Below, one piece after another: positions 1-64,000 of a stretch of DNA of 64,000 bases. Position 1 is the first letter of the stretch; every line of letters begins with the position of its first letter. Origin of the DNA: a virus. Lineage: Duplodnaviria; Caudoviricetes. The translations under genes and the position numbers were made by a program. The notes beneath the pieces were generated by a model, which was not told where the DNA came from, made no database searches, and was given only the letters and a program-made list of their open reading frames with translations. The stretch spans positions 96,001-160,000 of the IMG/VR virus record IMGVR_UViG_3300038300_000071; one strand, given 5' to 3'.

Positions 1-2
1 GG

Positions 3-110
3 AAGGAGAGAATTTCTACAGATGGAAAGAATGGACTTGAGTCTAGTTTGTTTGGAAAGAAGAAAAGTGGTTATTTGAAAAGTATTCTAAATGCGGTTTT
101 GAAAAGGTAA
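3..110 (+). CDS. 3' end of upstream hypothetical protein (partial)
   Basis: Frame 3 open from the window start to TAA at 108-110, 3 nt before the next ATG. Confidence 0.5.
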   Translation, partial: KERISTDGKNGLESSLFGKKKSGYLKSILNAVLKR

Positions 111-113
111 ATT

Positions 114-746
114 ATGGAAGGGAAGTGGGTCTGCATTTTATTAAATCATCAATATTCTAAGAAAGAAAGTTTGGATATTGTAAGAAAAGAGATGGACAAA
201 GTTTTTGGCAAGGACAACTTGGGAGTCGAGATAGCCAAAAGTGGTACGTGTGATACAGAGGGTTTCGGCTATTATGCATTCGTTAATTGCTTAAACTATG
301 ATGATCATGTATCTGGGCTTAGAAGGAGTAGAGTTATCTATGATGTATTGCCTTCATACAAGAGCCCTCACTTTCTTTCGGAGGAGGAGGTATTGTCCTT
401 TAAGGACTCGGCTGAAAATGAAGGAAGGCCAAAGGAGCTGTTCTATGGGGATTTGGTTAAAATTGAAGATGGGTATTTAAAGAATTTGTATGGTATTGTG
501 AAATATAAAAATGATGATGGTAGTTATAAAGTTTTTTTTAAATTGTATACAATGAAATTTGATGAAGATTTATCACCCAGAGTGTTGGGTTTGCAGAGAA
601 ATATATTTGACAAAGTAAGGGTTCCAGTAGTAGAGTATCATGACAACGTAGTTGAAATTATGAATATCTGCTCAAGGGAAACCATAGATGATAAGATGTA
701 TAGGCCAGAATATAGAGAACATGGCTCAAAGGGGTTCGAATCCTGA
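114..746 (+). CDS. NusG/RfaH/LoaP-family transcription elongation (antitermination) factor, NGN + KOW
   Basis: N-terminal KWVC, GYYAFV and PHFLSEEEV (NGN); FYGDLVKIEDGYLKNLYGIV (KOW). Confidence 0.8.
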   Translation: MEGKWVCILLNHQYSKKESLDIVRKEMDKVFGKDNLGVEIAKSGTCDTEGFGYYAFVNCLNYDDHVSGLRRSRVIYDVLPSYKSPHFLSEEEVLSFKDSAENEGRPKELFYGDLVKIEDGYLKNLYGIVKYKNDDGSYKVFFKLYTMKFDEDLSPRVLGLQRNIFDKVRVPVVEYHDNVVEIMNICSRETIDDKMYRPEYREHGSKGFES

Positions 747-1269
747 AAGGGTTAAAATACCAATGTTCACTGTTGAACAGGTGAAGCACTTCAAACCAAT
801 ATTAAAGTTCTTAAATGAAAAAGACAGAGATATTTTATATTTAATCTTTGTTGCAAATAAAAAACAAAAGTCAGTGCAGAAGATATTAGACAGAAGTCAG
901 CCTTCTTTGTGCTATGATATTAGGCGCATTAGGAGAAGGCTGAAATTTATATTTTACCTAACATCTGTTTCAGATGTATTTTTAAACTTCATAAAGAATG
1001 ATTCTGGCCAGTATGATTCCGAGGCAATAGAAGTTTTAACATTGATGTTTTACACAACGTCATTCACTCAAGTGGCAAAAGTATCTAATAAGAGACAAAT
1101 AAGGATTAGATATATATATGATAAGATGGTCTGCAGACTTGCAAAAGAAAAAAATTGGCCTCTTTTTGAAATATTCCAAGCCATTAGAGAAAATCTCAAT
1201 ATAGTTAAGCGCGTTTATAAAGATAGTTATGATGGTTACGGCTCATATGATATATTTGTACCCGCTTGA
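721..1269 (+). CDS. Tandem sigma70 region-4-like HTH protein (late regulator candidate)
   Basis: LNEKDRDILYLIF..KKQKSVQKILDRSQPSLCYDIRRIRRRL and a second EAIEVLTLMF..SFTQVAKV..IRIRYIY; ATG 721 preferred over 688 to reduce overlap. Confidence 0.6.
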   Translation: MAQRGSNPERVKIPMFTVEQVKHFKPILKFLNEKDRDILYLIFVANKKQKSVQKILDRSQPSLCYDIRRIRRRLKFIFYLTSVSDVFLNFIKNDSGQYDSEAIEVLTLMFYTTSFTQVAKVSNKRQIRIRYIYDKMVCRLAKEKNWPLFEIFQAIRENLNIVKRVYKDSYDGYGSYDIFVPA

Positions 1270-1314
1270 TTAATATTTTTTTTAATTTCTTATATTAAGA
1301 AGGAGGTACAAACC

Positions 1315-1572
1315 ATGGAAAATGTATTTGAAAATTTTTATTGGCATAGCGCAATAGGAATGGATGAAGAATTGAATGTAAGTAAAAACTTTGCTGTTAA
1401 GATGGCAAATACTGATGAAAACATCGGAAATTTCATTAAGGCTGGTGATAGTTTATTAATACATAAAACTACACAAGCCTTATGGAAGATAACTGATGAC
1501 AAGGATTCAATAGAGCCTGTATTTGGTTCTGACATCTTAACGGAAGACGAAATAAATAACTGGCAGGGATAA
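1315..1572 (+). CDS. Hypothetical protein
   Basis: Strong SD AAGGAGG; 85-aa ORF. Confidence 0.75.
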   Translation: MENVFENFYWHSAIGMDEELNVSKNFAVKMANTDENIGNFIKAGDSLLIHKTTQALWKITDDKDSIEPVFGSDILTEDEINNWQG

Positions 1573-1576
1573 GAGA

Positions 1577-2599
1577 ATGGAACTTAATGATTTGTTTGGG
1601 TCTGAACCAATTCAAGATGTAAGTCTTGTAGACGAAAGTGTACTGAGTGCAGGGGAGATTTCCAGCGAGGATATGTCTCTTGATGCTGGTAGCTTGGGTG
1701 GTTTTGAATTTGGAAGTGGAATAGAAGAAAGAGAATCTAGTTTAGAGAAGTCCGAGGTGTCTATTGTGAAGTTTGCCCACGAGCAAATGTTGCAAGGGAA
1801 AATGGGGTCTGAGCTTGTTGGTAGTATTAAGTCAAAATATGGATCGGATACCTTGGCTGTTGCTAAGGATCAGCTGTTGGCGCTTTCCAAACAGGAAGGG
1901 ATTGTTGGTACGATTGTTGTAGATGCGAGTGAGTTTGAATCTTGTAAAGAGGCAATCGCTCACACTAAGAATTCTCCATATAAGAATAGTTTAAAATTTA
2001 TCAAGGGTTGCAAATGTGATCATCATGAAGTTGATGATTACGACAATAGTGATTATCTAAACACAAACTATGAAGCTAATTTTGACAATGCTATAGACAA
2101 CTACTTCGATGACGTTAACTATGAGGCAAAAACTATTAGAGTTTGTAAATCTACAGGATTGAAGGTGTTCGCGGGATATGGAGATTTGGACAGTGAAGAT
2201 CTTGCAGACGGATTTACCGAAGGAATAAATATTGATGATGGCGACAGAGAGAATATGCCAAAGCCAGAAAGAAAGGATAAAGAGTCCTCTCTTCAGTTTG
2301 TTCAAAGATGTTTTAAAGAGTCGGCAATGAGCAAGACAAGATCTCTTCAAGTTGCAATTCCTCCAGAGGATGTTGCAAAGCATACGGTAGAGCAGGGCGA
2401 ACTGCACGTTGAGATAGTTGAGGAAAAGGAGGCTGGTGAGGAAGTGATTGTAGATCCTGTAAATCACGCAGCGGATCAAGAAATTGAATTATTTTCTTCT
2501 CTGAGTGAGTTTGATGATGTTAGCACAGATGCGGGTGAAATCGTGTTAGGGTTGGACAGTCCTTTTAGTTCTATTGACATCGAAGAACAGGCTAAGTAA
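1577..2599 (+). CDS. Acidic hypothetical protein with Cys motifs
   Basis: 340-aa ORF in operon; CKEA, CKCDHH and VCKST motifs. Confidence 0.75.
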   Translation: MELNDLFGSEPIQDVSLVDESVLSAGEISSEDMSLDAGSLGGFEFGSGIEERESSLEKSEVSIVKFAHEQMLQGKMGSELVGSIKSKYGSDTLAVAKDQLLALSKQEGIVGTIVVDASEFESCKEAIAHTKNSPYKNSLKFIKGCKCDHHEVDDYDNSDYLNTNYEANFDNAIDNYFDDVNYEAKTIRVCKSTGLKVFAGYGDLDSEDLADGFTEGINIDDGDRENMPKPERKDKESSLQFVQRCFKESAMSKTRSLQVAIPPEDVAKHTVEQGELHVEIVEEKEAGEEVIVDPVNHAADQEIELFSSLSEFDDVSTDAGEIVLGLDSPFSSIDIEEQAK

Positions 2600-2607
2600 G
2601 AGTTATT

Positions 2608-3219
2608 ATGGCTAAAAAGAATTTGGATGAATTTGAAAAAGCGGATAAGGAGCGTGGAGATTTTTTGCCAGCTCCTTCTCCTGCAGGGATGGTTATTGCT
2701 CCAGCGATTGACGAAGGTGAAAGTTTACCATCGGCTCCAAAAAACATGCTGGAAGTTAGAGATAATCTAGTGAAAGAGTATCACAAAGGAAGCTCTTCTC
2801 TTGCGGAGAAGTTAGAGAATGAGGGAAAAAACAACCTTGAGGGGTTGATCATGTCATTGGTTGATGAAGTTATCAAAGAGACTGATAGCTTGCTGGCAAA
2901 TGAGCTCGTTTCAATATCTCAAGGAGACCTGAGAGATGCTTCAATTATTTCCTACAAAAGATCCGAAGTTCTGGAAAAAGCGATTAAAGCGGTTCAGGCA
3001 AAGCAAGTATTTGAAAAGGAGAATGGAGTAGATGTTAATTCTCCATCGATGTTGGTTGTGTTTAAATACTTCATGGGGAAGGTAAAAAATGTCTTTGGAG
3101 AGATGAACGCTGATGACGAGTTGTCCGATACATTTTTTAGAAACCTAGCTTCTAATTTATCCGAATGGAAGAAAGAGCTTGGAAGCGAACTAAATGATTT
3201 AGATAAACTAGACGGGTAA
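2608..3219 (+). CDS. Putative terminase small subunit
   Basis: Helical 203-aa ORF ending 2 nt before TerL; positional inference only. Confidence 0.45.
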   Translation: MAKKNLDEFEKADKERGDFLPAPSPAGMVIAPAIDEGESLPSAPKNMLEVRDNLVKEYHKGSSSLAEKLENEGKNNLEGLIMSLVDEVIKETDSLLANELVSISQGDLRDASIISYKRSEVLEKAIKAVQAKQVFEKENGVDVNSPSMLVVFKYFMGKVKNVFGEMNADDELSDTFFRNLASNLSEWKKELGSELNDLDKLDG

Positions 3220-3221
3220 AA

Positions 3222-5060
3222 ATGTCCAATGATCCTTTAATAAATTTAGCAGAGTCTTTTTTATCTGGTAATAATGAAAGCGTAGTTGACATTATAACTT
3301 TTGTTGAGGCTCCTTGGGGTCTCAATTTTAAGTTATTCCCAGCTCAAAAGTTTATGCTTAAGTGTTATTATGGATTGCCTCTGGATGGTAGGATTAAAAA
3401 CATTGAAGTTCCAGATGTTGTAAATGATAGAATATTATTTACATTCACTGAGGTGGAATTCTTACAGTGGCTGTATGAAGAGGGAAGGTGCAATACAAAC
3501 ATAGTTGAAGGAAAGATTTTCCGAGAGCTTATATTGGTAATTGGGCGTAGATCTGGAAAATCAACGATTGCCTCATGTATTTCTAATTATGAAATGTATA
3601 AGCTGATAAAGCGTGGTGATCCTTCAGCATACTACAGTTTTCCTCCAGACTCTCAAGTTGCCATATTGAATGTGGCTCCAACAGACCCGCAAGCTGGTGT
3701 TGTTTTTGGAATGATTAGAGGTATGACGTCTAGATGTAATTACCTTCAGAATCGTGTTTTAAATTCAACTCAGAATTATTTCAATATTTCTACAGATACT
3801 GATTTAAAGTCAGTTGGCAAGAAGAAAGCTTCAATAATATCAATGGCTGGCGGTTGTTCTTCAAACTCTCTTCGTGGACGTAATAGTATCGTCGTAATTA
3901 TGGATGAATTTGCATTCTTTATTGACAATGGCGGACGTTTTGCAGGAAGTGAGGTTTATAAAGCTCTCACGCCATCCACGGCTTCATTTAAGCGTGACGG
4001 CAAGGTTATTGTTATATCATCGCCGTATGCGAAGTATGGAGCCTTCTGGGATAGATATAATGAGTCGTTTGATGAGGAAGAAAGTACTCTTATGTTTAAG
4101 ATGTATACTCCAATGGTAAATCCGACAATTGATAAGTCTATATTAAAGGCTGAGAGGAAGAGAGATAAGATTGGGTTTATCGGGGAATATGGGGCGGAGT
4201 TTTCAGACTCTGTTGTAGCTTGGATAGATGATGAAGATGTCTTCAAGTCTTGCATTCCGAGTACGAAAGTGATAAATGCCAAGGGTAGAGAAGATGTGGT
4301 TTACAATAAAGTAGGGCCTGAAAGAGGAGTTACTGGGGTAAGATATTATGCTGGTATCGATTTGGGCTTAAAAAATGATGGAACTGCAATTTCAATTGTT
4401 CACAGGGAAGGAAAGAAAATAATTTTAGATTACGCTAAAGTTTGGTATTCTGGATCTTCTGATGTTTGGGATTTTCAAAACAGTATATATAAAGATTGTG
4501 GCGAGTTTAAAGATGATGAATATTTAAAGATAAGAGACATAATAAAAGAAATAAAAGAGATAAATAAGCTTTTCCCAGTCTATCAAGGTTTTTTTGACCA
4601 GCATAATGGCGCAGCTTTGATGGAAATGTTACATGAAGATGGATTAACTCAGTTTGAGATGGAGCATGTTTCAGATACAAGCGCAAGTAAAATATATAAT
4701 TTGGCAAAAACTCTCTATCAGGATCAGTTGTTGGAGCTGTTCTATGATCCAGTGTTAATTCCAGAGCTTTTATCTTTAGAGGCTGAAAAGAGATCTAAAC
4801 AGAAGATTATTGTCAGAGGACAAACTAAGAAAGGCGCACACGATGATGTTAGCGATGCCTATATAAGGGCCGTGTGGGCTTGCTATCAAGATTCCAAGGA
4901 TAAGAGTGCGAATGTTGCAACTAATAGATTTGGAGTGGTTCGCAAGCCATCTGTGGGTGCAAAGGGAGCATCTGTAAATACTTTTGCTCTTAATAAAGAA
5001 AAAGCCCATGGAGCACATCCAAGGCTTGGAAGTGTTAGATCGAGAAAGGGAAGAAGATGA
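3222..5060 (+). CDS. terL: Terminase large subunit
   Basis: Walker A GRRSGKS, Walker B IVVIMDE, coupling motif ISSP, RNase H-like GIDLG, FDQ and HDDVSDA. Confidence 0.93.
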   Translation: MSNDPLINLAESFLSGNNESVVDIITFVEAPWGLNFKLFPAQKFMLKCYYGLPLDGRIKNIEVPDVVNDRILFTFTEVEFLQWLYEEGRCNTNIVEGKIFRELILVIGRRSGKSTIASCISNYEMYKLIKRGDPSAYYSFPPDSQVAILNVAPTDPQAGVVFGMIRGMTSRCNYLQNRVLNSTQNYFNISTDTDLKSVGKKKASIISMAGGCSSNSLRGRNSIVVIMDEFAFFIDNGGRFAGSEVYKALTPSTASFKRDGKVIVISSPYAKYGAFWDRYNESFDEEESTLMFKMYTPMVNPTIDKSILKAERKRDKIGFIGEYGAEFSDSVVAWIDDEDVFKSCIPSTKVINAKGREDVVYNKVGPERGVTGVRYYAGIDLGLKNDGTAISIVHREGKKIILDYAKVWYSGSSDVWDFQNSIYKDCGEFKDDEYLKIRDIIKEIKEINKLFPVYQGFFDQHNGAALMEMLHEDGLTQFEMEHVSDTSASKIYNLAKTLYQDQLLELFYDPVLIPELLSLEAEKRSKQKIIVRGQTKKGAHDDVSDAYIRAVWACYQDSKDKSANVATNRFGVVRKPSVGAKGASVNTFALNKEKAHGAHPRLGSVRSRKGRR

Positions 5061-6625
5061 AAAAGAAAAATTCAAAAGGGCCAATGACCAAAGAAGAAAG
5101 GAAGAGAAGGACTAAAAAGATTAAATCCGTTAGGCATTTGGCTCAAAACATACATAAGCTTAGAAGTGCGGTAAGAACGGATTTAAGATCTGACGATGAG
5201 AAGAAAAGACTTACTGCTTTGGCTGTTGCTTTGATGGATAAGACGGCAGAGCGCGTTGGAAATGAAGCGTCTGCAAGAGATAATGGTCATTTCGGAGTAA
5301 CTGGATTTAGAAATAATCATATTGAGGTCAACGGCAATAATGTAAAAATAGACTATGTCGGAAAGTCAGGAGTTAAGCAGAGTAAATCTTTCAGTGATAA
5401 AGCGATTGCTGATGCTGTAAAGAAATGCAAGGGAAATTGCAAGAGCGGGAATGACAATGTTCTGACAACATCGGATGGATTTAGAGTAAGGGCAGACAGA
5501 GTTAATAGATATTTAGAGAGATTTGATATTACTGCAAAAGATATCAGAGGATATTCTGCAAATAAGATGATGCATGATTATCTTACCAAAGTAAAGAAGC
5601 CTAGTACTCCAGAAGAAAGAAAAAAAGTTTTTTTAGAGGGTTTGGCAAAAGTATCAGAAAGAGTAGGACATGGGAAGAATACCCTTAGATTGCATTATTT
5701 GTTGCCGAAAATAGAAAAATCATACATAAACAGTGGTAAAGTTATGAATATAAAGAAAGCCTATGATGAAAGGCAAAATGCAGAGGTTCAGAATATACTG
5801 GAAGATGTATATCCAGAAACGGCTCAGACTTTATTGCTAAAAAATGCAATGGACTACTGGGATACGACGAGGAATTATCCGAATGGGGATTGGAAGGGAG
5901 CGGAGAAATTTTATTTTTGGTTGGCTGTAATGAATGATACGGCGGCATTGGAAATTTCACATAAGGATAGTTACCCTTCATCTCTGCAAGATTCGAATGG
6001 AAGTGCTTGGAGAGTTTTAGTTCCGCATGAAGATGCGGACAGAAAAGCAATTGTTTTAGATATAAATAGCATCAAGCATGATGGCGTTAGTACTTTAGGG
6101 ACTCAAATATACTCAACAAATGATATTGACTTGTCTGAGTTGAATTGGATTAGTAGCGGAGACCATTGGACAAGATCTATACTGTGGCTTATAGAAGAAG
6201 CTAAAATGCTATCGGAAAACGGGGAAGATTTGTCAAAAGTTATTAATGGGTATAATCTAAGGTTAGAAATAGTTAGCTTAATGCATACTATTAGATTGGA
6301 GTTGACGGTTGAGATGAAAGAGATTTATAAAGCTATGACGGGAGTTGAGTTGACGCTGCCCAATGTAACGATAGCTTTGAATGATTGGAATTTTACTCCA
6401 GAGTCGGTTGCATCATTGATGTATCCTTCTGGGTGTCTGAAGTGGGCAGTCGTAACGGTATCTCCAAAGGCGTTTAAGCATGGAATGGAATATGTTAGAT
6501 ATGTTATAATGCACGAATTAATTCATTTGGCAGTAGGCGAAGGCGATAAAGATGGCCATGGGCACGGTGCTAAATTTAATATGTTAGCAGAGTCTATGGG
6601 TCTTCCTAAACAATTTAGAGATTAA
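5057..6625 (+). CDS. Type IB topoisomerase catalytic core fused to a C-terminal SprT/YgjP/WLM-like zinc metalloprotease
   Basis: ERVGNE, GKSG, TAKDIRGYSAN and GHGKNTLRLHY (R,K,R,H,Y pentad, H-to-Y spacing 9 as in poxvirus TopIB); C-terminal IMHELIH...HGHGAKF. Confidence 0.85.
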   Translation: MKKKNSKGPMTKEERKRRTKKIKSVRHLAQNIHKLRSAVRTDLRSDDEKKRLTALAVALMDKTAERVGNEASARDNGHFGVTGFRNNHIEVNGNNVKIDYVGKSGVKQSKSFSDKAIADAVKKCKGNCKSGNDNVLTTSDGFRVRADRVNRYLERFDITAKDIRGYSANKMMHDYLTKVKKPSTPEERKKVFLEGLAKVSERVGHGKNTLRLHYLLPKIEKSYINSGKVMNIKKAYDERQNAEVQNILEDVYPETAQTLLLKNAMDYWDTTRNYPNGDWKGAEKFYFWLAVMNDTAALEISHKDSYPSSLQDSNGSAWRVLVPHEDADRKAIVLDINSIKHDGVSTLGTQIYSTNDIDLSELNWISSGDHWTRSILWLIEEAKMLSENGEDLSKVINGYNLRLEIVSLMHTIRLELTVEMKEIYKAMTGVELTLPNVTIALNDWNFTPESVASLMYPSGCLKWAVVTVSPKAFKHGMEYVRYVIMHELIHLAVGEGDKDGHGHGAKFNMLAESMGLPKQFRD

Positions 6626-6638
6626 GCAGAGGTCAATT

Positions 6639-7157
6639 ATGGAAGAAGAAGGTTATAAAAAGCTGATAAACGGTAACGTAATTAACAGCTTAAAGAATTT
6701 AGAGGATAAGTTAGAAAAGAATGATCCTAGTTATTCTGATGAGTTGGCAGCTTTGCCTTCTGGACATCCATTGAGGACTGCTATAGAAGATGCCAAGCAG
6801 AGAAGAGAAGAGCGTTTAAGCAGAGAAGAATCTGTAAAGAAGACATCTGCTAGGATTAGAGAGAATAGAATGGCGAAAAAGGTCAAAAGCGCAGAGAAGA
6901 GAAAAGAAAGAGATACAATAACTCAGGATGAAGTTGATCAAGGAAGAAGCGCAGTAGACGATTTAAATGAAAAAATAGAATCTTTAAGGATGGCATCAGC
7001 CGATCTTTTAAGGGCAATACCTAAAATAAAGGATGACTTGCAAAAGTTTCCAGATGAAATGACAAAACTTTCAAGACTGGAAAGAATAGTAGGGTCAATA
7101 CATAAAGGCATGAGTGAAACAAATTTTAATAAAATTAGAATTACAGGGGAAGAATAA
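6639..7157 (+). CDS. Coiled-coil hypothetical protein
   Basis: 172-aa charged helical ORF coupled to the portal start (TAATG). Confidence 0.7.
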   Translation: MEEEGYKKLINGNVINSLKNLEDKLEKNDPSYSDELAALPSGHPLRTAIEDAKQRREERLSREESVKKTSARIRENRMAKKVKSAEKRKERDTITQDEVDQGRSAVDDLNEKIESLRMASADLLRAIPKIKDDLQKFPDEMTKLSRLERIVGSIHKGMSETNFNKIRITGEE

Positions 7158-9118
7158 TGTCAGACGACAAAATAAAGAGAAGACCTATAACTGCCTCTGA
7201 TATTGGCGTTCCTATACCCGGTGATCCAAACTATACAAGCCACAAGGGCGGAATAGCAAGGCCAGCGGTAACTAGTGGTCAAGCAGATCCAGTAAAGGGA
7301 GCTCAGGCAAGAAAAGTCAACAAGTCTCTTACAGCTGGCGGTGGGGTAAAGACTGCCGGAATGATGATTGATAATGTTCCTAATATGAATACAAGCTATA
7401 GCACAAGATACTTGGACGCTTATAGAACTTCTTATGCTTCTGGTGGTGATGACAGGGGTGGAACTTATGATGTTCCAACATACTTTGTTGAAATGAATGA
7501 TAAGAATGGCGGCGTTATATATTGGCCAACAACATTAAGAGAGAAATACTCTTGGTATAGATATTTTTACAGAACTGATGCATATGTTGGCAGAGCTTTA
7601 GATTTATTGACAGACTTGCCTATGTCTAAGTTGACCTTAAATATGCCGAAAGCAAAGGGAATGACAAAGAAGCAAAAAGAAGAGATTAATAATTTCTACG
7701 ATCATATGATGGAGAGATTAGGACTTTTTGACGTTTTGAGGTCATCGTTGTTTGAAGTAAATTGTATAGGAAACTCTTTTTTGTTTCATGAGTGGGATGA
7801 TAAAATGAAGATGTGGTCGAGCATTCAAATGCTACCTCCTGAGGAAGTTTCAGTTTTCCAGTTTCCATTTTCAGATAAGAAGCGCATAGAGTATAGGCCT
7901 GAAAGATTGATAGGGTTGATTAAGCAGCACGATAGTGACAATGGCGAAGAAGGGGGTTTTAACTATTCTGACAGTAGTTCTGACAGCTCTTTGTCAAGTG
8001 ACATTGTTGACTTGATTCCAGAAGACATAAAGAATATGATAAACGAAAGCGGAGCAATTATGATGGATTCAGATCCTATGAGTGGATCTTTCACCTATCA
8101 CATGACAAGAAAAAGAGCTCCTTATTTAGAGCTTGGCGCTTCGCTTTTAGAAAGAATTTTAGTTCCTTTACTTCAGAAGGAAAACTATAGATATACTCAG
8201 TTGAGTTTAGCAAATAGAAATATGACGCCTAAAAATTTAATAGTTGCTCCAAACCTAACAGGTGAAGAGTTGGAAGATTTGCGTTTGCAGGTTGACTTAT
8301 CATATTTAGATCCTGACTATTCAATCATTACAAACTATGAGGTTGATTGGAGTCAAATAGGCGCAGATCAGAGGTTGCTTGATTTGAGTAAAGAATACGA
8401 AACTATTGATAATCAAATTTTTTCCGCACTTGGAGTTACAAGAGAGTTGTTGACTGGTGAGGGAGCTTTTGGCGGAAACAAGATAACAGTTGAAATTTTA
8501 AATACAATGTTCTTACATTCTAGACAAATGTTGATTGACTACGTAGAACAGCAGTTGTTTAAGCCAGTGGCAGAGGCTAATGGTTGGTATTCAACGGATT
8601 CAAATGGCATTAAGAATTATTGGTATCCAAGAGTTGGATTTAACAGATTGACTATTCGTGACAACTCTGAAGTGTTTGACTCGTTGTTCCAGTTGTATCA
8701 GAAGGGTAGCCTTCCTGTGGATGTTATTTATGAATTATTTAACTTGGATGCTGATTCATTGAGTGAAAAGCTTGAAGAGCAGTTGTTTACGGTTAAGGAT
8801 GCTACATTCAACAGATTGCTTGAAGAGGCTAATTTAGAAGTGGGAAGAAATCTAATAGATAGGTCAAATATAGTAGAGAAGGTGACAAAATATTTAAATT
8901 TAGATTACAAAGAACCGGATGAAGGTGGAGATGTTGAAGGCGGGGAAGATGGCTTTGGCGGTGGCTTTGAAGATGAAGCAGAGGGGCCACAAGCCCTTCC
9001 TGATGATATTGTAGATGGAGTGGCAGACATATCCATAGATGAAGGTAATTTAGGGCCAGACTCAACAGATCAGGAAATTGAAGAGGCCGTACAAGAAGGG
9101 ATTAACAAGACATCATGA
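7157..9118 (+). CDS. Portal protein
   Basis: YRYFYRTDAYVGRALDLLTDLPMS, IFSALGVTRELLTGEG and LFKPVAEANG; size and position downstream of TerL. Confidence 0.85.
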   Translation: MSDDKIKRRPITASDIGVPIPGDPNYTSHKGGIARPAVTSGQADPVKGAQARKVNKSLTAGGGVKTAGMMIDNVPNMNTSYSTRYLDAYRTSYASGGDDRGGTYDVPTYFVEMNDKNGGVIYWPTTLREKYSWYRYFYRTDAYVGRALDLLTDLPMSKLTLNMPKAKGMTKKQKEEINNFYDHMMERLGLFDVLRSSLFEVNCIGNSFLFHEWDDKMKMWSSIQMLPPEEVSVFQFPFSDKKRIEYRPERLIGLIKQHDSDNGEEGGFNYSDSSSDSSLSSDIVDLIPEDIKNMINESGAIMMDSDPMSGSFTYHMTRKRAPYLELGASLLERILVPLLQKENYRYTQLSLANRNMTPKNLIVAPNLTGEELEDLRLQVDLSYLDPDYSIITNYEVDWSQIGADQRLLDLSKEYETIDNQIFSALGVTRELLTGEGAFGGNKITVEILNTMFLHSRQMLIDYVEQQLFKPVAEANGWYSTDSNGIKNYWYPRVGFNRLTIRDNSEVFDSLFQLYQKGSLPVDVIYELFNLDADSLSEKLEEQLFTVKDATFNRLLEEANLEVGRNLIDRSNIVEKVTKYLNLDYKEPDEGGDVEGGEDGFGGGFEDEAEGPQALPDDIVDGVADISIDEGNLGPDSTDQEIEEAVQEGINKTS

Positions 9119-12100
9119 ATTGGGAAGAATTGGCAATTAAAGCGGAATTTAAGGAACTTATCAAGATTGCAGGGGAAGAATCGTTCTCGGAAGAGGATAA
9201 GCAGGCAATTATTGAAAGGGTTAAAGAGAAGTTGAGGGATCATGGCGTTAGCAACGTCCATGCTGAAAATCTTATTCTAGAGGGAGATTCGGACGGAGAT
9301 GGTGATGCCGAATTGGTCGCCAGTGCTAGTTCTAAGATTGCGGCTAGTATTATTGCTGAAGAAAATACCCTGTCCGATCTTGGTCTTACGAAAGATACCG
9401 AAATAACATCTGACAATATTGATCAGATTATGGATTATTTTAAAGGGCAAGCTAAAGAAGAAGATTCTGCCGATGAAATAATTAAATCTCTTGATGGTGT
9501 TTTCGATAGGATAAAATTGCTTGTAGACTCGCTTGGTGGTGAGAGCAAGGGAGTTGATGATGAGGAATTGGCGGGAAATGACAAGAAGAAAGAAGCTTCT
9601 TTGAAATGTGCTGAAAAAAATATCTTATCAGATTTTATTGTAGATGAGTTGGTGAAGTATGCCAAGAGATTTGAATATCAGTCAGAGTTGGACAAGTATC
9701 TTAGAGATCATCCAGATGCCGATAGATTGGATCATAGCTATGATAAGAAGGGAGAGTCTGGGAAGGGAAGGCCTAGAAATTCTAAGCTTTGGCCTACTAA
9801 AAACCAGATGGAGACTTATTTAGACAATCATCCAAAAGCTGACAAATCAAAGCATCAGTATAAGAAAGATGACAAAGGCAACGGCCATCCTGATGTTTCA
9901 AAAGTGGATCAGGGAGGAGGTTCTGGCGAAGAAAAGAGAAGAACTCCAGCAGAAAAAGAGAAGGAGTTTTACAAGGATAATCCAGAATTGGATGGGCCAG
10001 ATCTTGAAATACTTACTCCAGAGCAGCAGAAAGAAAAGGAAGACGCTAGGCCAATTTCTGAAAGTCCTGAAAAGCAGAAAGAAATAAGAGATAAGATAGA
10101 AGAGGTAAAGGAAAAGATAGAGGCTGAGAAGTCTGGAGAAAAGCCCTCTGATGGATTGGAAGATTCTCATATTGAAAAGGATACTCCTCATTGGTTTAAT
10201 GAGAATGAGAATATAGATCCTTTGAATAATGTTCAGATGGAAAAAAAAGGATTTGAGAAAGGGTTTTCAGATTTAATGGATGAAGATGTCTTTTATGATG
10301 TTAGAACCGGAAAGGCTCATAAATTTTCAGATCTTCCAAAGAAAGTTAGAGAAAAGCTTGCAGAAAAAGCCAGCACGGGAGAGCTTTGGCACTCACAGCC
10401 TTCTAATAATAGAAAGAATAAGCTCAAACTTAAGGAGACTGCGCCTTTGACCGAGGGCGACAAAGATAAAGGACTTAAGGAAAATTCAAATGATTTATTT
10501 AGCGACAAGGTAAACAAATCAAAGAAAGACTTTTCTAAAGAGATTGTTAAGAATGAAAAAGAAATAAGAGATACGATGGTCGATGAAGGAAAAGTCATCG
10601 GAGATCTGTTTAATAAATTTAGGGAAAAGAGAAATCAGGAAATTCTTGATAACAGTGAAAATCCTGAAAGTGATGTTTTGTTTGATAAGAATGATGAAGC
10701 TTATCATTTTGAAAAGCCTCAAGCTGAATCTGACAAAGGAATGCTGCCTTCTTCTCGCAAGCCTGAGAGGAATGATTCTGTGATGATGAAAAGTCAAAAG
10801 GGGAAAGGGCCAGCTTGGAATGTTGAAAAAATAGAAGGAGATACTGCCTTTTTGAGGAATGAAAAAACTGACAAGGTAATGCAGTCTCCTTTGAATCAAT
10901 TGGAGTTTAGCGATAATAGCAAGTCTGTCAAGAAAAAAGACACTAAAGATAAGCCTCTTGACAAAAAGAAAATGACAATGAAGGATTTCTTAGAGAATGT
11001 TCCAAATGAAGAGGCTCTTACGGATAGGGAAAGAAAGATTGTAGAGAAGATGTTTGACGTTCCTGAGAAGGAATCTCCCAAGAAGGAATCTCCTAAGAAG
11101 GAATCTCCTAAAAAGGAATCTCCTAAGAAGGAAGTGGTTGAAAAGACTACTGATAAGATAGTTCCTAAAAAAGAAGATTCTAATGAACCTGGAACGTCTA
11201 GAGAAGATGTGTTTAAAACTCTTGGATTTAAGCAATTTACTAATAAAAATATTGGCGAGAAATCAAGGGGCTATAGTCCTGACAAGGTTAAGGGAGCTAT
11301 AACATCGATTTATAGAAATATATTAAACTCAAGGCCAGTCCATCCTCCTACAATAGGGAAATTAACTAAGAAGGAGTTGGAAAAAACCATGGATATGTTG
11401 GGAATATCCCATGAGGATCTTGGCACTACTTCTAATTCATCCGTGGGTGACATTGCGAAGGGAGTTGTGAAGGAAGTCAGTGATATGACGCCTGCTTATG
11501 GAGAGGAGAGTGTATCTCGTAGAAATACAAGATATAGTCCAAGCAGCAAGAGAGAAGAGCCTAAGAAAGATGTAGCTGAAAAAAATACAGATAAGATAGA
11601 CCCTTCTCAAAAGGATAATTCCGATGAAAAGCCTCCCGCAGAGAGTAACAGACGAGTTAAACCTAAGCCTTCTGCACGTCTTCAGAAGATTGGAGATGGA
11701 GATTATCAGCATGAGGGAAAGTATTCCCAAAGAATCCAAAAGAGTGGTGGTGGGTATTCTGTTTCCACCAAAGATGGAAACAAGATTTTGCCAGCGATGA
11801 GTTTTAAGAATTTGGCTGGAGTTCGCAGTTGGATAGGATCTGTTAATCAGGGTGATATAGTTTTTGATGGTAAGTCTTGGCAGGATAAGACTCCTGAGAA
11901 AGATTTAGTTGAAAAGGTTACAGACAAGATAGTTCCTAAAAAGGAAGCTCCTAAGAAGGATGTAGTTGAAAAGGTTACAGACAAGATAGTTCCTAAAAAG
12001 GAAGCTCCTAAGAAAGAATCTCCTAAGAAGAAGGATGATTCGTTTAAGGATTTTGAAGAAACGTTAGATCCAAAAACTGTTTCTAAAATAGTAGATGCGT

Positions 12101-15100
12101 ATGGAGACGGAGTAAATAATCATATCACCGATTATTTAGATTCTAATAATATAAAATTAGATAAAAAGCAGCAAGATGCGCTGTGGCACAGGGTGGATGC
12201 TCTGGGAATGGAAGAAGTTGGATCTGGAAGTTACAATGAGCAAAGTTCATTGGATAGAATTGAAGGAAGGCTTCCATCTATAATGGATGCTATAACCAAT
12301 CCTAAGAAAGAAACTCCTAAGAAAGAAACTCCTAAAAAAGATGTAGTTGAAAAGATCACAGACAAAATAGCTCCTAAGAAGGTGTCTCCTGAAAATACAG
12401 TTACTAAGGTTGATGCTCCTAAGGGAGAAGTACCCAAGTTAGATCCTAACAAAGAGCCTAAGGGCGGCCCTAGACAGACTTTCCATTTTGGAAACAAGGA
12501 GTGGGATATAGATCAAGGGCTTAGATATGTAGAAGAGAAAGGATTGAAGCCAGAGTCTGTAAAGACTGACGACCTTAAAGGTTATCTTGGAATTGTCAAA
12601 GTGGATCAGGACTATGCTTCGAAGTTAACAAACAAAGAGCCATTGTTGGCGATTACAAGTGAAGATGGAAGCATGGTTGTTGATGGTTATCATAGAATTC
12701 AAAAGGCGGTAAACGATGGTGTGGAGAATTTAGATGTTGTTTTCCTTAATGATAAGCAGTCTAAGGATATAGAAATACCAGATCATGCTGGAGCGCGTTC
12801 TAAAGCTCATAATGATTTCTACAAGAAAAAAAGGCCTTCTAAGAAAGTAGCTCCTAAGAAAGAAGATTCTAAGAAAGAAGATTCTAAAAAGACAGTTACC
12901 AAGAAAGAAGTTTCTGAGAAGAAATCTCCTGAGAAGGGTGAAATTAGCGTTAGTCACAAAGATAAGAAATTCGATGATACAACTATTAATATTAGCAAGT
13001 ATGAGTCTCCTAATGGGAAAATTGAAATATTCAATAACAGTCCTTGGGCTGGTGGAAGGGATTCAATCACTGAGACAACGGTAAATAAGGACTTTAGAAG
13101 AAATGGAGAGGGATCAAGAATTCTCAAGAAAGCATTGGAGGGGAGGACTCAAGTTTCTGCTCAAACATCCAGCAAGGGTTCAACAACTTTCTTTTATAAC
13201 AATGGGTTTAGACCAGTTGAAAAGCCTGACGCATCTCTCAAAGAGACGGTGGAGATGTTTAATGAGAATCAATCTCTGGGAATGGAGTGGAATGCCAAGA
13301 AGGAAACTCCTAAGAAGGATGTAGTCGAAAAGGTTACAGACAAGATAGTTCCTAAAAAGGAAGCTCCTAAGAAAGAGACTCCTAAGAAAGAGACTCCTAA
13401 GAAAGAGACTCCTAAGAAAGAGACTCCTAAAAAGGAAGCTCCTAAAAAGGAAGCTCCTAAGAAAGAGACTCCTAAGAAAGAGACTCCTAAAGTGGAAGAT
13501 CTTAAAAAGCGCAGGGAGGAGTTACACTATCTTAATGATATTGCTGAAAAGAAAATAAGAGACTTTGATGGTGAAAAGAAACAAAATGGTCAATATAGAA
13601 AGCAATACCAGATGGATCTTGACAATTTAAAGGAACAGTCAGAATCTTATAAGAGAACAATAGATAGAATAAATGATGGTATTGATAAGGAGTCTCAGCC
13701 TAAAAAAGATGTAGTTGAAAAGATTACAGATAGGATAGCTCCTAAGAAGGAATCTCCTAAGAAGGAAGAGTCGGCAGGCGGTACTATGGTGAAGAAGTTT
13801 AATGACATGCAGAATGCCAGCAAGGCTATTGCTGATCACGCCAATGCCAAGATGATGCATGATGGGGCTAAGAAGAAGCATGACGATTATTCAGTGTCGA
13901 AGACAAAAGACGGAAAAGTCGTAAAGAAGTCTCAAAAGATTAAAGACGATCTTAAGAAAGATTTAGATGTTCGAAGAAAGAAGATGGACGATTTGGATAA
14001 AAGCATACCTGCTGAGTTTAAAGGTAAGACATTGTCGGATATGAGCAAGATGACTGGCGATCTTTATACTAAAATAAAGAAAGGGCCTTCCAAATCAGTA
14101 GCTCCTAAGTCAGTAGCTCCTAAGAAAGTATCTCCTAAGAAAGAGACTACCAAGAGTGAATCTGGGAAGCATTATGATTCATTAAAATCTATGGGAACCT
14201 CGGCTGAGCGTAGGAAGTATGTTAAGGATCAAATGTCGGATAAATCTTTATCTAAAAGCGATCAAGCAAAAATACATGAAGATTATAGTAAATTAATGAA
14301 AGATGAAAAGGATGACTTTTCAGATCAGTTGATGGTTAGTCAGGGCGATGCAGCTAAGACCAAAAAGATAATGGATCACATATCTAAAACCAGAGGAGAT
14401 GTTTTTGCAGAAGGCGTAGAGAAGATGGTTGATAAGAAAAAGAAAGAAGCTCCTAAGAAAGTAGCTCCTAAGAAGGTAGAGCCTAAAAAAGAAGCTCCTA
14501 AAAAAGATGTAGTTGAAAAGATTACAGATAAGATAGCTCCTAAGGCGGTAGAGCCTAAAAGAGAAGCTCCTAAGACGGTAACTCCTAAGAAAGAAGCTCC
14601 TAAGAAAGAAGCTCCTAAAAAAGAAGCTCCTAAAAAAGAAGCTCCTAAGAAAGTAGAGCCTAGGAAGGTAGAGCCTAAGAAGGTAGAGCCTAAAAAAGTA
14701 GAGCCTAAAAAAGAAGCTCCTAAGAAGGTAGAGCCTAAAAAAGAGACTCCTAAAAAAGATTTAGTTGAAAAGGTTACAGACAAGATAGCTCCCAAGGAAG
14801 AATCTGGGAAGCATTATAACTCATTAAAGTCTATGGGAACCTCGACTGAGCGTAGGAAGTACATCACGGATCAAATGTCGGATAAATCTTTATCTAAAGC
14901 GGATAAGAAAAACATACATGAAGACTATAAAAAATTAATGAAAGATGAAAAAGATGACTTCTCGCAGCAGTTGATGGTTAGTCAGGGCGATAAAGCTAAG
15001 ACTAAAAAGATAATGGATCACATGTCTAAAACTAGAGGCCAGTCTTTTGCAGAAGGCGTAGAGAGTATGGTGGAGAAAAGAATGAAGGATGGAGAAGAGG

Positions 15101-15504
15101 GAAAGCTCGTCAAGAAGATAATGGACAGTCAGGGAGATGATGACAAGATCAATAAGATCATGGATGAAATCATTGAAACTAAAGGCGAAGATTTCGCAGA
15201 CGGAATTGGAGATATGGTTAAGAATAATAAGGGAAAGATTCCTGTTAGGGAAAAAGCTGAAGCCACAGCAGCGGATTTAAATGAAATAGAAGCGGCTGCG
15301 TTTCTTGAAGGAATGACTGATAGATTAGTCGAGGCTGTAAAAGATAGAGATCTTATGAGAGACACTGGTGGGCAAAGCAAAATGAGAGACAGAGAGCCTC
15401 ACAATAAGCCTCCAAGAGATGATTGCAAAAGCAGGTATAGAAATAAAAGATTGACTCCTGATGAAAGAGATAGGGATACCGATAACGATAAAGATTTAAA
15501 TTAA
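9115..15504 (+). CDS. Giant Lys/Glu-rich modular (polyvalent) protein with ParB/Srx-like and GNAT-like domains; probable internal head protein
   Basis: 2129 aa; VVDGYHR (~12676) ParB/Srx motif; FRRNGEGSRIL...FFYNNGF (~13093) GNAT; many (S/T/A)PKKE repeats; two YLxxHPxAD..H motifs. Confidence 0.75.
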   Translation: MNWEELAIKAEFKELIKIAGEESFSEEDKQAIIERVKEKLRDHGVSNVHAENLILEGDSDGDGDAELVASASSKIAASIIAEENTLSDLGLTKDTEITSDNIDQIMDYFKGQAKEEDSADEIIKSLDGVFDRIKLLVDSLGGESKGVDDEELAGNDKKKEASLKCAEKNILSDFIVDELVKYAKRFEYQSELDKYLRDHPDADRLDHSYDKKGESGKGRPRNSKLWPTKNQMETYLDNHPKADKSKHQYKKDDKGNGHPDVSKVDQGGGSGEEKRRTPAEKEKEFYKDNPELDGPDLEILTPEQQKEKEDARPISESPEKQKEIRDKIEEVKEKIEAEKSGEKPSDGLEDSHIEKDTPHWFNENENIDPLNNVQMEKKGFEKGFSDLMDEDVFYDVRTGKAHKFSDLPKKVREKLAEKASTGELWHSQPSNNRKNKLKLKETAPLTEGDKDKGLKENSNDLFSDKVNKSKKDFSKEIVKNEKEIRDTMVDEGKVIGDLFNKFREKRNQEILDNSENPESDVLFDKNDEAYHFEKPQAESDKGMLPSSRKPERNDSVMMKSQKGKGPAWNVEKIEGDTAFLRNEKTDKVMQSPLNQLEFSDNSKSVKKKDTKDKPLDKKKMTMKDFLENVPNEEALTDRERKIVEKMFDVPEKESPKKESPKKESPKKESPKKEVVEKTTDKIVPKKEDSNEPGTSREDVFKTLGFKQFTNKNIGEKSRGYSPDKVKGAITSIYRNILNSRPVHPPTIGKLTKKELEKTMDMLGISHEDLGTTSNSSVGDIAKGVVKEVSDMTPAYGEESVSRRNTRYSPSSKREEPKKDVAEKNTDKIDPSQKDNSDEKPPAESNRRVKPKPSARLQKIGDGDYQHEGKYSQRIQKSGGGYSVSTKDGNKILPAMSFKNLAGVRSWIGSVNQGDIVFDGKSWQDKTPEKDLVEKVTDKIVPKKEAPKKDVVEKVTDKIVPKKEAPKKESPKKKDDSFKDFEETLDPKTVSKIVDAYGDGVNNHITDYLDSNNIKLDKKQQDALWHRVDALGMEEVGSGSYNEQSSLDRIEGRLPSIMDAITNPKKETPKKETPKKDVVEKITDKIAPKKVSPENTVTKVDAPKGEVPKLDPNKEPKGGPRQTFHFGNKEWDIDQGLRYVEEKGLKPESVKTDDLKGYLGIVKVDQDYASKLTNKEPLLAITSEDGSMVVDGYHRIQKAVNDGVENLDVVFLNDKQSKDIEIPDHAGARSKAHNDFYKKKRPSKKVAPKKEDSKKEDSKKTVTKKEVSEKKSPEKGEISVSHKDKKFDDTTINISKYESPNGKIEIFNNSPWAGGRDSITETTVNKDFRRNGEGSRILKKALEGRTQVSAQTSSKGSTTFFYNNGFRPVEKPDASLKETVEMFNENQSLGMEWNAKKETPKKDVVEKVTDKIVPKKEAPKKETPKKETPKKETPKKETPKKEAPKKEAPKKETPKKETPKVEDLKKRREELHYLNDIAEKKIRDFDGEKKQNGQYRKQYQMDLDNLKEQSESYKRTIDRINDGIDKESQPKKDVVEKITDRIAPKKESPKKEESAGGTMVKKFNDMQNASKAIADHANAKMMHDGAKKKHDDYSVSKTKDGKVVKKSQKIKDDLKKDLDVRRKKMDDLDKSIPAEFKGKTLSDMSKMTGDLYTKIKKGPSKSVAPKSVAPKKVSPKKETTKSESGKHYDSLKSMGTSAERRKYVKDQMSDKSLSKSDQAKIHEDYSKLMKDEKDDFSDQLMVSQGDAAKTKKIMDHISKTRGDVFAEGVEKMVDKKKKEAPKKVAPKKVEPKKEAPKKDVVEKITDKIAPKAVEPKREAPKTVTPKKEAPKKEAPKKEAPKKEAPKKVEPRKVEPKKVEPKKVEPKKEAPKKVEPKKETPKKDLVEKVTDKIAPKEESGKHYNSLKSMGTSTERRKYITDQMSDKSLSKADKKNIHEDYKKLMKDEKDDFSQQLMVSQGDKAKTKKIMDHMSKTRGQSFAEGVESMVEKRMKDGEEGKLVKKIMDSQGDDDKINKIMDEIIETKGEDFADGIGDMVKNNKGKIPVREKAEATAADLNEIEAAAFLEGMTDRLVEAVKDRDLMRDTGGQSKMRDREPHNKPPRDDCKSRYRNKRLTPDERDRDTDNDKDLN
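11062..14800 (+). repeat. Dispersed in-frame repeats: 15-bp PKKE(S/T/A) units and nine PKKDVVEKVTDKI(V/A)PK linkers
   Basis: Linkers start near 11122, 11560, 11893, 11950, 12331, 13309, 13699, 14497 and 14749; a 47-nt string is identical at 11911, 11968 and 13327; tandem cctaagaaagagact at ~13366-13490. Confidence 0.95.
14158..15072 (+). repeat. Internal ~90-aa domain duplication within the giant protein
   Basis: ESGKHY(D/N)SLKSMGTS.ERRKY...FAEGVE.MV at ~14158-14430 and ~14800-15072, with a partial third copy after it. Confidence 0.9.
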
Positions 15505-15518
15505 AGGGGTTAATATTA

Positions 15519-15773
15519 ATGGATAATAAAAAGGTAGAGAAAATGGCAAACAAAATAGCTGGAGCTGATGATCCTCTTGTGAGCGTTGATCAGGCAATTA
15601 ATAGCATTATAGAAAGTATATATGTTATGGATAAGAATTTATCAAAGATAGAAATAAACAGTCCAGAAGAGAAAGCTGCTGTTGATAAGATACAAAATTT
15701 ATTAGATACAGCCATAGCGCCATATATGGCTGATGTAGCTAAGGAGTACTTGACGTTCGAAGATGATGAATAA
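15519..15773 (+). CDS. Hypothetical protein
   Basis: 84-aa ORF; N-terminus KVEKMANKIAG. Confidence 0.7.
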   Translation: MDNKKVEKMANKIAGADDPLVSVDQAINSIIESIYVMDKNLSKIEINSPEEKAAVDKIQNLLDTAIAPYMADVAKEYLTFEDDE

Positions 15774-15780
15774 ATAAAAA

Positions 15781-15800
15781 TTTTATATTTCATCGTTTAT
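15781..15800 (+). promoter_or_regulatory. Candidate phage late promoter motif TTTTATATT-N6-TTTAT
   Basis: Same motif at 23298, 24808 and 31214; partial at 19882 and 33594; all intergenic and upstream of genes in the structural module. Confidence 0.5.
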
Positions 15801-15824
15801 GAAAGAACCTCATGGAGAAAAATA

Positions 15825-16277
15825 ATGGCAAGTGATAAATATACAATTATACATACAGAGATTGAATTTAATCAATACTCACCTTCCCATAGTGGGCAGA
15901 CAATGTATACACCGGGTAAGGCTAGTAGTAAGTCGTTAGACCAAAACTGGCCGACAGATTTTATAATTCCTACGGGAACACCAGCGGTTGATAGTCAAGT
16001 AGATCCTACTAAAGGGCAGACAAGAGCGAGAGTTTTTGTCAGAGGTGGAATGACTGGAGTGGTGTCTGGAATGGATCAAAGACAAATTGATTCTGACAAT
16101 GAGTTAGTAAGCATGACAGGATTGGCTGTCCCTATTCTTGGGATTATTGGTGATGATAGAAGTGGTAGTACTGCGTCGTCTCCAACTGGAGTATATGATG
16201 ATCCAGGTATGCCAACTCAGGATAACAGTGGCGTTAATGAAAGGCAAACAGGGTACAATGGTATAGTTTTACCATAA
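15825..16277 (+). CDS. Hypothetical (probable virion) protein
   Basis: SD GGAG; Gly/Thr/Pro-rich 150 aa. Confidence 0.7.
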   Translation: MASDKYTIIHTEIEFNQYSPSHSGQTMYTPGKASSKSLDQNWPTDFIIPTGTPAVDSQVDPTKGQTRARVFVRGGMTGVVSGMDQRQIDSDNELVSMTGLAVPILGIIGDDRSGSTASSPTGVYDDPGMPTQDNSGVNERQTGYNGIVLP

Positions 16278-16286
16278 GGAAGCTAA

Positions 16287-16793
16287 ATGAGTGATTGTGG
16301 CGAATTAGGAAGTGGTGAGAGTGGGAATTCTGCAGCACGTAATGACTGTAAGGAGACTGAGTCTGAAAAGATAGAGGTTTGTTCCAATGCTACCGAGTCG
16401 GAGAATATGATTGAGAGAATAATCAATTATGTTCCTTTGGAAAAGGATGTCACTTTAATAATGGCTCAAGAGAGTTTCCCTTATCCTGAATTGGGAAAAA
16501 CTGCTAGGCCCGCCGGACAAGGATGCAGAACTTGCGTTCATAAGACCTACTGTGAGGCGTTTTATTGGTTTGTAAGAAGAGATGTTATTTTTTCCGACTC
16601 TCATGTCGGATTGGCTTGCCTCTCTTGGTCGGAGAATCCAGATGACAATGTTCAGTTTGGAAATAAGTATGATATTAATGAGAATACAAGAAGGAATATA
16701 CCAAGTCCTACTTCTCCTATAACGGAGCAGGCTGACCTTGGATATAAGAGTAGTCAATTTAATGACTTAGGAAACGGGCCTTCAGCTCCATAA
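16287..16793 (+). CDS. Cys-rich hypothetical protein
   Basis: CRTCVHKTYC...ACLSW metal-binding-like motif. Confidence 0.7.
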   Translation: MSDCGELGSGESGNSAARNDCKETESEKIEVCSNATESENMIERIINYVPLEKDVTLIMAQESFPYPELGKTARPAGQGCRTCVHKTYCEAFYWFVRRDVIFSDSHVGLACLSWSENPDDNVQFGNKYDINENTRRNIPSPTSPITEQADLGYKSSQFNDLGNGPSAP

Positions 16794-16806
16794 AGGGAAA
16801 ATATAA

Positions 16807-17247
16807 ATGCCAAGAGATTTAAAAGCACCTAGTAAAGACGTAAGCGATAGCTTGCAAGTTTTTAGCAGTAGGAAGAAGTTAGAAGATTTTATTAAGGAGC
16901 AGTATGAAAAAGCTCCTAGAAGAAAGCCAACAAGGGCCAAAGCTTCCAAGGGGAAGAGAGGTACATTGTTTGCAAAAAGAAATAAAAATTTAGCAATAAG
17001 AGAGGCAGCTTTAAGAAAGTCACAGATTGTGATTACTTATAGGAAAACAACGACAGGCGAAACCAATCAATATGTGGTTGCGCCTTATGAGTTTGCCTTT
17101 AAGAGACTTAAGGTGGGAGCAAGGAAGATCCTTTGGGCCTACGATATGAAAGATAAAAGAATAAAGAATTTTGCAGTTAGAAATATTTCAAAAGTTGCAA
17201 TTACGGATAGAAAATTTACGCCGAAATGGCCGATTAAAATAAGCTAG
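16807..17247 (+). CDS. Stand-alone WYL-domain protein
   Basis: IREAA...IVITYRK..GET..YVVAPYE...LWAYD...IKNFAVRNISKV..TDRKF. Confidence 0.75.
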   Translation: MPRDLKAPSKDVSDSLQVFSSRKKLEDFIKEQYEKAPRRKPTRAKASKGKRGTLFAKRNKNLAIREAALRKSQIVITYRKTTTGETNQYVVAPYEFAFKRLKVGARKILWAYDMKDKRIKNFAVRNISKVAITDRKFTPKWPIKIS

Positions 17248-17256
17248 GAGTATGAG

Positions 17257-17733
17257 ATGAAAAGAAGAGGTAGTTATTGGTCAGGAATTTATGGCGGCAT
17301 GATAGAGCGCTTTGAAAAGGGTATGATTGTGGAGCCTGTTGTTGTAAGCAGAAGAGGGTTCTACGGAACGGTGACGGAAGTAAACACGGCTGAAAATAAA
17401 GTTTATGTCGCATGGGGAAATGGAGCTATATCTCAAGAAGATCCAGATATGATTATGCCTTCTGACTTAAATTCAGCAAAAACAAGAAGAGAGTCTTTGC
17501 CAAAAGTTCTAGATAATAAATATAGAACAGTAGCTAAGGAACTTGAATCTAAAGATTGGGAATATAACCCATGGGCAGTTTGTCACACTACAGTTGATAA
17601 AGATAAGAATCCTAAGAAGTTCGAGGATTGCGTCAAGGGCGTAAAAGAACAGCAGGCTTCTAGAAGATCAGTCTATAGTTCGGACAACGGTAAAGTTTAT
17701 CAGAAGACTGTAAAGGGTATAATGAAGAAATGA
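17257..17733 (+). CDS. Hypothetical protein with SH3-like N-terminal barrel
   Basis: FEKGMIV...GTVTEV...KVYVAW; C-terminal NPWAVC...FEDCV. Confidence 0.65.
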   Translation: MKRRGSYWSGIYGGMIERFEKGMIVEPVVVSRRGFYGTVTEVNTAENKVYVAWGNGAISQEDPDMIMPSDLNSAKTRRESLPKVLDNKYRTVAKELESKDWEYNPWAVCHTTVDKDKNPKKFEDCVKGVKEQQASRRSVYSSDNGKVYQKTVKGIMKK

Positions 17734-17945
17734 ATATTGCTGAAGAAATAGCCAAAATAGCTGAGCTTATAGCCGAGGCTCATGAATTGATTGCTTACAA
17801 GCAGTTTAGAAAGAAAAAGATAAAGCAAAAGAGTAAAGATAAAACTAAAGCTAAAAAGAAATATCTTGAGACTAAAGTGAAAACGCAAAAGAAGCAAAAG
17901 AAATACCGTCATAGATGGAAAGAGCAGTTGAAGGGTAGGAAGTAG
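17730..17945 (+). CDS. Small basic protein
   Basis: ATGA overlap; N-terminal MNIAEEIAKIAELIA followed by a Lys-rich tail. Confidence 0.7.
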   Translation: MNIAEEIAKIAELIAEAHELIAYKQFRKKKIKQKSKDKTKAKKKYLETKVKTQKKQKKYRHRWKEQLKGRK

Positions 17946-18006
17946 TTTAAAAAAATCAATATTGCTATTGACAGTATTATGGTTGTGAAACAATAAGGAG
18001 AGAGTT

Positions 18007-18300
18007 ATGGCAAATCCAAAGGCATATCAAACAGTAGTTGCAGGAAGAGTTAGAGAAGATGAGTGTATAGATATGTTTCATCATAATCTTGTAGCCCTGC
18101 CAACTGGAAGAAAGGCCATTCGCGATTCAGGTGGAGGACATCTAACGCAAATGCCATCGGAAAGCACTGCTGGAAATACCACAGTGATAACAGTTGATCA
18201 TTTAGCAGATGATCAACTTGGGAAAGATTCAAGTTTAAGAAGTCCTGAATTGGGAGCCTATACTGGCACTCATGCTCAGGGAACAAATGACGACATTTAA
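18007..18300 (+). CDS. Hypothetical (probable virion) protein
   Basis: SD TAAGGAG; 97 aa. Confidence 0.75.
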   Translation: MANPKAYQTVVAGRVREDECIDMFHHNLVALPTGRKAIRDSGGGHLTQMPSESTAGNTTVITVDHLADDQLGKDSSLRSPELGAYTGTHAQGTNDDI

Positions 18301-18317
18301 AAAGGAGAGCTGTTAAA

Positions 18318-18659
18318 ATGGCAAACGTACTTGGAGTAACTACAACTAGGAATCAAGTTCCTAGTGAAAGAACAGTAATTAACGAAGCATTGAACGATCT
18401 AAACATTAGTGGTGGCGGTTCTGCATCTACTGGTTTTTTCAAAGACAATGCAGTATCATCTGGAGCAAATCTAGCTACTGCGGTTTATAGCGGTGGTGGC
18501 GATCTTGGAACGCCAGTAGCTGAGTCTATCAACGGAACAGCTTGGAGTTCAGCATTGGAAGATACACAAATTGGAAAGCCTACTAACAGAGGTAAATTCC
18601 AAGAGGTTCAAGCTAACACTTATAGCGCTGGAAGTTACAGCATTATAGCTAGAGCTTAA
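18318..18659 (+). CDS. Hypothetical (probable virion) protein
   Basis: SD AAAGGAG; Gly/Ser/Thr/Ala-rich; followed by a terminator. Confidence 0.75.
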   Translation: MANVLGVTTTRNQVPSERTVINEALNDLNISGGGSASTGFFKDNAVSSGANLATAVYSGGGDLGTPVAESINGTAWSSALEDTQIGKPTNRGKFQEVQANTYSAGSYSIIARA

Positions 18660-18664
18660 ATTAT

Positions 18665-18692
18665 AAGGGGTCGTAATGGCCCCTTTATTTTT
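18665..18692 (+). terminator. Intrinsic terminator
   Basis: AAGGGGTC-gtaat-GGCCCCTT followed by a T-rich tail. Confidence 0.8.
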
Positions 18693-18710
18693 ACTTAAGG
18701 ACTTGAGAAA

Positions 18711-19709
18711 ATGGAAAGACGTTGCAAAACTGAAAATTGCCTGATAAGGGCAAAAGGAAGAAAGAGTTTCGGTGTAGATTTTTCACATGCAACATTGATG
18801 AAAAATCCGAAACAGGAATGGAGTGGATTGAGTAGAAATAAAATTAAAGTTGCTCATGACAGAAAGTTAAATGTAGATTGGGAAAATTTTAACAATGACA
18901 ATTACCTATTCACCCATGCTACAATTGTTGCATCTGTAGACACAGACGGAACACATCAAATTAAAGCACCATGTAATGGGCTTATTAATAATAATGGTAA
19001 TGCTTGGACGAATGAAGTTATGTTAGCAACATTCAGATCGTTCGTTGGTGGAGAAAATTACTACGAGCATGTTCAAATACCAGAGTTGTCAAAGGGTAAG
19101 ATTCTAGACGCTGTAATAAAGCCTGTTAAGTATGCATCTGAAACTGGTGAACTGGCAGATGTTTATTATGTAGACATACTAGTAGCAACAAACAGAAGAC
19201 ATGACGATCTTGTAAGAAGAATCGGCAATGGAGAGTTATCCACAATGTCTATGGGATGTATTGCAAATGTATGTACATGTTCTAAATGCGGAAAAGAGTT
19301 AAAAGATAATGATAGAAACTGTCATCATTTAGATAATCAAATGAGACAAGAGTATACTGACTTTCAAGGAAACAGAAGAGTGGTTGCAGAACTATGTGGA
19401 AGAACTTACATAGATCCAATTACTAAAAAGAAAGTTGGTGATCCAGAGTCTGTTCAATTTATTGAAGCCAGTTGGGTTGAGAAACCAGCATTTAGAGGAG
19501 CAGTAATTAATCATTATGTTTCTGATGTTTCTAAAGTGGCTAAAGACATTATCGGATTCAGCGATAGAAAGCTTGAAGAAGTTGTAGAAGACCTATTTAA
19601 AATAAGAGTTGCTAATCAAGATGCAATGATTGCTTTAAGAGTTGCCCATGAAGAATTGCAGAGACGCAAGTGGGAAGCAATGGTAAACAACGTTACTAGA
19701 GAGTTCTAA
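18711..19709 (+). CDS. Prohead (capsid maturation) protease with zinc ribbon
   Basis: NNNGNAW, YYEH..SKGKILDA, IGNGELSTMSMGC, CTCSKCG..CHH and FIEASWV..PA; position before scaffold and MCP. Confidence 0.8.
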   Translation: MERRCKTENCLIRAKGRKSFGVDFSHATLMKNPKQEWSGLSRNKIKVAHDRKLNVDWENFNNDNYLFTHATIVASVDTDGTHQIKAPCNGLINNNGNAWTNEVMLATFRSFVGGENYYEHVQIPELSKGKILDAVIKPVKYASETGELADVYYVDILVATNRRHDDLVRRIGNGELSTMSMGCIANVCTCSKCGKELKDNDRNCHHLDNQMRQEYTDFQGNRRVVAELCGRTYIDPITKKKVGDPESVQFIEASWVEKPAFRGAVINHYVSDVSKVAKDIIGFSDRKLEEVVEDLFKIRVANQDAMIALRVAHEELQRRKWEAMVNNVTREF

Positions 19710-19725
19710 AGATAAAGAGCTTATT

Positions 19726-19761
19726 AAAAAGATCTTAGTTTAAAAGCTAAGATCTTTTTTT
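19726..19761 (+). terminator. Intrinsic terminator (possibly bidirectional)
   Basis: AAAAAGATCTTAG...CTAAGATCTTTTTTT inverted repeat. Confidence 0.8.
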
Positions 19762-19945
19762 ATTTGTATAAGAGGGTTAAAGAAATTGGTTATAACTAAG
19801 TGATATGGAAGTTTGTTTTTAATAAATTTTCTTTATTATTTTTTTTCAAGCTTATTTGAGCTTAAAATGTATGCACAATTTTTTTATATTTTTTTTATAT
19901 GTTGTAAACAACCTATTTTTTATTTAAACAATCTAGGAAATAAAA

Positions 19946-20674
19946 ATGAGAGAAAGAATGACTGCAACAAGGTCCCTTGCAGCCGAGATTAACGATTTGG
20001 AAATTCAGATCGAATCCGCAGAAAGAGACCAGATATTAGCCGAGACTGAAGGTCTAACTCAAAGAGTTATTGAGTTAGAAGCGAAGCTTGAAGAAGCTGG
20101 TCAAAATTCTGATAGTAATGATTCCAAGAATATTGGTATTGGAGATTGGGCCGAAGTTAAAACTAAAAAATCAAGTGAAATAGAGGGCATGGATAACATG
20201 AATTACATGAAAAAAATGAATTACATGAAAGACATGGGATATATGTCTGACATCGATCATGATAAAATGATGAGTTATATGAAAATGATGGACGACATGG
20301 ACATGGCTTGCACAAAGCACATGGGAAGTGAAGAAGTCGTTTCTGCTGATGAAGAAGAAGTTGTCGAAGAAGTAGAAGCATCTGCTGTTGAAGTAGAAGC
20401 TGCTGTTGAAGTAGAAGCTAAATCTGATGAAGAGCTCAACTCAGGTGATGACAAAGCACTTGAGATCGATCAAGATTTCCTAGACGACGTTGAAAAACTT
20501 CGTGGAAAAGAGGATTTGGCAGACGCCAAGTCAATGTTAGCAATCGCATCCGACCGTTTGGACAAAGTAGCAAGCTACTTGGAAGAAACAGGCAATGATA
20601 AAATGGCTTTCGCTGTTGATCAGCTTGCAGATGTAATTGATTCAAAAATCGCAAGTATGAAAGAGGAGAAATAA
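19946..20674 (+). CDS. Scaffold-like acidic protein with a Met-rich segment
   Basis: Between protease and MCP; coiled-coil and acidic; 15 Met in 45 aa at 20189-20323. Confidence 0.6.
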   Translation: MRERMTATRSLAAEINDLEIQIESAERDQILAETEGLTQRVIELEAKLEEAGQNSDSNDSKNIGIGDWAEVKTKKSSEIEGMDNMNYMKKMNYMKDMGYMSDIDHDKMMSYMKMMDDMDMACTKHMGSEEVVSADEEEVVEEVEASAVEVEAAVEVEAKSDEELNSGDDKALEIDQDFLDDVEKLRGKEDLADAKSMLAIASDRLDKVASYLEETGNDKMAFAVDQLADVIDSKIASMKEEK

Positions 20675-20676
20675 GA

Positions 20677-21741
20677 ATGAGCAGAGAAAGACTTACTCGC
20701 AGAGCTGCCGATGGATCAATTCCTTATCCAGGTATGGTTGGCAACGAAGATAGAAAGTTTAAAAAAATGGATGAATATTCAAATTTTAAACAAGAAGTAA
20801 ATCATGAACTACCTGACAATCGTACAGAGTGGGAAGATAATCCACGTGACGAAGTCGGCTTTGGTATTCCAAAAGAACAGACTGGTGTTAAAGAAAGTCT
20901 TAAGCACACTGTTGCTGGAGTAAGACAAGCCGCTTCTAAAGCTGTTAAGCTTGCTGTATTGTTACTAGGCGAAAAGGCTGATGAAGCTACTCTAGAAACT
21001 CAAGCACGTGCTTTCATGGCCATGGGTCCTGACGAGCTAGATGCAACTCTAGACCGTTTCGCTTCTACTGAGCATCTTTATGTTGCTAAAGAAGAAGTTG
21101 AAGAAGTCGAAGAAGAGAAAGAAGAAGTAAAAGAGTCTTCTGACAAACTTGCTGAACTTCAATCTGAAATTGACACTCTTCAAGCAAGCTTTGAGAAGCA
21201 AGCTGAAGAAGTTGAAGAAGAAGTTGAAGAAGTAAAAGAATCTTCTGATAAGGTTGCTGAACTTGAAGCGCAGTTAGCTTCGTTCAAAGAGTTTGCAGCT
21301 AAAGGTGAAGTTCCACCACAATTTCTTGAGAATATCAAAGAAAAGAAAGAAGAAAAAGAAGAAAAAGAATCATCTGAGACGGTTGCGGAAGAAGTTTCCG
21401 AAGAAGTTGAAGAAGAAAAAGAAGCTGGTACAATCGACCCAGAAATGGATGAGGAATCTGATAAGGATGACGACAAGATTGGATCAGTTGACAGTGGTCT
21501 CGACGTTGAACTGAATAGCGTTGTTGCAGATTATGAAAATGCTCCTGAGGGCGAAGAGACATTGGCATCAATTTTTGATGACAGTACTCCTTCTCAGGAT
21601 GATCTCAATAAATTAGCTTCTTCTAAGGAAGGTATTAAATCTCTTGGCGGACAGCCAAAAGTAGCTTCTTCTAAAGATGCTGAGAAAAATATTGGTTCAA
21701 TATGGGACGACGCACCGGACGTAAGTTCAGTGTTTCAGTAA
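20677..21741 (+). CDS. Head scaffolding protein
   Basis: Glu-rich coiled coil with internal repeats (EEVKESSDK.AEL) directly upstream of decoration and MCP genes. Confidence 0.7.
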   Translation: MSRERLTRRAADGSIPYPGMVGNEDRKFKKMDEYSNFKQEVNHELPDNRTEWEDNPRDEVGFGIPKEQTGVKESLKHTVAGVRQAASKAVKLAVLLLGEKADEATLETQARAFMAMGPDELDATLDRFASTEHLYVAKEEVEEVEEEKEEVKESSDKLAELQSEIDTLQASFEKQAEEVEEEVEEVKESSDKVAELEAQLASFKEFAAKGEVPPQFLENIKEKKEEKEEKESSETVAEEVSEEVEEEKEAGTIDPEMDEESDKDDDKIGSVDSGLDVELNSVVADYENAPEGEETLASIFDDSTPSQDDLNKLASSKEGIKSLGGQPKVASSKDAEKNIGSIWDDAPDVSSVFQ

Positions 21742-21789
21742 TTAAACAAATAGGGATTCATTAAGAATCCCTTTAAAAGGAGAAATAAG

Positions 21790-22251
21790 ATGGCATTAAG
21801 TGTATTAATACATGGTCAGCAAAATTCTTTGCCAGTTCTTGAAGACGCAGGATTTACAAAAGTCAACGCAGGTGCTAACGCAACTGTTGGCGTAAATACT
21901 CCACTAGGCGTACTTGGCGGAACTGTAGCATCGTATTCAGCAGACTACACAGTAGGCGCAGCTGACGAAGCTTCAAACATTGCAGGATTGTTTTTAAACA
22001 ATGCAGCTGGTGCAGCTTTCGAGAATAGTCCAGCAGTTGCTTCTGGTAAGGTAACAGTTCTTAAGGGAAATGCTTCAGTAGAAGTTGACGTTTATGCAGA
22101 TGACGTAACAGGTTTGGCCGTTGGTGCAGATCTTTATTCTGATGCAGACGGATTCTTAACTGGAGTTGCAGGCAGCGGAGCAATTATCGCTGTTGTTACT
22201 AAGGTTCCTTCAGTCTCTAGCCCAACATTAGGATTAGACATGCGTATCTAA
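21790..22251 (+). CDS. Capsid decoration/cement protein
   Basis: Ala/Gly/Val-rich; ASGKVTV..G...EVDVY and GADLYSDADGFLT; immediately upstream of MCP. Confidence 0.75.
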   Translation: MALSVLIHGQQNSLPVLEDAGFTKVNAGANATVGVNTPLGVLGGTVASYSADYTVGAADEASNIAGLFLNNAAGAAFENSPAVASGKVTVLKGNASVEVDVYADDVTGLAVGADLYSDADGFLTGVAGSGAIIAVVTKVPSVSSPTLGLDMRI

Positions 22252-22301
22252 TCTTCGGATTAAATTGCATGACTAACTAATTAATTAAAGGAGTTTTTAA
22301 A

Positions 22302-23162
22302 ATGGCTGTAAACAATCAGATCAAAAATGAAATAATCTCAAAGTACATCAAGACTGCCGCTGGCCGTCAGAAACTAGCTGCGTCTATGATTCAGCCTTTG
22401 AGAAGAAGAAGAGATTACACATCAATAGGTCGTAAGGCGTTTTTCGTTGAGCAACTTCCTGATGGAGCTCTTCCAATCTATGACAAAGATCCTAACATCA
22501 CTGCTTATGTAGTTGGTGAAGAAGGAATGAACATCGTTGCTGTTGCAAAACCTAAGCGTGTTCTTTTCCCTCTTTTCGAGATTGCGTCTAACCCTGAAAT
22601 CCAATTAACAGAATTGAAGCAACGTCGTTTTGACCTTGTTGAGCGTTCAGTTGATTTGGCAAAAGCTGAAATTCAAGCTGAAGAAGATCGTAAGGTTTTC
22701 GCAGTTATGGATGCACTTTCTGCTGATCCAACTAACCCTAACCCAGCGATTCCTGTTACTGGTAACTTAACTTCTAACGCTCTTGCTGATGCATTCGCTA
22801 ACATTGAAAGAACAGACATCCGTGTCGCTAATGTTTTTCTTAATGCTAAAGACTATGCTGATTTAAGAAAGTGGGACAGAGATACTCTGGACATCGAAAC
22901 TCAAGCAGTACTTCTTAAGACTGGTCTTATGGCTACTCTTTGGGGCGCTAAGCTTATCGTTTCTCGTATCGTTCCAGAAGGTAAAGTATATGTTTGTGGT
23001 GAGCCTGAGTTCTTTGGTCGTATTCCGGTACGTACTGAGCTTACAGTTCTATCTGCTGATGATCCAAAGCTTCGTAGAATTGGTTTCTCAATTTTCGAGC
23101 AGATCGGAATTGGCGCATACAACCCGTTCGCACTACAGGTACTTGACATTACACGTGTCTAA
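22302..23162 (+). CDS. Major capsid protein (HK97 fold, Bxz1-like type)
   Basis: GRQKLAASMIQPLR..RDY, LPDGALPIYDKD, PLFEIASNPEI and AKAEIQAEED; SD AAGGAG; biased codons (CGT, AAC, TTC). Confidence 0.9.
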   Translation: MAVNNQIKNEIISKYIKTAAGRQKLAASMIQPLRRRRDYTSIGRKAFFVEQLPDGALPIYDKDPNITAYVVGEEGMNIVAVAKPKRVLFPLFEIASNPEIQLTELKQRRFDLVERSVDLAKAEIQAEEDRKVFAVMDALSADPTNPNPAIPVTGNLTSNALADAFANIERTDIRVANVFLNAKDYADLRKWDRDTLDIETQAVLLKTGLMATLWGAKLIVSRIVPEGKVYVCGEPEFFGRIPVRTELTVLSADDPKLRRIGFSIFEQIGIGAYNPFALQVLDITRV

Positions 23163-23208
23163 TACCAGCGTTATTAAAGTGTTGTAGTTTGGCACTTTAG
23201 AGATTGTT

Positions 23209-23243
23209 AAAGCCCAAGAGTTTTACTCTTGGGCTTTTTTTTT
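23209..23243 (+). terminator. Strong intrinsic terminator after MCP
   Basis: AAAGCCCAAGAGT-ttt-ACTCTTGGGCTTT followed by a T run. Confidence 0.9.
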
Positions 23244-23297
23244 GCTTAAATACAATAGAGGTTCGTTAGTGATTCAAGTAGTTTGCAATAATTATTT

Positions 23298-23317
23298 TTT
23301 TATATTGGGCTATTTAT
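23298..23317 (+). promoter_or_regulatory. Candidate late promoter motif
   Basis: TTTTATATT-GGGCTA-TTTAT, just after the MCP terminator. Confidence 0.5.
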
Positions 23318-23351
23318 TGGACACATGAGAGTTTCAAAAAAGGAGAAACAA

Positions 23352-23588
23352 ATGGCATATATACAAAATCCAACTGACATCGGTCAGGGTCAGAGAGAAA
23401 GAGCAGAGTTCGACAGTGGAGTTCCTGTTTTCCAAGATGGTAAGACGAGATCAGTACAGGCTGGCGATGGTGGAGCTGCTCCAAGAACATCGCATGAAGT
23501 TGGATCTTATTACAGTAATGCGGGCGTAGCAATGCCTTTTAACGATAAGCCGGGTATAGATTTTTCGGGTCTTATTGGAAAAGCGTAA
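23352..23588 (+). CDS. Hypothetical protein
   Basis: SD AAGGAG before ATG 23352 (MAYIQNP), in frame with the listed ORF 23325. Confidence 0.7.
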   Translation: MAYIQNPTDIGQGQRERAEFDSGVPVFQDGKTRSVQAGDGGAAPRTSHEVGSYYSNAGVAMPFNDKPGIDFSGLIGKA

Positions 23589-23677
23589 GTTGAAGTAATG
23601 CATGGTGGCCTTTCAAAGGGCCATTGTGTAGATGGGCAGCACCGAAAAAGTAACAAGTAACATTACTAGGGGTCGTT

Positions 23678-24151
23678 GTGATTAAGGATAAATTGAAAGG
23701 CTTTTGTAGAAAAGTATTCAGATGGGGATGGTATATTTTTGCCTCTTGGTTGTTAGTGCAGATATGTATGTATATGAATACATACATTGACTTTGCGGTA
23801 AGAGAGTTGAGAATATTTAAGTATGATATATTGGTGTCAATGTTTGGGGCCGTTATTGTCGCTCCTCTGGTGGAAGAGTATACTAAGAGGCTTGCCTCGA
23901 AGGGTAGATTCTTATACGTGTATGCAGTTTTATTTGGATTCTTTGAATTGGCTGTATATGTGTCAATGGGAGCTCCTTGGGTGATGCGTCTTCCTGTTGT
24001 CTTTGTTCATCTCTTCTTCGCATCTGTTCATCATTATTTTGAAAGAAAGTCAAAAGAAGAAGGTAATAAATATATAAGTTGGATTGGATTCCTTCTTGCA
24101 GTTTTATTTCATGCCACTTACAATTTTATGGTAAGTTTAGGCAGTATGTAA
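23678..24151 (+). CDS. PrsW-family (M82) intramembrane metalloprotease
   Basis: APLVEEYTK, FGFFE, VHLFFA and LFHATYN; several transmembrane segments. Confidence 0.8.
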   Translation: MIKDKLKGFCRKVFRWGWYIFASWLLVQICMYMNTYIDFAVRELRIFKYDILVSMFGAVIVAPLVEEYTKRLASKGRFLYVYAVLFGFFELAVYVSMGAPWVMRLPVVFVHLFFASVHHYFERKSKEEGNKYISWIGFLLAVLFHATYNFMVSLGSM

Positions 24152-24179
24152 AAATTATAAATTAAATGGAGTGTTTAAA

Positions 24180-24635
24180 ATGGCACGAAAGAAAAATACG
24201 GAAAAGAGTGAAAGCGCAGCAAAGTCTAAAGCGGCTTCAAGTAAAGAAGTTTTGAAGAATGGGCTGGTAAGCATTGAAAGTGATTCGAAGAAAGAATTAT
24301 CAGATTTGAAGAAAGAGCTGTCAGATCTTAAGAAGTCTAACATAGAGATGAAATCTAAATTGGATTCTCAGAAGAAGGAGTCTGATGGGATTGACTCATT
24401 GAAGGAGTCAAACAAAAAACTTACATCTGTTTATAATAACGCCAAGACGAGAATTTCCAAGCTTGAAGAGGTTGAAGCTCACAGTAAAGTTTTAGAGAAA
24501 GAAATTGAAGACCTTAAAAGTAAGAGCAAGCATGGCGGCTCTGAAACGCCAGTGGCTTCCAGTTTTAATGGTGTAGTTGAGGCTCATGGAGATCACATTA
24601 GTAGATTCGGAAGTGATCAAATAGGCAGAGCTTGA
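24180..24635 (+). CDS. Coiled-coil hypothetical protein
   Basis: GGAG before ATG 24180; KKELSDL tandem repeat. Confidence 0.7.
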   Translation: MARKKNTEKSESAAKSKAASSKEVLKNGLVSIESDSKKELSDLKKELSDLKKSNIEMKSKLDSQKKESDGIDSLKESNKKLTSVYNNAKTRISKLEEVEAHSKVLEKEIEDLKSKSKHGGSETPVASSFNGVVEAHGDHISRFGSDQIGRA

Positions 24636-24652
24636 TTTGATTGAATAAATTG

Positions 24653-24685
24653 ACTCCAGTGCCAAAAGCATACTGGAGTTTTTTT
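24653..24685 (+). terminator. Intrinsic terminator (copy 1 of the duplicated element)
   Basis: ACTCCAGT...ACTGGAGT stem followed by a T run. Confidence 0.75.
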
Positions 24686-24908
24686 ATGTCTTTATCTTTT
24701 AGATTAACCCAGTGATCGAATGGGTTGGCAATGACGAATCATGGGATTGCCTTTCTAATTCGTATTATCAGGTTTAAAGTCCAACTCCAGTATATTATAA
24801 ATAATAATTTTATATTTAGTTATTTATAATAAGACATACTGGAGTTTTTTTATGTCTTTATTTTTTAGATTAACCCAGTGCTCGAATGGGTTGGCAATGA
24901 CGAATCAT
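24669..24908 (+). repeat. 74-bp direct repeat (24669-24742 and 24835-24908) with hairpins; candidate cis-regulatory RNA
   Basis: Two mismatches between copies; internal AACCCA/TGGGTT and ATGA-cgaa-TCAT hairpins. Confidence 0.9.
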
Positions 24909-24979
24909 TCTGATTTGGACTTTGTTGGGGTTAACGTTCGTATCCCCGAAGAGTAAAAAACGTAAAAAAGGAATATAAA

Positions 24980-25762
24980 ATGGCAGCAAGTACAACAGCA
25001 AACTGGTGGCAGTATAGCAGATGGTTATATGCTACTGGTAGAAACTTAAGAACAATGTTGTTAGATCCTAGTAACATTGCAGGAAATGCAAACGAAGCGA
25101 CTTTGAATTCTTATGTTAATGCAATCAGAGGTTTCAATAGCATCTTTTTTGACTATGGGACTAGTGCTTCATTCGACATAACAATTACTGCTTTAACTTT
25201 AGATGCAGCTGACACAATCGACATCGTTGATGTTGCAAGTGATCCTGATGTGCCTTTGGCTCAGATTGATGGATCTCAGTTGGACAACAGCACTTTAGAT
25301 ACAGCGGCATATACTTTGGCAAATCTTATTAATGCAGAAGCAGCCACGGCTGGCGCGGCATTATTCGCAATTGCTCTTCAAGATGGAAGTGGCGTATGTA
25401 CGGTGTATAGCACAATAACTGGCGTTATTGGCGATACAAACACAGTGACTATTGTCAGTGCAGGCGGAGAAATTACTCCAGCTGGTGCAGGCGTATTCTC
25501 TGGCGGCGGAACAGCTGTAAGTGGAACAAGACCTTGGCTTTCTTACTGGTATGATAAGAAGAATGCTTCATCTCAAGCTCTTAGCTGGACTTTGTGGCCA
25601 GTAGCTAATCTTCTTGAATTTGAGAAGATAATTGCTAGAGATGTTAAGAAGGTTCCAATTACCGACATTGAAGCTGCAGCAGCAGATGCTTTGTTTGCGG
25701 TGACGGGCAATTTAAGACTTGGTACAGGCGCTATCTTCGGACAAGTGAGTGGTAACGAGTAA
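24980..25762 (+). CDS. Probable virion structural protein with an inserted beta-rich module
   Basis: Ala/Thr/Gly-rich; central TAAYTLANLIN...G..G...FSGG resembles the module in 27977 and 30032. Confidence 0.65.
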   Translation: MAASTTANWWQYSRWLYATGRNLRTMLLDPSNIAGNANEATLNSYVNAIRGFNSIFFDYGTSASFDITITALTLDAADTIDIVDVASDPDVPLAQIDGSQLDNSTLDTAAYTLANLINAEAATAGAALFAIALQDGSGVCTVYSTITGVIGDTNTVTIVSAGGEITPAGAGVFSGGGTAVSGTRPWLSYWYDKKNASSQALSWTLWPVANLLEFEKIIARDVKKVPITDIEAAAADALFAVTGNLRLGTGAIFGQVSGNE

Positions 25763-25770
25763 ATAAGACT

Positions 25771-25792
25771 TAGGCGGCTCTAGGGCCGTCTA
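25771..25792 (+). terminator. GC-rich hairpin after stop codon (weak terminator or stabiliser)
   Basis: TAGGCGGC...GCCGTCTA; no clear T tract. Confidence 0.4.
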
Positions 25793-25856
25793 AACACCTT
25801 ATAAGCATTATGTTTATAAGTTCATTAAATGATAATATATATATGAGGAAAGAAAA

Positions 25857-26537
25857 ATGAGTGAAGTTAAAACGGAAAAGTGGATTCTTAATAAGAGCAT
25901 GCATCTTGGATACATTAAAGATTCTTTCGCTAAGGGTGTTACAATTGAGCACTTTATCGAGGAAAAGTCTTTATTGATTGATGGTAGAAGGTTTGAAGAG
26001 ATCAGAGATTTAACGATCCTGAAGAGTCAGGCAGCAAAGAATCCTAGTGATCCTTGGGTTTTACCATTCTCAGAAGAGGCGATAGAAAAAGCTCAGGCTA
26101 CATCTGTTCCGGTTGTAAAGCCGAAGCCAGTTCAGAATGAGAAAAAGGAGATGAATGTCGTAAAGTGTGATGACGATATGATGGGTCAGATTGATATTAG
26201 CCATACGCAAATATCAAAGATTAAGAAAGAAGCAGCGGATGCTGAAGTTGCATCTGCTAAAGAGAATTTAGAAGTTGTTAGAGGCGATGAGTCTCAGCAA
26301 GAGAGAGTAGTAAGACTGGGAGAGACTATACCTGACATGCCAATCGTAAAGGATGACAGTCTGGGTGAAAGTGTATCTGGTGGAATTTCTCTTAATGCTG
26401 GAACTGTTAAGACGAAGACGGCGGAAGAGATTGAAGCTCTTAGATTGGAAGCCGAGCAAAAGGCAAGTGGAGAAAAAGTAGCACGTATGCCTGTTGTTAG
26501 TGAGGATGAAACTGATGCTTTGTTAGGGAGCAACTAA
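25857..26537 (+). CDS. Hypothetical protein
   Basis: SD GAGG; 226 aa. Confidence 0.75.
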   Translation: MSEVKTEKWILNKSMHLGYIKDSFAKGVTIEHFIEEKSLLIDGRRFEEIRDLTILKSQAAKNPSDPWVLPFSEEAIEKAQATSVPVVKPKPVQNEKKEMNVVKCDDDMMGQIDISHTQISKIKKEAADAEVASAKENLEVVRGDESQQERVVRLGETIPDMPIVKDDSLGESVSGGISLNAGTVKTKTAEEIEALRLEAEQKASGEKVARMPVVSEDETDALLGSN

Positions 26538-26539
26538 AA

Positions 26540-26803
26540 GTGACTTTTGAATATAAGTGTCAGGAAAGCGACACGGTTATAGAGCGTGATTTTACAATAG
26601 GGAAGGCTTCGAAAGAAGTCTCTTGTAGTTGTGGTTCAAGCGCAAAAAGATATTTTAGCTCTATGAATTTCCAGTTAAACGGAGGAGGATGGCCGGGTAA
26701 GTCATCTAAGTTCGACAAGGAAATGACAAAGAAAAACGAGGCGGCAGGAAAGCGAATGAGGAAGGAGCATGATCCCCCTCCCAAGCTTATCGATCAAAGA
26801 TAA
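26540..26803 (+). CDS. FmdB-like zinc-ribbon protein
   Basis: TFEYKCQES...CSCG...RYFS...F.L.GGGW; first CxxC degenerate (CxxS). Confidence 0.7.
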   Translation: MTFEYKCQESDTVIERDFTIGKASKEVSCSCGSSAKRYFSSMNFQLNGGGWPGKSSKFDKEMTKKNEAAGKRMRKEHDPPPKLIDQR

Positions 26804-26832
26804 AAATTAAATTAAATTAAAAGGGTAGGATT

Positions 26833-27093
26833 ATGATTGATAGTGAATATACTTTCTATAAGACTAGTGACATATACTTTTCAGCGTACTTGTGCGCTTT
26901 AGATGTGCCGCTCCACACTACTGAGTCAGAGAAGAGCAACAATGCGATGAATAAGAAGATCATATTCATTTTCAAAGTTCCTGTAAAAGATTTGGCTAGA
27001 TTGAAGGCGTCTTATTTTGGAGGATCAGGAACAGTCAAAGCGTTAAAGATGGTGCAGCAGTTGAGAAGTCTTAAGAGTATGTGCTTCACCTGA
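26833..27093 (+). CDS. DUF5659-like small protein
   Basis: YKTSDIYFSAYL...KIIFIF pattern. Confidence 0.55.
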   Translation: MIDSEYTFYKTSDIYFSAYLCALDVPLHTTESEKSNNAMNKKIIFIFKVPVKDLARLKASYFGGSGTVKALKMVQQLRSLKSMCFT

Positions 27094-27138
27094 TTCTTAA
27101 TGTAGTGCAAGACTGTAGAAAAAACTAAGGAGAATAAG

Positions 27139-27966
27139 ATGGCGACATATCCAGGTTCGAACATACCGATAAATGATTTAAGTAATACTAGATTGAATTC
27201 TATTATTGATAATCTTTTGACACCAAAGCTTATGGCTTTTCGTGAAATATGTATTTATGATGAAAAAGCTACTTTGATGTCAGATGGTTCTACTTGGAGA
27301 GTCACTTATTCTAATTGGTTGCCAAGATTTGATTTGGGAGTAAGGAAGAACGGACAGTCTCTGGGGCCGGGTGGTGGTTATGAGAATGTTAATTATTGCG
27401 ATGGAACACTAACCGCAGGAGCTATTGACTTTGGGCCTGATGGAAGATCGAAAGACTCTTTAGAGTTGACGTATCAGTTTGATTATTTCCCAGCAGTAGT
27501 GTTAGCTGGTTACTTGTATGCAGCGATTGAAACTGTAAACACGGGAGCGGCAGGCCCTCCTACTGATTTTGGCTTTGATTCAAACAATGAGCCTCCTGCT
27601 TATTGGGATGGAGTTTTGTCAGATCTTGCATTTGCAATGGCGATGGAAAGATTAATTTTAGATTACGATTTATGGAAGGGAAGACTAGTTTTTGCTTTAA
27701 ACCCAGGTGATGTTTATGACGGCTCTGGATCTGGTTCAAATGTAGTAAGTCAGTTGGAACTTCTGAAGAAGAATGCAGAAGAAAGAGCTCAGAATACACT
27801 AGACAATCCGAAGTTCAAGATAGGCGGGAATATAACTTCTGCTCCTACTGCTGTTTATTATTCAGCAGTAAGAGGCATTGGTGGAAGAAGTTCAGGTTGT
27901 TTGGGGCCGGGTGGCAAGGTTATCAGCGGGAAGCTTAGAGGCTTTGGAAGGAATAGACTTTTTTAA
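27139..27966 (+). CDS. Putative head-tail connector/neck protein
   Basis: SD AAGGAG; position between head and tail genes; helical C-terminal half. Confidence 0.5.
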   Translation: MATYPGSNIPINDLSNTRLNSIIDNLLTPKLMAFREICIYDEKATLMSDGSTWRVTYSNWLPRFDLGVRKNGQSLGPGGGYENVNYCDGTLTAGAIDFGPDGRSKDSLELTYQFDYFPAVVLAGYLYAAIETVNTGAAGPPTDFGFDSNNEPPAYWDGVLSDLAFAMAMERLILDYDLWKGRLVFALNPGDVYDGSGSGSNVVSQLELLKKNAEERAQNTLDNPKFKIGGNITSAPTAVYYSAVRGIGGRSSGCLGPGGKVISGKLRGFGRNRLF

Positions 27967-27976
27967 GGAATGAAAA

Positions 27977-28657
27977 ATGAGTAATGAAATTAAGTATAAC
28001 TTTAGTTTAAAATATGCCAATGGCAAATTGAAGAACAGCACTGATAGCGGCAATGTATGTATTTCGCAGGACGAAGCGAAGATGATAGCCACTGTGCAGA
28101 CAATTGGATATCTGGCGCATGAAGCACTTTGTATTTGTGATTTAACTTCTGTTGGAGTTTCTACATTTTGTAATTTGGATGACACTAACAGTGTAAGTAT
28201 TGGTTCAGATGTTCCATGTACTATAGCAGCAGCCACTGGAAATATATCTATTGATGACTTTAGTTTGTTGTCTGGTGTTACTGTGACAATAGATGGAACA
28301 GATTTAGTTGAAGGAGTTGACTGGATTGCCGCTGCTGATAATGACTCAACAGCTACTTCATTGGCATCGGCAATAACGGGCATTGTAGCGTCGGTTTCTG
28401 CCGCAGCTATTACAAATTCAATAGTGATTACGGCAGTTGCTACCGGAATAGCAGGAAACAACATAACAATGGTTTCTAGTACGGCTTTGGGGATTACATT
28501 GTCTGGAGCTACATTAACAGGTGGATCTGATGGATTCGTTCCTTTTATTAAGTTGAAGCCATTGGAGCAGTATATAGTTAGGCTTGGGACAATGAATTTA
28601 TACGCATTGGCTGAAAATGCAGATGTAGATTTGCAGTTCACAATCTATGCCGACTAA
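27977..28657 (+). CDS. Virion protein with inserted ~100-aa beta module
   Basis: Insert at ~28230-28530 is homologous to the C-terminus of 30032. Confidence 0.65.
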   Translation: MSNEIKYNFSLKYANGKLKNSTDSGNVCISQDEAKMIATVQTIGYLAHEALCICDLTSVGVSTFCNLDDTNSVSIGSDVPCTIAAATGNISIDDFSLLSGVTVTIDGTDLVEGVDWIAAADNDSTATSLASAITGIVASVSAAAITNSIVITAVATGIAGNNITMVSSTALGITLSGATLTGGSDGFVPFIKLKPLEQYIVRLGTMNLYALAENADVDLQFTIYAD

Positions 28658-28668
28658 GGGTTAAAAGA

Positions 28669-28947
28669 ATGGATATCAATAGAGAGTTATTTGAGATTGG
28701 CAAGTTGTTAACTTCTTCTCATCTTATAAACGAGGTAAGAAGAGAAGTCAATGAAGCGGTTAGGGATCATTTTGCTATGGTTGTTGACGGTGAAGTGTCT
28801 GGTAGATCTGGATATGAGGTGGTTGTAATGAATTGCAAGGCTTCGGATCTAGAATTGGTCAAGAGAAGGATAAAAGCAAACATACCAGATGTAGAGGTTG
28901 ACAGGCTGATAGATAATGTAATTGGTATCAAGAAAAAGGATAAGTAG
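28669..28947 (+). CDS. Hypothetical protein
   Basis: 92 aa; N-terminal MDINRELFEIGKLL. Confidence 0.7.
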   Translation: MDINRELFEIGKLLTSSHLINEVRREVNEAVRDHFAMVVDGEVSGRSGYEVVVMNCKASDLELVKRRIKANIPDVEVDRLIDNVIGIKKKDK

Positions 28948-28948
28948 A

Positions 28949-29428
28949 ATGGGATCAAAATATACAGGGCAAGATTTCTACAGCGGTTCTTGGAAGGATA
29001 TTCAAAACATTGTAAGAGTGTTAAATATTGGAAGTGGAAAGCTGGCAGTAGTAACGCAGGAGTTGGTGGAGTACTATCAGGAAATGGTAGATCGCGATAT
29101 TGATTCTCAATTGACTGAAGTAGTTCATGTTCCTTTGATTTGTTATAATCAAGTAGTTCCTGATGGCACTACCAAACAGCAATACCCAGGTGCAGTGGTT
29201 AGATTAGCTCGATATTGGACAGCTGGATTATTATTGGCAAATGAATTTCAGAGCTTGGATACGAACGCTTCTGAGTCGGCAGAGAAGTATATCTTAGATG
29301 CCAAGGATGAACTGTTCAAGATGATAAGATTTAATCACAGATTGAAAGGGCAAGAATACAAAAGTAATATCAGCAGAACGATGCCTCCGGGTATGCAACC
29401 TCCTGATCTTCCTACAAAGGATTTCTAA
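28949..29428 (+). CDS. Head-tail adaptor (Mu gp36/HK97 gp6-like)
   Basis: DRDIDSQL...VPL...P..VVRLARYWTA...AEKY..A..EL; ATG 28949 follows AAGGA. Confidence 0.55.
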   Translation: MGSKYTGQDFYSGSWKDIQNIVRVLNIGSGKLAVVTQELVEYYQEMVDRDIDSQLTEVVHVPLICYNQVVPDGTTKQQYPGAVVRLARYWTAGLLLANEFQSLDTNASESAEKYILDAKDELFKMIRFNHRLKGQEYKSNISRTMPPGMQPPDLPTKDF

Positions 29429-30010
29429 ATGTATACGAATGTATCTAACTTAATAAAAACAGTGATAAGTCTTCTAGAACTTAATAAAGAAAGCATTGAC
29501 AAGTGCATTCAGATTTATGATGACAGAAGGACTTTACTTGTATTAGAGGGAATGAGAAAATCGTTGCCTGCTGATGCATTTCCTGTCTTGGAAATTGAGC
29601 CTTTAAGTGGAACTACTGAATGGGCTACAACAAGAGCTCAAAGGCCACGATATCAGTTTGAATGCACTTTAACAGTTATAAATAACAATGAAGAGTTAAG
29701 CGTTGAATACGTTGCTACAATTGCTAATGCAATAATAAGCATCATGTCTAATCCTCAGAATCTTCAGATGATAGTTGACAATGAGTTTATGTGGAATGTA
29801 AATGGTGGGCTTAATCCAACTAAGATTTTAGATAGTAATGTAGACAATGTAATCTACAATTCGAATAAGGAAGGAACGATAAGGGTGATAACATGGTATT
29901 GGTATGCATTGATACATGAAACATATCCAACGTGGGCTTTCGACTGTGGGCAGTTGAATGCAAATGTTCCTACTGTGGTAAAGCCTAAGAGTATAGATTT
30001 GGGCGACTAA
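29429..30010 (+). CDS. Putative tail completion/terminator protein
   Basis: FPVLEIEP motif; position after the adaptor and before the tube genes. Confidence 0.5.
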   Translation: MYTNVSNLIKTVISLLELNKESIDKCIQIYDDRRTLLVLEGMRKSLPADAFPVLEIEPLSGTTEWATTRAQRPRYQFECTLTVINNNEELSVEYVATIANAIISIMSNPQNLQMIVDNEFMWNVNGGLNPTKILDSNVDNVIYNSNKEGTIRVITWYWYALIHETYPTWAFDCGQLNANVPTVVKPKSIDLGD

Positions 30011-30031
30011 TAAAAAATTAAAGGTAATGAA

Positions 30032-31138
30032 ATGGGATTAATTGATCCAGTAACACTAATAGAAGTGATTGACAGAGCTGCTTGGCAATACGAGCAGTTG
30101 CTGAATGTTAGCTTGATTATAAATCCAGATCCAACAAACACTGGATATTATCAAATGATTACAATTACCGATGACCCAGATCAAGAGATACCTATGTTGC
30201 AAGGGCTTTTGACTGTAGACAGCGACTTTGCTGTTGAGGGAATGGTAAGAGGAACTAAATTGCCTAATGTAGTTGGAATAATGCAAAATCACTTTATAAG
30301 AGTGACGGAAGCAGGCGGCATGGATGGTTATCTTTTTACGAACAATCTAAGGGCAAGTGATTTTTATAGTCAAATTAATAAAATTAGTCTTGGCCAGTAT
30401 TTGCTTGCAGTAAATGTATTTTCAGAAGCAGACGATACTTTTGGATTTGTCGAGATAACTACTGGGCCGCTGATAGATTTTACAGATGGTATAAACTATG
30501 GAAATGGAAGTCAGTTTCAAGAAGCGGATGGAACAGCTTTTGCAGCGACTCAATTAAAAATAGTCACTACAAGTATTATTGGAGCTTCAAATATAGAGCT
30601 GACAATATCTGTAAAGGATATAAATGATAACCCAGCGACAATTGACATTACCATTCCATCTGGGAGTGCGTTGGGAACAGAGTTGCTGATAGGAACAACA
30701 TCGGATAGATTTTTAGATGTAATGGGTGTAAGCTATCAAGGAGCTGCTACTCAGTTTGGAACAGTAGGAGATACGTTTAGAATTGCGAATGAAAAAGAAA
30801 GACAAATCACGGCAGCAAAGGGTGGAATTTTAATAAATGATTTCAGTCTGTTGTCTGGGGATACAGTAACGGTGGATGGAGTAGCTTTGGTTGAAGGAGT
30901 TGACTGGATTGCCTCTGCTGATAATAATGCAACATCTGTTTCATTGTCAGATGCTATTAATGGTAATGTACCAAGTGTAGAAGCGGTAACTGCTGGCAAC
31001 ACGTTGGCAGTTGGAAGTTGGATAATCATTACGGCAGATGTTGCCGGAACAGCAGGAAACAGTATAGCGATGACAACTGATGATGTAGACTCAGGTCTTG
31101 CATTGTCAGGAAGTACATTGTCAGGCGGATTGGATTAG
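30032..31138 (+). CDS. Virion structural protein with C-terminal shared beta module
   Basis: C-terminal DFSLLSGDTVTVDG..LVEGVDWIA..DN...AG..GN.I...LSGG matches 27977. Confidence 0.65.
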   Translation: MGLIDPVTLIEVIDRAAWQYEQLLNVSLIINPDPTNTGYYQMITITDDPDQEIPMLQGLLTVDSDFAVEGMVRGTKLPNVVGIMQNHFIRVTEAGGMDGYLFTNNLRASDFYSQINKISLGQYLLAVNVFSEADDTFGFVEITTGPLIDFTDGINYGNGSQFQEADGTAFAATQLKIVTTSIIGASNIELTISVKDINDNPATIDITIPSGSALGTELLIGTTSDRFLDVMGVSYQGAATQFGTVGDTFRIANEKERQITAAKGGILINDFSLLSGDTVTVDGVALVEGVDWIASADNNATSVSLSDAINGNVPSVEAVTAGNTLAVGSWIIITADVAGTAGNSIAMTTDDVDSGLALSGSTLSGGLD

Positions 31139-31213
31139 AATAGTGCTTAATGGCTATTGTTGTTTGATTCAAAGTGTTTAAGTGAAAGGCGGATAGCGCC
31201 TTAAGTATATTTT

Positions 31214-31232
31214 TTTTATATTATTGTTTTAT
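31214..31232 (+). promoter_or_regulatory. Candidate late promoter motif
   Basis: TTTTATATT-ATTGT-TTTAT after hairpin AAGGCG/CGCCTT (31186-31202), upstream of the first tube gene. Confidence 0.45.
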
Positions 31233-31286
31233 ATGACATGTATAAAGAAAAAATTTTATGATCTATTATTATTAAGGAGATAAATT

Positions 31287-32522
31287 ATGGGTATGGGATA
31301 CCAAGGGTTCGTTAGAATCTTCGAAAATGGCGGAACGCCTCCAACAAATCCAGTTGTTTTATTGGCAACTGGTGCTAGTGTTAACTTGATTCTTGAACCT
31401 ATTTATTCCACATCCGTGTGGGGTGCTGGTTGGTACAATGCAGCTACTACAGCTCATTACGCCGATGGCCCAATTAGATTCGAGGGTACTGTTGATATTG
31501 AGTTACAGACAAATGAAACTTGGGAATTTTTAAGACAATGGGTAGTTGACAGAAGAGCTTTTCCACGTTCAATTGATATTTCACCAGATGGTGTTTTTCT
31601 ATATCAGTATCACACTGCGGATGCCTATGGAACTCCAACACAGTGTGCTGCAACATTAGGAGCATGGTGTTCAAGTTTTGATTTAAGTACTTCTGAAGGT
31701 TCATTCGTAACTGCCTCAACTGGTATTACTGCGTTGAATCGTAATGAAATACAGTTAGGTGTTGACAATCAAAATCCAGCAAGTACTGCCAACCCTGCGA
31801 TTACTTATTGTACTCAGCAGTTTGGTATTGTTGCCGGAGACTATGCTTCTTCATTCGGCCCTTCAAATCCATTAAACCCTTGTGCGGACAATGTTAATCC
31901 GATTCCATTCTGGAAAACACAAGCGAGTATTTTTGACTTGGAAGCTGAAAGAACAGGAAGTTGCGCATTGGATACATCAGTAATGCCTTATAGTGTTTTC
32001 GATGAGACTTTCGGAACACCACTTGCAAACTCTACTGGCGGTGATCCTCATCAAACAGTTGAATGGAATATTAGTTTAGCGAACAATCCAGTATTGCTTA
32101 ATACTATGGATGGTTCTCCAAACCCTTCTGCATTGCTACAAGGGCCAATTGATGTTAGTGGTTCTGTTATTCTTTATAACGCAGCAGGTATTGAGTCTCC
32201 AATTGATCCTTTGACAGGAGAATTGAGAACACCAGCCGAAACAACTAACTTCAGAATTGAAATTAGCACAAACAAAGATGATACGAATCAAGTTTACATT
32301 GAATGTCCAGCGATTGTTATTGAATCAGATGACTATTCAATTCAGGGACAGGATTCCATTACTAACCGTACTTATAACTTTAAGGGTTTAGGCGGACGTT
32401 TGGCAACTGGAGTAGGTAGTGGCGTATTGCCAGCTTCAATGACTGATACAGCATTAGCACCAATGCTTATGTCAAACCTAGACGGTGAAATGGCAGATCC
32501 ATCAGTTGACTCTGATGTCTAA
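31287..32522 (+). CDS. Tail tube protein (major tail protein candidate, paralogue 1)
   Basis: Strong SD; N-terminal MGYQGFV; tube-like beta pattern (EWNISLANN, DVSGSVILY); upstream of chaperones and tape measure. Confidence 0.65.
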   Translation: MGMGYQGFVRIFENGGTPPTNPVVLLATGASVNLILEPIYSTSVWGAGWYNAATTAHYADGPIRFEGTVDIELQTNETWEFLRQWVVDRRAFPRSIDISPDGVFLYQYHTADAYGTPTQCAATLGAWCSSFDLSTSEGSFVTASTGITALNRNEIQLGVDNQNPASTANPAITYCTQQFGIVAGDYASSFGPSNPLNPCADNVNPIPFWKTQASIFDLEAERTGSCALDTSVMPYSVFDETFGTPLANSTGGDPHQTVEWNISLANNPVLLNTMDGSPNPSALLQGPIDVSGSVILYNAAGIESPIDPLTGELRTPAETTNFRIEISTNKDDTNQVYIECPAIVIESDDYSIQGQDSITNRTYNFKGLGGRLATGVGSGVLPASMTDTALAPMLMSNLDGEMADPSVDSDV

Positions 32523-32584
32523 TATTTGATAGTTAAGATAGGCAAGTTAAAGTAAGTACTTTTTTTAAAAAAGGATATTATTAG

Positions 32585-33580
32585 ATGGCTTTAGGTTATG
32601 AAGGATGGCTAAAGTTTGACAATCCACAGGTAATGTGCTTGGCAACAAGCACAGGTATCTCTCGCTCGTCAAACAGAATTGAATCCACTTCTGGGTATGG
32701 CGGAAGACAAAGTACGAGTTCTACAGTGTCTCAATCTATGGGCATTTCATATCCGAGAGCATATGATTTTGCCTCATATGATGGGTCTTTCGACATCGAG
32801 ATGAATATCGCCACTAGAGATGTTATTTTTGATAAATTTATCCTTGAGCCTCAAAATCGTTTTGAGCTTTTTTATTCCACTAGAAACAACACGCTCATAA
32901 CAATGGATCAAAACTACTGGAATAGTTTGGATTTTCAAGCAAGCGAGAATTCTCTTGTAACTTGTTCTTTGGGATTTATTGGATTGACATATGATGTCGC
33001 CAATGAAGCGGTTGCTAGTCCTAAGACTTTTTGTGATAATCAATTTGGACAAGGAGAATTTGGCGGAGCTGTATTTGATATAGCTGAGACAAATCCATTA
33101 AATCCTTGTTCGGACAATTTAAATCCAATTCCTTTCTGGACAGCTCCTCCCGTAATGACCTATGCAGGAAATCCAGATGCAGGCGGCATTTCCACTAACA
33201 TAACTGATTGGAGTTTAGGGTTTAGCAGGGATGTTGTGAAGTTCTTTAAGTGTGATAATACTGCAACCAAGACGTCAACAGTAAACCCTGTAGACAGTGA
33301 TGCAGAGAATCCTGATTTCATTGCGTCTGGCCCTATATCAATAACTTACGATTTTACAGAGATGATAGGATTGTCACAAGAGCTTGTTCAAGATCAACTA
33401 AGGCCGGACACCATGCAGAGTATAGATATACTGGGAAGAAGGTTTAACGATACTGAATTAAACTCAAGAGATGACAATATTGTTTCTCCAGACTCTCTGG
33501 CTCTTATTTCTTACAGCTACAATGTTTATGGAAATATTAATGCCGCAGGGACATATGTTCAGACATTTCCGATTGTTTGA
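32585..33580 (+). CDS. Tail tube-like paralogue 2
   Basis: MALGYEGW; shares FC.xQFG and NPLNPC.DN.NPIPFW with paralogue 1. Confidence 0.6.
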   Translation: MALGYEGWLKFDNPQVMCLATSTGISRSSNRIESTSGYGGRQSTSSTVSQSMGISYPRAYDFASYDGSFDIEMNIATRDVIFDKFILEPQNRFELFYSTRNNTLITMDQNYWNSLDFQASENSLVTCSLGFIGLTYDVANEAVASPKTFCDNQFGQGEFGGAVFDIAETNPLNPCSDNLNPIPFWTAPPVMTYAGNPDAGGISTNITDWSLGFSRDVVKFFKCDNTATKTSTVNPVDSDAENPDFIASGPISITYDFTEMIGLSQELVQDQLRPDTMQSIDILGRRFNDTELNSRDDNIVSPDSLALISYSYNVYGNINAAGTYVQTFPIV

Positions 33581-33658
33581 TAATAATTAAATATTTATAT
33601 TATTGTAAGAAGATTTAGCAAGATTACCAATTTAATTGGACAAGATGATATGAAGTAT

Positions 33659-33726
33659 AAAGCACAATGTATTACCTTAGGCATGACTATGTCTTGTTTG
33701 GGTACGTTAGTGCTTTTTTTTATGCC
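33659..33726 (+). terminator. Long hairpin plus T-tract leader (terminator/attenuator) before the chaperone gene
   Basis: AAAGCAC/GTGCTTT, AATGTATT/GGTACGTT and AGGCAT/ATGTCT stems, then TTTTTTTTATGCC. Confidence 0.55.
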
Positions 33727-33740
33727 CCGAATAGGAGAAT

Positions 33741-34241
33741 ATGATGGCAAAAATGAAAGTGCAAGCAAAAAAGAAAGCTGAAATTAAAAAGGTTGACAAC
33801 ACTCCAAGGATTGATTCAACCATAAGAGAAGCAGGTAAATTCGAATTAAAGAAGAATGAGTCTTTCACTATTAATTTCGGATTGGTTGATTTCGAAGGAA
33901 GGTGGCTTCTTGCCAAGGAAAATGAAGGCGAAGGAATAGAGTCTTGCTGGGTTAAATTTAAAATGTGGTCTTTCGAAGAAGAGGTTAGTTTGAAAAGTCA
34001 GGCAACTCAGTGGGATAGTCAAAAAAGAATGCATACTTTGAATAATGATTTCTTCAACAGACTGAAGATTCAAAAGCTTCTTGTTGATTGGTCTTTTAGC
34101 AAAGATAATGCAACTTTCAAATTGCACAGAGTTCAAAACACTCTGACTGATGAAAGCTTTGGAGCTTTTTTGAAATTGCATAGAAATATATGTTCGCACA
34201 TAATAGAAAACATGAATAGAGTTTTAGAATACAATGGCTGA
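33741..34241 (+). CDS. Tail assembly chaperone-like protein 1
   Basis: VKFKMWSF and LLVDWSF motifs; between tube and tape measure. Confidence 0.55.
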   Translation: MMAKMKVQAKKKAEIKKVDNTPRIDSTIREAGKFELKKNESFTINFGLVDFEGRWLLAKENEGEGIESCWVKFKMWSFEEEVSLKSQATQWDSQKRMHTLNNDFFNRLKIQKLLVDWSFSKDNATFKLHRVQNTLTDESFGAFLKLHRNICSHIIENMNRVLEYNG

Positions 34242-34962
34242 AATAGAAAATATACTGAAAGAATATGGAAGCATGATTAAGCCTAGCATTATGGAAGTTA
34301 GGTTTAGTGTTGAAAAGTTTCAAGGATTCTATTTGCCTGATTGTAATGGATCTGAGGAAGTAGTTGCTAAATTTAGGACTTTAAGTTTCGATGATCATAA
34401 TGTTATCTATCATATGTCAACAAAGCTGGTTAAGGATGAAAAGGCTAAAGATTATGTAACTATAACAGATTATATGGAAATGAAGAAGTTGGCCTTGAAG
34501 CGTCAGTTGATATCTTGGAATTTAGACATAGAGGTTGAATATGACGGAGCGTGGATAAGGGAAGATATATTTGAGAGAATTTGTACGATACCCGGCCCCT
34601 TGTTGATGAAGATGTTGGATATGTATCAAGAAATGTCAAACCTTACTCAAGATGAAGAGGAGATGATAGCAAGGCAGTCTGGATTGTTATTCTCAGGGGG
34701 AGCAGGAGGAGTTTCAAATCCTTGCGAGGCTGTATCTCTATATTGCAATTTGAGTAGATTCTGGGATAAGTTCGGCTTGAATAAAAATGACTTGAAGGAA
34801 TTGAGCTACAGGGAGTATTTAATGTTAAGGACAATGTCTGTAAATGATGATGAGGCTCAAAGGAGAGCTTCAAAGGCTGCTTCAACGACTTCAAATACAA
34901 GAGTTGCAGGAAAAGGTGGTAAGATAAGAGGTAGTCGTGGTGTTAAAGTGGGAGGACATTAA
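34234..34962 (+). CDS. Tail assembly chaperone-like protein 2 (with gpT-like C-terminal extension)
   Basis: AKFRTLSF and QLISWNL; C-terminal FWDKFG....L..LSYREY. Confidence 0.55.
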   Translation: MAEIENILKEYGSMIKPSIMEVRFSVEKFQGFYLPDCNGSEEVVAKFRTLSFDDHNVIYHMSTKLVKDEKAKDYVTITDYMEMKKLALKRQLISWNLDIEVEYDGAWIREDIFERICTIPGPLLMKMLDMYQEMSNLTQDEEEMIARQSGLLFSGGAGGVSNPCEAVSLYCNLSRFWDKFGLNKNDLKELSYREYLMLRTMSVNDDEAQRRASKAASTTSNTRVAGKGGKIRGSRGVKVGGH

Positions 34963-34964
34963 AA

Positions 34965-35777
34965 ATGGCTTTTGCGGTTAGTGATCAAAAAGTTTTGGGT
35001 TATGGCGGAGCTGGATACATAAATAATGTTCAGGTTCTCATAACTGGTGGAACTGTAAATACGGCTAATAGTATTTCTTACATGAATGCTGTGGATATAT
35101 CTCCAACACAAGTTAGCAGGTCTAGAATGAGACATGCGGATGGAACAAGGTTGACAACGGCAAATTTGACTTTTGATCTCACTGACTTAAGTCTTAATGA
35201 GGTGATGACTTTGTATTCGAGAAGAGCGTTGTTTGGTATAGAAATAAACGATGGAAATAACTCAGGATCGTTGGGATCGTGTTTTGCAAATAATATAACT
35301 CTTTCAGGAGCACCTGGGGGTTTGATTTCTGGATCTGTGCAGGCAACATCAATTGAAGATTCTACATATGGATCTATAGCAGCATCTCGTAATGACTTTA
35401 TAAGAGAACCGCCAGAGATAGGAGTAAACAGAGACGAAGAGCCTCTTGCTTATTACTTTTCTGGGAATACTGATGTAAGAAGTTGGACTTTAACTATGAA
35501 TCAAGAGGTTTCTCCTGTATATTTAAATGAGAATGGGGTAAACCCAGGTTATTTAAAAGTAACAAGATGGGACTTTCAGCTAGATGTTGTTACATATACT
35601 GATCAGAGTCATAATGATATTGAAGTTAGAACAAACTCATGGACGCTGAAAGGAGACACAACAGCGAGTTCATATTCGTTTAATGGAGTAACAGACTTTG
35701 GGATGTTTTCCCATTCGTTCGCAACATCAGCTGATATTACAACTGGTGCAGGCGATTCAATAATAACAATAGTTTAA
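34965..35777 (+). CDS. Tail tube-like paralogue 3
   Basis: VLGYGGAG, LITGGTVN, HADG and SWTLTMNQ align with paralogue 1. Confidence 0.55.
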   Translation: MAFAVSDQKVLGYGGAGYINNVQVLITGGTVNTANSISYMNAVDISPTQVSRSRMRHADGTRLTTANLTFDLTDLSLNEVMTLYSRRALFGIEINDGNNSGSLGSCFANNITLSGAPGGLISGSVQATSIEDSTYGSIAASRNDFIREPPEIGVNRDEEPLAYYFSGNTDVRSWTLTMNQEVSPVYLNENGVNPGYLKVTRWDFQLDVVTYTDQSHNDIEVRTNSWTLKGDTTASSYSFNGVTDFGMFSHSFATSADITTGAGDSIITIV

Positions 35778-35824
35778 TATTAATGCTAATAACAAGAACA
35801 TAACCTAAATAAAAGGAAAATATT

Positions 35825-36490
35825 ATGAGTGAAGCAACAAACGAAGAATACAAAGAAGAAAAGGTAGAAGTTGTTATAACTGAGATTGAGACTGGAGCTG
35901 AAGAAGAGTTTGAAGAAGTTCCAGAAGGTTTGATTAAAGAAGTTAAGCAAAGAGAAGAAACTTCTGAGAAAGTAGCAGCTTACAATGAGGATGCAATTTC
36001 AGCAGAGAAAGATAAAGCCGTCGATGGCGTAGAGCCTGAGTCTTGCTTTCCATCATTTTTCATTGATGAGGATGATACTCAAGATATTGAAGTTGATATT
36101 CTGTCCGATAAAGAGAGTGGTAAAATATTGAGTATTTCGAGATCGGGATTGGTAGATATGAGTGATTTTGAATACCTAACAGCAACAGCTGTTAAATTTA
36201 CTTTCAGCATTCCTACTTATGATGACATAATAAAATACAGACAAGAGTGTAGATCTTTTGACATAGATGCAAATAAGTCAATAGTTGACGCTGTTCAGAT
36301 GAGAAATTTTTATCTAATTTGGCACTTAAAGGATTGGACTCTTACAGATTCCAAGGGTAAAAAAGTAGAATTGGTTCATGAGGAAAATGGCGCATTGAAA
36401 GATTCGTCAATTAAATACGTTTATAAGATGCCAGCTTCGGTGCTGGACGTGGTTTTAACGCTGTTCGAGAAGGATGTATTGATCAGCTAA
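35825..36490 (+). CDS. Tail assembly chaperone-like protein 3
   Basis: FTFSIPTY and HLKDWTL; directly before the tape measure. Confidence 0.55.
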   Translation: MSEATNEEYKEEKVEVVITEIETGAEEEFEEVPEGLIKEVKQREETSEKVAAYNEDAISAEKDKAVDGVEPESCFPSFFIDEDDTQDIEVDILSDKESGKILSISRSGLVDMSDFEYLTATAVKFTFSIPTYDDIIKYRQECRSFDIDANKSIVDAVQMRNFYLIWHLKDWTLTDSKGKKVELVHEENGALKDSSIKYVYKMPASVLDVVLTLFEKDVLIS

Positions 36491-36508
36491 TAAATAAAGG
36501 GAAAGGAT

Positions 36509-39500
36509 ATGCCAGACGATATTAACAAGCAGTTAGAAGATGCAAGCAGTTCATTGGACAGCGCTACAAAGGCGGCTAATGAGGCTGTGTCTGCTCAAAA
36601 TAAATTGGCTGATGCTACAGGCAAGGCGGCTGATGTTGTAGGAAAGTTTGAGAATGGTATATCCGATCTTGAGTCTAAGTTAGATGGTTTGCGCAAAGGC
36701 TTGGACGACACATCGAGTTCAATGGGGGATATAAAGGGATCTTCTGGAGGGGCTGGAAAAAGTTTATCAGGAGCTGGCAAAGAAGTTGATGGTTTGGGCG
36801 GATCAATGGTTAAATCTGGAAAGGCTGCAAGTGGTCTTGCTGGAAATCTAGTTAAGGCTGGTAAAGCATCCGATGATCTTGCTGACAGATTGATTAAAGT
36901 GGGAAAGGGGGCAAAGAGTGGCACAACTGGCGTTAAAGGCTTGGGCGGCGAAACTGTAAAGACTAACAAATTTCTTGATATATTTAATAAAAACCTTGAA
37001 AGGGGTGACAAAGAGGCAAAGCAGTTTGCTGGTGGAGTGGGAGAGTCTTCTACTGGATTGATAGCCATGGGAGTTGCTGCTTCGTATGCGGCAGGAAAGC
37101 TGAATGAGATTTTATCCTCAGCTCAAGGTGCTTCGGTTAACTTTGCTAAGTTTAGAGTTGAAGCGGATATTCTTGCAAATACAACTCTTGGACTAACCGC
37201 AAGGGGTTTGGACGAAGTAAGAGATAGTCTTGGAGTAACAAGTAAGAACTTTGGACAATTTGCCTCAATAGTAAAGCAGGGAGCCCAGACTGGAGTTGCA
37301 AGCATTGATGAGCTTACAGAGGCTGGCATAAAGTTAAGAGAGGCTTATGGCGGTGAACAACTTGATAAGCTGAAAGAATTTGTAAATCTTCTAAATGAAA
37401 TACCTGCATTAAATCCAGAACTTAAAGTTAACGCTTCTTTTGATCAAGATTCTAGCAATCTATTAGCTTTGGCTCAAAAGGGTAAAGTAGAAGCGTTTAT
37501 AGAACTTGAGTCTGCTGGACTTTTCGGAGGACAGAAGACAGCTGATGATACAGAAGGGAAAAAGTTACTAGAAGCTCAAACAAACACTGCCAAGAAAGTT
37601 GATGATGTATACAATACATTGTCTAAGTATTATCCTACATGGGGGCCAGCATTTACAGCTTCAGCAGGTGCGATAACTCAAGTTGCAACTATTCTAGGGA
37701 CAGGGTTTGCAATGGTTGCCGCATTCAAAGTATTTTTTGGAAAAGGGAATAAAACTCAGCAGGCAATTGAAAAGGCTCAGCTGAAGACAACTGATGCAGT
37801 AGGAAAAGTTGAGGATGCAGTAAGGCAGAGTGCAGCTTCGAAACTGGGGTCTAAGGGTAAAACGGGAAGATTAAAGCCTAGAGTTTCTAGCAGGAATGCG
37901 CAAACCAACAAGGCAGCTCTCTCAAGGTTAAGGCAGTCTGGATTGAAGCCAAAAGCAACTTTGGGGATTCAACCCGCTGGTGAAAAGGGAAAAATCTTTA
38001 AGGGGTTTTCTGATATATTTAAGAAGTCAAAGCCAAAAGCCGCCGATGGAAGTGTGGCTTCTTTGCTTAAGAAAAATACTGGGAGTAAAACGGGAAAGTT
38101 GTTTTCCAAAGCTAGTTCTAAGTTGTCTGGTGCAGCTACTAAATTGGGTATGGCCGGAGGTATCATCAAGAAGGCAGGAAATAGATCACTGTTAAAGGCT
38201 GGCGGAAAAACAGGAGTTAAGCTTGCCAGTAAGGCTGCGGGAGCTGCAACTGGAATTGGAGCTGCTGGGTTGGCATTTGATTTGGCAGGATTTGCATTGA
38301 AGGAGTTTTCAGCGAGTCTAGAAGAATCTGGAAATAAGACAGCGGCAGGAGCTGCTAAAGCGGCTGGCAGCCTTCTAAGTATGGCTGGAGATGTGGCAAC
38401 GTTTACTGCTGTAGGAGCTCTTATTGGCGGCCCATTTGGAGCAGCTATTGGAGCAGCTACTGGGGTGGTTGTTGGACTGGCATCAGAACTTGGAAATGTT
38501 GGCGATGGAATGCAGAGTTTCGCGAGAGGACTTCAGCAATCAGAAAATGGTGCTTATAAGTATAGTGCATTGGTTAGAGCTGGTGGAGTTGGTATTGAAG
38601 TTCTAGGCAAGACTGCAAGCTATGTGGGAGGTGTTTTCAAAGCGGCAGGTGAGAATTTGGCATATTCTGCAAGTTACGTAGGGGGAAAGCTTTCAGACCT
38701 TGGAAATTGGATTATTAAGTCAAGTGCTCAGTTGAAAAAGGAAGAAGATCAAAGAAAGGCATCAGTTAAGGCTGCCAAAGAGCAAGAAGCTGCTATGCTT
38801 GTGTCTAGAAGATTTTCAATGGAAATGAATAGAACGGTGGTTGCGCTGAAGAAAGAGCAAAAGACAAGGCATGCTTCAATGCTGGCTTTCCAAAAGCAGT
38901 TTAAGCAAATTGGAAATATCGTAAAAGATTCCAATTTCGCATTGGTGAGATTCCAAAAGGAAATAGCCAATGTTGAACTGGACGTATTCGCCAAGAGCGG
39001 AGCATCATTGGGAATGTGGGATGCTGCTTTAAATAAATCAATTGCAAGTACAACGAGTGAGTTTGAAACGCTTAAAGAAGGTTTTAGTTCTAAGAAAAAA
39101 GATATTCAGGAAGATCCAAACCTTAGAGCAAATGAGAGAAAATTGGCATTGGAGGCTTTACATTCAGAGGAAATGAAAGCGGCTAATAACTTTGTAAGCG
39201 GAATGCAAGCAGCCATGTCTAAATTCTTAAAGACTCCAGATATTATAAACGATGCTTTGGAAAGACAAATCGCTGGAATACAGCTTGATTTGTTGTTCGG
39301 GTCGTCGTTGGGAGGAGGAATTGATGAATATTCTAGTGGGCTTGAAGCAGCTACAGGCGGTTTGGATAAACTGAATGAAAGAGCGGGAAAAGCGGCAGAA
39401 GCGATAGAGAAGGCAGCAGCGCAAAGAGAAGCACAAGTTTCTGAACAGAAGAAATCTGCTGTAAAGTCTCTCGAATTGAAGTCAGAATCCAAAAAGGGAA

Positions 39501-42454
39501 TTGATCAAAATCTTGCAAAAGAAGGTAAAGAGATTTCTGAGTCTGGAGATGAGAAGGCTTTAAGCGATTTCCTAAATAGGCTAGAAAAGTTAGGGAAGGA
39601 AAGAGAGGAAGCAGGGGATAAAGCTGAGGATGCTTTGAAGAAAAACTTCAGTCAAATATTTGGAGAAATGACAAGTGCTACAGCGGCATCATCTAAAAAA
39701 GCACAGCAGGTAAAAGAGCAAAAGGCTGTAGCGGAGGGGTCTAAAGGTGATCAAAGGAATGAAGAGTTAAAAAAACTTGAAGCTCTTGAGCAAGAATTGA
39801 AAAATCTGAGGCCTTCTGAGGAATTGACCAAAAGATTTACAGACGCTCTTAATAAGGCGGACATTAAAGTAGTACTGGATAAAAGTGGGAATGTTGATTT
39901 GGAAAAAACTAGATCGACAAAGCTAAATGATAAGCTTGCCAAAGACAGGGCTGGATTTGTAGATCTGAAAAGTAAAGTTGGAGAGTCTAAGCAGGGAGCA
40001 TCAAGTGTTAGAGGTATCAAGGAGAATGTAAAACTTGCCTCTCAAGATCCAGCTGCATCAACTGAAACGTTTAAGCTTGAAGAACAGAAGAAGTTGGCAG
40101 ATGAATTTGCGAAGAAGGCTTCTGAGATTTCTTCTTCTATAAGTAGTGCAAATAAGCTTTATGAGTCTGGAGCGTTGCAGGGGCTTATACAGCAAAGAAT
40201 GACTATCGACAATAGTTTAGAACAGGTTAAGAATATTGGGGATTCTACAAAGTTTTATGCTGAGAGAACTCAGAACTTGTTTGAAACTCTTCAAGAAACT
40301 AGAAAGACTACTGCTGGGATAGATAAGGCAAACAAAAAGGCACTGAAGTCGCAGGAAGATATTTTAAATACTCAAAAAGAAAAATTGAAAGTTATAATAG
40401 AAGAGGAAGGAGCGGAAAGCCAAGCGGCCAAGGCTCAGAAGAATGTTGTTAATGCGGCTGGTAAGATAGTTGGAGAGTTGAAAAGAGCAACTATTCAAAA
40501 CGAGGGAAAGAATATAGCTGCTTACAATAAATATGTTGAATCTATTGTATTCCCAATTGAGGTTTTAGAGACTGAATTGAATAAAAGATTTGGTTCTTTT
40601 GCATTGCCAAAGGCATTGAAAGAATTGGGCGAAACTAAACTTGATGCATCTAAATTTTCTAAAGATACTGAGGGGGCTGCCTTTGATGCTGCTGCCAGTA
40701 TAATCGAAGCTCAAGATACGATTGCAAAGAAGTCAAGGAAATTACTTGTTGATCAGAATGCAAGATATATCAAGGATGTTCAAAAGCAAATAGATGCATC
40801 CAGAGGAAGAGGTGATGAAGGGACTGCAAAAGGTCTTGAGGAGGCTTTGGCGGCTGTAAAAGTAAAGCAGGCCAATGAGTTGTTAAAGATTGACACTCAG
40901 AGAAGGGATGTCAATTTAAAAGCTCTCAAAGACGCTCAGTCTCTTTCTCTTAGTAGATTGAATATAGAACAGTCAGTTGTTGATGCAGAAGAAAATTTCT
41001 TGTCAAGCATAGGTGCAAACTTTGAAAGCGTATTTAATTTACAACTTAAAAGTTTAGCGATAGAAAAAGACAAGTTGGATCTTGCTAAAAAGACTTTATC
41101 TGAGGCAAAAGCAAATGGAACCACTGGTAAGGAGTTAGTTGAACTTGAGGCGGCAGTCAAGTTGCAAAGCATTAAATTGCAAACAAAGGCTTTGGCTAAG
41201 CAAAGAAGTACAATGGAGCAGATTCTTGGAAGTGCTTTTGGAGAGCTTAGAGACATTGGCGCTAGAAAGGGCACTCAGAGTCAGTTTAGATTGCTTGGAG
41301 TAGAGGGATCAAGAAGAAAGACTAGAGCTGGAAACTTTGCAGCTGGAGAAGCTGGAACTCTGCAAGAAAGAGAGAACAGAAATGTAACTTCCGGCGAAGG
41401 TATTACTATAGCAAATAGGCTGACTGGTAAGTTTGGAAATACTGGAGATTACAATCCAAACCGCAGAAAGAAGAATCAGGCTGAGAAGGGAAGAAAGACC
41501 ACAGCAGCGGAAAGAGCGAATTCCAGAAAAAGAGATAAGAAAGATGCAGATGCTAGTCGTAAGAAAAGTTCAAATAGAGATTCTAAGAAACAATCTGGAG
41601 TGGGAAGAAGGTCGGTTAAGGCTGGAGGAGGTGCAAAAGATTGTTGCGCAAAAAGTCTAACAGTATTGGAGAGAATAAGAGATATTTTAGAATCTATTGC
41701 TTCTTTTGGTGCAAAATCATCTGAAAGTTTAGAGCCAAAGTCCAAAGAGGCAGAAGTTGCCAAAGCTAAATCTGATGCCAAGAAGGCAGAGGTTGCCAGT
41801 ACGAAAGCAAAGCCTAAAGAAGCAAAAGGGTCGTCAAAAATTGATGATAAAATTACAGCGGCCAAAGTGACTCTAGCTGCGATGCAGAAAAAGTTTGACA
41901 AGGCATATGCAGCCGCTGATAAGGTTAACCCACAGAAGCATATGAGCCATTATCCGGCAGATGGAAATGGAACTCCTGCTCAAAAGAAGAAGTATGCAGA
42001 TGCAATGAAGAATTATATGCCCCTTGTAAAGGCGGAAAACGATGCTGGAAGAGATGTAGAGAATCAGAAGGCTGTTGTCAAAAAGCTTGAGAAGAAAAAA
42101 ACAGCTCCAGCGGAAAGTAAGTCAGAGAGTAAAGCTGTATCTCCTGAGGAAATAAAGGCTAAAAATGAAGAAAAGGCAAAAGCTGGGATATCATATGGAA
42201 GAAAGTCTACAACTGGAGCTGAGATTGCTGCAGGCGGAGGGGCATTTACTCCACCAGCGGCAGTGCCTCAAGCTGAAGGGGGTCAGTCCGCAGGAAGACA
42301 ACTTGAATCTATAGCTATAACAACAACAGTGACAGGGGAAGTAGATGTTCGCTTTGACACTAATATGTTCCAAGCTGAGGTGGTGAGAATATTAGGAACT
42401 TCGGACGCAAAGAAGAAATATACAGATCTTGGTTTAATAGTATCAGAAGGATAA
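36509..42454 (+). CDS. Tail tape measure protein
   Basis: 1981 aa, Ala/Gly/Lys-rich helical; hydrophobic GALIGGPFGAAIGA segment; canonical position. Confidence 0.85.
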   Translation: MPDDINKQLEDASSSLDSATKAANEAVSAQNKLADATGKAADVVGKFENGISDLESKLDGLRKGLDDTSSSMGDIKGSSGGAGKSLSGAGKEVDGLGGSMVKSGKAASGLAGNLVKAGKASDDLADRLIKVGKGAKSGTTGVKGLGGETVKTNKFLDIFNKNLERGDKEAKQFAGGVGESSTGLIAMGVAASYAAGKLNEILSSAQGASVNFAKFRVEADILANTTLGLTARGLDEVRDSLGVTSKNFGQFASIVKQGAQTGVASIDELTEAGIKLREAYGGEQLDKLKEFVNLLNEIPALNPELKVNASFDQDSSNLLALAQKGKVEAFIELESAGLFGGQKTADDTEGKKLLEAQTNTAKKVDDVYNTLSKYYPTWGPAFTASAGAITQVATILGTGFAMVAAFKVFFGKGNKTQQAIEKAQLKTTDAVGKVEDAVRQSAASKLGSKGKTGRLKPRVSSRNAQTNKAALSRLRQSGLKPKATLGIQPAGEKGKIFKGFSDIFKKSKPKAADGSVASLLKKNTGSKTGKLFSKASSKLSGAATKLGMAGGIIKKAGNRSLLKAGGKTGVKLASKAAGAATGIGAAGLAFDLAGFALKEFSASLEESGNKTAAGAAKAAGSLLSMAGDVATFTAVGALIGGPFGAAIGAATGVVVGLASELGNVGDGMQSFARGLQQSENGAYKYSALVRAGGVGIEVLGKTASYVGGVFKAAGENLAYSASYVGGKLSDLGNWIIKSSAQLKKEEDQRKASVKAAKEQEAAMLVSRRFSMEMNRTVVALKKEQKTRHASMLAFQKQFKQIGNIVKDSNFALVRFQKEIANVELDVFAKSGASLGMWDAALNKSIASTTSEFETLKEGFSSKKKDIQEDPNLRANERKLALEALHSEEMKAANNFVSGMQAAMSKFLKTPDIINDALERQIAGIQLDLLFGSSLGGGIDEYSSGLEAATGGLDKLNERAGKAAEAIEKAAAQREAQVSEQKKSAVKSLELKSESKKGIDQNLAKEGKEISESGDEKALSDFLNRLEKLGKEREEAGDKAEDALKKNFSQIFGEMTSATAASSKKAQQVKEQKAVAEGSKGDQRNEELKKLEALEQELKNLRPSEELTKRFTDALNKADIKVVLDKSGNVDLEKTRSTKLNDKLAKDRAGFVDLKSKVGESKQGASSVRGIKENVKLASQDPAASTETFKLEEQKKLADEFAKKASEISSSISSANKLYESGALQGLIQQRMTIDNSLEQVKNIGDSTKFYAERTQNLFETLQETRKTTAGIDKANKKALKSQEDILNTQKEKLKVIIEEEGAESQAAKAQKNVVNAAGKIVGELKRATIQNEGKNIAAYNKYVESIVFPIEVLETELNKRFGSFALPKALKELGETKLDASKFSKDTEGAAFDAAASIIEAQDTIAKKSRKLLVDQNARYIKDVQKQIDASRGRGDEGTAKGLEEALAAVKVKQANELLKIDTQRRDVNLKALKDAQSLSLSRLNIEQSVVDAEENFLSSIGANFESVFNLQLKSLAIEKDKLDLAKKTLSEAKANGTTGKELVELEAAVKLQSIKLQTKALAKQRSTMEQILGSAFGELRDIGARKGTQSQFRLLGVEGSRRKTRAGNFAAGEAGTLQERENRNVTSGEGITIANRLTGKFGNTGDYNPNRRKKNQAEKGRKTTAAERANSRKRDKKDADASRKKSSNRDSKKQSGVGRRSVKAGGGAKDCCAKSLTVLERIRDILESIASFGAKSSESLEPKSKEAEVAKAKSDAKKAEVASTKAKPKEAKGSSKIDDKITAAKVTLAAMQKKFDKAYAAADKVNPQKHMSHYPADGNGTPAQKKKYADAMKNYMPLVKAENDAGRDVENQKAVVKKLEKKKTAPAESKSESKAVSPEEIKAKNEEKAKAGISYGRKSTTGAEIAAGGGAFTPPAAVPQAEGGQSAGRQLESIAITTTVTGEVDVRFDTNMFQAEVVRILGTSDAKKKYTDLGLIVSEG

Positions 42455-42461
42455 TGACAAT

Positions 42462-44951
42462 ATGAGTAATCCAGTAGCAGCAATTGGTGGTGGGGCATTT
42501 GTGCCTCCAGATCCAGACACAACAAGAATTTCATATTCTAAAATAATTTATGATCAAGAAAAGTTTTTCGTATATACTGTGGACGAACAGGGAGATCCGG
42601 CTTTTGATCCAAATTCACTGGGGCAAAGATTCTATATATTTTCTCCAATGGAGAATGCTCTTGCTTCTGTAAAGCCGGATTTTATAGAGATAAACACATG
42701 GATGGATACGGTCAGCAAGACGGCCAGTGGCTTTGTAACTCCAACATTCTCAATAATGCCTAAGCTGATGATTCCTTCTGAGATTTCAAATCTTTCTAAC
42801 AATCAAGTTGACAATGGACTTGCTACGGGAGGGCATGCTACATTTACAAAGCAATTTAACTGGGAAATTACAAATACATCATCTGGAAGTCTGGGAAAAG
42901 ATCCAAATGATGTGTCAAATATAGCAACAATATCAACATCTAGTCCTAATTTTATAAGTATAAATGCAAAGAATGATGCTGCCTCTGTGAATAGTGTGGA
43001 TCTGTCCTTGACTGATGCAAACGCAGGGGCGGGGGGAGCTGGTAATATCGGTGGTGGTGCTTTCTGTGTTTTCTTCAATATAACACCTTCTGTTAGTGGT
43101 GGTGCGACCGATGCGACCAATTCAGAGAATAGTTGGTCAATAGAGCTGACAACTGGAGAAGTTACTGTGTTTGCAAAGGATGGTGGCCCAGCTATAATGG
43201 AGATAGGCCCAGCTGCACCAGATGGAACTCAGGGTCAGGCAAACCTGTCCGATTCTCAGATGAAGGAAGCTCCTAAGCATAGGCAATATATGAATGAGAA
43301 AGGATTTTCATTCATGATGATGGTTTATCCTGTGTGGAACGGCGCAATTCTGACATCTGGAATACAAGATGCTCAGACGGGATCTGGGAAAGAGGGACTT
43401 CAGAGTATAGCGGGAACGTATGTTTCTAAGACAAAAGGGGCTTCCATTGCCAGTTCTGATTATTCGGATGAGTTTGACCCTCTGAGTCCAAGTGAGATAG
43501 TGGTGACGTCTGATGCTTCTGTTTTAGTAGATTTTGGAAGTCAATTAGACTTAACTATTAAAAACTGCAAAGCTCAATTGGTGTATCAGCCTTGTTGGTT
43601 TTCAAAGGCAATGCAGTATGATGAGTGGTTTTTAGCTCCAGCCGATGACCCAGGTGTGGTTACTTATGACTTTCAAGTATTTCCAATATGGACTGACAAT
43701 TCAACAGGTGGTGCTTTGGATGGAGCTTCTAGTTTGGCAGACTCTGGAATAGCTGGGCCTGTTGGCTCCGACACAACATATTGGAAAGTTCCTTGGGATG
43801 GAAACATGACTGATCACGGAAGGTATGGAGTGGAGGTTTTTGGAGAATTTATAAGGACTGAGGAAGAAAGGCTTATATCGGTTAGAAACTCAAATGGTAC
43901 TTTCTCTTTAAATTGGTCAGGAGGGACTTCTGCTGGACCTGGTGGGACGTGGCCGGATTACATCACATCTTTGAGTATTACGACGAGTCAGGATGGCTCT
44001 AGTGGTCAGATAATTGTAGATAAGTATGGAGTAGCGGGAACATCTGCTGTTGCAACTCAATCTATTGGACAATTAGCCGTGTCAATGAGCGGTGGAGAGG
44101 GAACAACGGCTGGAGAGATTTTCAATGGACTTGCCATGGGAGTTTCCTCAACTAATACCGCAGATGGTGCAACTTGGACAATACCTTTGGTTGGGTTCGA
44201 GCAGAAGCTAAGTGATATAGCTCTGATAAATGCTCCTTTTTTTGATGGATTTGCTGCATCTGACGCAATTGATTTTTTATCAAGATATGGAGGTATAAGT
44301 TTTACAGCTATGGCTGGCTCAAACACTCTTGTCAATCTGACAGCATCGGATGATATTTCAAGTCCATACTTTGATTTTGCAAATGGAACTCCAGTTGTTC
44401 AGGCGTTAGAGCAAGTTATGGAAAATTCTCAGAATACTTATGTTGTAGAGGATGGACTTATAAAAGTTTTTGGAATAAACTCTTCTAACGGATTACCAAT
44501 TAGTGCTGGAACAGATTGGCAACCAAGTTATCCAAATGTAAAATTGTTAATGGATGATCAAAAGCCAATATTTGACAACTTGAGGAATGAAATTGTAGTA
44601 ATTGGATTGGAAGAGATAACGACTGGATCTGGTAAAGATCTGTTAACAATACCTTTGTTTCCAAAAATTGGAATAGTATCACAAGTAACTGTTCCCAGTA
44701 TAGCATGGGCAAAATCTCTAGTTGCTCCAGTGCAAGGGCACTTGGATGATGCTAGGATTGAATCGGTAGCGGACAAACTTGCAGCAGTTTCTAAGTCTTT
44801 TGACGTAAGTGGAAGAGTTCAAATACCCGGAAATGCATCGATTTCTTTATATGATAAGTGGGGAACAATGCTTATATCAAGCTATACTCACAACTATGAT
44901 TCGCAGTCAAAAGTGTGGACAACAGATTTAGAACTAGTAACTGGAGCTTAA
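42462..44951 (+). CDS. Tail tip/baseplate hub protein
   Basis: Follows the tape measure; C-terminal RNEIVVIG, IPGNASI..YD and I.SYTHNYD...WTTDLEL hub-like pattern. Confidence 0.65.
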   Translation: MSNPVAAIGGGAFVPPDPDTTRISYSKIIYDQEKFFVYTVDEQGDPAFDPNSLGQRFYIFSPMENALASVKPDFIEINTWMDTVSKTASGFVTPTFSIMPKLMIPSEISNLSNNQVDNGLATGGHATFTKQFNWEITNTSSGSLGKDPNDVSNIATISTSSPNFISINAKNDAASVNSVDLSLTDANAGAGGAGNIGGGAFCVFFNITPSVSGGATDATNSENSWSIELTTGEVTVFAKDGGPAIMEIGPAAPDGTQGQANLSDSQMKEAPKHRQYMNEKGFSFMMMVYPVWNGAILTSGIQDAQTGSGKEGLQSIAGTYVSKTKGASIASSDYSDEFDPLSPSEIVVTSDASVLVDFGSQLDLTIKNCKAQLVYQPCWFSKAMQYDEWFLAPADDPGVVTYDFQVFPIWTDNSTGGALDGASSLADSGIAGPVGSDTTYWKVPWDGNMTDHGRYGVEVFGEFIRTEEERLISVRNSNGTFSLNWSGGTSAGPGGTWPDYITSLSITTSQDGSSGQIIVDKYGVAGTSAVATQSIGQLAVSMSGGEGTTAGEIFNGLAMGVSSTNTADGATWTIPLVGFEQKLSDIALINAPFFDGFAASDAIDFLSRYGGISFTAMAGSNTLVNLTASDDISSPYFDFANGTPVVQALEQVMENSQNTYVVEDGLIKVFGINSSNGLPISAGTDWQPSYPNVKLLMDDQKPIFDNLRNEIVVIGLEEITTGSGKDLLTIPLFPKIGIVSQVTVPSIAWAKSLVAPVQGHLDDARIESVADKLAAVSKSFDVSGRVQIPGNASISLYDKWGTMLISSYTHNYDSQSKVWTTDLELVTGA

Positions 44952-44963
44952 TGAGGTTATATT

Positions 44964-45164
44964 ATGGGAAATAGTAGATTACCAATACAAAGATTAATGA
45001 AGCATGTAAAAAGGCAAGGAATTATTGACAACAGATTAGGACTTATAAACACTTTCAGTTCATCTCGCAAGGGAACTAAGACAAAGAATGTGAATAAAGA
45101 GGATCTGGGAGGTAATTTTGAAGTAGGGAAATCAACATTAGGTGGGAATGACAGGGTAGGATGA
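44964..45164 (+). CDS. Small hypothetical protein
   Basis: SD GAGG; fills the gap between tail genes. Confidence 0.6.
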   Translation: MGNSRLPIQRLMKHVKRQGIIDNRLGLINTFSSSRKGTKTKNVNKEDLGGNFEVGKSTLGGNDRVG

Positions 45165-45165
45165 C

Positions 45166-46224
45166 ATGAAAAAAAAATATCAATACGGAAAAAATACATC
45201 ACACTACAAGATGCCATCATACGGAAAGGGAGACATTATAAATCCTGATTTGGAATTTGCCAAGCTTCAGTCTATAGAGAATCAAATTCTTGCTGGAACC
45301 AAAGGTATTAAATGTTGCGTTTTTGAAGATGGTAATTATACCATAGTTAAAGAATCAGAGTCTAGTTATAAAGTCTTGTTGAATGGAACTGGAAGAAAAA
45401 AGGCTGCATGCGGAATTGTAAACGGAATATATTTCGAGGAGAGTGGTAGAATGTCTTGGGATGGGTTGAAGATAGGGCATGTTAATTACTTATATATTTC
45501 TGGAACAATAAACCTATTTGAGAAAAAAAATGCATACAGGACTTTCTCTTCCACTTTCAGAAGAGATCTTCCAAAGACGACATGCTTAATGGCTACAGTT
45601 GACCTGAGAGAGGGAAAGGAAGAAGTAAACACTAAGCCATTTGGGAAAGTTTCATCTATGGATGTTGTTTTGCATACATATAGCAAAGAAAACCCTCACG
45701 GGGAGAATCTTCTTCAGAATGAGGTGACAATATCTCAAAAATTGAACTTCAAGATAGGCAAAAAAAATACGTCGAATGATAGTATAATAATCATAAAAGA
45801 CAAAAGAGATTCAAAAGTTCCTGTTATAGATTCCAATAGTGAAATAATTTTAAAGGATAAAAGATCAAAAATTCAATTGTCAGAAGATGGAAATAGTAGT
45901 CTTAATACTGACAATAAGTCAATCGTTGGTGCTATTAATGAATTGGCATCTATGTCGAAGAGAGATAGTAGTGTTGTTGGTGAAAACTATAAAACTAAGA
46001 TAATTAATTTCAAAACTTCTGATAAAGGTGTTAAATTAGAAATAGAAGAAGGAGAAATTGTTTTTGTTCAAGTTCAGCAAAGGTTTATAGATGGAATTAA
46101 AAACACTGGAAATATTGCAATAGGGTATCAAGAAGACGGAATAGTGGAAAGTAAAAATGAATTTATTGTCCACATAGAGAATGATGAAGAAGTTGCAATG
46201 AAAGCAATAGTTTATTATAGGTAA
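45166..46224 (+). CDS. Tail fibre/baseplate-associated protein
   Basis: H...ENPH and LNTDNKSIVGAINEL motifs typical of fibre shafts. Confidence 0.55.
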   Translation: MKKKYQYGKNTSHYKMPSYGKGDIINPDLEFAKLQSIENQILAGTKGIKCCVFEDGNYTIVKESESSYKVLLNGTGRKKAACGIVNGIYFEESGRMSWDGLKIGHVNYLYISGTINLFEKKNAYRTFSSTFRRDLPKTTCLMATVDLREGKEEVNTKPFGKVSSMDVVLHTYSKENPHGENLLQNEVTISQKLNFKIGKKNTSNDSIIIIKDKRDSKVPVIDSNSEIILKDKRSKIQLSEDGNSSLNTDNKSIVGAINELASMSKRDSSVVGENYKTKIINFKTSDKGVKLEIEEGEIVFVQVQQRFIDGIKNTGNIAIGYQEDGIVESKNEFIVHIENDEEVAMKAIVYYR

Positions 46225-46230
46225 TTAAAC

Positions 46231-48609
46231 ATGTCAGAGTTTACAACAATTAATTTTGCAAGAAGTGCTCATATTACAAGGGGGCCAGAACTAATATCTA
46301 TTGGAGATGGAGATATAGTTTCATTTACTCCAGATATTGTGGTAAATGGAGCAGATCCATCGATGATTGTTGATTCAGGGACTTATGCTTCTGATGCAGG
46401 GGATCTTATTGAGGCTGGGGATAGGATTATGATGTGGGGAAGAATATCCTCTTCTACGGGAGATCTTTCAGGGCCTATGAGATGGCTTTCTTATTTTACC
46501 GAGAATTCTGGTGCGGTTGGAAACGCTGGAAATTCTGGCGGCGGTTCAATTGCAGTATTGAGAGATGCATTTTCTCCAAGAGTTACTTATGACAAGCAAA
46601 ACAATAGATTGGGATTATGGTTTTGGACAAATGTAAATTTATCTTATACGGATGCGCTGTACGATCCGGCTGAGTTGTTTACAATAGTCTCATCTGCAAA
46701 TAAATTAACTGATGCATTTGATGGTGCAAAAAAAGTATTATGTTATGCTGTTGGAAGCTTTTATCATAAGAGCGTGTCAGGGGGAGAAATAACAGGATTG
46801 GTGGGAACGCCTTCTGCTTTTGCAAATGATATCGTTCCTATATTTAACACTCCTCAGATAATATCATATGGCGATGATGAGTCAGGTGTTGTTTTAGATA
46901 ATTTTATATTTGATGGTCAAATAATTTCTCCTCCTCTAAGGTCAAGATGGCTTTCTAATAAAGAAAGATATACTGAGGATTCAGATCTAAATCCTGATGT
47001 CCCTGCTCCAATTCCACAGGATCAGTTGCAAATAGTAAAGGGAGAATTGATATTGCCAAGAGTAGTTTTAACCGTAGATACTACCGTGGCAATAACAGTA
47101 GTGCCAGTTGCTGGTACTCCTACTTTTGTTTATATTAAAATTACTGATTACTGCGAAGGCGGTGCTGCGTGGGCGATTGAGCAGTTTAATGCTGAAAGAC
47201 CTCTGCAAGATATAGAAGATGATTTTTATGACGATAATATAAAATGGATTCTACTTTGTACAGTTGAAGTGGTAGATAAAGATGGTGGAACCTCGGTTGA
47301 TTCGCAATATGTAAACAACTCAAGTTTGGCAGATGGATGGGGGCATTGGTATATAGAGACATATACAGAAGGCCCGATTCGTATTTATGATGATTTTAAC
47401 GATACGTCTAGAACATACCAAGCAAAAATTACAGGCATCAGTGCAGGAACGGGAGAAACAACTGTAGATATTTTTGGTGATGGATTTGCCCTGCCAGCTA
47501 CAAGAGAAGACTTGGTTTTAAACTTCCCTGCTGGATTTGACATAAGAACTGGTAAGGATAGAGAAGGCGATGAGATATGGGTTCAATGGATTTGTGGGCA
47601 AGTTTACTTGTTCAGACAAAAGATAATAACTCAAATGATGGCAGGACAGCTAACTACAACCTGTACTTCTTCTTGTACCACTGGAGAGGTGGACATATAT
47701 CAAAATGGGCCAAATCAACCTTTAACGGATACAGTTACTGCTACCAACTTAAATGAAAGTCCGGTGTCAGCATTAGATTGGGTTTTTGTTGGTCAAGATC
47801 CTGACACATTGCAGTTTTTTTTTATAGTTAAGGAATCCAGCTTATGTTGTAATTTAGATGTAAGTTCAACCTCTGCTGGAGCAATTCCTTTAGGCGTGGA
47901 TAACTCAGGTGGTGATTTGGTTGCTTCGCTGTGGAGTCAGTGTCTTGATGCGGAGGGGATAGAGTGTGAAGATTTTATAGACTTTCAGGCAACTCCTGCC
48001 GACTGTCAAGTTGGAATGGGGCCTCCTGTAGATCCTGTTTTGTGCTGTAATACTCCAAATGGAACATGGAGTTTGTTGAAGAATCCCAATACGATGTTTA
48101 CAATAATTCCAGATGTAGACTTTAATGGTTTTGCAACAATTGAAACAGTTGCTTACGCTGACATACCTGCTTATGATAATAATTGCGAGTTGATTGTTTA
48201 TACCATAGTGGCAGAGTTTATAGCGGATTCTGCGGATAGTCCTTGCAATGAGTCTAAGTGTGTTACAATTGATGTTACCTTGGACGATGCTCCTCCTTGT
48301 GGTAATTGTCCTGATGTAATTATAGATTGTTACAAAATAGCTCAAGATATGGTTGCGGGCGATGTTGTTGCTGAGGGGCATGTAGAGCCTGTTGGAATTG
48401 TCTTAGCTGATGGAATTTTAGGATTGGAAGGAAATTCTTTATTAATTCCAAATTTAGAGATAATTGATTTGGCGGTAGATTCAAAGTTTGAAGTTAAAGT
48501 TAAGGCAGGAATGAATTTAAATGCACTTCCTATTAAGGATGATGTAAACGTCGATATTCAATACACAATTGTACCAACGTTTGATAACAATTGTACAAAC
48601 CCCCCTTAA
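46231..48609 (+). CDS. Acidic, Cys-rich tail fibre/spike-like protein
   Basis: 792 aa beta-rich; about 16 Cys in the last ~315 aa; tail-distal position. Confidence 0.55.
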   Translation: MSEFTTINFARSAHITRGPELISIGDGDIVSFTPDIVVNGADPSMIVDSGTYASDAGDLIEAGDRIMMWGRISSSTGDLSGPMRWLSYFTENSGAVGNAGNSGGGSIAVLRDAFSPRVTYDKQNNRLGLWFWTNVNLSYTDALYDPAELFTIVSSANKLTDAFDGAKKVLCYAVGSFYHKSVSGGEITGLVGTPSAFANDIVPIFNTPQIISYGDDESGVVLDNFIFDGQIISPPLRSRWLSNKERYTEDSDLNPDVPAPIPQDQLQIVKGELILPRVVLTVDTTVAITVVPVAGTPTFVYIKITDYCEGGAAWAIEQFNAERPLQDIEDDFYDDNIKWILLCTVEVVDKDGGTSVDSQYVNNSSLADGWGHWYIETYTEGPIRIYDDFNDTSRTYQAKITGISAGTGETTVDIFGDGFALPATREDLVLNFPAGFDIRTGKDREGDEIWVQWICGQVYLFRQKIITQMMAGQLTTTCTSSCTTGEVDIYQNGPNQPLTDTVTATNLNESPVSALDWVFVGQDPDTLQFFFIVKESSLCCNLDVSSTSAGAIPLGVDNSGGDLVASLWSQCLDAEGIECEDFIDFQATPADCQVGMGPPVDPVLCCNTPNGTWSLLKNPNTMFTIIPDVDFNGFATIETVAYADIPAYDNNCELIVYTIVAEFIADSADSPCNESKCVTIDVTLDDAPPCGNCPDVIIDCYKIAQDMVAGDVVAEGHVEPVGIVLADGILGLEGNSLLIPNLEIIDLAVDSKFEVKVKAGMNLNALPIKDDVNVDIQYTIVPTFDNNCTNPP

Positions 48610-48618
48610 GGAGTTGTA

Positions 48619-49269
48619 ATGGGAAAGTTTCTAGCAGTTTCAAGTCAACCTTTATATGAATTTGCAAGTACTGTGGCAACTCTTTGTGGGGTTGTTCCGT
48701 CAGCTTGTAGTACCGTAGTGTGTGGGGGTGGAGATCCTAGCGTGGAGTTAACAGTTACTAATTTAGGAGCCGTAGAAGTTGTTAACTGGTGCGGTGAAGT
48801 GTGGAACCTGCCAGCTGACAATGGAGTTGTTAAATGTGTTTGTCCTACAAATTATATTAAAGATCAGTATACTGGAACAACGCTTGGTTATACTGCGTAT
48901 AAGGCTGCACAGAAATGGCAATATAACAATTCATTAGTGATGCATAGAGGGTATATGGCATTTAAGAACACTTTTACTCCTCTTGTATATCGTGCCAACT
49001 TTACTGACGCTGATCATCGAAATGTAAACTTCCTTAAAATAAATGCTGATGTAGATAGCGTTGCGGGTCAGAATATATTTGGGCAACTAGCTCGTCCTGT
49101 TCCGGTTACTTATTATTTCCCTCCTGCTTCTAATATTGGTAAAGTAGCGCCAGAAACTGTCTTGGCGGTAGCTCCATCTGATGGCGCTGCAACGTTGACG
49201 GCGGATTTCTTTGGAAGTCATACAATAGCAAGTGTGACCTATTCTTGGGCACAGGGAAATGGATGGTAG
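48619..49269 (+). CDS. Tail-tip/receptor-binding candidate, paralogue A
   Basis: SD AAGGAG; N-terminal AVSSQPLYEFASTVATLCG; C-terminal SWAQGNGW. Confidence 0.6.
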   Translation: MGKFLAVSSQPLYEFASTVATLCGVVPSACSTVVCGGGDPSVELTVTNLGAVEVVNWCGEVWNLPADNGVVKCVCPTNYIKDQYTGTTLGYTAYKAAQKWQYNNSLVMHRGYMAFKNTFTPLVYRANFTDADHRNVNFLKINADVDSVAGQNIFGQLARPVPVTYYFPPASNIGKVAPETVLAVAPSDGAATLTADFFGSHTIASVTYSWAQGNGW

Positions 49270-49377
49270 TTGTGAAGAATTTCTTTAATTTAAATAAGTG
49301 GGAGCTATAATGGGTAAAGTCGGAGCAGTTTCAAGTCAACCTTTATATGAATTTGCAAGTACTGTGGCAACTCTTTG
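48633..49377 (+). repeat. 54-bp perfect direct repeat (48633-48686 and 49324-49377)
   Basis: agcagtttcaagtcaacctttatatgaatttgcaagtactgtggcaactctttg identical in both genes. Confidence 0.95.
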
Positions 49378-49951
49378 CGGAGCTGTAGCTCCACCAGCAG
49401 CTTGTGGGGTTCCAAATGCAGATCCTACAATGCTTATTACAATGACTTGGATTGATGCTGATGTTACTAAAGACTTTCTTGGTTGTACTTGGACAAATGG
49501 AGAGATTAAAGAAGTATATTCTACATTTTACAGTAAAGGCCGTTTTGGATCACCATACTCACCTGGAGCTCCGCAAGAAGAGGAGGTCTGGGCTTGTACA
49601 GTGTTTGGAGAACGTGTTAGAATGGAAGCATTTGGTTCACCTTTTGTAGGATTTTCTGGAGGAGTTCGACATGACGAAGTTGCCCTTGGAATAGGTACAG
49701 TTAAAGAGTGGGGCACGTTCTTTTCCCCTTCCAGCTTAAATGTCGCATCTTTCTCTCCAGTAGGGACAGGGACTCTACCATACACTAATAATGCATTTGG
49801 AGGACATCCTTCTTTCTACATAGCATATCCATTTACATCTGGTTGGGCTTTTCATGGCGACCCTGGATATATTAAGCCGCAACAGAGAAGCGCTTTTGTA
49901 ACTTTTACAAATGGAATTACTGTATCTTGGTCTCAAGGAAATGGGTGGTAA
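49310..49951 (+). CDS. Tail-tip/receptor-binding candidate, paralogue B
   Basis: GGAG before ATG 49310; same N-terminal anchor; C-terminal SWSQGNGW. Confidence 0.6.
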   Translation: MGKVGAVSSQPLYEFASTVATLCGAVAPPAACGVPNADPTMLITMTWIDADVTKDFLGCTWTNGEIKEVYSTFYSKGRFGSPYSPGAPQEEEVWACTVFGERVRMEAFGSPFVGFSGGVRHDEVALGIGTVKEWGTFFSPSSLNVASFSPVGTGTLPYTNNAFGGHPSFYIAYPFTSGWAFHGDPGYIKPQQRSAFVTFTNGITVSWSQGNGW

Positions 49952-49996
49952 AATGATATGGCTGTGTGTTTTTAAATTCAATAAAGGAGCGTAGTA

Positions 49997-50413
49997 ATGG
50001 GTGAAAAGAAATCATTTTTTGATTCGTCGATGTGCAAGAGTAAAAAGAATTGTGAAAAGTGCAGATTGAGTAGGGATTATAGGGAAGGCATATTGAAAGT
50101 GTTTGATGCTCCTGAAGTTGACTTTGACTGTCCGCTTGGAAAGGTGGCAGAGGAGTATAAGAATATAAGCATTCCTAGTGTCTTTGGGATGGCAAAGAAT
50201 TTATTAGATACTGCAAAGGAAGTAGCTAAGTATAAGAAGAAGACGGGAAGGACTTTGGTTTCATCTGAGATTCAAAAGGAGAGAATGGATATTTGCAATG
50301 CATGTAATTACTATGTTAATAACAAGTGTAAGAAGTGTGGGTGTCAACTAAAAGTCAAGACGCAGTTTGCTGGAGCGAAATGTCCTTTGAATAAATGGAT
50401 TCAAGATAAATAA
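49997..50413 (+). CDS. Cys-rich DUF6171-like protein
   Basis: ERMDICNAC......CKKCGC..K.K......CPLNKW plus an N-terminal C..C..C..CP cluster. Confidence 0.65.
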   Translation: MGEKKSFFDSSMCKSKKNCEKCRLSRDYREGILKVFDAPEVDFDCPLGKVAEEYKNISIPSVFGMAKNLLDTAKEVAKYKKKTGRTLVSSEIQKERMDICNACNYYVNNKCKKCGCQLKVKTQFAGAKCPLNKWIQDK

Positions 50414-50478
50414 TAAACCTAAATAAATTACAAGCTTTATTTTGTATAATAAAAAACAAATTAAAGGAGAATGTTAAA

Positions 50479-51612
50479 ATGTTAATAATTTCAGGTTGTC
50501 CAAGAAGCGGTACAAGCGTCCAGATGGATATACATAGGGCTGTGTTTGGTGAAGAGAGGATATTGGGAGCAAAGTTTCCACAAGAGAGAATGTCAAAAAA
50601 AAATGATAATGAGAAGGAAGAAGAGCCGGAAGGACTGTTTGCAGTAAGAAAGCATATGGTTTCCAAGCAAGAGATATCGGCAAAGGCTCAAGGAAAGGAA
50701 GTGGCGAAAGATTTCAAAGACATGAACCCGAATGGATTTTGGGAGTGTTCCTTCACAGTGCATGGAATTAGGCATTCCATGGCTGATCAGTATCTCCTTG
50801 ATCAACTTAGGATAGAGGATAAGGATAAAATGACAATCTGTAAGGTGGTCAGCCAAGGCCTGCCAGCCTCTATTCCAGAGTATATAGACAAAATTGTTTA
50901 TATGGTTCGTCATCCAAGGGCGGTTGCGAAGTCTCAAGAACGGCTTCAGAGGGGCTTTGACGTGATGCATCCAGATGGGACAATGAAAAACATTTTTGAG
51001 GATTTGGTTATACACACTCCTGAGATGTATATTAAAGTTACTGAACAGGCGGCTAGGTTTTTGTTAAACAATAAAGATATCCCTGTTCACTTTGTACACT
51101 TCGAGGAATTGATGACCAATCCTAAGAGGGAATTGGATAATATTCAAAAGTTTACTGGGTTTGGAGATTACTCTAGGGCATATGATGTTGTAACTCCAAA
51201 GTTAAACAGAAGTAAGCATCAGGATATACCCAGCAAACTATGGGAAGATGCGGAATTTGTGTATGGTAAATTCTGCGAGGCAGTTGACTATAGTAGAAAT
51301 TTTGACAGATCCAAAGAGATGGGTTGTTACAAGGAAATAATTGAATATTTAAAAGATCCTAAGAGAGAAGTTAATAGAGATAAAAGAAATTGGCCATGTT
51401 TTAGAAGTGGTCAGACGGTGAATGAGGTGCAGTGTAATGCGTGTATTAAAAATCCTGTTGTAAGAGGAAATTTCAAAAAACATGCAGAAAGTAGGGGACT
51501 TGAGTGGGAAATGGAGCCTTGTTCATTTGAGTGTGGAATGGATTTGGATAGAAGTGAATATGTATCAATTAAAGATAGTATAAAGAATAATTCTTGGAGA
51601 AATGAAGAATGA
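50479..51612 (+). CDS. Sulfotransferase-family protein with C-terminal Cys cluster
   Basis: 5'-PSB IISGCPRSGTS, 3'-PB MVRHPRAVAKS and FEEL..NP. Confidence 0.75.
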   Translation: MLIISGCPRSGTSVQMDIHRAVFGEERILGAKFPQERMSKKNDNEKEEEPEGLFAVRKHMVSKQEISAKAQGKEVAKDFKDMNPNGFWECSFTVHGIRHSMADQYLLDQLRIEDKDKMTICKVVSQGLPASIPEYIDKIVYMVRHPRAVAKSQERLQRGFDVMHPDGTMKNIFEDLVIHTPEMYIKVTEQAARFLLNNKDIPVHFVHFEELMTNPKRELDNIQKFTGFGDYSRAYDVVTPKLNRSKHQDIPSKLWEDAEFVYGKFCEAVDYSRNFDRSKEMGCYKEIIEYLKDPKREVNRDKRNWPCFRSGQTVNEVQCNACIKNPVVRGNFKKHAESRGLEWEMEPCSFECGMDLDRSEYVSIKDSIKNNSWRNEE

Positions 51613-51986
51613 AAAAATTAACAAAGAAAGAAATAGAAGAAATAAAGGAAAGCATGGAGTCTGGAATTCCTGTTCCTGTTTATTTTAGGAAAAAGGGATT
51701 AAAGATCGAAAAGGGAGATATGCAAAGTATTGTATCTCAGCTGAAGAGCAATTTTGGAGAAGAAGGATTTTCCAAAATGAGAGAGGCGGTTATAGCCTCT
51801 AGAAGGAATGGGAGGGATAATAAAGGAATAGATTCTAGAAGGAGAATGGAAAGATTACACGAAACTTATTCTAGTTTAATTGGAAATATTGATAGTGTTG
51901 AACTTTCAGATTCATGCATATCCGATCTTCAGGAGCTGTTAGTTCTTTGTGAGGTTAGGAAGAACGAACTAAGAAATAAGGAGTAG
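51609..51986 (+). CDS. Hypothetical protein
   Basis: ATGA overlap; 125 aa. Confidence 0.65.
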   Translation: MKKLTKKEIEEIKESMESGIPVPVYFRKKGLKIEKGDMQSIVSQLKSNFGEEGFSKMREAVIASRRNGRDNKGIDSRRRMERLHETYSSLIGNIDSVELSDSCISDLQELLVLCEVRKNELRNKE

Positions 51987-51987
51987 C

Positions 51988-53706
51988 ATGAAAATATCAG
52001 TTGCAATTATAGTCAAGAACGAAGAAGATATAATTAGAAGATGTCTTAATTGTGTCTCTAAGTTTGCTGATCAAATCGTTGTTGTTGATACTGGTTCGAC
52101 TGACAAGACGAAAGAAATAATAAATGAGGAGTATTCCAGCGTAGAATTATATGATTCAAAAAAGTTCAACAAGGATACTCATTTCTCTGATTTTGAGTTT
52201 GGAACGGCAAAAAATGAAGCGGTAGATAGGTGTGTTAATCCGTGGGTTATTTGGTGGGATGCTGATGATTTTATGGATGATGCAAGTATTGATAAAATAA
52301 AAATAACAGCAAGGGATAGTGCTTTGGATGTTATTTATGATTTTAGGATTGTATTTGGAACATCCAAGTTCTATCATAGCAGAATGCTTCCAAATGGAAA
52401 AGGTATAAGGTTTGACGAGGATCATAGTTGTCATGAGTTCCTAACTGCCAAAAAAGGCATAAGAAGGTTTAAAAGGGATGATATCAAAATTCAGCATTTG
52501 CCGGGTAAGAAAGGGGGGCTCCCATCAGCGGAAAGAAATGTTAAGATAATGGAGAAGGATTATTATGTCAAGGGGCGTAAGGATTCAAGAACATTGTTCT
52601 ATTTGGCTAATTCATACAGGGAACTTAAAAACAACAAAGAAGCAATTAAGTTTTATGAAGAGTATCTAAGTAAGTCGAAATGGAAGGAGGAGAGGCTGTT
52701 TGCCAGATATTATAAGTCAAGATGTCACTTTATGCTAGAGGAGAACAGAAAGGCCGTCAATGAGGCCCTGATGGCCATTACAGAGGACGATAGGTTTGCA
52801 GAGCCATACTGTTTTCTTGGAGATATGTACAGCAGCTTCGGAAAGTACGAAAAAGCCAAGGCATGGTATACTATGGCAAAAATATTAAAGTCTCCTCCAA
52901 AGGATTCAGTTTTATTTGTAATGCCGAACCTTTATAGTGATTATCCAAAGAAAAAGATTAAGGATTGCGATAACGCCATTTCCAAGAAGTTATTTCCAGA
53001 AGAAAATAAAGATGTAAAGAAAAAGTCAGCAAAAATTGATGAGAAGATTATTGGAATAGAAGTTCTTGCAAGCCCAGACGGTCAATTGAAGTCCGCCTTG
53101 GCGATAGATTCATTTGTTAGAAATTTTCCACATGTAAAGGTTAAGCCTGTTGTGTCTAAGGGGAAATTGATGAATTCAATATTTGACAAGATGGATAATA
53201 TATACATGGGAAAAGAGGATGTATGTGGAACTCTAAAAATAGAAGTTCCATCAAATCTTAAAAATAAAAATTCTGTTGAGTGGATGTCAAGATCTTTAGG
53301 GTTTGTACCTAAAGGGATAAATTCGTCTCACAGCTACTCCGAACTGAAAAAAGATCCTAAGAAGATATTATTGGTGACTGAAGTGGAAGGTGGAGAAGAG
53401 TGGCCATCGTTCAAGTGGGAGCTTTTGGCTGAAAAACTAGAAGGCGGTGGTTATGATGTTAAATATTACAATGATTTTATCTTAGATGAAAAAGATTGCA
53501 ATTATGGATTGGTTGTAGGGCAGGCGAGCATAGCTCCTTCTTTGTCAAAGTTGATCAATACAAAGGCGATAATCATACATCCAGATATGAAAAGTGTAGA
53601 GAATTTCAGCTATGATGGACAATTGAGCATTGTACAAAAAATTAATAAAATCACTGTTAATGAGGTTTTTGAGAGAGTAGAGAATTTTTTAGTTGAGGTC
53701 AAGTGA
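51988..53706 (+). CDS. GT2 glycosyltransferase with TPR repeats and a degenerate GT9-like C-terminus
   Basis: ISVAIIVKNEE, VVVDTGSTD, WWDADD, CHE; TPRs (RTLFYLANSY, AEPYCFLGD); EWP..KW..L. Confidence 0.85.
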   Translation: MKISVAIIVKNEEDIIRRCLNCVSKFADQIVVVDTGSTDKTKEIINEEYSSVELYDSKKFNKDTHFSDFEFGTAKNEAVDRCVNPWVIWWDADDFMDDASIDKIKITARDSALDVIYDFRIVFGTSKFYHSRMLPNGKGIRFDEDHSCHEFLTAKKGIRRFKRDDIKIQHLPGKKGGLPSAERNVKIMEKDYYVKGRKDSRTLFYLANSYRELKNNKEAIKFYEEYLSKSKWKEERLFARYYKSRCHFMLEENRKAVNEALMAITEDDRFAEPYCFLGDMYSSFGKYEKAKAWYTMAKILKSPPKDSVLFVMPNLYSDYPKKKIKDCDNAISKKLFPEENKDVKKKSAKIDEKIIGIEVLASPDGQLKSALAIDSFVRNFPHVKVKPVVSKGKLMNSIFDKMDNIYMGKEDVCGTLKIEVPSNLKNKNSVEWMSRSLGFVPKGINSSHSYSELKKDPKKILLVTEVEGGEEWPSFKWELLAEKLEGGGYDVKYYNDFILDEKDCNYGLVVGQASIAPSLSKLINTKAIIIHPDMKSVENFSYDGQLSIVQKINKITVNEVFERVENFLVEVK

Positions 53707-54206
53707 TGTCAAAAAGAGTTGTTTTAGATGTTTTTTATAATAGAGATGATATGCATCCGTTCGATTTGAATGGAATTCTTGTCTATGAGAACATATACGA
53801 TGGGTTAGTCAATAACATTCCTAGTAATAAGGTGAAGAAAGTGCCATTTGAAAATTTATTTGTAACACAGGGCGACAACAGAACATTAAGGGTATACGTA
53901 AAGAATCCAAGCAATGAGGTTATTGATTTAACCGGAGCTAGTGCTTTGTTGACTTTCAGAGAGTCAAGCACGAGTGATGATGCTTCTATTCAGCTGAGTA
54001 CGGAAGTTCCGGCAGAGGGGATGATCGGTGCAGCTGACAGAGGAGAGATTTTCTTTTTCATTGTTCCAGCGAACACAAATACATTAGAGTTAAGGCAGTA
54101 TGTTTGGGATTGCAGAGTGACCTTGGCTTCGGGGAAAGTATATACAGTGTTGAATGGAGTGATGGATTTGGGAAATAGTGTAGACTTTGGAGTGCTAAAT
54201 CCTTAA
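53706..54206 (+). CDS. BppU N-terminal-like (baseplate upper) domain protein
   Basis: QGDNRTL.V.V......IDLTG, GEI.F.I....T and YVWD..VT..SGKV.TV. Confidence 0.65.
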   Translation: MSKRVVLDVFYNRDDMHPFDLNGILVYENIYDGLVNNIPSNKVKKVPFENLFVTQGDNRTLRVYVKNPSNEVIDLTGASALLTFRESSTSDDASIQLSTEVPAEGMIGAADRGEIFFFIVPANTNTLELRQYVWDCRVTLASGKVYTVLNGVMDLGNSVDFGVLNP

Positions 54207-54250
54207 AAATTAGAAATGTAGTCTGTATAATATCCAAAAAGGATTTTTAT

Positions 54251-55996
54251 ATGGCATTACTGATAACAAACGATCAAGGTCTTATGATCTTAAAATGTTC
54301 TTTCGAAGAAAAGGACAGAGCTAAGAAAATAGGATTCAAATGGAGCGGGCCAATAAAAAGTTGGGTCGCTTCTTTTTCTTTGCAGAAAGTAGAAGAAGTT
54401 ATTGATGAGTTTCCAAATTGTGGTATTAATGACGATTTGGAAAAGATGATAGAGAAACAATTAAAGTTGGATGAAAATGTAAAGCAAATAAAGATAGACG
54501 CCGATGGTAATATTGATACAAGATTCAAGGTGTCGGGAATAAAAGTTGCTCTTCATAACTATCAAAAGCATGGTGTGAAGTTTGCAATGAATTCAACGGG
54601 AGGAATATTAATAGCAGACGAAATGGGACTTGGGAAAAGCATACAGTCTCTTGCTGCGGCTATCTGTAGAAAGAATAAAGGAGAAATAGACAAATGCCTT
54701 ATTATAACTCCTGCATCTCTAAAGTGGAATTGGCCTTTGGAAATAGAAAAATTCACAGATGAATCATACTCTGTAATAGCCGGAACTCCAGAAAAGAGAG
54801 AAAAACAATGGGCTGAGGATGTTTTCTTTTATATAGTGAATTATGAATTGATAACTGAAGATCTATTCGGTGGCAAGGATATAAAGGTGAAAAACAGCGA
54901 GACTCTGGAGCAGAAAAAAAAGAGATTGGCCAGAGAACAGAAAAAGAAAGAAAGAATAAAGAGAATGCTTCCAGTTTCATCTAAAGTGTGGGACATGTTG
55001 ATTTTAGATGAAATACATGCCATCAAGACTCACAGATCAATGAGGACTCAAAATATAAAGAAGTTAAAGTCAAAATACAGAATAGGCTTAAGTGGAACTC
55101 CTGTTGACGGGAAACTTGAAGAATTGCACAGTATATATGACTTTCTAAGACCTGGATTGTTTCCAAGTAAAACATTATTTATGCAAAAGCATGCCGAGAC
55201 TGATTTCTTTGGAGCTATTAAAGGGTATAGGGATGTCAAAGAAGTTAATGATAAAATTGAGCCGTACATGATTAGAAGGTTGAAAAGAAATGTTCTAAAG
55301 GATTTGCCGGATAAGATATATTACGACAGGCTGATAGAATTTAGCGATTCTGAAATGAAAATATATAAAAAGCTTGCAAAGAGAGAGCATGAGATAACTG
55401 AGGAGGTTGAGCCAATGGTTGCAGCTATCAGATGTAAGCAGTTCTGCGATTCTCCAGAGTTGGTAGAGATGGATAAGGTGAAGAGTTCAAAGTTGGCAGC
55501 TTTTGTTGAGATTTTAACTGAGGTTATAGTTGTTAATGGCAATAAGGCTGTCATATTTACTCAGTATAAGGAAATGGCAAAATTATTAATAAGGGAGATT
55601 GAGAATCTTGGTCTTAATTATCTTGCCATAACTGGAGAAACTGACACAAAATTAAGAGCAGACATGCAAAAGGAGTTTAACAATGACAAATCTATCGATA
55701 TAATGATAGGAACGGATGCAATGAGTACTGGATTAAATTTCACCTCTGCAAACTATGTCATTAATTATGATGATAATTGGAGTCCTAGTATTATGGCTCA
55801 AAGGGAAGACCGTTGCCATCGGTTAGGGCAGAAGGATACTGTAACTGTGATAAATTTCATAGTTAAGGATACGATAGAAGAAAGAATTAAAAGCGCATTG
55901 ATGTCAAAGATGAAATTATCAAACGCTGCGTTAGGCGATGATGACTTTATAATATTGAAGAAAATGAGCCCAAAGGAGGTACTAGACTTATTATGA
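54251..55996 (+). CDS. SNF2-family ATPase with N-terminal HARP/DUF5710-like domain
   Basis: ADEMGLGKS, DEIH, LSGTP, GLNF and QREDRCHRLGQ; N-terminal EEKDRAK..GFKW....KSW. Confidence 0.9.
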   Translation: MALLITNDQGLMILKCSFEEKDRAKKIGFKWSGPIKSWVASFSLQKVEEVIDEFPNCGINDDLEKMIEKQLKLDENVKQIKIDADGNIDTRFKVSGIKVALHNYQKHGVKFAMNSTGGILIADEMGLGKSIQSLAAAICRKNKGEIDKCLIITPASLKWNWPLEIEKFTDESYSVIAGTPEKREKQWAEDVFFYIVNYELITEDLFGGKDIKVKNSETLEQKKKRLAREQKKKERIKRMLPVSSKVWDMLILDEIHAIKTHRSMRTQNIKKLKSKYRIGLSGTPVDGKLEELHSIYDFLRPGLFPSKTLFMQKHAETDFFGAIKGYRDVKEVNDKIEPYMIRRLKRNVLKDLPDKIYYDRLIEFSDSEMKIYKKLAKREHEITEEVEPMVAAIRCKQFCDSPELVEMDKVKSSKLAAFVEILTEVIVVNGNKAVIFTQYKEMAKLLIREIENLGLNYLAITGETDTKLRADMQKEFNNDKSIDIMIGTDAMSTGLNFTSANYVINYDDNWSPSIMAQREDRCHRLGQKDTVTVINFIVKDTIEERIKSALMSKMKLSNAALGDDDFIILKKMSPKEVLDLL

Positions 55997-57567
55997 GCAA
56001 TGCAGATGAAATACAAAGATCGTATTTGAATCTTCTACTTACGCAGCCGTATGTGGCGAGATCTCACTATAATACAACTAATCCAGAATGGATGACGTGC
56101 GATGAAAGAAAGTTTTTATTTGAGTTAGGACTCAGTACGTTTAAAAAAAATAAGAGCATATTGGATGACAATCTTGTTAAAGATGCTATTATAAATAAGA
56201 TATCCAAAGGCGATCAGAAATATTATCTTGCTGAGTGGTCGTCGGTAAAGAAAACAGTTGTTTCTGCCAATGCAGATGCGTTGAAAGATCTTTTGAAGAG
56301 GGATCTTTTAAAAGAGCAGGGCGTAGAGATAGTTAATGAAGTGTTCGAGCTCATTGAGAAGGACAACGTAGAAGAAGCAATATTATTCCTTAAGAAGAAA
56401 GCAATGAGTGTTGGCAGTGTTGTTGAGCAAAAAGCCACGTCTGAGTTTGAGGAATATGTTCCGCGAGATGAAGTTATTACCGACAAGAAGGAGAATCCTC
56501 AAAAGTATTTAGGGCTTGCGACTGGATTTAAAAAATTTGACAAGTTGGTGGGCGGTTTCTTTGCAAATGAAAAAAGTTTATTCGCCGCTGTGACGGGTAC
56601 TGGTAAGTCAACTATCCTCAAGGCAATGGGTGCGGGCGTCATAAAGAATAATTACAAAAAGAATGTATTGCATGTAACAAACGAAGAGAGTAAAGAGCAG
56701 GTTGAGATGAAATACGATGCCTTGTTTAGTGGAATTCCATATAATGATTTCAAAAGAGCGTCAATCTCTGATTCAGATCGTATAAAATGGAAGAAAGATC
56801 TGGAAGAAATGAAAGCCAATCTTGCTCTCGGAAAGTTGTATATAAAGGAAATTCCTGCTTACTGCAATGCATTGGAAATTGAGAATGCTTACAGAGAGCT
56901 TGAGCAGAAAGGAATTAAGATTGATATGATTGTTCTCGACTATTTGGATAGAATGAAGCCAATAGAGCAGTCATGGTCTGAATATGATGAGTCTTCAAAA
57001 AGTGCCGCTGATATAAAAGAATTGACAAGAATTTTGAATATTCCAATTATAACTGCAACTCAGGGAGCAACCGTTCTTGAGGAAAAGCAGAATAAGGGAA
57101 AGCAAGCGGGAAACTTGGATGTTTATGGAGGCAAAGGAAAGGTTCACCACTCTAATACGTTAACATTTGTAACAAGAGATGGAAGAGATCATTCTCAAAC
57201 TGACAGGGAGGAGTGGCAGAGGGATTGGTTTTGGAATGTAAGTATTTGCAAGAACCGAGACGGGCCAGCGTTTTCATTTAGATGTCGGCAGATAGTTCAA
57301 ACTGGTCAAGTTGTTGAAGAGTATGAAGCTGTTCCGGGTGCGACAGATCCATCAATCAAAGGTGGGGGGTTGGAAGCCGCAGAAGAGGCAAAGGAGATGT
57401 TAAATATGTGTGAAGATGTGGATGAAGAAAAGTCTGGCGGTGTTTCTGAAGAAGTTGTTGAGGAAGAGAGAAAAGAAGCTGAAGATTTTAAAAATGCTAC
57501 AAGAAAAATGGACGAGCGCAAAAAGAACAGCAATAAGAAAAAGATTAAGTATAATAGAAAAAAATAG
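55993..57567 (+). CDS. dnaB: DnaB-like replicative helicase
   Basis: TGF..FD...GG, TGTGKS, TNEES, LDYLD, TATQ and KNRDG. Confidence 0.88.
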   Translation: MSNADEIQRSYLNLLLTQPYVARSHYNTTNPEWMTCDERKFLFELGLSTFKKNKSILDDNLVKDAIINKISKGDQKYYLAEWSSVKKTVVSANADALKDLLKRDLLKEQGVEIVNEVFELIEKDNVEEAILFLKKKAMSVGSVVEQKATSEFEEYVPRDEVITDKKENPQKYLGLATGFKKFDKLVGGFFANEKSLFAAVTGTGKSTILKAMGAGVIKNNYKKNVLHVTNEESKEQVEMKYDALFSGIPYNDFKRASISDSDRIKWKKDLEEMKANLALGKLYIKEIPAYCNALEIENAYRELEQKGIKIDMIVLDYLDRMKPIEQSWSEYDESSKSAADIKELTRILNIPIITATQGATVLEEKQNKGKQAGNLDVYGGKGKVHHSNTLTFVTRDGRDHSQTDREEWQRDWFWNVSICKNRDGPAFSFRCRQIVQTGQVVEEYEAVPGATDPSIKGGGLEAAEEAKEMLNMCEDVDEEKSGGVSEEVVEEERKEAEDFKNATRKMDERKKNSNKKKIKYNRKK

Positions 57568-57574
57568 TTGAATT

Positions 57575-57607
57575 GACTTGGCAAGTCGGATGGAAAGATG
57601 ATAAAAT
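57575..57607 (+). promoter_or_regulatory. Sigma70-like promoter with a palindrome over the -35 box
   Basis: TTGGCA-18nt-TAAAAT with extended TG; GACTTG-G-CAAGTC inverted repeat at 57575-57587. Confidence 0.45.
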
Positions 57608-57667
57608 GGATGTATTATAAGTAAAAACTTTACGTAAATCTGTAAAGACAAAATTAAAGGTGTAGTT

Positions 57668-58645
57668 ATGTCAAATGCAACAAAGAAAAAAATAGAGCAT
57701 CAGTTTATTAAGCATGTTGGTGTTGGAGACACTGTAACGGGTGTTTATTATGTAGAAAGAGTAGATATAAAGCTTGCAAAAAATGGAACGAGGTATTCTG
57801 ATTTTCTTTTGAGGGATAAATCGGGATCTGCATTTGCCAGATATTGGGGAGTTTCAAATGATGTTGAGAAAAAGTCTTTCGTTGATATCGCCGCCAATAC
57901 TGAAGAATATCTTGATAAGCCTCAAATAGTGATTCAAAGAATAGATCCAGAAGAGATGCCTGAGGATATGGAAGATTACATTCCTAAGTCAGAAACATCA
58001 AATCAAGATGCGGATACTTTCGATGAGTTTCTTGATTTAGTGGGTAATTTGTGCGAAGAATCTGGAAATAATACTCCGATATTAATTGTTCAGGAAATAT
58101 TTAACAAGGCTAGTTTTTTTAATAAGTTTATTACATCTCCAAGCAGTGGAAGGCCTCATTATGGAAGAGAAGGGGGTTTGTTGAAGCAGACTGCCAATGT
58201 TGCAAAGATGGCAAAGGTAATTGCTGCAAATTACAGCTTGGATAGTAATGAAAAGGCTATTCTGCTTGCATCTGCAATGATGCATAAGATCGGATCAGTT
58301 GATGCATATGAATTTGAGAACTTAATTCCTACAGAAACTGTAAAAGGGGCATTGTCTGGAGTAAAGATATTGACGACAAACAGAGTTTTTGCTGCTTGGA
58401 AGATGCTTGCTAAGAAGAAAAAGGATGTTGATGAGGAAACATTTGACAGAATTCAGCATTCTCTGTCAACTTGCTTTGATTCATATTCGAGCAAGCCTAT
58501 GACGAAAGAAGCTATAGTGTTGTCTGAGGCTTATAGGGCGGATTCTACAATAGTAGAGTCATTTGATTTCATTGCAGATGATGAAAGTACGGATGATTTC
58601 ACAGCATATGATTCTTTGAGAAGACGCAGATACTTCAGGGGTTAA
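57668..58645 (+). CDS. YhaM/Cbf1-like OB-fold + HD protein with degenerate metal ligands
   Basis: AKNG..Y....L.DKSG...ARYW OB fold; PHYGREGGLLKQ and MMHKIG in place of HH..GL..H and HD.GK. Confidence 0.75.
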   Translation: MSNATKKKIEHQFIKHVGVGDTVTGVYYVERVDIKLAKNGTRYSDFLLRDKSGSAFARYWGVSNDVEKKSFVDIAANTEEYLDKPQIVIQRIDPEEMPEDMEDYIPKSETSNQDADTFDEFLDLVGNLCEESGNNTPILIVQEIFNKASFFNKFITSPSSGRPHYGREGGLLKQTANVAKMAKVIAANYSLDSNEKAILLASAMMHKIGSVDAYEFENLIPTETVKGALSGVKILTTNRVFAAWKMLAKKKKDVDEETFDRIQHSLSTCFDSYSSKPMTKEAIVLSEAYRADSTIVESFDFIADDESTDDFTAYDSLRRRRYFRG

Positions 58646-58646
58646 G

Positions 58647-59726
58647 TTGAAAAAATTATACAAAGATAGAAAGAGAGACGGTGACGAAGACTACTCTGAT
58701 ATTTCTTGGTTGATGCCAAACATTGACATAATAGAAGTGTTGGAGCGTCTTGGCGTTCGTGTTGATCATGTAAAGGGGGATCAAGTCGTTGGCTATTGTC
58801 CTGATCACTTTCACTATCTTAAAAAAAATCCTTCTCATCCTTATTGGCATGTGAATAAAAAAACAGGAGAAACATTTTGCCATACGGAGGGCAGAGGAAG
58901 CAATCTTGTTTATATAGTAGCAAGGCTGAGAAAGTGCGAAACTAAAGATGCTGTAAGGTGGATAATGGGAAGAAGCATTGACCGCCTTCAGTTGAAGCAG
59001 ATGAAGCTTAGAATGAAGATAGCATCGGGAAACGAAGATGAAAAAGGAGAGTCAATAATTAAATTGGATGACATTAGAAAGGATTTAGATAATCCTATAG
59101 TGTTGCAGAGTGGTTATGACTATTTTATGAATCCACCCGGAAAGGCCCCAACAAATATAACAAAAGAAACTGTAGATCGTTATAAGATTTTTCAAAGAAC
59201 ATGGGGATTCTATATAAACAGAGTAATACTCCCATGTTTTTTGAAAGGAGAGCTGAAAGGATTTTGCGCGATAGATGTCAAAGGCATAGATTATTGGAAG
59301 AGGAGAAATCCAAGCAAAGATCCTAAGAGCTATAGGAAGGTTTTATACCCAAAAGGGTTTAAATCTGGGAAACTATTGTTTGGATATGACGATGTTGAGG
59401 ATAGAGCGGATGTTCTTGTGATCTGTGAAGGAGCAAGAGAAGTTATGAAGCTAACTCAAGAAGGAATTAAAAATGTTGTTTCTTTGTTTGGAACGTATTT
59501 AAGTGATGATCATTTCACTATGATATTTGATAAGTCTCCAAAGAAAATAGTAATAATGTTAGATGGCGATGAAGCAGGTCAAAGGGCTTCCGAAAAGATA
59601 GCTAAAGTAATGAGTAAGCATCAAGAAGTGTATGTGACTAAATTACCTGAGCACTTAGATCCAAAAAACTTAGATCGTGAGGAGTTGAAAAGTTATATAG
59701 ATGATGCTAAATTATTTGATAATTAG
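58647..59726 (+). CDS. DnaG-type primase (zinc-binding domain + TOPRIM)
   Basis: CPDH...CHTE zinc domain; RVILP, ICEG and LDGDEAG TOPRIM; LPEHLDP; TTG start uncertain. Confidence 0.85.
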   Translation: MKKLYKDRKRDGDEDYSDISWLMPNIDIIEVLERLGVRVDHVKGDQVVGYCPDHFHYLKKNPSHPYWHVNKKTGETFCHTEGRGSNLVYIVARLRKCETKDAVRWIMGRSIDRLQLKQMKLRMKIASGNEDEKGESIIKLDDIRKDLDNPIVLQSGYDYFMNPPGKAPTNITKETVDRYKIFQRTWGFYINRVILPCFLKGELKGFCAIDVKGIDYWKRRNPSKDPKSYRKVLYPKGFKSGKLLFGYDDVEDRADVLVICEGAREVMKLTQEGIKNVVSLFGTYLSDDHFTMIFDKSPKKIVIMLDGDEAGQRASEKIAKVMSKHQEVYVTKLPEHLDPKNLDREELKSYIDDAKLFDN

Positions 59727-59789
59727 GAATTATGGTAGTAGATTTATACTGCAAATAGGCGAAAACTAAAGGCATAAAATAGGCGATAT

Positions 59790-60530
59790 ATGGAAAAAAT
59801 GATTAGAATCCCAGTGATGGTAGTCCGTAAACCCATCAGCAAAAGATCACCAGTAAGAAAGGATCTAAACTTCTTAGCTACAGCTGTGGCTGATGATGTG
59901 TACAGTGGGAACAAAAAGTATAAAAAGTTGAAGTTTGATGGACAAACGGCATTGTATGATGGGATTATCAAGCTAGTGTATAAGAATGCATTCTCGTATG
60001 CAAATCACAGGTCTGATTTCGATGATCTAACTCAGAGTTGTTTGACAAGAATATGGGAAAAGTTATATTCGTTTGACATGACTAAAGCATCGTTTTCAAC
60101 GTGGGCTTGGAAGGTGTGTAAGAATGTTTTAAATGGTGATTATTTAAAAAAGAAGAAAATATATGACCCATTAGATGGAAATGGGGAAGAAAGGTATAAC
60201 ACGATAGAAGGAAAAGATGCAAATGAACACCTGTCGGATGCTATTAAACATGTCGTAAAAGATATTCATTCTAAATTTCCTAAGCATAGTATTATAATTG
60301 ATGCTATGTTCGGAGGTGGTGGAGTGGGTAGTTATAATCTTCCAGATAGATTTTGTATTGCAGAGATATCTAGAAGAGCAAATAGTATTAAAAGGAAAAA
60401 ACTTGAAATGAATGAAGATGAATGGGAGAGCTACATTGTGGAGAACCCAAAAGAAGAGATTCATTATATGAATTGTTACATCTTCCATAGAGAGCACGTA
60501 TTACCAATATTTAAAAAACACTTCAAGTAG
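59790..60530 (+). CDS. Phage sigma70-family factor (region 2 recognisable)
   Basis: DFDDLTQ....RIWEKL..FD..KASFSTW...V..N. Confidence 0.7.
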   Translation: MEKMIRIPVMVVRKPISKRSPVRKDLNFLATAVADDVYSGNKKYKKLKFDGQTALYDGIIKLVYKNAFSYANHRSDFDDLTQSCLTRIWEKLYSFDMTKASFSTWAWKVCKNVLNGDYLKKKKIYDPLDGNGEERYNTIEGKDANEHLSDAIKHVVKDIHSKFPKHSIIIDAMFGGGGVGSYNLPDRFCIAEISRRANSIKRKKLEMNEDEWESYIVENPKEEIHYMNCYIFHREHVLPIFKKHFK

Positions 60531-60540
60531 GAAGGACATT

Positions 60541-61221
60541 ATGAACAATAATAAAGAATTAAAGAAAGCAATTGACAGCATACAACCGGGTAGTTGCTTT
60601 GGCCACTATGAAAATTCTGCAAGAGAATGCAAATCATGTTTTGTTGTAGAACAGTGTAGTAAAAATACTGCAGGTAAAAAGCTTGCAGCTGAATCGGAAG
60701 TTCCGACGAAGGTTAAAAAGAAAACAACTACTTCTGTAAAGAAAAAGTATGTCAAAAGAAAAGAAGATATAAAGTCTGCTGAGGAAAAGTCTAAGCTTGC
60801 CGAGGTTAAGGTTTCTAAAGAAGAGTCTCCTAAAGAGTCTAAAGCTCCTAAAGAGCCTATCGCCTTTAAAGACGAGGTTCCTAAAGCGCCTAAAGACGAG
60901 GCTTCTAAAGCGCCTAAAGATGCGATTAGCGTTGTTGATGGCATTTGTTTCGAAGAGGGGGTTAATGCCGAGAAGACAGGGGCTGCGCTTGTGGACTTGC
61001 TTGTATCTGGTGTAAGTAAATCCATTCCGATAAGCGGATACTTTAGCAATTCTAAAAGTGTATTCTATCTGTTTGATGGGAAAGAAATGGTCATAACCTA
61101 CATGAAAGCCAATGGAAAATTACAAATCTCCAAGAATGGAGAAAGGAAAGTATATTCATTGCAAAGTGAGGCAGATGCAAATTCCCTCAAGAAGGCAATG
61201 TTGGTAGGTTATGGAAACTAG
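60541..61221 (+). CDS. Hypothetical protein with N-terminal Cys4 motif and PK-rich linker
   Basis: SCFG......ECKSC....QC; KAPKD(E) repeats. Confidence 0.7.
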   Translation: MNNNKELKKAIDSIQPGSCFGHYENSARECKSCFVVEQCSKNTAGKKLAAESEVPTKVKKKTTTSVKKKYVKRKEDIKSAEEKSKLAEVKVSKEESPKESKAPKEPIAFKDEVPKAPKDEASKAPKDAISVVDGICFEEGVNAEKTGAALVDLLVSGVSKSIPISGYFSNSKSVFYLFDGKEMVITYMKANGKLQISKNGERKVYSLQSEADANSLKKAMLVGYGN

Positions 61222-62143
61222 TGCTTTTAAGCATTTCCAGTTGCCATTCGAACGTTTCAATAAAGCACAGGAAGCTGTTGTTCCATTCTTAGATAAGGAT
61301 GTGAATCTGATAATAGCTTTCAACACTTCTGTCGGCAAGACTGCGCTGGCAGAGTGTGCTTTTGGCTATCATTTGAAAAGAAACAATGGTACAAAGGTAA
61401 TCTACACGTCTCCCTATAAAAGTATATCAGAGGAGAAATATGCTTCTTGGAGTAAAAACACACAGTTTGGTAAAAAGTATAAATTCAAACTGGATACTAG
61501 TGATTATTCGTCTACTATAGAAGATTTCGAAAAAAGTAGAATAATGATAATGACAACTGAATCTTTGGATGCGAAAACACGAAGTAAGTCTCATTGGAAT
61601 TGGTTGAGGGAGGTAGAGTGCATTGTAATCGACGAAGCACACATGTTGGGCATAGAAAGGCGTGGAAGTAAACTAGAGGCCTTCATGATGCGTATAACGA
61701 AGATAAATCCATCAATAAGGATAATACTTTTGTCAGCAACAATGACTAATTCGTTGGAAATGGCAAAATGGGTTAAACATTTGAATGGCAAAGATACAAA
61801 ACACATTAAGAGTAGTTGGCGTCCGTGCGTTATGGATGTGAGCTATCATGCCTTTGATTATTGTGATGGGTATAGCCGTGAGGATAAGAAGATAAGCATG
61901 GTATTTGAGTTGATTAAAGATTATCAGGATGAAAAATTGGTTATCTTTGTTCATTCTAAGGTTACGGGAAGCAATATAATAAAAAAGATAGTAGCTTCCA
62001 AACTTCAAATAAGATGTGCCTTTCATAATGGATCTCTGTCAAAAAGCAAGAAAAAAGAGATAGAGGAAAAGTTCAAAGATCCTAATTCGGGATTAAATGT
62101 TCTCGTAAGTACATCTACTCTTTCAGCTGGGGTTAATTTGTAA
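61211..62143 (+). CDS. Ski2/Hel308-like SF2 helicase, N-terminal part (motifs I-V)
   Basis: FNKAQ (Q motif), TSVGKT, DEAH, LSAT, IFVHS, FHNG and STLSAGVNL then stop. Confidence 0.85.
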   Translation: METSAFKHFQLPFERFNKAQEAVVPFLDKDVNLIIAFNTSVGKTALAECAFGYHLKRNNGTKVIYTSPYKSISEEKYASWSKNTQFGKKYKFKLDTSDYSSTIEDFEKSRIMIMTTESLDAKTRSKSHWNWLREVECIVIDEAHMLGIERRGSKLEAFMMRITKINPSIRIILLSATMTNSLEMAKWVKHLNGKDTKHIKSSWRPCVMDVSYHAFDYCDGYSREDKKISMVFELIKDYQDEKLVIFVHSKVTGSNIIKKIVASKLQIRCAFHNGSLSKSKKKEIEEKFKDPNSGLNVLVSTSTLSAGVNL

Positions 62144-62144
62144 A

Positions 62145-63146
62145 ATGTCAAATAGAATTATAATTACAGATATTATGCGCGGAGGTAAAGAGGTTCCTGT
62201 CTCAGAAATAAAGCAGATGATTGGAAGAGGCGGGAGAAATCAAAACGAAGAAGTTGCATATGCAGATATAGTGTTGGAAAATGATAGTATTGAGTATATA
62301 AAGGAGAAGATAGATTCGGATAAGGATTTGTTGGTAAATTCTCAAATAAATACGATTGATGAGCTTTCATTTCATATAGTTGCAGATATTGAAAATGGTT
62401 TTATTAGAAACGTCAAAGATGTAGAAGAATGGTATTCGAGGAGCTTTAGTTGCTTTCAGGGTGAAAAGTTAAATTTGAATCATTTGTTGGATTTTCTAGT
62501 GGGAATAGGAGCTATAAAATTAAATGGTAATAAAATTGCAAACACTAATTTGGGAAGAATAGCTGCTAAGTTTTATTTTACTCCTAATGTCGTTTATAGT
62601 TGGAAGAAAAACTTCACGCTGCTGTTTGAGCAAGGAAGGCAGTTCGATGATATTTCAACGGTATGGGCTATGGCAGATGTCCCTGTTCAAAAGTCATGGT
62701 ATAATGTTAAGAATGATCTAGGAATAATATCTGATTTTAAGTCAAGCGTTGATGCTGCTGGTTTTGAGTGGAAGTATTCAAACAACGTAAGTGCTTTTCC
62801 ATATTGGACTTTAATAGGAGGCCCAAGGATAAAACCTGCAGGGGGAGTAACGGGAGATCTTAAAAAGAACTATGGACGAATGCACCAAGCATTAATGCAT
62901 TTAGATAAATACTGCGCTAAATGGGGAATGGCTGATTTCTTTGAAGAGTTAAATCTTAGAGTTAAATATCAAGCAAGTGCAGAGTTAGTAAATTTGTGTA
63001 AAATTGAAGGAATAGGAAAAAAATTAGCGGAATGGCTATATAGTATTGACATACATGACATTGATGATATTAGAGAAAATGCGGACAGTATTATTATGAT
63101 GAGCGACTATGAACTTAAAGATTTAATAGAGAAGATAGTAAAATGA
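62145..63146 (+). CDS. Ski2/Hel308-like helicase, C-terminal part (motif VI, winged helix, ratchet, HhH)
   Basis: QMIGRGGR, T.LGRIAAKFY and ELVNLCKIEGIGKKLAEWLY. Confidence 0.85.
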   Translation: MSNRIIITDIMRGGKEVPVSEIKQMIGRGGRNQNEEVAYADIVLENDSIEYIKEKIDSDKDLLVNSQINTIDELSFHIVADIENGFIRNVKDVEEWYSRSFSCFQGEKLNLNHLLDFLVGIGAIKLNGNKIANTNLGRIAAKFYFTPNVVYSWKKNFTLLFEQGRQFDDISTVWAMADVPVQKSWYNVKNDLGIISDFKSSVDAAGFEWKYSNNVSAFPYWTLIGGPRIKPAGGVTGDLKKNYGRMHQALMHLDKYCAKWGMADFFEELNLRVKYQASAELVNLCKIEGIGKKLAEWLYSIDIHDIDDIRENADSIIMMSDYELKDLIEKIVK

Positions 63147-63598
63147 GTTATCCAGAAAGGGCTGTAAAATCATGTGTAGGATCTATGAAGCTGGGTATGA
63201 TTTCCCTTAGACATGTTAAAAATGTTTTAAATTGCAGGAGTGTTGATGTTTCGGCTATAGAGCAGTTTCTAGATGATAAGAATGATTTTATTAGAAAGTA
63301 TGCAGTTGAAATAATAGGTCAAAAGGGAAATGCATCCCTTTTGGTAGATATGGCTTTAAAAGAGAAGGACAAGCAGGTCTTGTCTGCAATAATGACCCAG
63401 TTGTCAAGAAGCAAAGAAGCATTGGAAGGAGTGGTGGTTTTATTGGATTCGGAAGATTCCTACATAAAATCCAGTGCAATTGATATGTTTAGAAGAGCTA
63501 ACAGGTCGGATTGTTTGTTTCCATTGCTGTTTGGTGATGATGAAGAGTTAATTGAAAGAATAAAAAAATACATTGAGGAAGATGATGGGAGAAATTGA
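63143..63598 (+). CDS. HEAT-repeat protein
   Basis: LDDKNDFIRKYAVEIIG and LLDSEDSYIKSSAID. Confidence 0.7.
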   Translation: MSYPERAVKSCVGSMKLGMISLRHVKNVLNCRSVDVSAIEQFLDDKNDFIRKYAVEIIGQKGNASLLVDMALKEKDKQVLSAIMTQLSRSKEALEGVVVLLDSEDSYIKSSAIDMFRRANRSDCLFPLLFGDDEELIERIKKYIEEDDGRN

Positions 63599-64000
63599 AA
63601 GGATTCCAGTACCTAAGGATAGATACTTAATGTTTAAGATGAGATTAGTCCAAGATGCAGAGCTGCTTAGGGTTTGTGATGACCCCAATATAGCAAACTG
63701 CATAGACCTTCTTGTGAAGGCGGTAGATCGTCATGTAAACGATGCAGTTACGGGAATAGGAAAGAGTAGATTTAAAAGAAAGAGTACGGAGGATAGAGCT
63801 CAGTTTATATCTTTATTTAAGACTAAGTATTATCAGTATTACGATGTCGAATATAGCGTAAAGATTACTGGAACGGATATGAAAATGATAGGAAACCTTT
63901 CAGGAAAGTTGAAAGGGATAGATTCTTCATTCGAGGAGTATGTAACATGGTGGTTTGATGATTTTTTGCCAAACAACAAAAATATAAAGCCACCATGTAT
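63585..64000 (+). CDS. Hypothetical protein (partial, runs off the window)
   Basis: GAGGA then ATG 63585; open frame MGEIERIPVPKDRY... to the end of the window. Confidence 0.7.
   Translation, partial: MGEIERIPVPKDRYLMFKMRLVQDAELLRVCDDPNIANCIDLLVKAVDRHVNDAVTGIGKSRFKRKSTEDRAQFISLFKTKYYQYYDVEYSVKITGTDMKMIGNLSGKLKGIDSSFEEYVTWWFDDFLPNNKNIKPPC

What the first reader, a model, noticed from the sequence alone, without database searches (positions are those of the whole stretch)
5057..6625. Topoisomerase IB core fused to an SprT/Wss1-like protease, placed between terminase and portal
Seen: the N-terminal ~230 aa carry the full TopIB pentad (RVG, GKSG, KDIR, H-x8-Y) but lack the usual N-terminal clamp domain; the C-terminus has HELIH..HGxxF of SprT/YgjP/WLM zincins. 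Known: eukaryotic Wss1 and SPRTN are HEXXH proteases that remove trapped Top1-DNA covalent complexes. Inference: either a self-rescuing topoisomerase, relieving torsion during packaging or ejection and proteolysing its own stalled adducts, or a packaged polyprotein cut at the KKA/KNA linker sites. I know of no characterised protein with this fusion.
Basis: partly seen in the sequence, partly recalled or inferred. Interest (0 to 1): 0.78.

Follow-up and report, generated by a model that had tools for sequence, protein, structure and literature searches.

The report
Phage topoisomerase IB fused to mini-protease
A large uncultured phage encodes, between its DNA-packaging and portal genes, a real fusion of a stripped-down topoisomerase IB with a small SprT-type zinc protease; comparison with relatives suggests that both parts are interchangeable cargo modules of the phage head gene block, not a dedicated self-repairing enzyme.

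Summary
ORF 5057-6625 (522 aa) has three parts:
- a clamp-less TopIB catalytic core (aa 10-235; pentad R66/K103/R164/H205/Y214 invariant in 54 homologues);
- a ~150-aa 'mid' domain;
- a ~115-aa C-terminal minimal zincin (HELIH...H503GxxF, invariant terminal Asp) whose fold matches abylysin, jannalysin, selecase and the SPRTN protease subdomain about equally (Z ~10).

It is coupled to the TerL stop (ATGA) and lies upstream of the portal gene.

The self-rescue reading is weakened.
- The zincin, alone or with mid, is a family of its own. Only 9 of its 150 best cluster representatives carry TopIB.
- It occurs alone in the same TerL-portal slot, and in a ~90% complete phage genome with no TopIB.
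- It also occurs inside a NUDIX-containing polyvalent protein.

TopIB cores in related phages sit either in this slot or inside giant ORFs just after the portal. They are also fused to ART-PolyVal, Kinase-PolyVal, LPD3 and NUDIX.

Best reading (~0.5): a small polyvalent, probably head-packaged protein. TopIB would be the effector and the zincin a latent processing protease. Packaging and both enzyme activities are untested.

The scan flagged the same architecture on other DNA (e1-5496302, e1-5665883). I found no paper describing it.

The parts
3222..5060 (+). Terminase large subunit (context). Its TGA stop overlaps the ATG of the finding (ATGA at 5057-5060).
   Evidence: phrog_2 E=2.7e-30 and phrog_9; sequence at the junction
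5057..6625 (+). The whole TopIB-mid-zincin ORF, 522 aa (P0001)
   Evidence: full-length homologues
5084..5761 (+). Clamp-less TopIB catalytic core, aa 10-235. Catalytic residues: R66 (5252-5254), K103 (5363-5365), R164 (5546-5548), H205 (5669-5671), Y214 (5696-5698).
   Evidence: Pfam E=4e-29; alignment to 2f4q; invariant columns; Foldseek to 3m4a and 2h7f
5762..5803 (+). Linker, aa 236-249. Predicted disordered (pLDDT<50 at 238-249). Preceded by the conserved K233-x-A235.
5804..6256 (+). 'Mid' alpha/beta domain, aa 250-400. A usual N-terminal companion of the zincin in free-standing ~275-aa proteins. Absent from the ~360-aa TopIB+zincin class.
   Evidence: alignment; the mid HMM hits 89 of 150 zincin-family representatives; AF2 model with pLDDT 89
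6269..6622 (+). Minimal zincin (SprT / minigluzincin type), aa 405-522. HELIH at 6512-6526, third His H503 at 6563-6565, invariant C-terminal D522 at 6620-6622.
   Evidence: Pfam SprT-like; profile match to projannalysin 4jix at E=3.6e-6; VIA Z of 10.0-10.6 to 4jiu, 6mdx, 4qhf and 4jix
6639..7157 (+). 172-aa gene of unknown function. A gene of ~170-210 aa sits directly upstream of the portal in nearly all related loci.
7157..9118 (+). Portal protein (context)
   Evidence: phrog_16240 E=4.7e-21
9115..15504 (+). 2129-aa Lys/Pro-rich multi-module ORF directly after the portal. It has a ParB/Srx-like motif, a GNAT-like motif and a repeated linker. In many relatives the ORF in this position carries the TopIB core.
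18711..19709 (+). Canonical head maturation protease (context). It shows that the zincin is not the phage's only candidate processing enzyme.
   Evidence: phrog_18299 E=7e-12

Best explanation
The gene encodes a small polyvalent protein of the phage head gene block, made of three beads on a string:
- an intact but clamp-less TopIB catalytic core;
- a flexible linker followed by a 'mid' domain;
- a minimal SprT/minigluzincin-type zinc protease that ends the polypeptide.

Proposed mechanism, with the status of each step:
1. The gene is co-expressed with TerL and the portal. This is inferred from the ATGA overlap and from finding no more promoter-like or terminator-like sites between them than in shuffled sequence.
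2. The protein is loaded into the procapsid and leaves with the DNA. This is inferred from synteny and from its polyvalent-protein relatives. It is not shown.
3. The zincin is kept latent by its own conserved C-terminal ...Y-[QR]-D tail. This is inferred by analogy with proabylysin.
4. The zincin then cuts in cis or on co-packaged cargo, for example at the disordered linker. This would free or later remove the topoisomerase (inferred).
5. TopIB relaxes supercoils in the entering phage genome or in host DNA. This is inferred from the invariant pentad and by analogy with the encapsidated poxvirus TopIB, which I cite from my own knowledge.

The fusion itself arose by joining neighbours that share the TerL-portal slot. 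Split, solo and fused states all exist in related phages.
For: Architecture and intact active sites.

Conserved synteny, TerL | TopIB(-zincin) | ~200-aa genes | portal | large ORF.

Contexts of TopIB cores in 87 loci:
- 31 lie inside 500-3125-aa ORFs directly after the portal;
- 20 lie between TerL and the portal (11 small without zincin, 8 with zincin, one 650-aa form);
- the rest have no recognised neighbours.

Distant TopIB cores are fused to ART-PolyVal, Kinase-PolyVal, LPD3, NUDIX, DUF5824, DUF5661 and DUF6496. One sits beside other polyvalent proteins.

The zincin is an autonomous module:
- 211 clusters among 1.84 billion representatives;
- of the best 150, 9 carry TopIB, 45 are solo, and 89 carry the mid domain;
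- solo zincin in the slot without TopIB (L013);
- mid+zincin in the slot without TopIB (L105);
- split adjacent genes, TopIB | mid+zincin (L012);
- NUDIX-mid-zincin-+1070 aa (P0166).

Literature: zincin-type peptidases are the commonest hub domain of polyvalent proteins and are proposed to process them (PMC5512222).

C-terminal position of the module: it ends the protein in 144 of 150 representatives, and the last residue is Asp in 117. Proabylysin is blocked by its own C-terminal tail (PMC5557861).

Domain independence: the full-length model has pTM 0.57 and the C-terminal half alone 0.86. I read this as no fixed contact between TopIB and the rest.
Against: - No direct evidence that the protein is in virions. 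I found no proteomics for any relative.
- Iyer et al. 2017 do not list TopIB among polyvalent-protein domains, so the class assignment rests on my domain-network and synteny results.
- The phage has a canonical prohead protease that could do all processing, which would leave the zincin without this role.
- The zincin fusion is stable across a clade from 40 to 85% identity with invariant catalytic residues. The window's zincin seems to have a different origin from the other TopIB-fused zincins. Repeated joining could equally reflect a specific TopIB-protease partnership.
- In L004 a true WLM gene (51 bits) also sits next to the TopIB-zincin gene.
Confidence: 0.5

Rival explanations
1. Self-rescuing topoisomerase. 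The zincin would be a cis-acting DNA-protein-crosslink protease, working like SPRTN or Wss1. It would degrade the TopIB when the enzyme becomes trapped as a 3'-phosphotyrosyl adduct on phage DNA, for example at nicks or ends during packaging or ejection.
For: - The zincin's fold matches the SPRTN protease subdomain about as well as any structure (6mdx Z 10.1; 6mdw is the top Foldseek hit).
- It uses a third His in an H-G-x-x-F context. That this matches SPRTN's motif is my recollection; one search confirms only that SPRTN uses a third His.
- Wss1 is required for survival of camptothecin-induced Top1 covalent complexes (PMC4559962).
- Fusion or adjacency of TopIB and zincin recurs: a short class, a long class, a split pair in L012, and a probable second origin for the window's zincin.
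- An extra WLM gene sits beside the fusion in L004.
- Catalytic residues of both domains are invariant.
Against: - 141 of the 150 best zincin-family representatives have no TopIB in the polypeptide.
- The zincin occupies the same slot without TopIB (L013, L105) and occurs in a ~90% complete genome lacking TopIB.
- Most TopIB cores of this group have no zincin.
- SPRTN's zinc-binding DNA subdomain is absent: the alignment to 6mdx covers chain residues 43-152 only.
- The fold is equally close to the archaeal minigluzincins, for which I know of no crosslink-repair role.
Confidence: 0.2
2. A DNA-riding effector protease, analogous to ArdC. The TopIB core would mainly place the zincin on incoming or host DNA, where it would cleave DNA-bound host proteins such as restriction or nucleoid proteins.
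For: - ArdC is a DNA-binding domain joined to a Spartan-like metalloprotease, and it overcomes the recipient's restriction system (PMC7213743).
- Iyer et al. 2021 suggest that SprT-like peptidases of jumbo phages target host proteins (PMC7824862).
- The zincin is attached to many different N-terminal domains.
Against: - The full TopIB catalytic pentad is invariant, which is not needed for a mere DNA anchor.
- Solo 115-160-aa zincins have no DNA-binding partner at all.
- There is no evidence for any host target.
Confidence: 0.12
3. A non-packaged packaging or replication swivel. TopIB would act next to the terminase to release torsion in the concatemer while DNA is pumped in, and the zincin would be an unrelated neighbour that happened to fuse.
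For: - The gene follows TerL directly and is translationally coupled to it.
- The same position recurs in about 20 related loci.
Against: In most relatives the same TopIB core is embedded in giant post-portal multi-domain ORFs or joined to ART, kinase or NUDIX effector domains. That does not fit an accessory of the packaging motor.
Confidence: 0.1
4. A selfish insertion. The cassette would be a mobile element that lodged in a hotspot for such elements, with no role for the phage.
For: In related loci the TerL and portal genes are interrupted by large inserts. Their HMM matches are split into 2-3 pieces, and Hint, intein and LAGLIDADG domains lie nearby.
Against: - Position and both active sites are conserved from 40 to 85% identity.
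- No endonuclease or intein motifs lie in the ORF.
- The gene is translationally coupled to TerL.
Confidence: 0.03

Closest known systems
Polyvalent proteins of phages and conjugative elements (Iyer et al. 2017, PMC5512222)
   Same: - Unrelated enzymatic domains lie in one polypeptide.
- A zincin-type metallopeptidase serves as a recurring hub.
- The gene sits among late or virion genes.
- Relatives of the TopIB core are fused to ART-PolyVal, Kinase-PolyVal, LPD3 and NUDIX.
   Different: - TopIB is not mentioned as a polyvalent-protein domain in the main text of that paper.
- The zincin here matches Pfam SprT-like. No Pfam polyvalent-peptidase family appeared among the hits at E<=1.
- At 522 aa the protein is small for the class.
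SPRTN / Wss1 DNA-protein-crosslink proteases
   Same: - A minimal zincin fold with HExxH and a third His.
- Structural Z of 10.1 to the SPRTN protease subdomain and 7.0 to Wss1.
- Physically linked to an enzyme, Top1 or TopIB, whose adducts are their known substrates.
   Different: - No zinc-binding or basic DNA-binding subdomains, and no SHP, VIM, SIM or UBZ motifs.
- The protease is fused to the potential substrate itself.
- The family mostly occurs without TopIB.
Archaeal minigluzincins (proabylysin 4jiu, projannalysin 4jix, selecase 4qhf)
   Same: - Size of about 105-115 aa and the same fold (Z 10.0-10.6).
- The best PDB sequence-profile hit is projannalysin, E=3.6e-6.
- The protease module ends the polypeptide with a conserved tail, recalling the C-terminal self-inhibition of proabylysin.
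   Different: - Those are free-standing archaeal proteins.
- The tail motif G-[LI]-P-x-x-Y-[QR]-D seen here is specific to the phage family.
- Latency has not been tested here.
Bacterial and poxvirus type IB topoisomerases (D. radiodurans TopIB, vaccinia/variola TopIB)
   Same: - Catalytic-domain fold and the R-K-R-H/N-Y pentad.
- From my own knowledge, poxvirus TopIB is carried in the virion. That is the functional parallel proposed here.
   Different: - The ~85-90-aa N-terminal clamp domain is missing.
- The core is joined to other modules.
ArdC (ssDNA-binding domain + Spartan-like metalloprotease; PMC7213743)
   Same: - A DNA-engaging domain joined to a SprT-like protease.
- Made by a mobile element and acting on or near incoming DNA.
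- The ArdC gene is operon-linked to a plasmid topoisomerase IA gene (PMC6222260).
   Different: - ArdC uses Glu as its third zinc ligand.
- Its partner topoisomerase is type IA and is a separate gene.
- It belongs to conjugative plasmids, not phage head modules.

Membership tests
Type IB topoisomerase (Pfam PF01028 catalytic core) | Catalytic pentad Arg-Lys-Arg-His/Asn-Tyr in register | tested here: met
   R66, K103, R164, H205 and Y214 align to DraTopIB R137, K174, R239, N280 and Y289. All are invariant in 54 homologues.
Type IB topoisomerase (Pfam PF01028 catalytic core) | Catalytic-domain fold and a family score above the cut-off | tested here: met
   101.9 bits against a cut-off of 23.7. 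Foldseek E ~1e-11 to 3m4a and 2h7f.
Type IB topoisomerase (Pfam PF01028 catalytic core) | N-terminal DNA-clamp domain of the bacterial and poxviral enzymes | tested here: not met
   The query starts at the equivalent of DraTopIB residue ~85-90. In the model aa 1-7 have pLDDT below 50 and the first helix starts at aa 12.
Type IB topoisomerase (Pfam PF01028 catalytic core) | ATP-independent relaxation through a 3'-phosphotyrosyl intermediate | not testable with these tools
   Needs a relaxation assay comparing wild type with Y214F.
SprT / SPRTN family | HExxH plus a third His ligand; Pfam SprT-like above its gathering score | tested here: inconclusive
   The motif is present and invariant. The score is 24.7 bits for the protein (cut-off 25.6) and 26.5 bits in the six-frame search. 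66 of 95 family members match at E<=1e-3.
SprT / SPRTN family | Zinc-binding DNA-binding subdomain after the protease subdomain | tested here: not met
   The polypeptide ends 19 residues after H503. The alignment to 6mdx covers chain residues 43-152 only.
SprT / SPRTN family | DNA-stimulated proteolysis of crosslinked proteins | not testable with these tools
   Needs a biochemical assay.
WLM / Wss1 family (PF08325) | Match to the WLM profile | tested here: not met
   WLM is not among the four Pfam families listed for P0001 at E<=1. The structural Z is only 7.0 and 6.2. By contrast, the neighbouring 217-aa gene in L004 scores 51 bits for WLM.
Minigluzincins (abylysin, jannalysin, selecase) | A zincin catalytic scaffold of about 100-110 aa | tested here: met
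   Z of 10.6, 10.0 and 10.1 with rmsd 2.3-2.6 A over 90-95 residues. Profile E=3.6e-6 to 4jix.
Minigluzincins (abylysin, jannalysin, selecase) | Self-inhibition by the protein's own C-terminal tail | not testable with these tools
   Indirect only. The module is C-terminal in 144 of 150 representatives and the terminal residue is Asp in 117.
Polyvalent proteins (Iyer et al. 2017) | Two or more unrelated catalytic domains in one polypeptide, one commonly a zincin peptidase | tested here: met
   TopIB plus zincin; definition taken.
Polyvalent proteins (Iyer et al. 2017) | Domains shared with signature polyvalent-protein domains; a late or virion gene context | tested here: met
   TopIB cores are fused to ART-PolyVal, Kinase-PolyVal, LPD3 and NUDIX. 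There is a NUDIX-mid-zincin protein. The gene lies in the TerL-portal slot or directly after the portal.
Polyvalent proteins (Iyer et al. 2017) | Packaged in the virion and delivered with the DNA | not testable with these tools
   Needs virion proteomics.

The most novel reading that the evidence does not exclude
The phage carries a topoisomerase with a built-in disposal system. TopIB is packaged with the genome and may even be held covalently on a genome end or nick, where it could seal or circularise the DNA on entry. The cis-linked SprT-type protease then removes the enzyme or its trapped adduct. This would be a prokaryotic-virus counterpart of the eukaryotic Top1-SPRTN/Wss1 partnership, in one polypeptide.
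Probability: 0.12. Interest if true: 0.85.

Novelty: new variant of a known kind. Interest (0 to 1): 0.6.

Why it matters
If the cargo reading is right, a large group of uncultured big phages (contigs of about 60-500 kb) brings its own type IB topoisomerase into the cell with the DNA. To my knowledge this strategy is known for poxviruses but not for phages.

TopIB would then join the set of enzymes that phages string into polyvalent proteins. The small zincin family ending in ...Y-[QR]-D would become a tractable model for how such cargo is processed or kept latent.

If the rarer self-rescue reading is right, this would be the first fused topoisomerase plus adduct protease. That would give a simple system for studying crosslink proteolysis.

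In either case the protein is small, its predicted active sites are clear, and it could be tested directly in vitro.

Tried and rejected
- **Whole-model fold search.** Foldseek against PDB with the full model returned only TopIB and tyrosine recombinases, so I folded the C-terminal half separately.
- **C-terminal half, Foldseek.** Against PDB there was nothing at E<=1e-3; the best hit was SPRTN 6mdw at E=0.03. Against BFVD there were only weak SprT-like phage proteins.
- **Mid domain.** No convincing fold match on its own. Some M1 aminopeptidase rows span mid plus zincin at Z ~6-6.7, within the background range the tool gives.
- **Locus searches with zincin alignments.** A3 failed on viral contigs and A5 on metagenome contigs, both for lack of a conserved stretch. 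A5 found only one IMG/VR locus. A6 found 14 metagenome loci.
- **Context of free-standing mid+zincin genes outside the head block** (L094, L100). PHROGs gave no useful annotation.
- **P0136, the closest free-standing relative of the window's C-terminal half.** Its contig is only 941 bp, so its neighbours are unknown.
- **P0060 (L016), a 650-aa TopIB protein with an internal HELAH.** hhalign to the zincin profile gave probability 13%, so it is unclear whether this is a diverged zincin.
- **Literature.** I found no paper with TopIB + SprT + phage, no virion proteomics mentioning TopIB in the jumbo-phage papers I opened, and no TopIB in the main text of the polyvalent-protein paper.
- **Not run.** Complex prediction, because the report claims no specific binding. 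Sequencing-run and read tools, because they were not needed.
- **Rejected: the zincin as the phage's head maturation protease.** A canonical one exists at 18711-19709.


Full report
**1. What is in the sequence**

The + strand ORF 5057-6625 is open for 522 codons. Its ATG overlaps the TGA of the upstream 612-aa gene (ATGA at 5057-5060) and follows a purine-rich stretch. The upstream gene is a terminase large subunit (phrog_2, E=3e-30). The 653-aa gene at 7157-9118 is a portal (phrog_16240, E=5e-21). Between 2500 and 9500, promoter-like and terminator-like sites are no more frequent than in shuffled sequence.

The window is part of a 202-kb IMG/VR virus record estimated to be 62% complete. All its long ORFs (200 aa or more) are on one strand except one that overlaps a + strand gene.

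**2. The TopIB part**

- Pfam Topoisom_I matches aa 16-209 (E=4e-29).
- The best solved relative by sequence is Deinococcus radiodurans TopIB (2f4q, E=2e-18). It aligns from its residue 90 onward.
- Counting along that alignment, query R66, K103, R164, H205 and Y214 fall on R137, K174, R239, N280 and Y289. From my own knowledge these are the catalytic residues of that enzyme.
- All five are invariant in 54 homologues.
- An AlphaFold2 model built on that alignment (pLDDT 85) matches bacterial and variola TopIB at Foldseek E ~1e-11.

**3. The C-terminal half**

The model shows a disordered linker (aa 238-249), a folded alpha/beta 'mid' domain (about 250-400) and a compact domain from about 405 to the end.

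The last domain carries HELIH (486-490), H503 in an H-G-x-x-F context, F507 and a terminal D522, all invariant. The evidence on what it is:

- Pfam SprT-like sits at the threshold: 24.7 bits for the protein and 26.5 bits in a six-frame search, against a cut-off of 25.6.
- A profile of the module finds projannalysin (4jix, E=3.6e-6) and proabylysin.
- Structure alignment gives Z 10.6 to abylysin, 10.1 to the SPRTN SprT domain (6mdx, protease subdomain only), 10.1 to selecase, 10.0 to jannalysin and 7.0 to Wss1.
- SPRTN 6mdw is the top Foldseek hit, at E=0.03.
- The literature places Wss1 and SPRTN with the minigluzincins (PMC4559962), so these matches agree with each other.

The domain is therefore a minimal SprT/minigluzincin-type zincin. 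It has no zinc-binding DNA subdomain.

**4. Homologues of the whole protein**

Of the 120 best hits, 58 carry the zincin.

- Two are 84-85% identical and 522 aa long.
- About eight are 40-46% identical and share the three-part architecture.
- A larger class of about 355-390 aa has TopIB plus zincin without the mid domain.
- More distant cores are joined to NUDIX, GNAT, ART-PolyVal, Kinase-PolyVal, LPD3, DUF5824, DUF5661, DUF6496, DUF5754 and DUF3140.
- One of these sits next to a 1331-aa ART-hemerythrin-kinase protein and a 2184-aa protein.

**5. The zincin seen from its own side**

A profile of the module found only 211 clusters among 1.84 billion representatives. Among the best 150:

- 9 contain TopIB;
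- 45 are solo proteins of about 115-160 aa;
- 96 have some other N-terminal region;
- 89 carry the mid domain.

So mid+zincin, at about 275 aa, is a free-standing family.

The module ends the protein in 144 of the 150, and the last residue is Asp in 117. One member is a 1475-aa protein with a NUDIX box, then mid, then zincin, then about 1070 more residues. The ESM Atlas cluster nearest in shape is a 142-aa, 98% viral family.

**6. Genomic contexts**

The order TerL | TopIB-zincin | small genes | portal | large ORF recurs. Other states also exist:

- L012 has TerL | TopIB (261 aa) | mid+zincin (279 aa) as two overlapping genes.
- L013 has TerL | solo zincin (134 aa) | 201 aa | portal, with no TopIB.
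- L105 has TerL | mid+zincin | ... | portal, with no TopIB within the 16.8-kb locus.
- L094 carries an N-extended mid+zincin in a 185-kb, ~90% complete genome with no TopIB match at all.

Across 87 TopIB loci:

- 31 have the core inside a 500-3125-aa ORF directly after the portal;
- 20 have it between TerL and the portal;
- the rest lack recognisable neighbours.

In this window the post-portal ORF is 2129 aa. It is Lys/Pro-rich and has a repeated linker, a ParB/Srx-like motif and a GNAT-like motif.

**7. Trees**

*TopIB-core tree.* All zincin fusions and the split L012 gene fall in one well-supported 16-row clade. That clade also holds small zincin-less forms and the Kinase-PolyVal and LPD3 fusions. 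The other, 54-row clade is mostly cores in post-portal giant ORFs.

*Zincin tree.* It rests on 113 columns and is weakly resolved. It splits into two major groups (support 98).

- Nearly all TopIB-fused zincins are in one group.
- The window's own zincin is in the other, next to the free-standing P0136. P0136 is 44% identical to the window's C-terminal half over 278 aa.

This suggests at least two joining or replacement events. The short alignment makes that tentative.

**8. Reading**

The two domains are each autonomous. They are exchangeable and share a domain network (TopIB-NUDIX, NUDIX-mid-zincin, TopIB-mid-zincin) with the polyvalent proteins described by Iyer et al. 2017. In that paper zincin peptidases are the main hub and are proposed to process the proteins before or after delivery.

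The position of the genes, beside the portal and inside post-portal giant ORFs, suggests head cargo. I therefore favour a small polyvalent, probably packaged protein with TopIB as the effector and the zincin as a latent processing protease.

The conserved C-terminal tail recalls proabylysin, which is blocked by its own C-terminus.

None of packaging, protease activity, latency or relaxation is shown.

**9. The self-rescue idea**

It stays possible, for these reasons:

- the fold is close to SPRTN;
- both active sites are invariant;
- the two modules have been joined repeatedly;
- a bona fide WLM gene lies beside the fusion in L004 (51 bits).

Against it, the zincin family and the TopIB family are each mostly found without the other.

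**10. Other readings**

An ArdC-like DNA-riding effector protease, a non-packaged swivel and a selfish insertion are less likely. The reasons are given under the rival explanations.

**11. Literature**

I found no paper on a TopIB-SprT fusion in phages. Iyer et al. 2021 note, separately, that some group 2.2 jumbo phages carry a phage-type topoisomerase I and that some carry SprT-like peptidases. They do not describe a fusion.

**12. Earlier notes of this scan**

First-stage notes on other genomes describe the same architecture (e1-5496302) and a TopIB between terminase and portal (e1-5665883). Both agree with the loci I examined.

Noticed in passing
window 9115-15504: A 2129-aa ORF directly after the portal. 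Globular modules, including a ParB/Srx-like 'DGYHRIQKA' motif and a GNAT-like 'RRNGEGSRI' motif, are separated by PKKE runs and by a linker (KDVVEK[VI]TDKI[VA]PKKE) repeated about ten times. It looks like a polyvalent or polyprotein head cargo. A first-stage note (e1-5682465) already covers it.
   Followed up: partly
L004 7346-7999: In one relative a separate 217-aa gene with a true WLM (Wss1-like) domain (PF08325, 51 bits) lies between TerL and the TopIB-zincin gene. That slot therefore holds two different minigluzincin-type proteases.
   Followed up: partly
L004 10600-15195; L016 7017-9926 and 13958-18307; L019 6752-9919; L029, L036, L061, L086, L090: In many related phages the TerL and portal genes are 1.5-2.4 times the usual length, and their HMM matches are split into 2-3 pieces. 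Hint, intein and LAGLIDADG domains are recorded in a nearby gene of L004. These are probably inteins or other large insertions in the packaging genes.
   Followed up: no
window 6639-7157 and the equivalent genes in L001, L013, L015, L024 and others: A gene of about 170-210 aa with no family match sits immediately upstream of the portal in nearly all related loci, whether or not TopIB or the zincin is present.
   Followed up: no
P0166 (1475 aa) and P0212 (2472 aa), from the representative search: P0166 is NUDIX-mid-zincin followed by about 1070 further residues, so here the zincin is internal. P0212 has at least five partial zincin-like segments spaced about 250-500 residues apart, which suggests a repeat protein built from a piece of the module.
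   Followed up: partly
many loci, directly after the TopIB core (e.g. L028, L029, L045, L047, L048, L080): The residues after the conserved '...DGTV' end of the core are often basic K-x-[AG]-[ST] motifs, followed by 'TKT(D/E)xERED(E)'. This is a conserved domain-boundary motif and could be a processing site. The window has K233-K-A235 at this point.
   Followed up: partly
L109 (Xanthomonas phage PhiXhv-12, PV764601.1) 8053-10059: In this cultured 228-kb phage the annotated 'topoisomerase' is a 668-aa protein. Its TopIB core lies in the middle of the protein, and the gene is about 2.7 kb upstream of the head-tail connector gene. It could serve as an experimental handle for virion proteomics.
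   Followed up: no
window 18711-19709 and 22302-23162: A canonical head maturation protease (phrog_18299) and the major head protein (phrog_2522) lie downstream. The head module therefore has its own conventional protease.
   Followed up: yes

Follow-up and report, generated by a model that had tools for sequence, protein, structure and literature searches.

Domain turnover at repeated linkers in a modular gene adjoining the portal gene of an uncultured huge phage

The window, by which we mean the whole 64,000-nucleotide stretch analyzed (IMGVR_UViG_3300038300_000071:96001-160000), comes from an uncultured, huge phage of about 300 kb whose genome has a GC content of 38%. Around the portal the genes run from terminase and a TopoIB-SprT fusion through the portal and the modular gene to small ORFs, the prohead protease, a pair of acidic scaffold-like ORFs and the capsid protein. 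The gene that follows the portal is a single uninterrupted ORF that starts 4 nucleotides before the end of the portal gene (9115 versus 9118) and is open for 6390 nucleotides. An earlier note on this DNA had described a cassette-like polyprotein at 11062-15072; this is the linker-bearing part, and it is real, but the whole ORF is longer (9115-15504). The features of the region are given below, where L029 and L030 are the two close relatives with which the gene was compared.

7157-9118, plus strand: portal gene, the anchor for finding relatives (PHROG portal match, E 5e-21; 361 homologs)
9115-15504, plus strand: whole gene for the 2129-residue post-portal modular protein (P0001), an open frame whose start overlaps the portal stop
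9115-11055, plus strand: N-terminal region, residues 1-647, without linkers, 64-66% identical to L029 and L030
11122-11166, plus strand: linker copy 1 (PKKEVVEKTTDKIVP), with an SPKKE x4 array of 15-nucleotide units upstream (11061-11133)
11167-11538, plus strand: module A, residues 685-808, an orphan found in this genome only (AF2 single-sequence model of low confidence)
11560-11604, plus strand: linker copy 2, degenerate (PKKDVAEKNTDKIDP)
11605-11895, plus strand: module B, residues 831-927, predicted small beta + alpha domain (AF2 pLDDT ~72)
11893-11994, plus strand: linker copies 3 and 4, in tandem with a 57-nucleotide period
12040-12294, plus strand: module C, residues 976-1060, predicted three-helix bundle, 75-77% identical in L029 and L030
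12331-12375, plus strand: linker copy 5
12463-12834, plus strand: module D, residues 1117-1240, predicted ParB/Srx-fold domain with a DGYHR motif (profile, AF2, Foldseek)
12946-13311, plus strand: module E, residues 1278-1399, predicted small GNAT acetyltransferase domain, absent from L029
13309-13353, plus strand: linker copy 6, followed by a TPKKE/APKKE array of 15-nucleotide units (13364-13490)
13501-13701, plus strand: module F, residues 1463-1529, a short, probably helical segment found in this genome only
13699-13743, plus strand: linker copy 7
13777-14115, plus strand: module G, residues 1555-1667, a basic orphan, 69% identical in L029
14149-14427, plus strand: module H1, residues 1679-1771, first copy of a duplicated module
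14497-14541, plus strand: linker copy 8, within a 15-nucleotide array (14440-14759, 21.5 units)
14749-14793, plus strand: linker copy 9
14794-15069, plus strand: module H2, residues 1894-1985, second copy (L029 has a single H)
15340-15501, plus strand: C-terminal "handle" (VKDRDLMRDTGG...KPPRDD...DxDxD), at 22 distinct loci in frames of 77-2132 residues
18711-19709, plus strand: prohead maturation protease (phrog_18299, E 7e-12)

The linker, P-K-K-D-(V/L)-V-E-K-x-T-D-K-I-x-P, is present in nine copies (starting at residues 671, 817, 928, 947, 1074, 1400, 1530, 1796 and 1880) embedded in arrays of a 15-nucleotide PKKEx unit, just as the earlier note had it. The three copies that it had called identical over 47 nucleotides (11911, 11968 and 13327) are indeed joined by exact shared runs of 52 nucleotides (copies 3 and 4, which lie in the tandem at 11891-12017), 50 nucleotides (copies 6 and 4) and 47 nucleotides (copies 6 and 3). 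In an AF2 single-sequence model the linkers are coil, with pLDDT below 47, and modules B and C fold.

At least nine modules lie between the linkers, and none resembles another save H1 and H2, a 93-residue duplication (14147-14446 and 14789-15088; 85% nucleotide and 82% amino acid identity) that the earlier note had also seen. Module D is predicted to belong to the ParB/sulfiredoxin superfamily, with its ParB/Srx alpha+beta core, which bears out a previous guess: it gives a profile match to SbnI (E 9e-7), its AF2 model has a pLDDT of 89, and the top 12 Foldseek matches are all ParB, Noc, Srx, SbnI or SerK (probability 0.80-1.0, with E only ~0.02). Of the relatives with solved structures, SbnI and free serine kinase come closest, and in its DGxHR-type Arg-pocket motif the D, G, H and R vary little or not at all among 43 homologs. 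Module E, likewise suspected before, is assigned to the GNAT acetyltransferases largely through its homologs. The window copy lies below the Pfam cut-off (Acetyltransf_10, E 0.005, 17.2 bits against 23.6) and contains RRNGEGS, the acetyl-CoA-binding motif A of GNAT proteins being R/Q-x-x-G-x-G/A; its homologs P0122 and P0123 (70% and 40% identical) reach the Pfam GNAT cut-offs. Relatives of module E occur as solo genes, such as P0122, which ends at the same residue as the module and has no linker, and also inside giant proteins, such as the 1647-residue P0129, which carries Pfam LPD1 ("large polyvalent protein-associated domain 1"). A structure search with module C returned generic helical matches only (Z < 8).

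The N-terminal region has no match in Pfam or PHROG. It contains a clade-conserved helix (VKEKL), two YLxxHPxADxxxH motifs and a WFN...DLP module common to distant relatives, motifs that recur in the post-portal proteins of L009, L013, L016, L019, L022, L023, L025 and L026 and in P0276. Pfam LPD, MuF, MPTase, vRNAP and other hallmark domains are absent from the modular protein (E <= 0.1 for the whole protein, E <= 1 for pieces), and neither its N-terminal 647 residues nor the rest match Phage_Mu_F in Pfam or PHROG. We therefore rejected a MuF minor head protein, the same post-portal position notwithstanding.

The earlier note had proposed aligning orthologs to see whether module content changes at the linkers, and this was done with L029 and L030, the only close relatives available, of which one is cut by a contig end and the other has an in-frame TGA. 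Their portals are about 90% identical to that of the window and they have the same linker peptide, but their module content differs; on this comparison the reading passed the refutation test that the note had set for it. Modules C, D, G and H and the C-terminus are common to the compared proteins and collinear; A, E, F and the duplicate of H are private to the window. Modules missing from the window are X1, which occurs in three copies and is common to L029 and L030, and F', Y and Z, which are private to L029. The site of module A is occupied in both relatives by the unrelated X1, and module B, 75% identical in L030, is deleted in L029. Eleven of 12 ends of homology blocks fall within 8 residues of a linker, where 0.37 would be expected per end (P ~1.5e-4), and the internal duplications begin inside or at linkers as well (module H in the window, and copies 2 and 3 of X1 in L029, a duplication that begins in the last codons of a linker). 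Whereas flanking genes are 80-92% identical to those of L029, the shared parts of the modular gene are merely 59-78% identical. Whole modules have thus evidently been duplicated, deleted and replaced, as judged by alignment. The coincidence of breakpoints with linkers is in itself no proof that linker DNA promotes the events, since linker breakpoints would also arise if the only indels to survive were whole-domain ones.

Could the string of modules be a product of assembly, the repeated linkers having given collapsed or chimeric joins? All the sequences come from short-read metagenome assemblies, and the L030 contig ends exactly inside a linker, which indicates that assemblers do break there. 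We nonetheless regard this as highly improbable, for the frame is open across 6390 nucleotides, the longest exact repeat (52 nucleotides) is shorter than usual reads and final k-mers, and independent assemblies from other samples (L029, L030 and P0272, the last at 96% identity) show the same architecture and linker, with the shared modules in collinear order.

The earlier note had held that the linker is conserved as DNA and may serve as an in-frame joint for the gain, loss and shuffling of domains. Gain, loss and replacement do occur at linkers, but no reordering of shared modules was seen between the window and L029 or L030; the cassette-like reading of the protein is thus partly supported. 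As for DNA conservation, same-residue sites among the nine linkers of the window have identical codons at a frequency of 0.754 against 0.505 expected from codon usage (500 simulations, sd 0.034, maximum 0.671), which is DNA identity above chance. In L029, by contrast, linkers share only 10-23 identical bases and their synonymous codons are near random, which would make them a poor substrate for homologous recombination, yet the peptide is retained. Identity of the linker DNA is evidently not a standing feature of the system but a homogenization particular to this genome. The retention of the peptide while synonymous sites are near saturation suggests, in turn, that the peptide itself is functional, and a role of its own at the protein level is probable. 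Across 19 linker cores from the three genomes pN/pS is ~0.26-0.32, an estimate biased by the finding of linkers through their peptide.

On one account the linkers would be mere flexible, DNA-friendly spacers of an S/TPKK-like or histone H1-like kind, and turnover would proceed by ordinary illegitimate recombination and slippage, with selection keeping between-domain events and no dedicated recombination joint. The SPKKE, TPKKE and APKKE pentapeptides each carry a net charge of +1, the protein has a weak match to Pfam HC2 (histone H1-like; E 0.002), and SPKK is a known minor-groove-binding motif (PMC9903204). The want of long DNA identity among the L029 linkers, the other low-complexity spacers of distant relatives and the linker-free solo GNAT P0122 also fit. 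The homogenization in the window, with its exact repeats of 47-52 nucleotides, argues against it, as do the two duplications that begin inside linkers and a specific 14-residue motif, (V/L)VEKxTDKIxP, that goes beyond composition and is retained in 19 copies over three genomes. We judge this account somewhat unlikely.

A second alternative is that of a true polyprotein, in which the linker motif would be cut, for example after (V/L)-V-E, by the prohead protease whose gene lies 3 kb downstream. Cleavage inside the prohead would then divide the chain into some ten small, basic-tailed internal proteins. Prohead proteases trim capsid-targeted internal proteins in this manner; gp21 of phage T4 cleaves after Glu in (L/I)-x-E, and proteases of the phiKZ/SPN3US type cleave after (S/A/G)-x-E. 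Conservation of the linker peptide while synonymous sites diverge would suit such a site, as would the location of the gene in the prohead block adjoining the protease. The pattern [DEK][VIL][VIA]EK, however, occurs in the modular protein and just one other ORF (62145-63146) of the 202-kb record and is absent from the portal, scaffold-like, capsid and small head-block ORFs; moreover, the protease has no sequence match in Pfam or PDB, and the spacers of distant clade members are quite different and lack the motif. A polyprotein of this kind, which would be compatible with the cargo explanation favored below, seems to us unlikely.

The post-portal slot was also surveyed in about 22 related phages, at loci anchored on portal homologs. 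Its proteins range from 77 to 2132 residues, and the only parts common across the clade are the N-terminal helix region and a charged C-terminal handle of about 55 residues (RKDKDLMxDTGG...KPPRDD), the one element found in every clade member, though in no cultured relative. Between them the cargo varies: a "RRRSLGDHGIRH" domain of about 600 residues is present at eight loci, and the protein of L023 carries a Zeta-toxin/AAA_33 kinase. The spacers are rich in P, K, E and A, with a lineage-specific sequence (EAKPEG, EEKPEEKP and P/A/Q-rich runs in distant members).

These observations bear on a third alternative, that of a structural head-core or DNA-condensing protein (inner body, scaffold or histone-like) whose modules would be packing elements rather than effectors. 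It draws on the position of the gene among scaffold and protease genes, on the composition of the protein (17.8% lysine, net charge +33) and on the absence of a recognizable enzyme fold from most modules. Yet phages that are 90-92% identical in portal and protease differ in module content, and a role in determining size is hard to reconcile with such variation and with a slot of 77 to 2132 residues. Enzyme domains are also present (ParB/Srx, GNAT and the kinase of L023), and we consider a structural role very unlikely.

Among known proteins, the nearest in kind are the polyvalent proteins found in phages and conjugative elements (Iyer, Burroughs, Anand, de Souza, Aravind 2017, PMC5512222), predicted packaged early effectors in which 2 to 15 or more unrelated globular domains share one polypeptide. 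ParB/Srx and GNAT are among the effector classes listed for them, as are peptidase, ART, kinase and helicase. The modular protein resembles them in its many unrelated domains (at least nine modules, two with assigned folds), in its effector types (the ParB/Srx fold, and GNAT through homologs), in belonging to a phage with portal-terminase packaging, and in the existence of solo versions and of an LPD1 protein homologous to module E. It differs in lacking LPD, MuF and MPTase, LPD1 being found only in the module E homolog P0129, in its unusually small modules, and in its reiterated conserved linker, clade-specific N-terminal region and C-terminal handle. That paper nowhere uses the term "linker", nor does it describe turnover between near-identical phages.

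Other systems are more distant. MuF/SPP1 gp7 proteins fused to toxins (Jamet et al. 2017, PMC5576092) are similar in that their gene comes immediately after the portal gene and a conserved part is coupled to variable effectors, which in the present clade include the Zeta-toxin-like kinase. The modular protein differs from them in having no MuF, a mainly C-terminal anchor with N-terminal or internal cargo, and many cargo units where they have a single toxin at the C-terminus; nor was an immunity gene seen. In T-even gp38 adhesins hypervariable segments lie between conserved glycine-rich motifs in one ORF, and it is in or close to these motifs that genetic exchange takes place (Trojet et al. 2011, PMC3157838; Tetart et al. 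1998, cited therein). Those short motifs, however, make up the core of a single domain whose loops vary, whereas here the linkers are disordered and whole unrelated domains vary. In CdiA/Rhs toxins, too, peptide motifs (VENN, PxxxxDPxGL) mark the edge of modules that can be replaced, cassettes being swapped by recombination (Poole et al. 2011, PMC3150448; Zhang et al. 2012, PMC3482391), but at a single C-terminal junction with downstream orphan cassettes and immunity genes, against nine junctions in one ORF here; no orphan cassettes were found in the 202-kb record. Integrons share the idea alone, a row of interchangeable units set off by a recurring site; the units here are translated in one frame. 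We rejected an integron-type system, having found no integrase near the gene, no attC-like site, no evidence of site-specific recombination, and no occurrence of the linker motif elsewhere in the 202-kb record, in IMG/VR or as arrays in GTDB genomes. Nor did integron-like capture from outside find support; the solo GNAT P0122 has no linker.

The T4 internal proteins and Alt offer a possible model for delivery. They are basic products of prohead-block genes and are packaged and injected with the DNA. They bear a capsid-targeting sequence that is cut by the prohead protease gp21. They differ in being encoded by separate small genes with an N-terminal targeting peptide, and no homology to the modular protein was found.

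On balance, we think it rather probable that the product is a modular "polyvalent" cargo protein, fast-evolving and encoded in the head gene block of the phage. The N-terminal helix region and the C-terminal handle would direct it to the portal or into the capsid. Strung between them on disordered, mildly basic PKKEx spacers, each of which carries the conserved 14-residue motif, are small independent domains, of which one is ParB/Srx, one is GNAT and some seven are orphans of 65-125 residues. Unequal or homologous recombination and slippage between spacers would duplicate, delete or replace whole modules, and because the spacers repeat in frame, such exchange would leave the reading frame intact. 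The motif's own job could be spacing, binding or processing. That the protein is packaged in the head is suggested by the place of its gene among those for portal, protease, scaffold and capsid, and by analogy; analogy likewise suggests that the modules may be ejected with the DNA and enter the host as early effectors; that they have an anti-defense role is speculation.

A bolder proposal, which we hold only tentatively, is that of a self-diversifying effector array that a clade of huge phages would maintain by the portal, in which the handle would take any fused cargo into the capsid and, in at least one lineage, the linker would be both a protein signal (a spacer or protease site) and a DNA joint for the duplication, loss and swapping of domains. 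If so, a system of cassettes within a single ORF would retune the set of injected proteins between otherwise near-identical phages.

The whole of the linker finding lies inside a single ORF (positions 9115–15504, 2129 aa), whose ATG overlaps the stop codon of the portal gene and which we refer to as the modular protein. The 202-kb IMG/VR virus record from which the window comes has an estimated completeness of 62%, and all long ORFs are carried by the plus strand. The nearest cultured phages, as judged by the portal, are the jumbo phages Tunturi_5 (34% identity) and Bacillus phage G (23%). The genes surrounding the modular protein are as follows.

Genes around the modular protein
Upstream of the portal gene: large terminase
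5057–6625, between terminase and portal: topoisomerase IB–SprT fusion (topoisomerase IB core, Pfam E 4e-29, plus an SprT-like zinc peptidase motif)
7157–9118, plus strand: portal (PHROG portal match, E 5e-21)
15519–15773, directly 3' of the modular-protein gene: conserved 84-aa ORF
Downstream of the modular-protein gene: several small ORFs, among them a WYL-domain protein
16807–17247: the WYL-domain protein (Pfam E 1e-6), within the head gene block
18711–19709, downstream of the modular-protein gene: prohead protease
Downstream of the modular-protein gene: two acidic scaffold-like ORFs
Downstream of the modular-protein gene: HK97-type capsid protein

The linker-bearing protein as such is a real feature. 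The linker described in the earlier note was recovered in nine copies of P-K-K-D-(V/L)-V-E-K-x-T-D-K-I-x-P, starting at aa 671, 817, 928, 947, 1074, 1400, 1530, 1796 and 1880, and they are embedded in 15-nt arrays coding for SPKKE, TPKKE, APKKE and EPKKV, of which the array at 14440–14759 has up to 21.5 units. Linkers make up 26% of aa 649–2129 and each has a slightly positive net charge; Lys accounts for 17.8% of the whole protein, whose net charge is +33. When aa 648–1100 were modelled by AF2 from the single sequence, the linkers came out as coil (pLDDT 28–47). The 84-aa ORF starts with MDNKKVEKMANKIAG, which is similar to the core of the linker, and its homologues in three related loci (L004, L019 and L029) likewise start with such a helix (MANKIA or MVDRVA). 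The idea that its N-terminus (KKVEKMANKIAG) is a linker-like signal is unproven, just MANKIA being kept in relatives, and the resemblance could reflect either a common signal or coincidence.

Does module content change at the linkers? Two closely related loci, L029 and L030, which are, like all sequences considered here, short-read metagenome assemblies, were available for comparison. L029, whose portal is 90% identical to that of the window, has its modular-protein gene at 11953–17871. A single in-frame TGA at 15247–15249, which corresponds to a TGG in the window (~12490; the Trp of GNKEWDIDQG in the ParB-like module), divides the gene into frames of 1098 and 865 aa; the TGA may reflect nonsense mutation, an error in sequencing or read-through. 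L030 (JAAHTG010000035.1) has the first 950 aa, and its contig stops within a linker (…PKKDVVEKI; locus end 14796–14798), a warning on copy numbers in the PKKEx arrays, as assemblers do break at these repeats. The module strings of the three loci differ, as follows (X1, F', Y and Z are modules absent from the window).

Order of modules in the window and its two closest relatives
Window: N-term, A, B, C, D, E, F, G, H1, H2, C-term
L029: N-term, X1, (B deleted), F', C, D, G, Y, X1, Z, X1, H, C-term
L030: N-term, X1, B, C, … (contig end)

Eleven of the 12 ends of module homology, as delimited by ungapped, unmasked BLAST, were located at most 8 aa from a linker; the probability that a random position is so close is 0.373, which gives P ~1.5e-4 for the observed count. 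The shared modules are collinear and 59–84% identical, and in neither L029 nor L030 were they found in an order other than that of the window. Copies 2 and 3 of X1 in L029 are nearly identical in DNA, from the final codons of the linker in front of them onward; of the two linkers in question, one has shrunk to …EKISP. Likewise, the duplication of module H in the window (14147–14446 and 14789–15088; 300 nt at 85% nucleotide identity), which the earlier note had also reported, starts at a linker–module border. As judged by these alignments, the protein shows cassette-like turnover at its linkers. Moreover, since the shared parts of the modular protein are 59–78% identical between the window and L029 whereas the flanking genes are 80–92% identical (85% for the topoisomerase IB–SprT gene), the gene outpaces its neighbours in the evolution of both its sequence and its content. 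A 223-aa fragment from another sample (P0272) is 96% identical to aa ~1907–2129 of the window's protein, and the one H module that can be seen in it combines residues characteristic of H1 with others characteristic of H2, which hints at conversion between the duplicates or at a state that preceded the duplication.

The earlier note had proposed that a linker conserved in its DNA serves as an in-frame recombination joint. In the window, the DNA of the linkers is indeed more uniform than chance would give: the copies at 11911, 11968 and 13327 are joined pairwise by exact runs of 52, 50 and 47 nt, and codons for the same residue are identical in 75.4% of cases among the nine linkers, as compared to 50.5% (sd 3.4) expected from codon usage and a highest value of 67.1% in 500 simulations. 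Conservation of the DNA did not, however, extend to L029, in which pairs of linkers share a median of 10 and a maximum of 23 identical bases, and in which the use of identical codons (0.557 versus 0.482 expected) is inside 2 sd. The same peptide is nonetheless present in L029 (8 copies) and L030 (2 copies). Among 19 linker cores, pS was 0.52 and pN 0.13, and for the L029 linkers alone the values were 0.65 and 0.18, both estimates being biased in that linkers were recognized by their peptide. Because the peptide has been kept while synonymous sites in L029 have diverged, we read the linker peptide as probably having a function of its own, and we read the long identical runs in the window as the trace of recent duplication or gene conversion rather than as a maintained recombination site. 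It is plausible that linker DNA promotes the turnover of modules, and this genome lends the idea support. A search of IMG/VR with a degenerate linker DNA pattern gave zero matches, and 15 single matches to the linker pattern in GTDB genomes (Planococcus, Treponema and others) fell in unrelated proteins or non-coding DNA and were set aside as chance.

Three roles are candidates for the peptide. It could be a protease site, given that its (V/L)-V-E resembles the P3–P1 pattern of T4-type prohead proteases; it could be a docking motif; or it could be a disordered spacer with an S/TPKK-like affinity for DNA, a putative property for which the basis is a weak Pfam match of the modular protein to HC2 (E 0.002) together with the SPKK literature. 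Within the head block, the motif relevant to the protease reading, [DEK][VIL][VIA]EK, is confined to the modular protein; one further ORF (62145–63146) has it in the 202-kb record. The prohead protease had no Pfam or PDB sequence match that would assign it to a protease class.

What do the linkers join? Module D (aa 1117–1240) was correctly recognized at the outset as ParB/Srx-like: it has a profile match to SbnI (E 9e-7) and about 60 homologues, mostly stand-alone proteins of 105–170 aa, across which D-G-x-H-R is invariant or nearly so. The best Foldseek matches to its AF2 model (pLDDT 89) are all ParB, Noc, sulfiredoxin, SbnI or free serine kinase, with probabilities of 0.80–1.0 but E values of just ~0.02. 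In one homologue (P0125, 365 aa) the ParB-like domain shares its polypeptide with a glycoside hydrolase 19 (chitinase/lysozyme-like) domain, echoing the ParB–lysozyme fusions noted for polyvalent proteins. The assignment of module E (aa 1278–1399) as a GNAT domain holds by way of its homologues, the window copy itself being below threshold in Pfam (E 0.005): it is 70% identical to a solo 165-aa protein (P0122) and 40% identical to P0123, both of which reach the Pfam GNAT cut-off. The C-terminus of P0122 is the exact residue at which module E stops and the linker starts; a search of IMG/VR for the locus of P0122 found none. Relatives of module E also occur within proteins of 1463–3881 aa, one of which has Pfam LPD1, "large polyvalent protein-associated domain 1."

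Most of the cargo modules are orphan folds. Modules A, B, C, F, G and H, the N-terminal region, and modules Y and Z of L029 had zero matches in PHROGs and Pfam, and no module has a paralogue elsewhere in the 202-kb record. In the AF2 model of aa 648–1100, module B forms a small beta-plus-alpha unit (pLDDT ~72) and module C a three-helix bundle (pLDDT ~70), for which a structure search gave only generic three-helix matches (Z < 8); module A has no confident fold and is too poor for such a search. Module B and module Z of L029 may resemble YegP/DUF1508 repeats, but Pfam gave no confirmation.

To place the protein in its clade, we collected 361 portal homologues at E <= 1e-20 (most 50–62% identical, one 90%) and 29 loci anchored on them (25 from IMG/VR and 4 from metagenomes). 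The gene product following the portal ranges from <100 to 1260 aa in these loci, as compared to 2129 aa in the window, and is K-, P- and E-rich without exception. What these proteins have in common is an N-terminal helix region (…VKEKL…) and, in 22 distinct loci, a charged C-terminal element of ~55 aa, which we call the handle (consensus rG.Q..RKDKDLM.DTGG.SK..r.rEp...KPPR.D…D.D.d). The handle occurs in four arrangements.

Arrangements of the handle
Stand-alone frame of 77–82 aa: L006 (~12600–12830) and L007 (~4885–5130)
Separate small downstream ORF, split from a large HD-like cargo protein: L025 and L027
C-terminus of the protein: proteins of 246–2132 aa
Followed by more cargo: L017, L021 and L023

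Eight loci have in common a cargo domain of ~600 aa with RRRSLGDHGIRH, and the L023 protein (13096–16878) has a Zeta-toxin/AAA_33 kinase after the handle (aa 876–1023, Pfam E 2e-10). Other loci have orphan modules on dissimilar spacers (EAKPEG repeats, EEKPEEKP, and P/A/Q-rich runs), and P0276, a further member of the clade, has small repeated modules on P/K/E spacers. Given that sizes, cargo and spacers differ between loci, the post-portal slot is a hypervariable cargo position in this clade, and the VEKxTDKI linker is specific to the window's own lineage. The N-terminal region of the window's protein has the motif YLxxHP(D/K)AD(K/R)xxH twice (9700–9900; aa ~190–250); L016, L023, L025 and L026 also have the motif in the protein that follows the portal, as does P0276, and no family match to it was found. 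Among proteins of similar length, a search with the N-terminal 640 aa matched only the protein itself. The handle is absent from Bacillus phage G gp15 and Tunturi_5 gp8, the genes that follow the portal in the closest cultured phages, GenBank phages had zero matches to the gene by megablast or to the C-terminal 90 aa by tblastn, and an ESM Atlas search with the handle gave nothing usable. Many portals of the clade are 800–1150 aa long; as intein, Hint or LAGLIDADG Pfam domains are found in portal homologues (P0067, P0070, P0080, P0084, P0089, P0096 and P0121), inteins are common in the portal gene.

Among known systems, the best fit is to the polyvalent proteins, which have many unrelated domains, ParB/Srx and GNAT included, and are predicted to be packaged and delivered with DNA (Iyer et al. 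2017); linkers are not discussed in that work. Unlike polyvalent proteins, the modular protein lacks the hallmark LPD, MuF and MPTase domains in a Pfam search. Although its position resembles that of the MuF/gp7–toxin fusions (PMC5576092), a MuF domain is absent. T-even gp38 adhesins are a known case of exchange at conserved motifs that lie between variable segments (PMC3157838), as are the VENN and Rhs junctions of polymorphic toxins (PMC3150448, PMC3482391). The likeness to an integron that had been drawn earlier fails on every defining feature. We class the modular protein as a variant, previously undescribed, of polyvalent proteins; its packaging, its processing and its effector roles are inferred.

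Linker-bounded turnover between phages whose portals are 90% identical offers a concrete case in which the building and rebuilding of polyvalent proteins can be tested, a step that the founding survey did not address. If the handle targets cargo to the capsid, it would define, by a rule both simple and portable, which proteins huge phages inject along with their DNA, and the variable middle would be a catalogue of candidate early effectors, mostly orphan folds. For packaging experiments, nature already offers a smallest construct in the stand-alone handles of 77 aa and a largest one in the protein of 2132 aa, and the linker could be engineered as a joint by which proteins are loaded into capsids.
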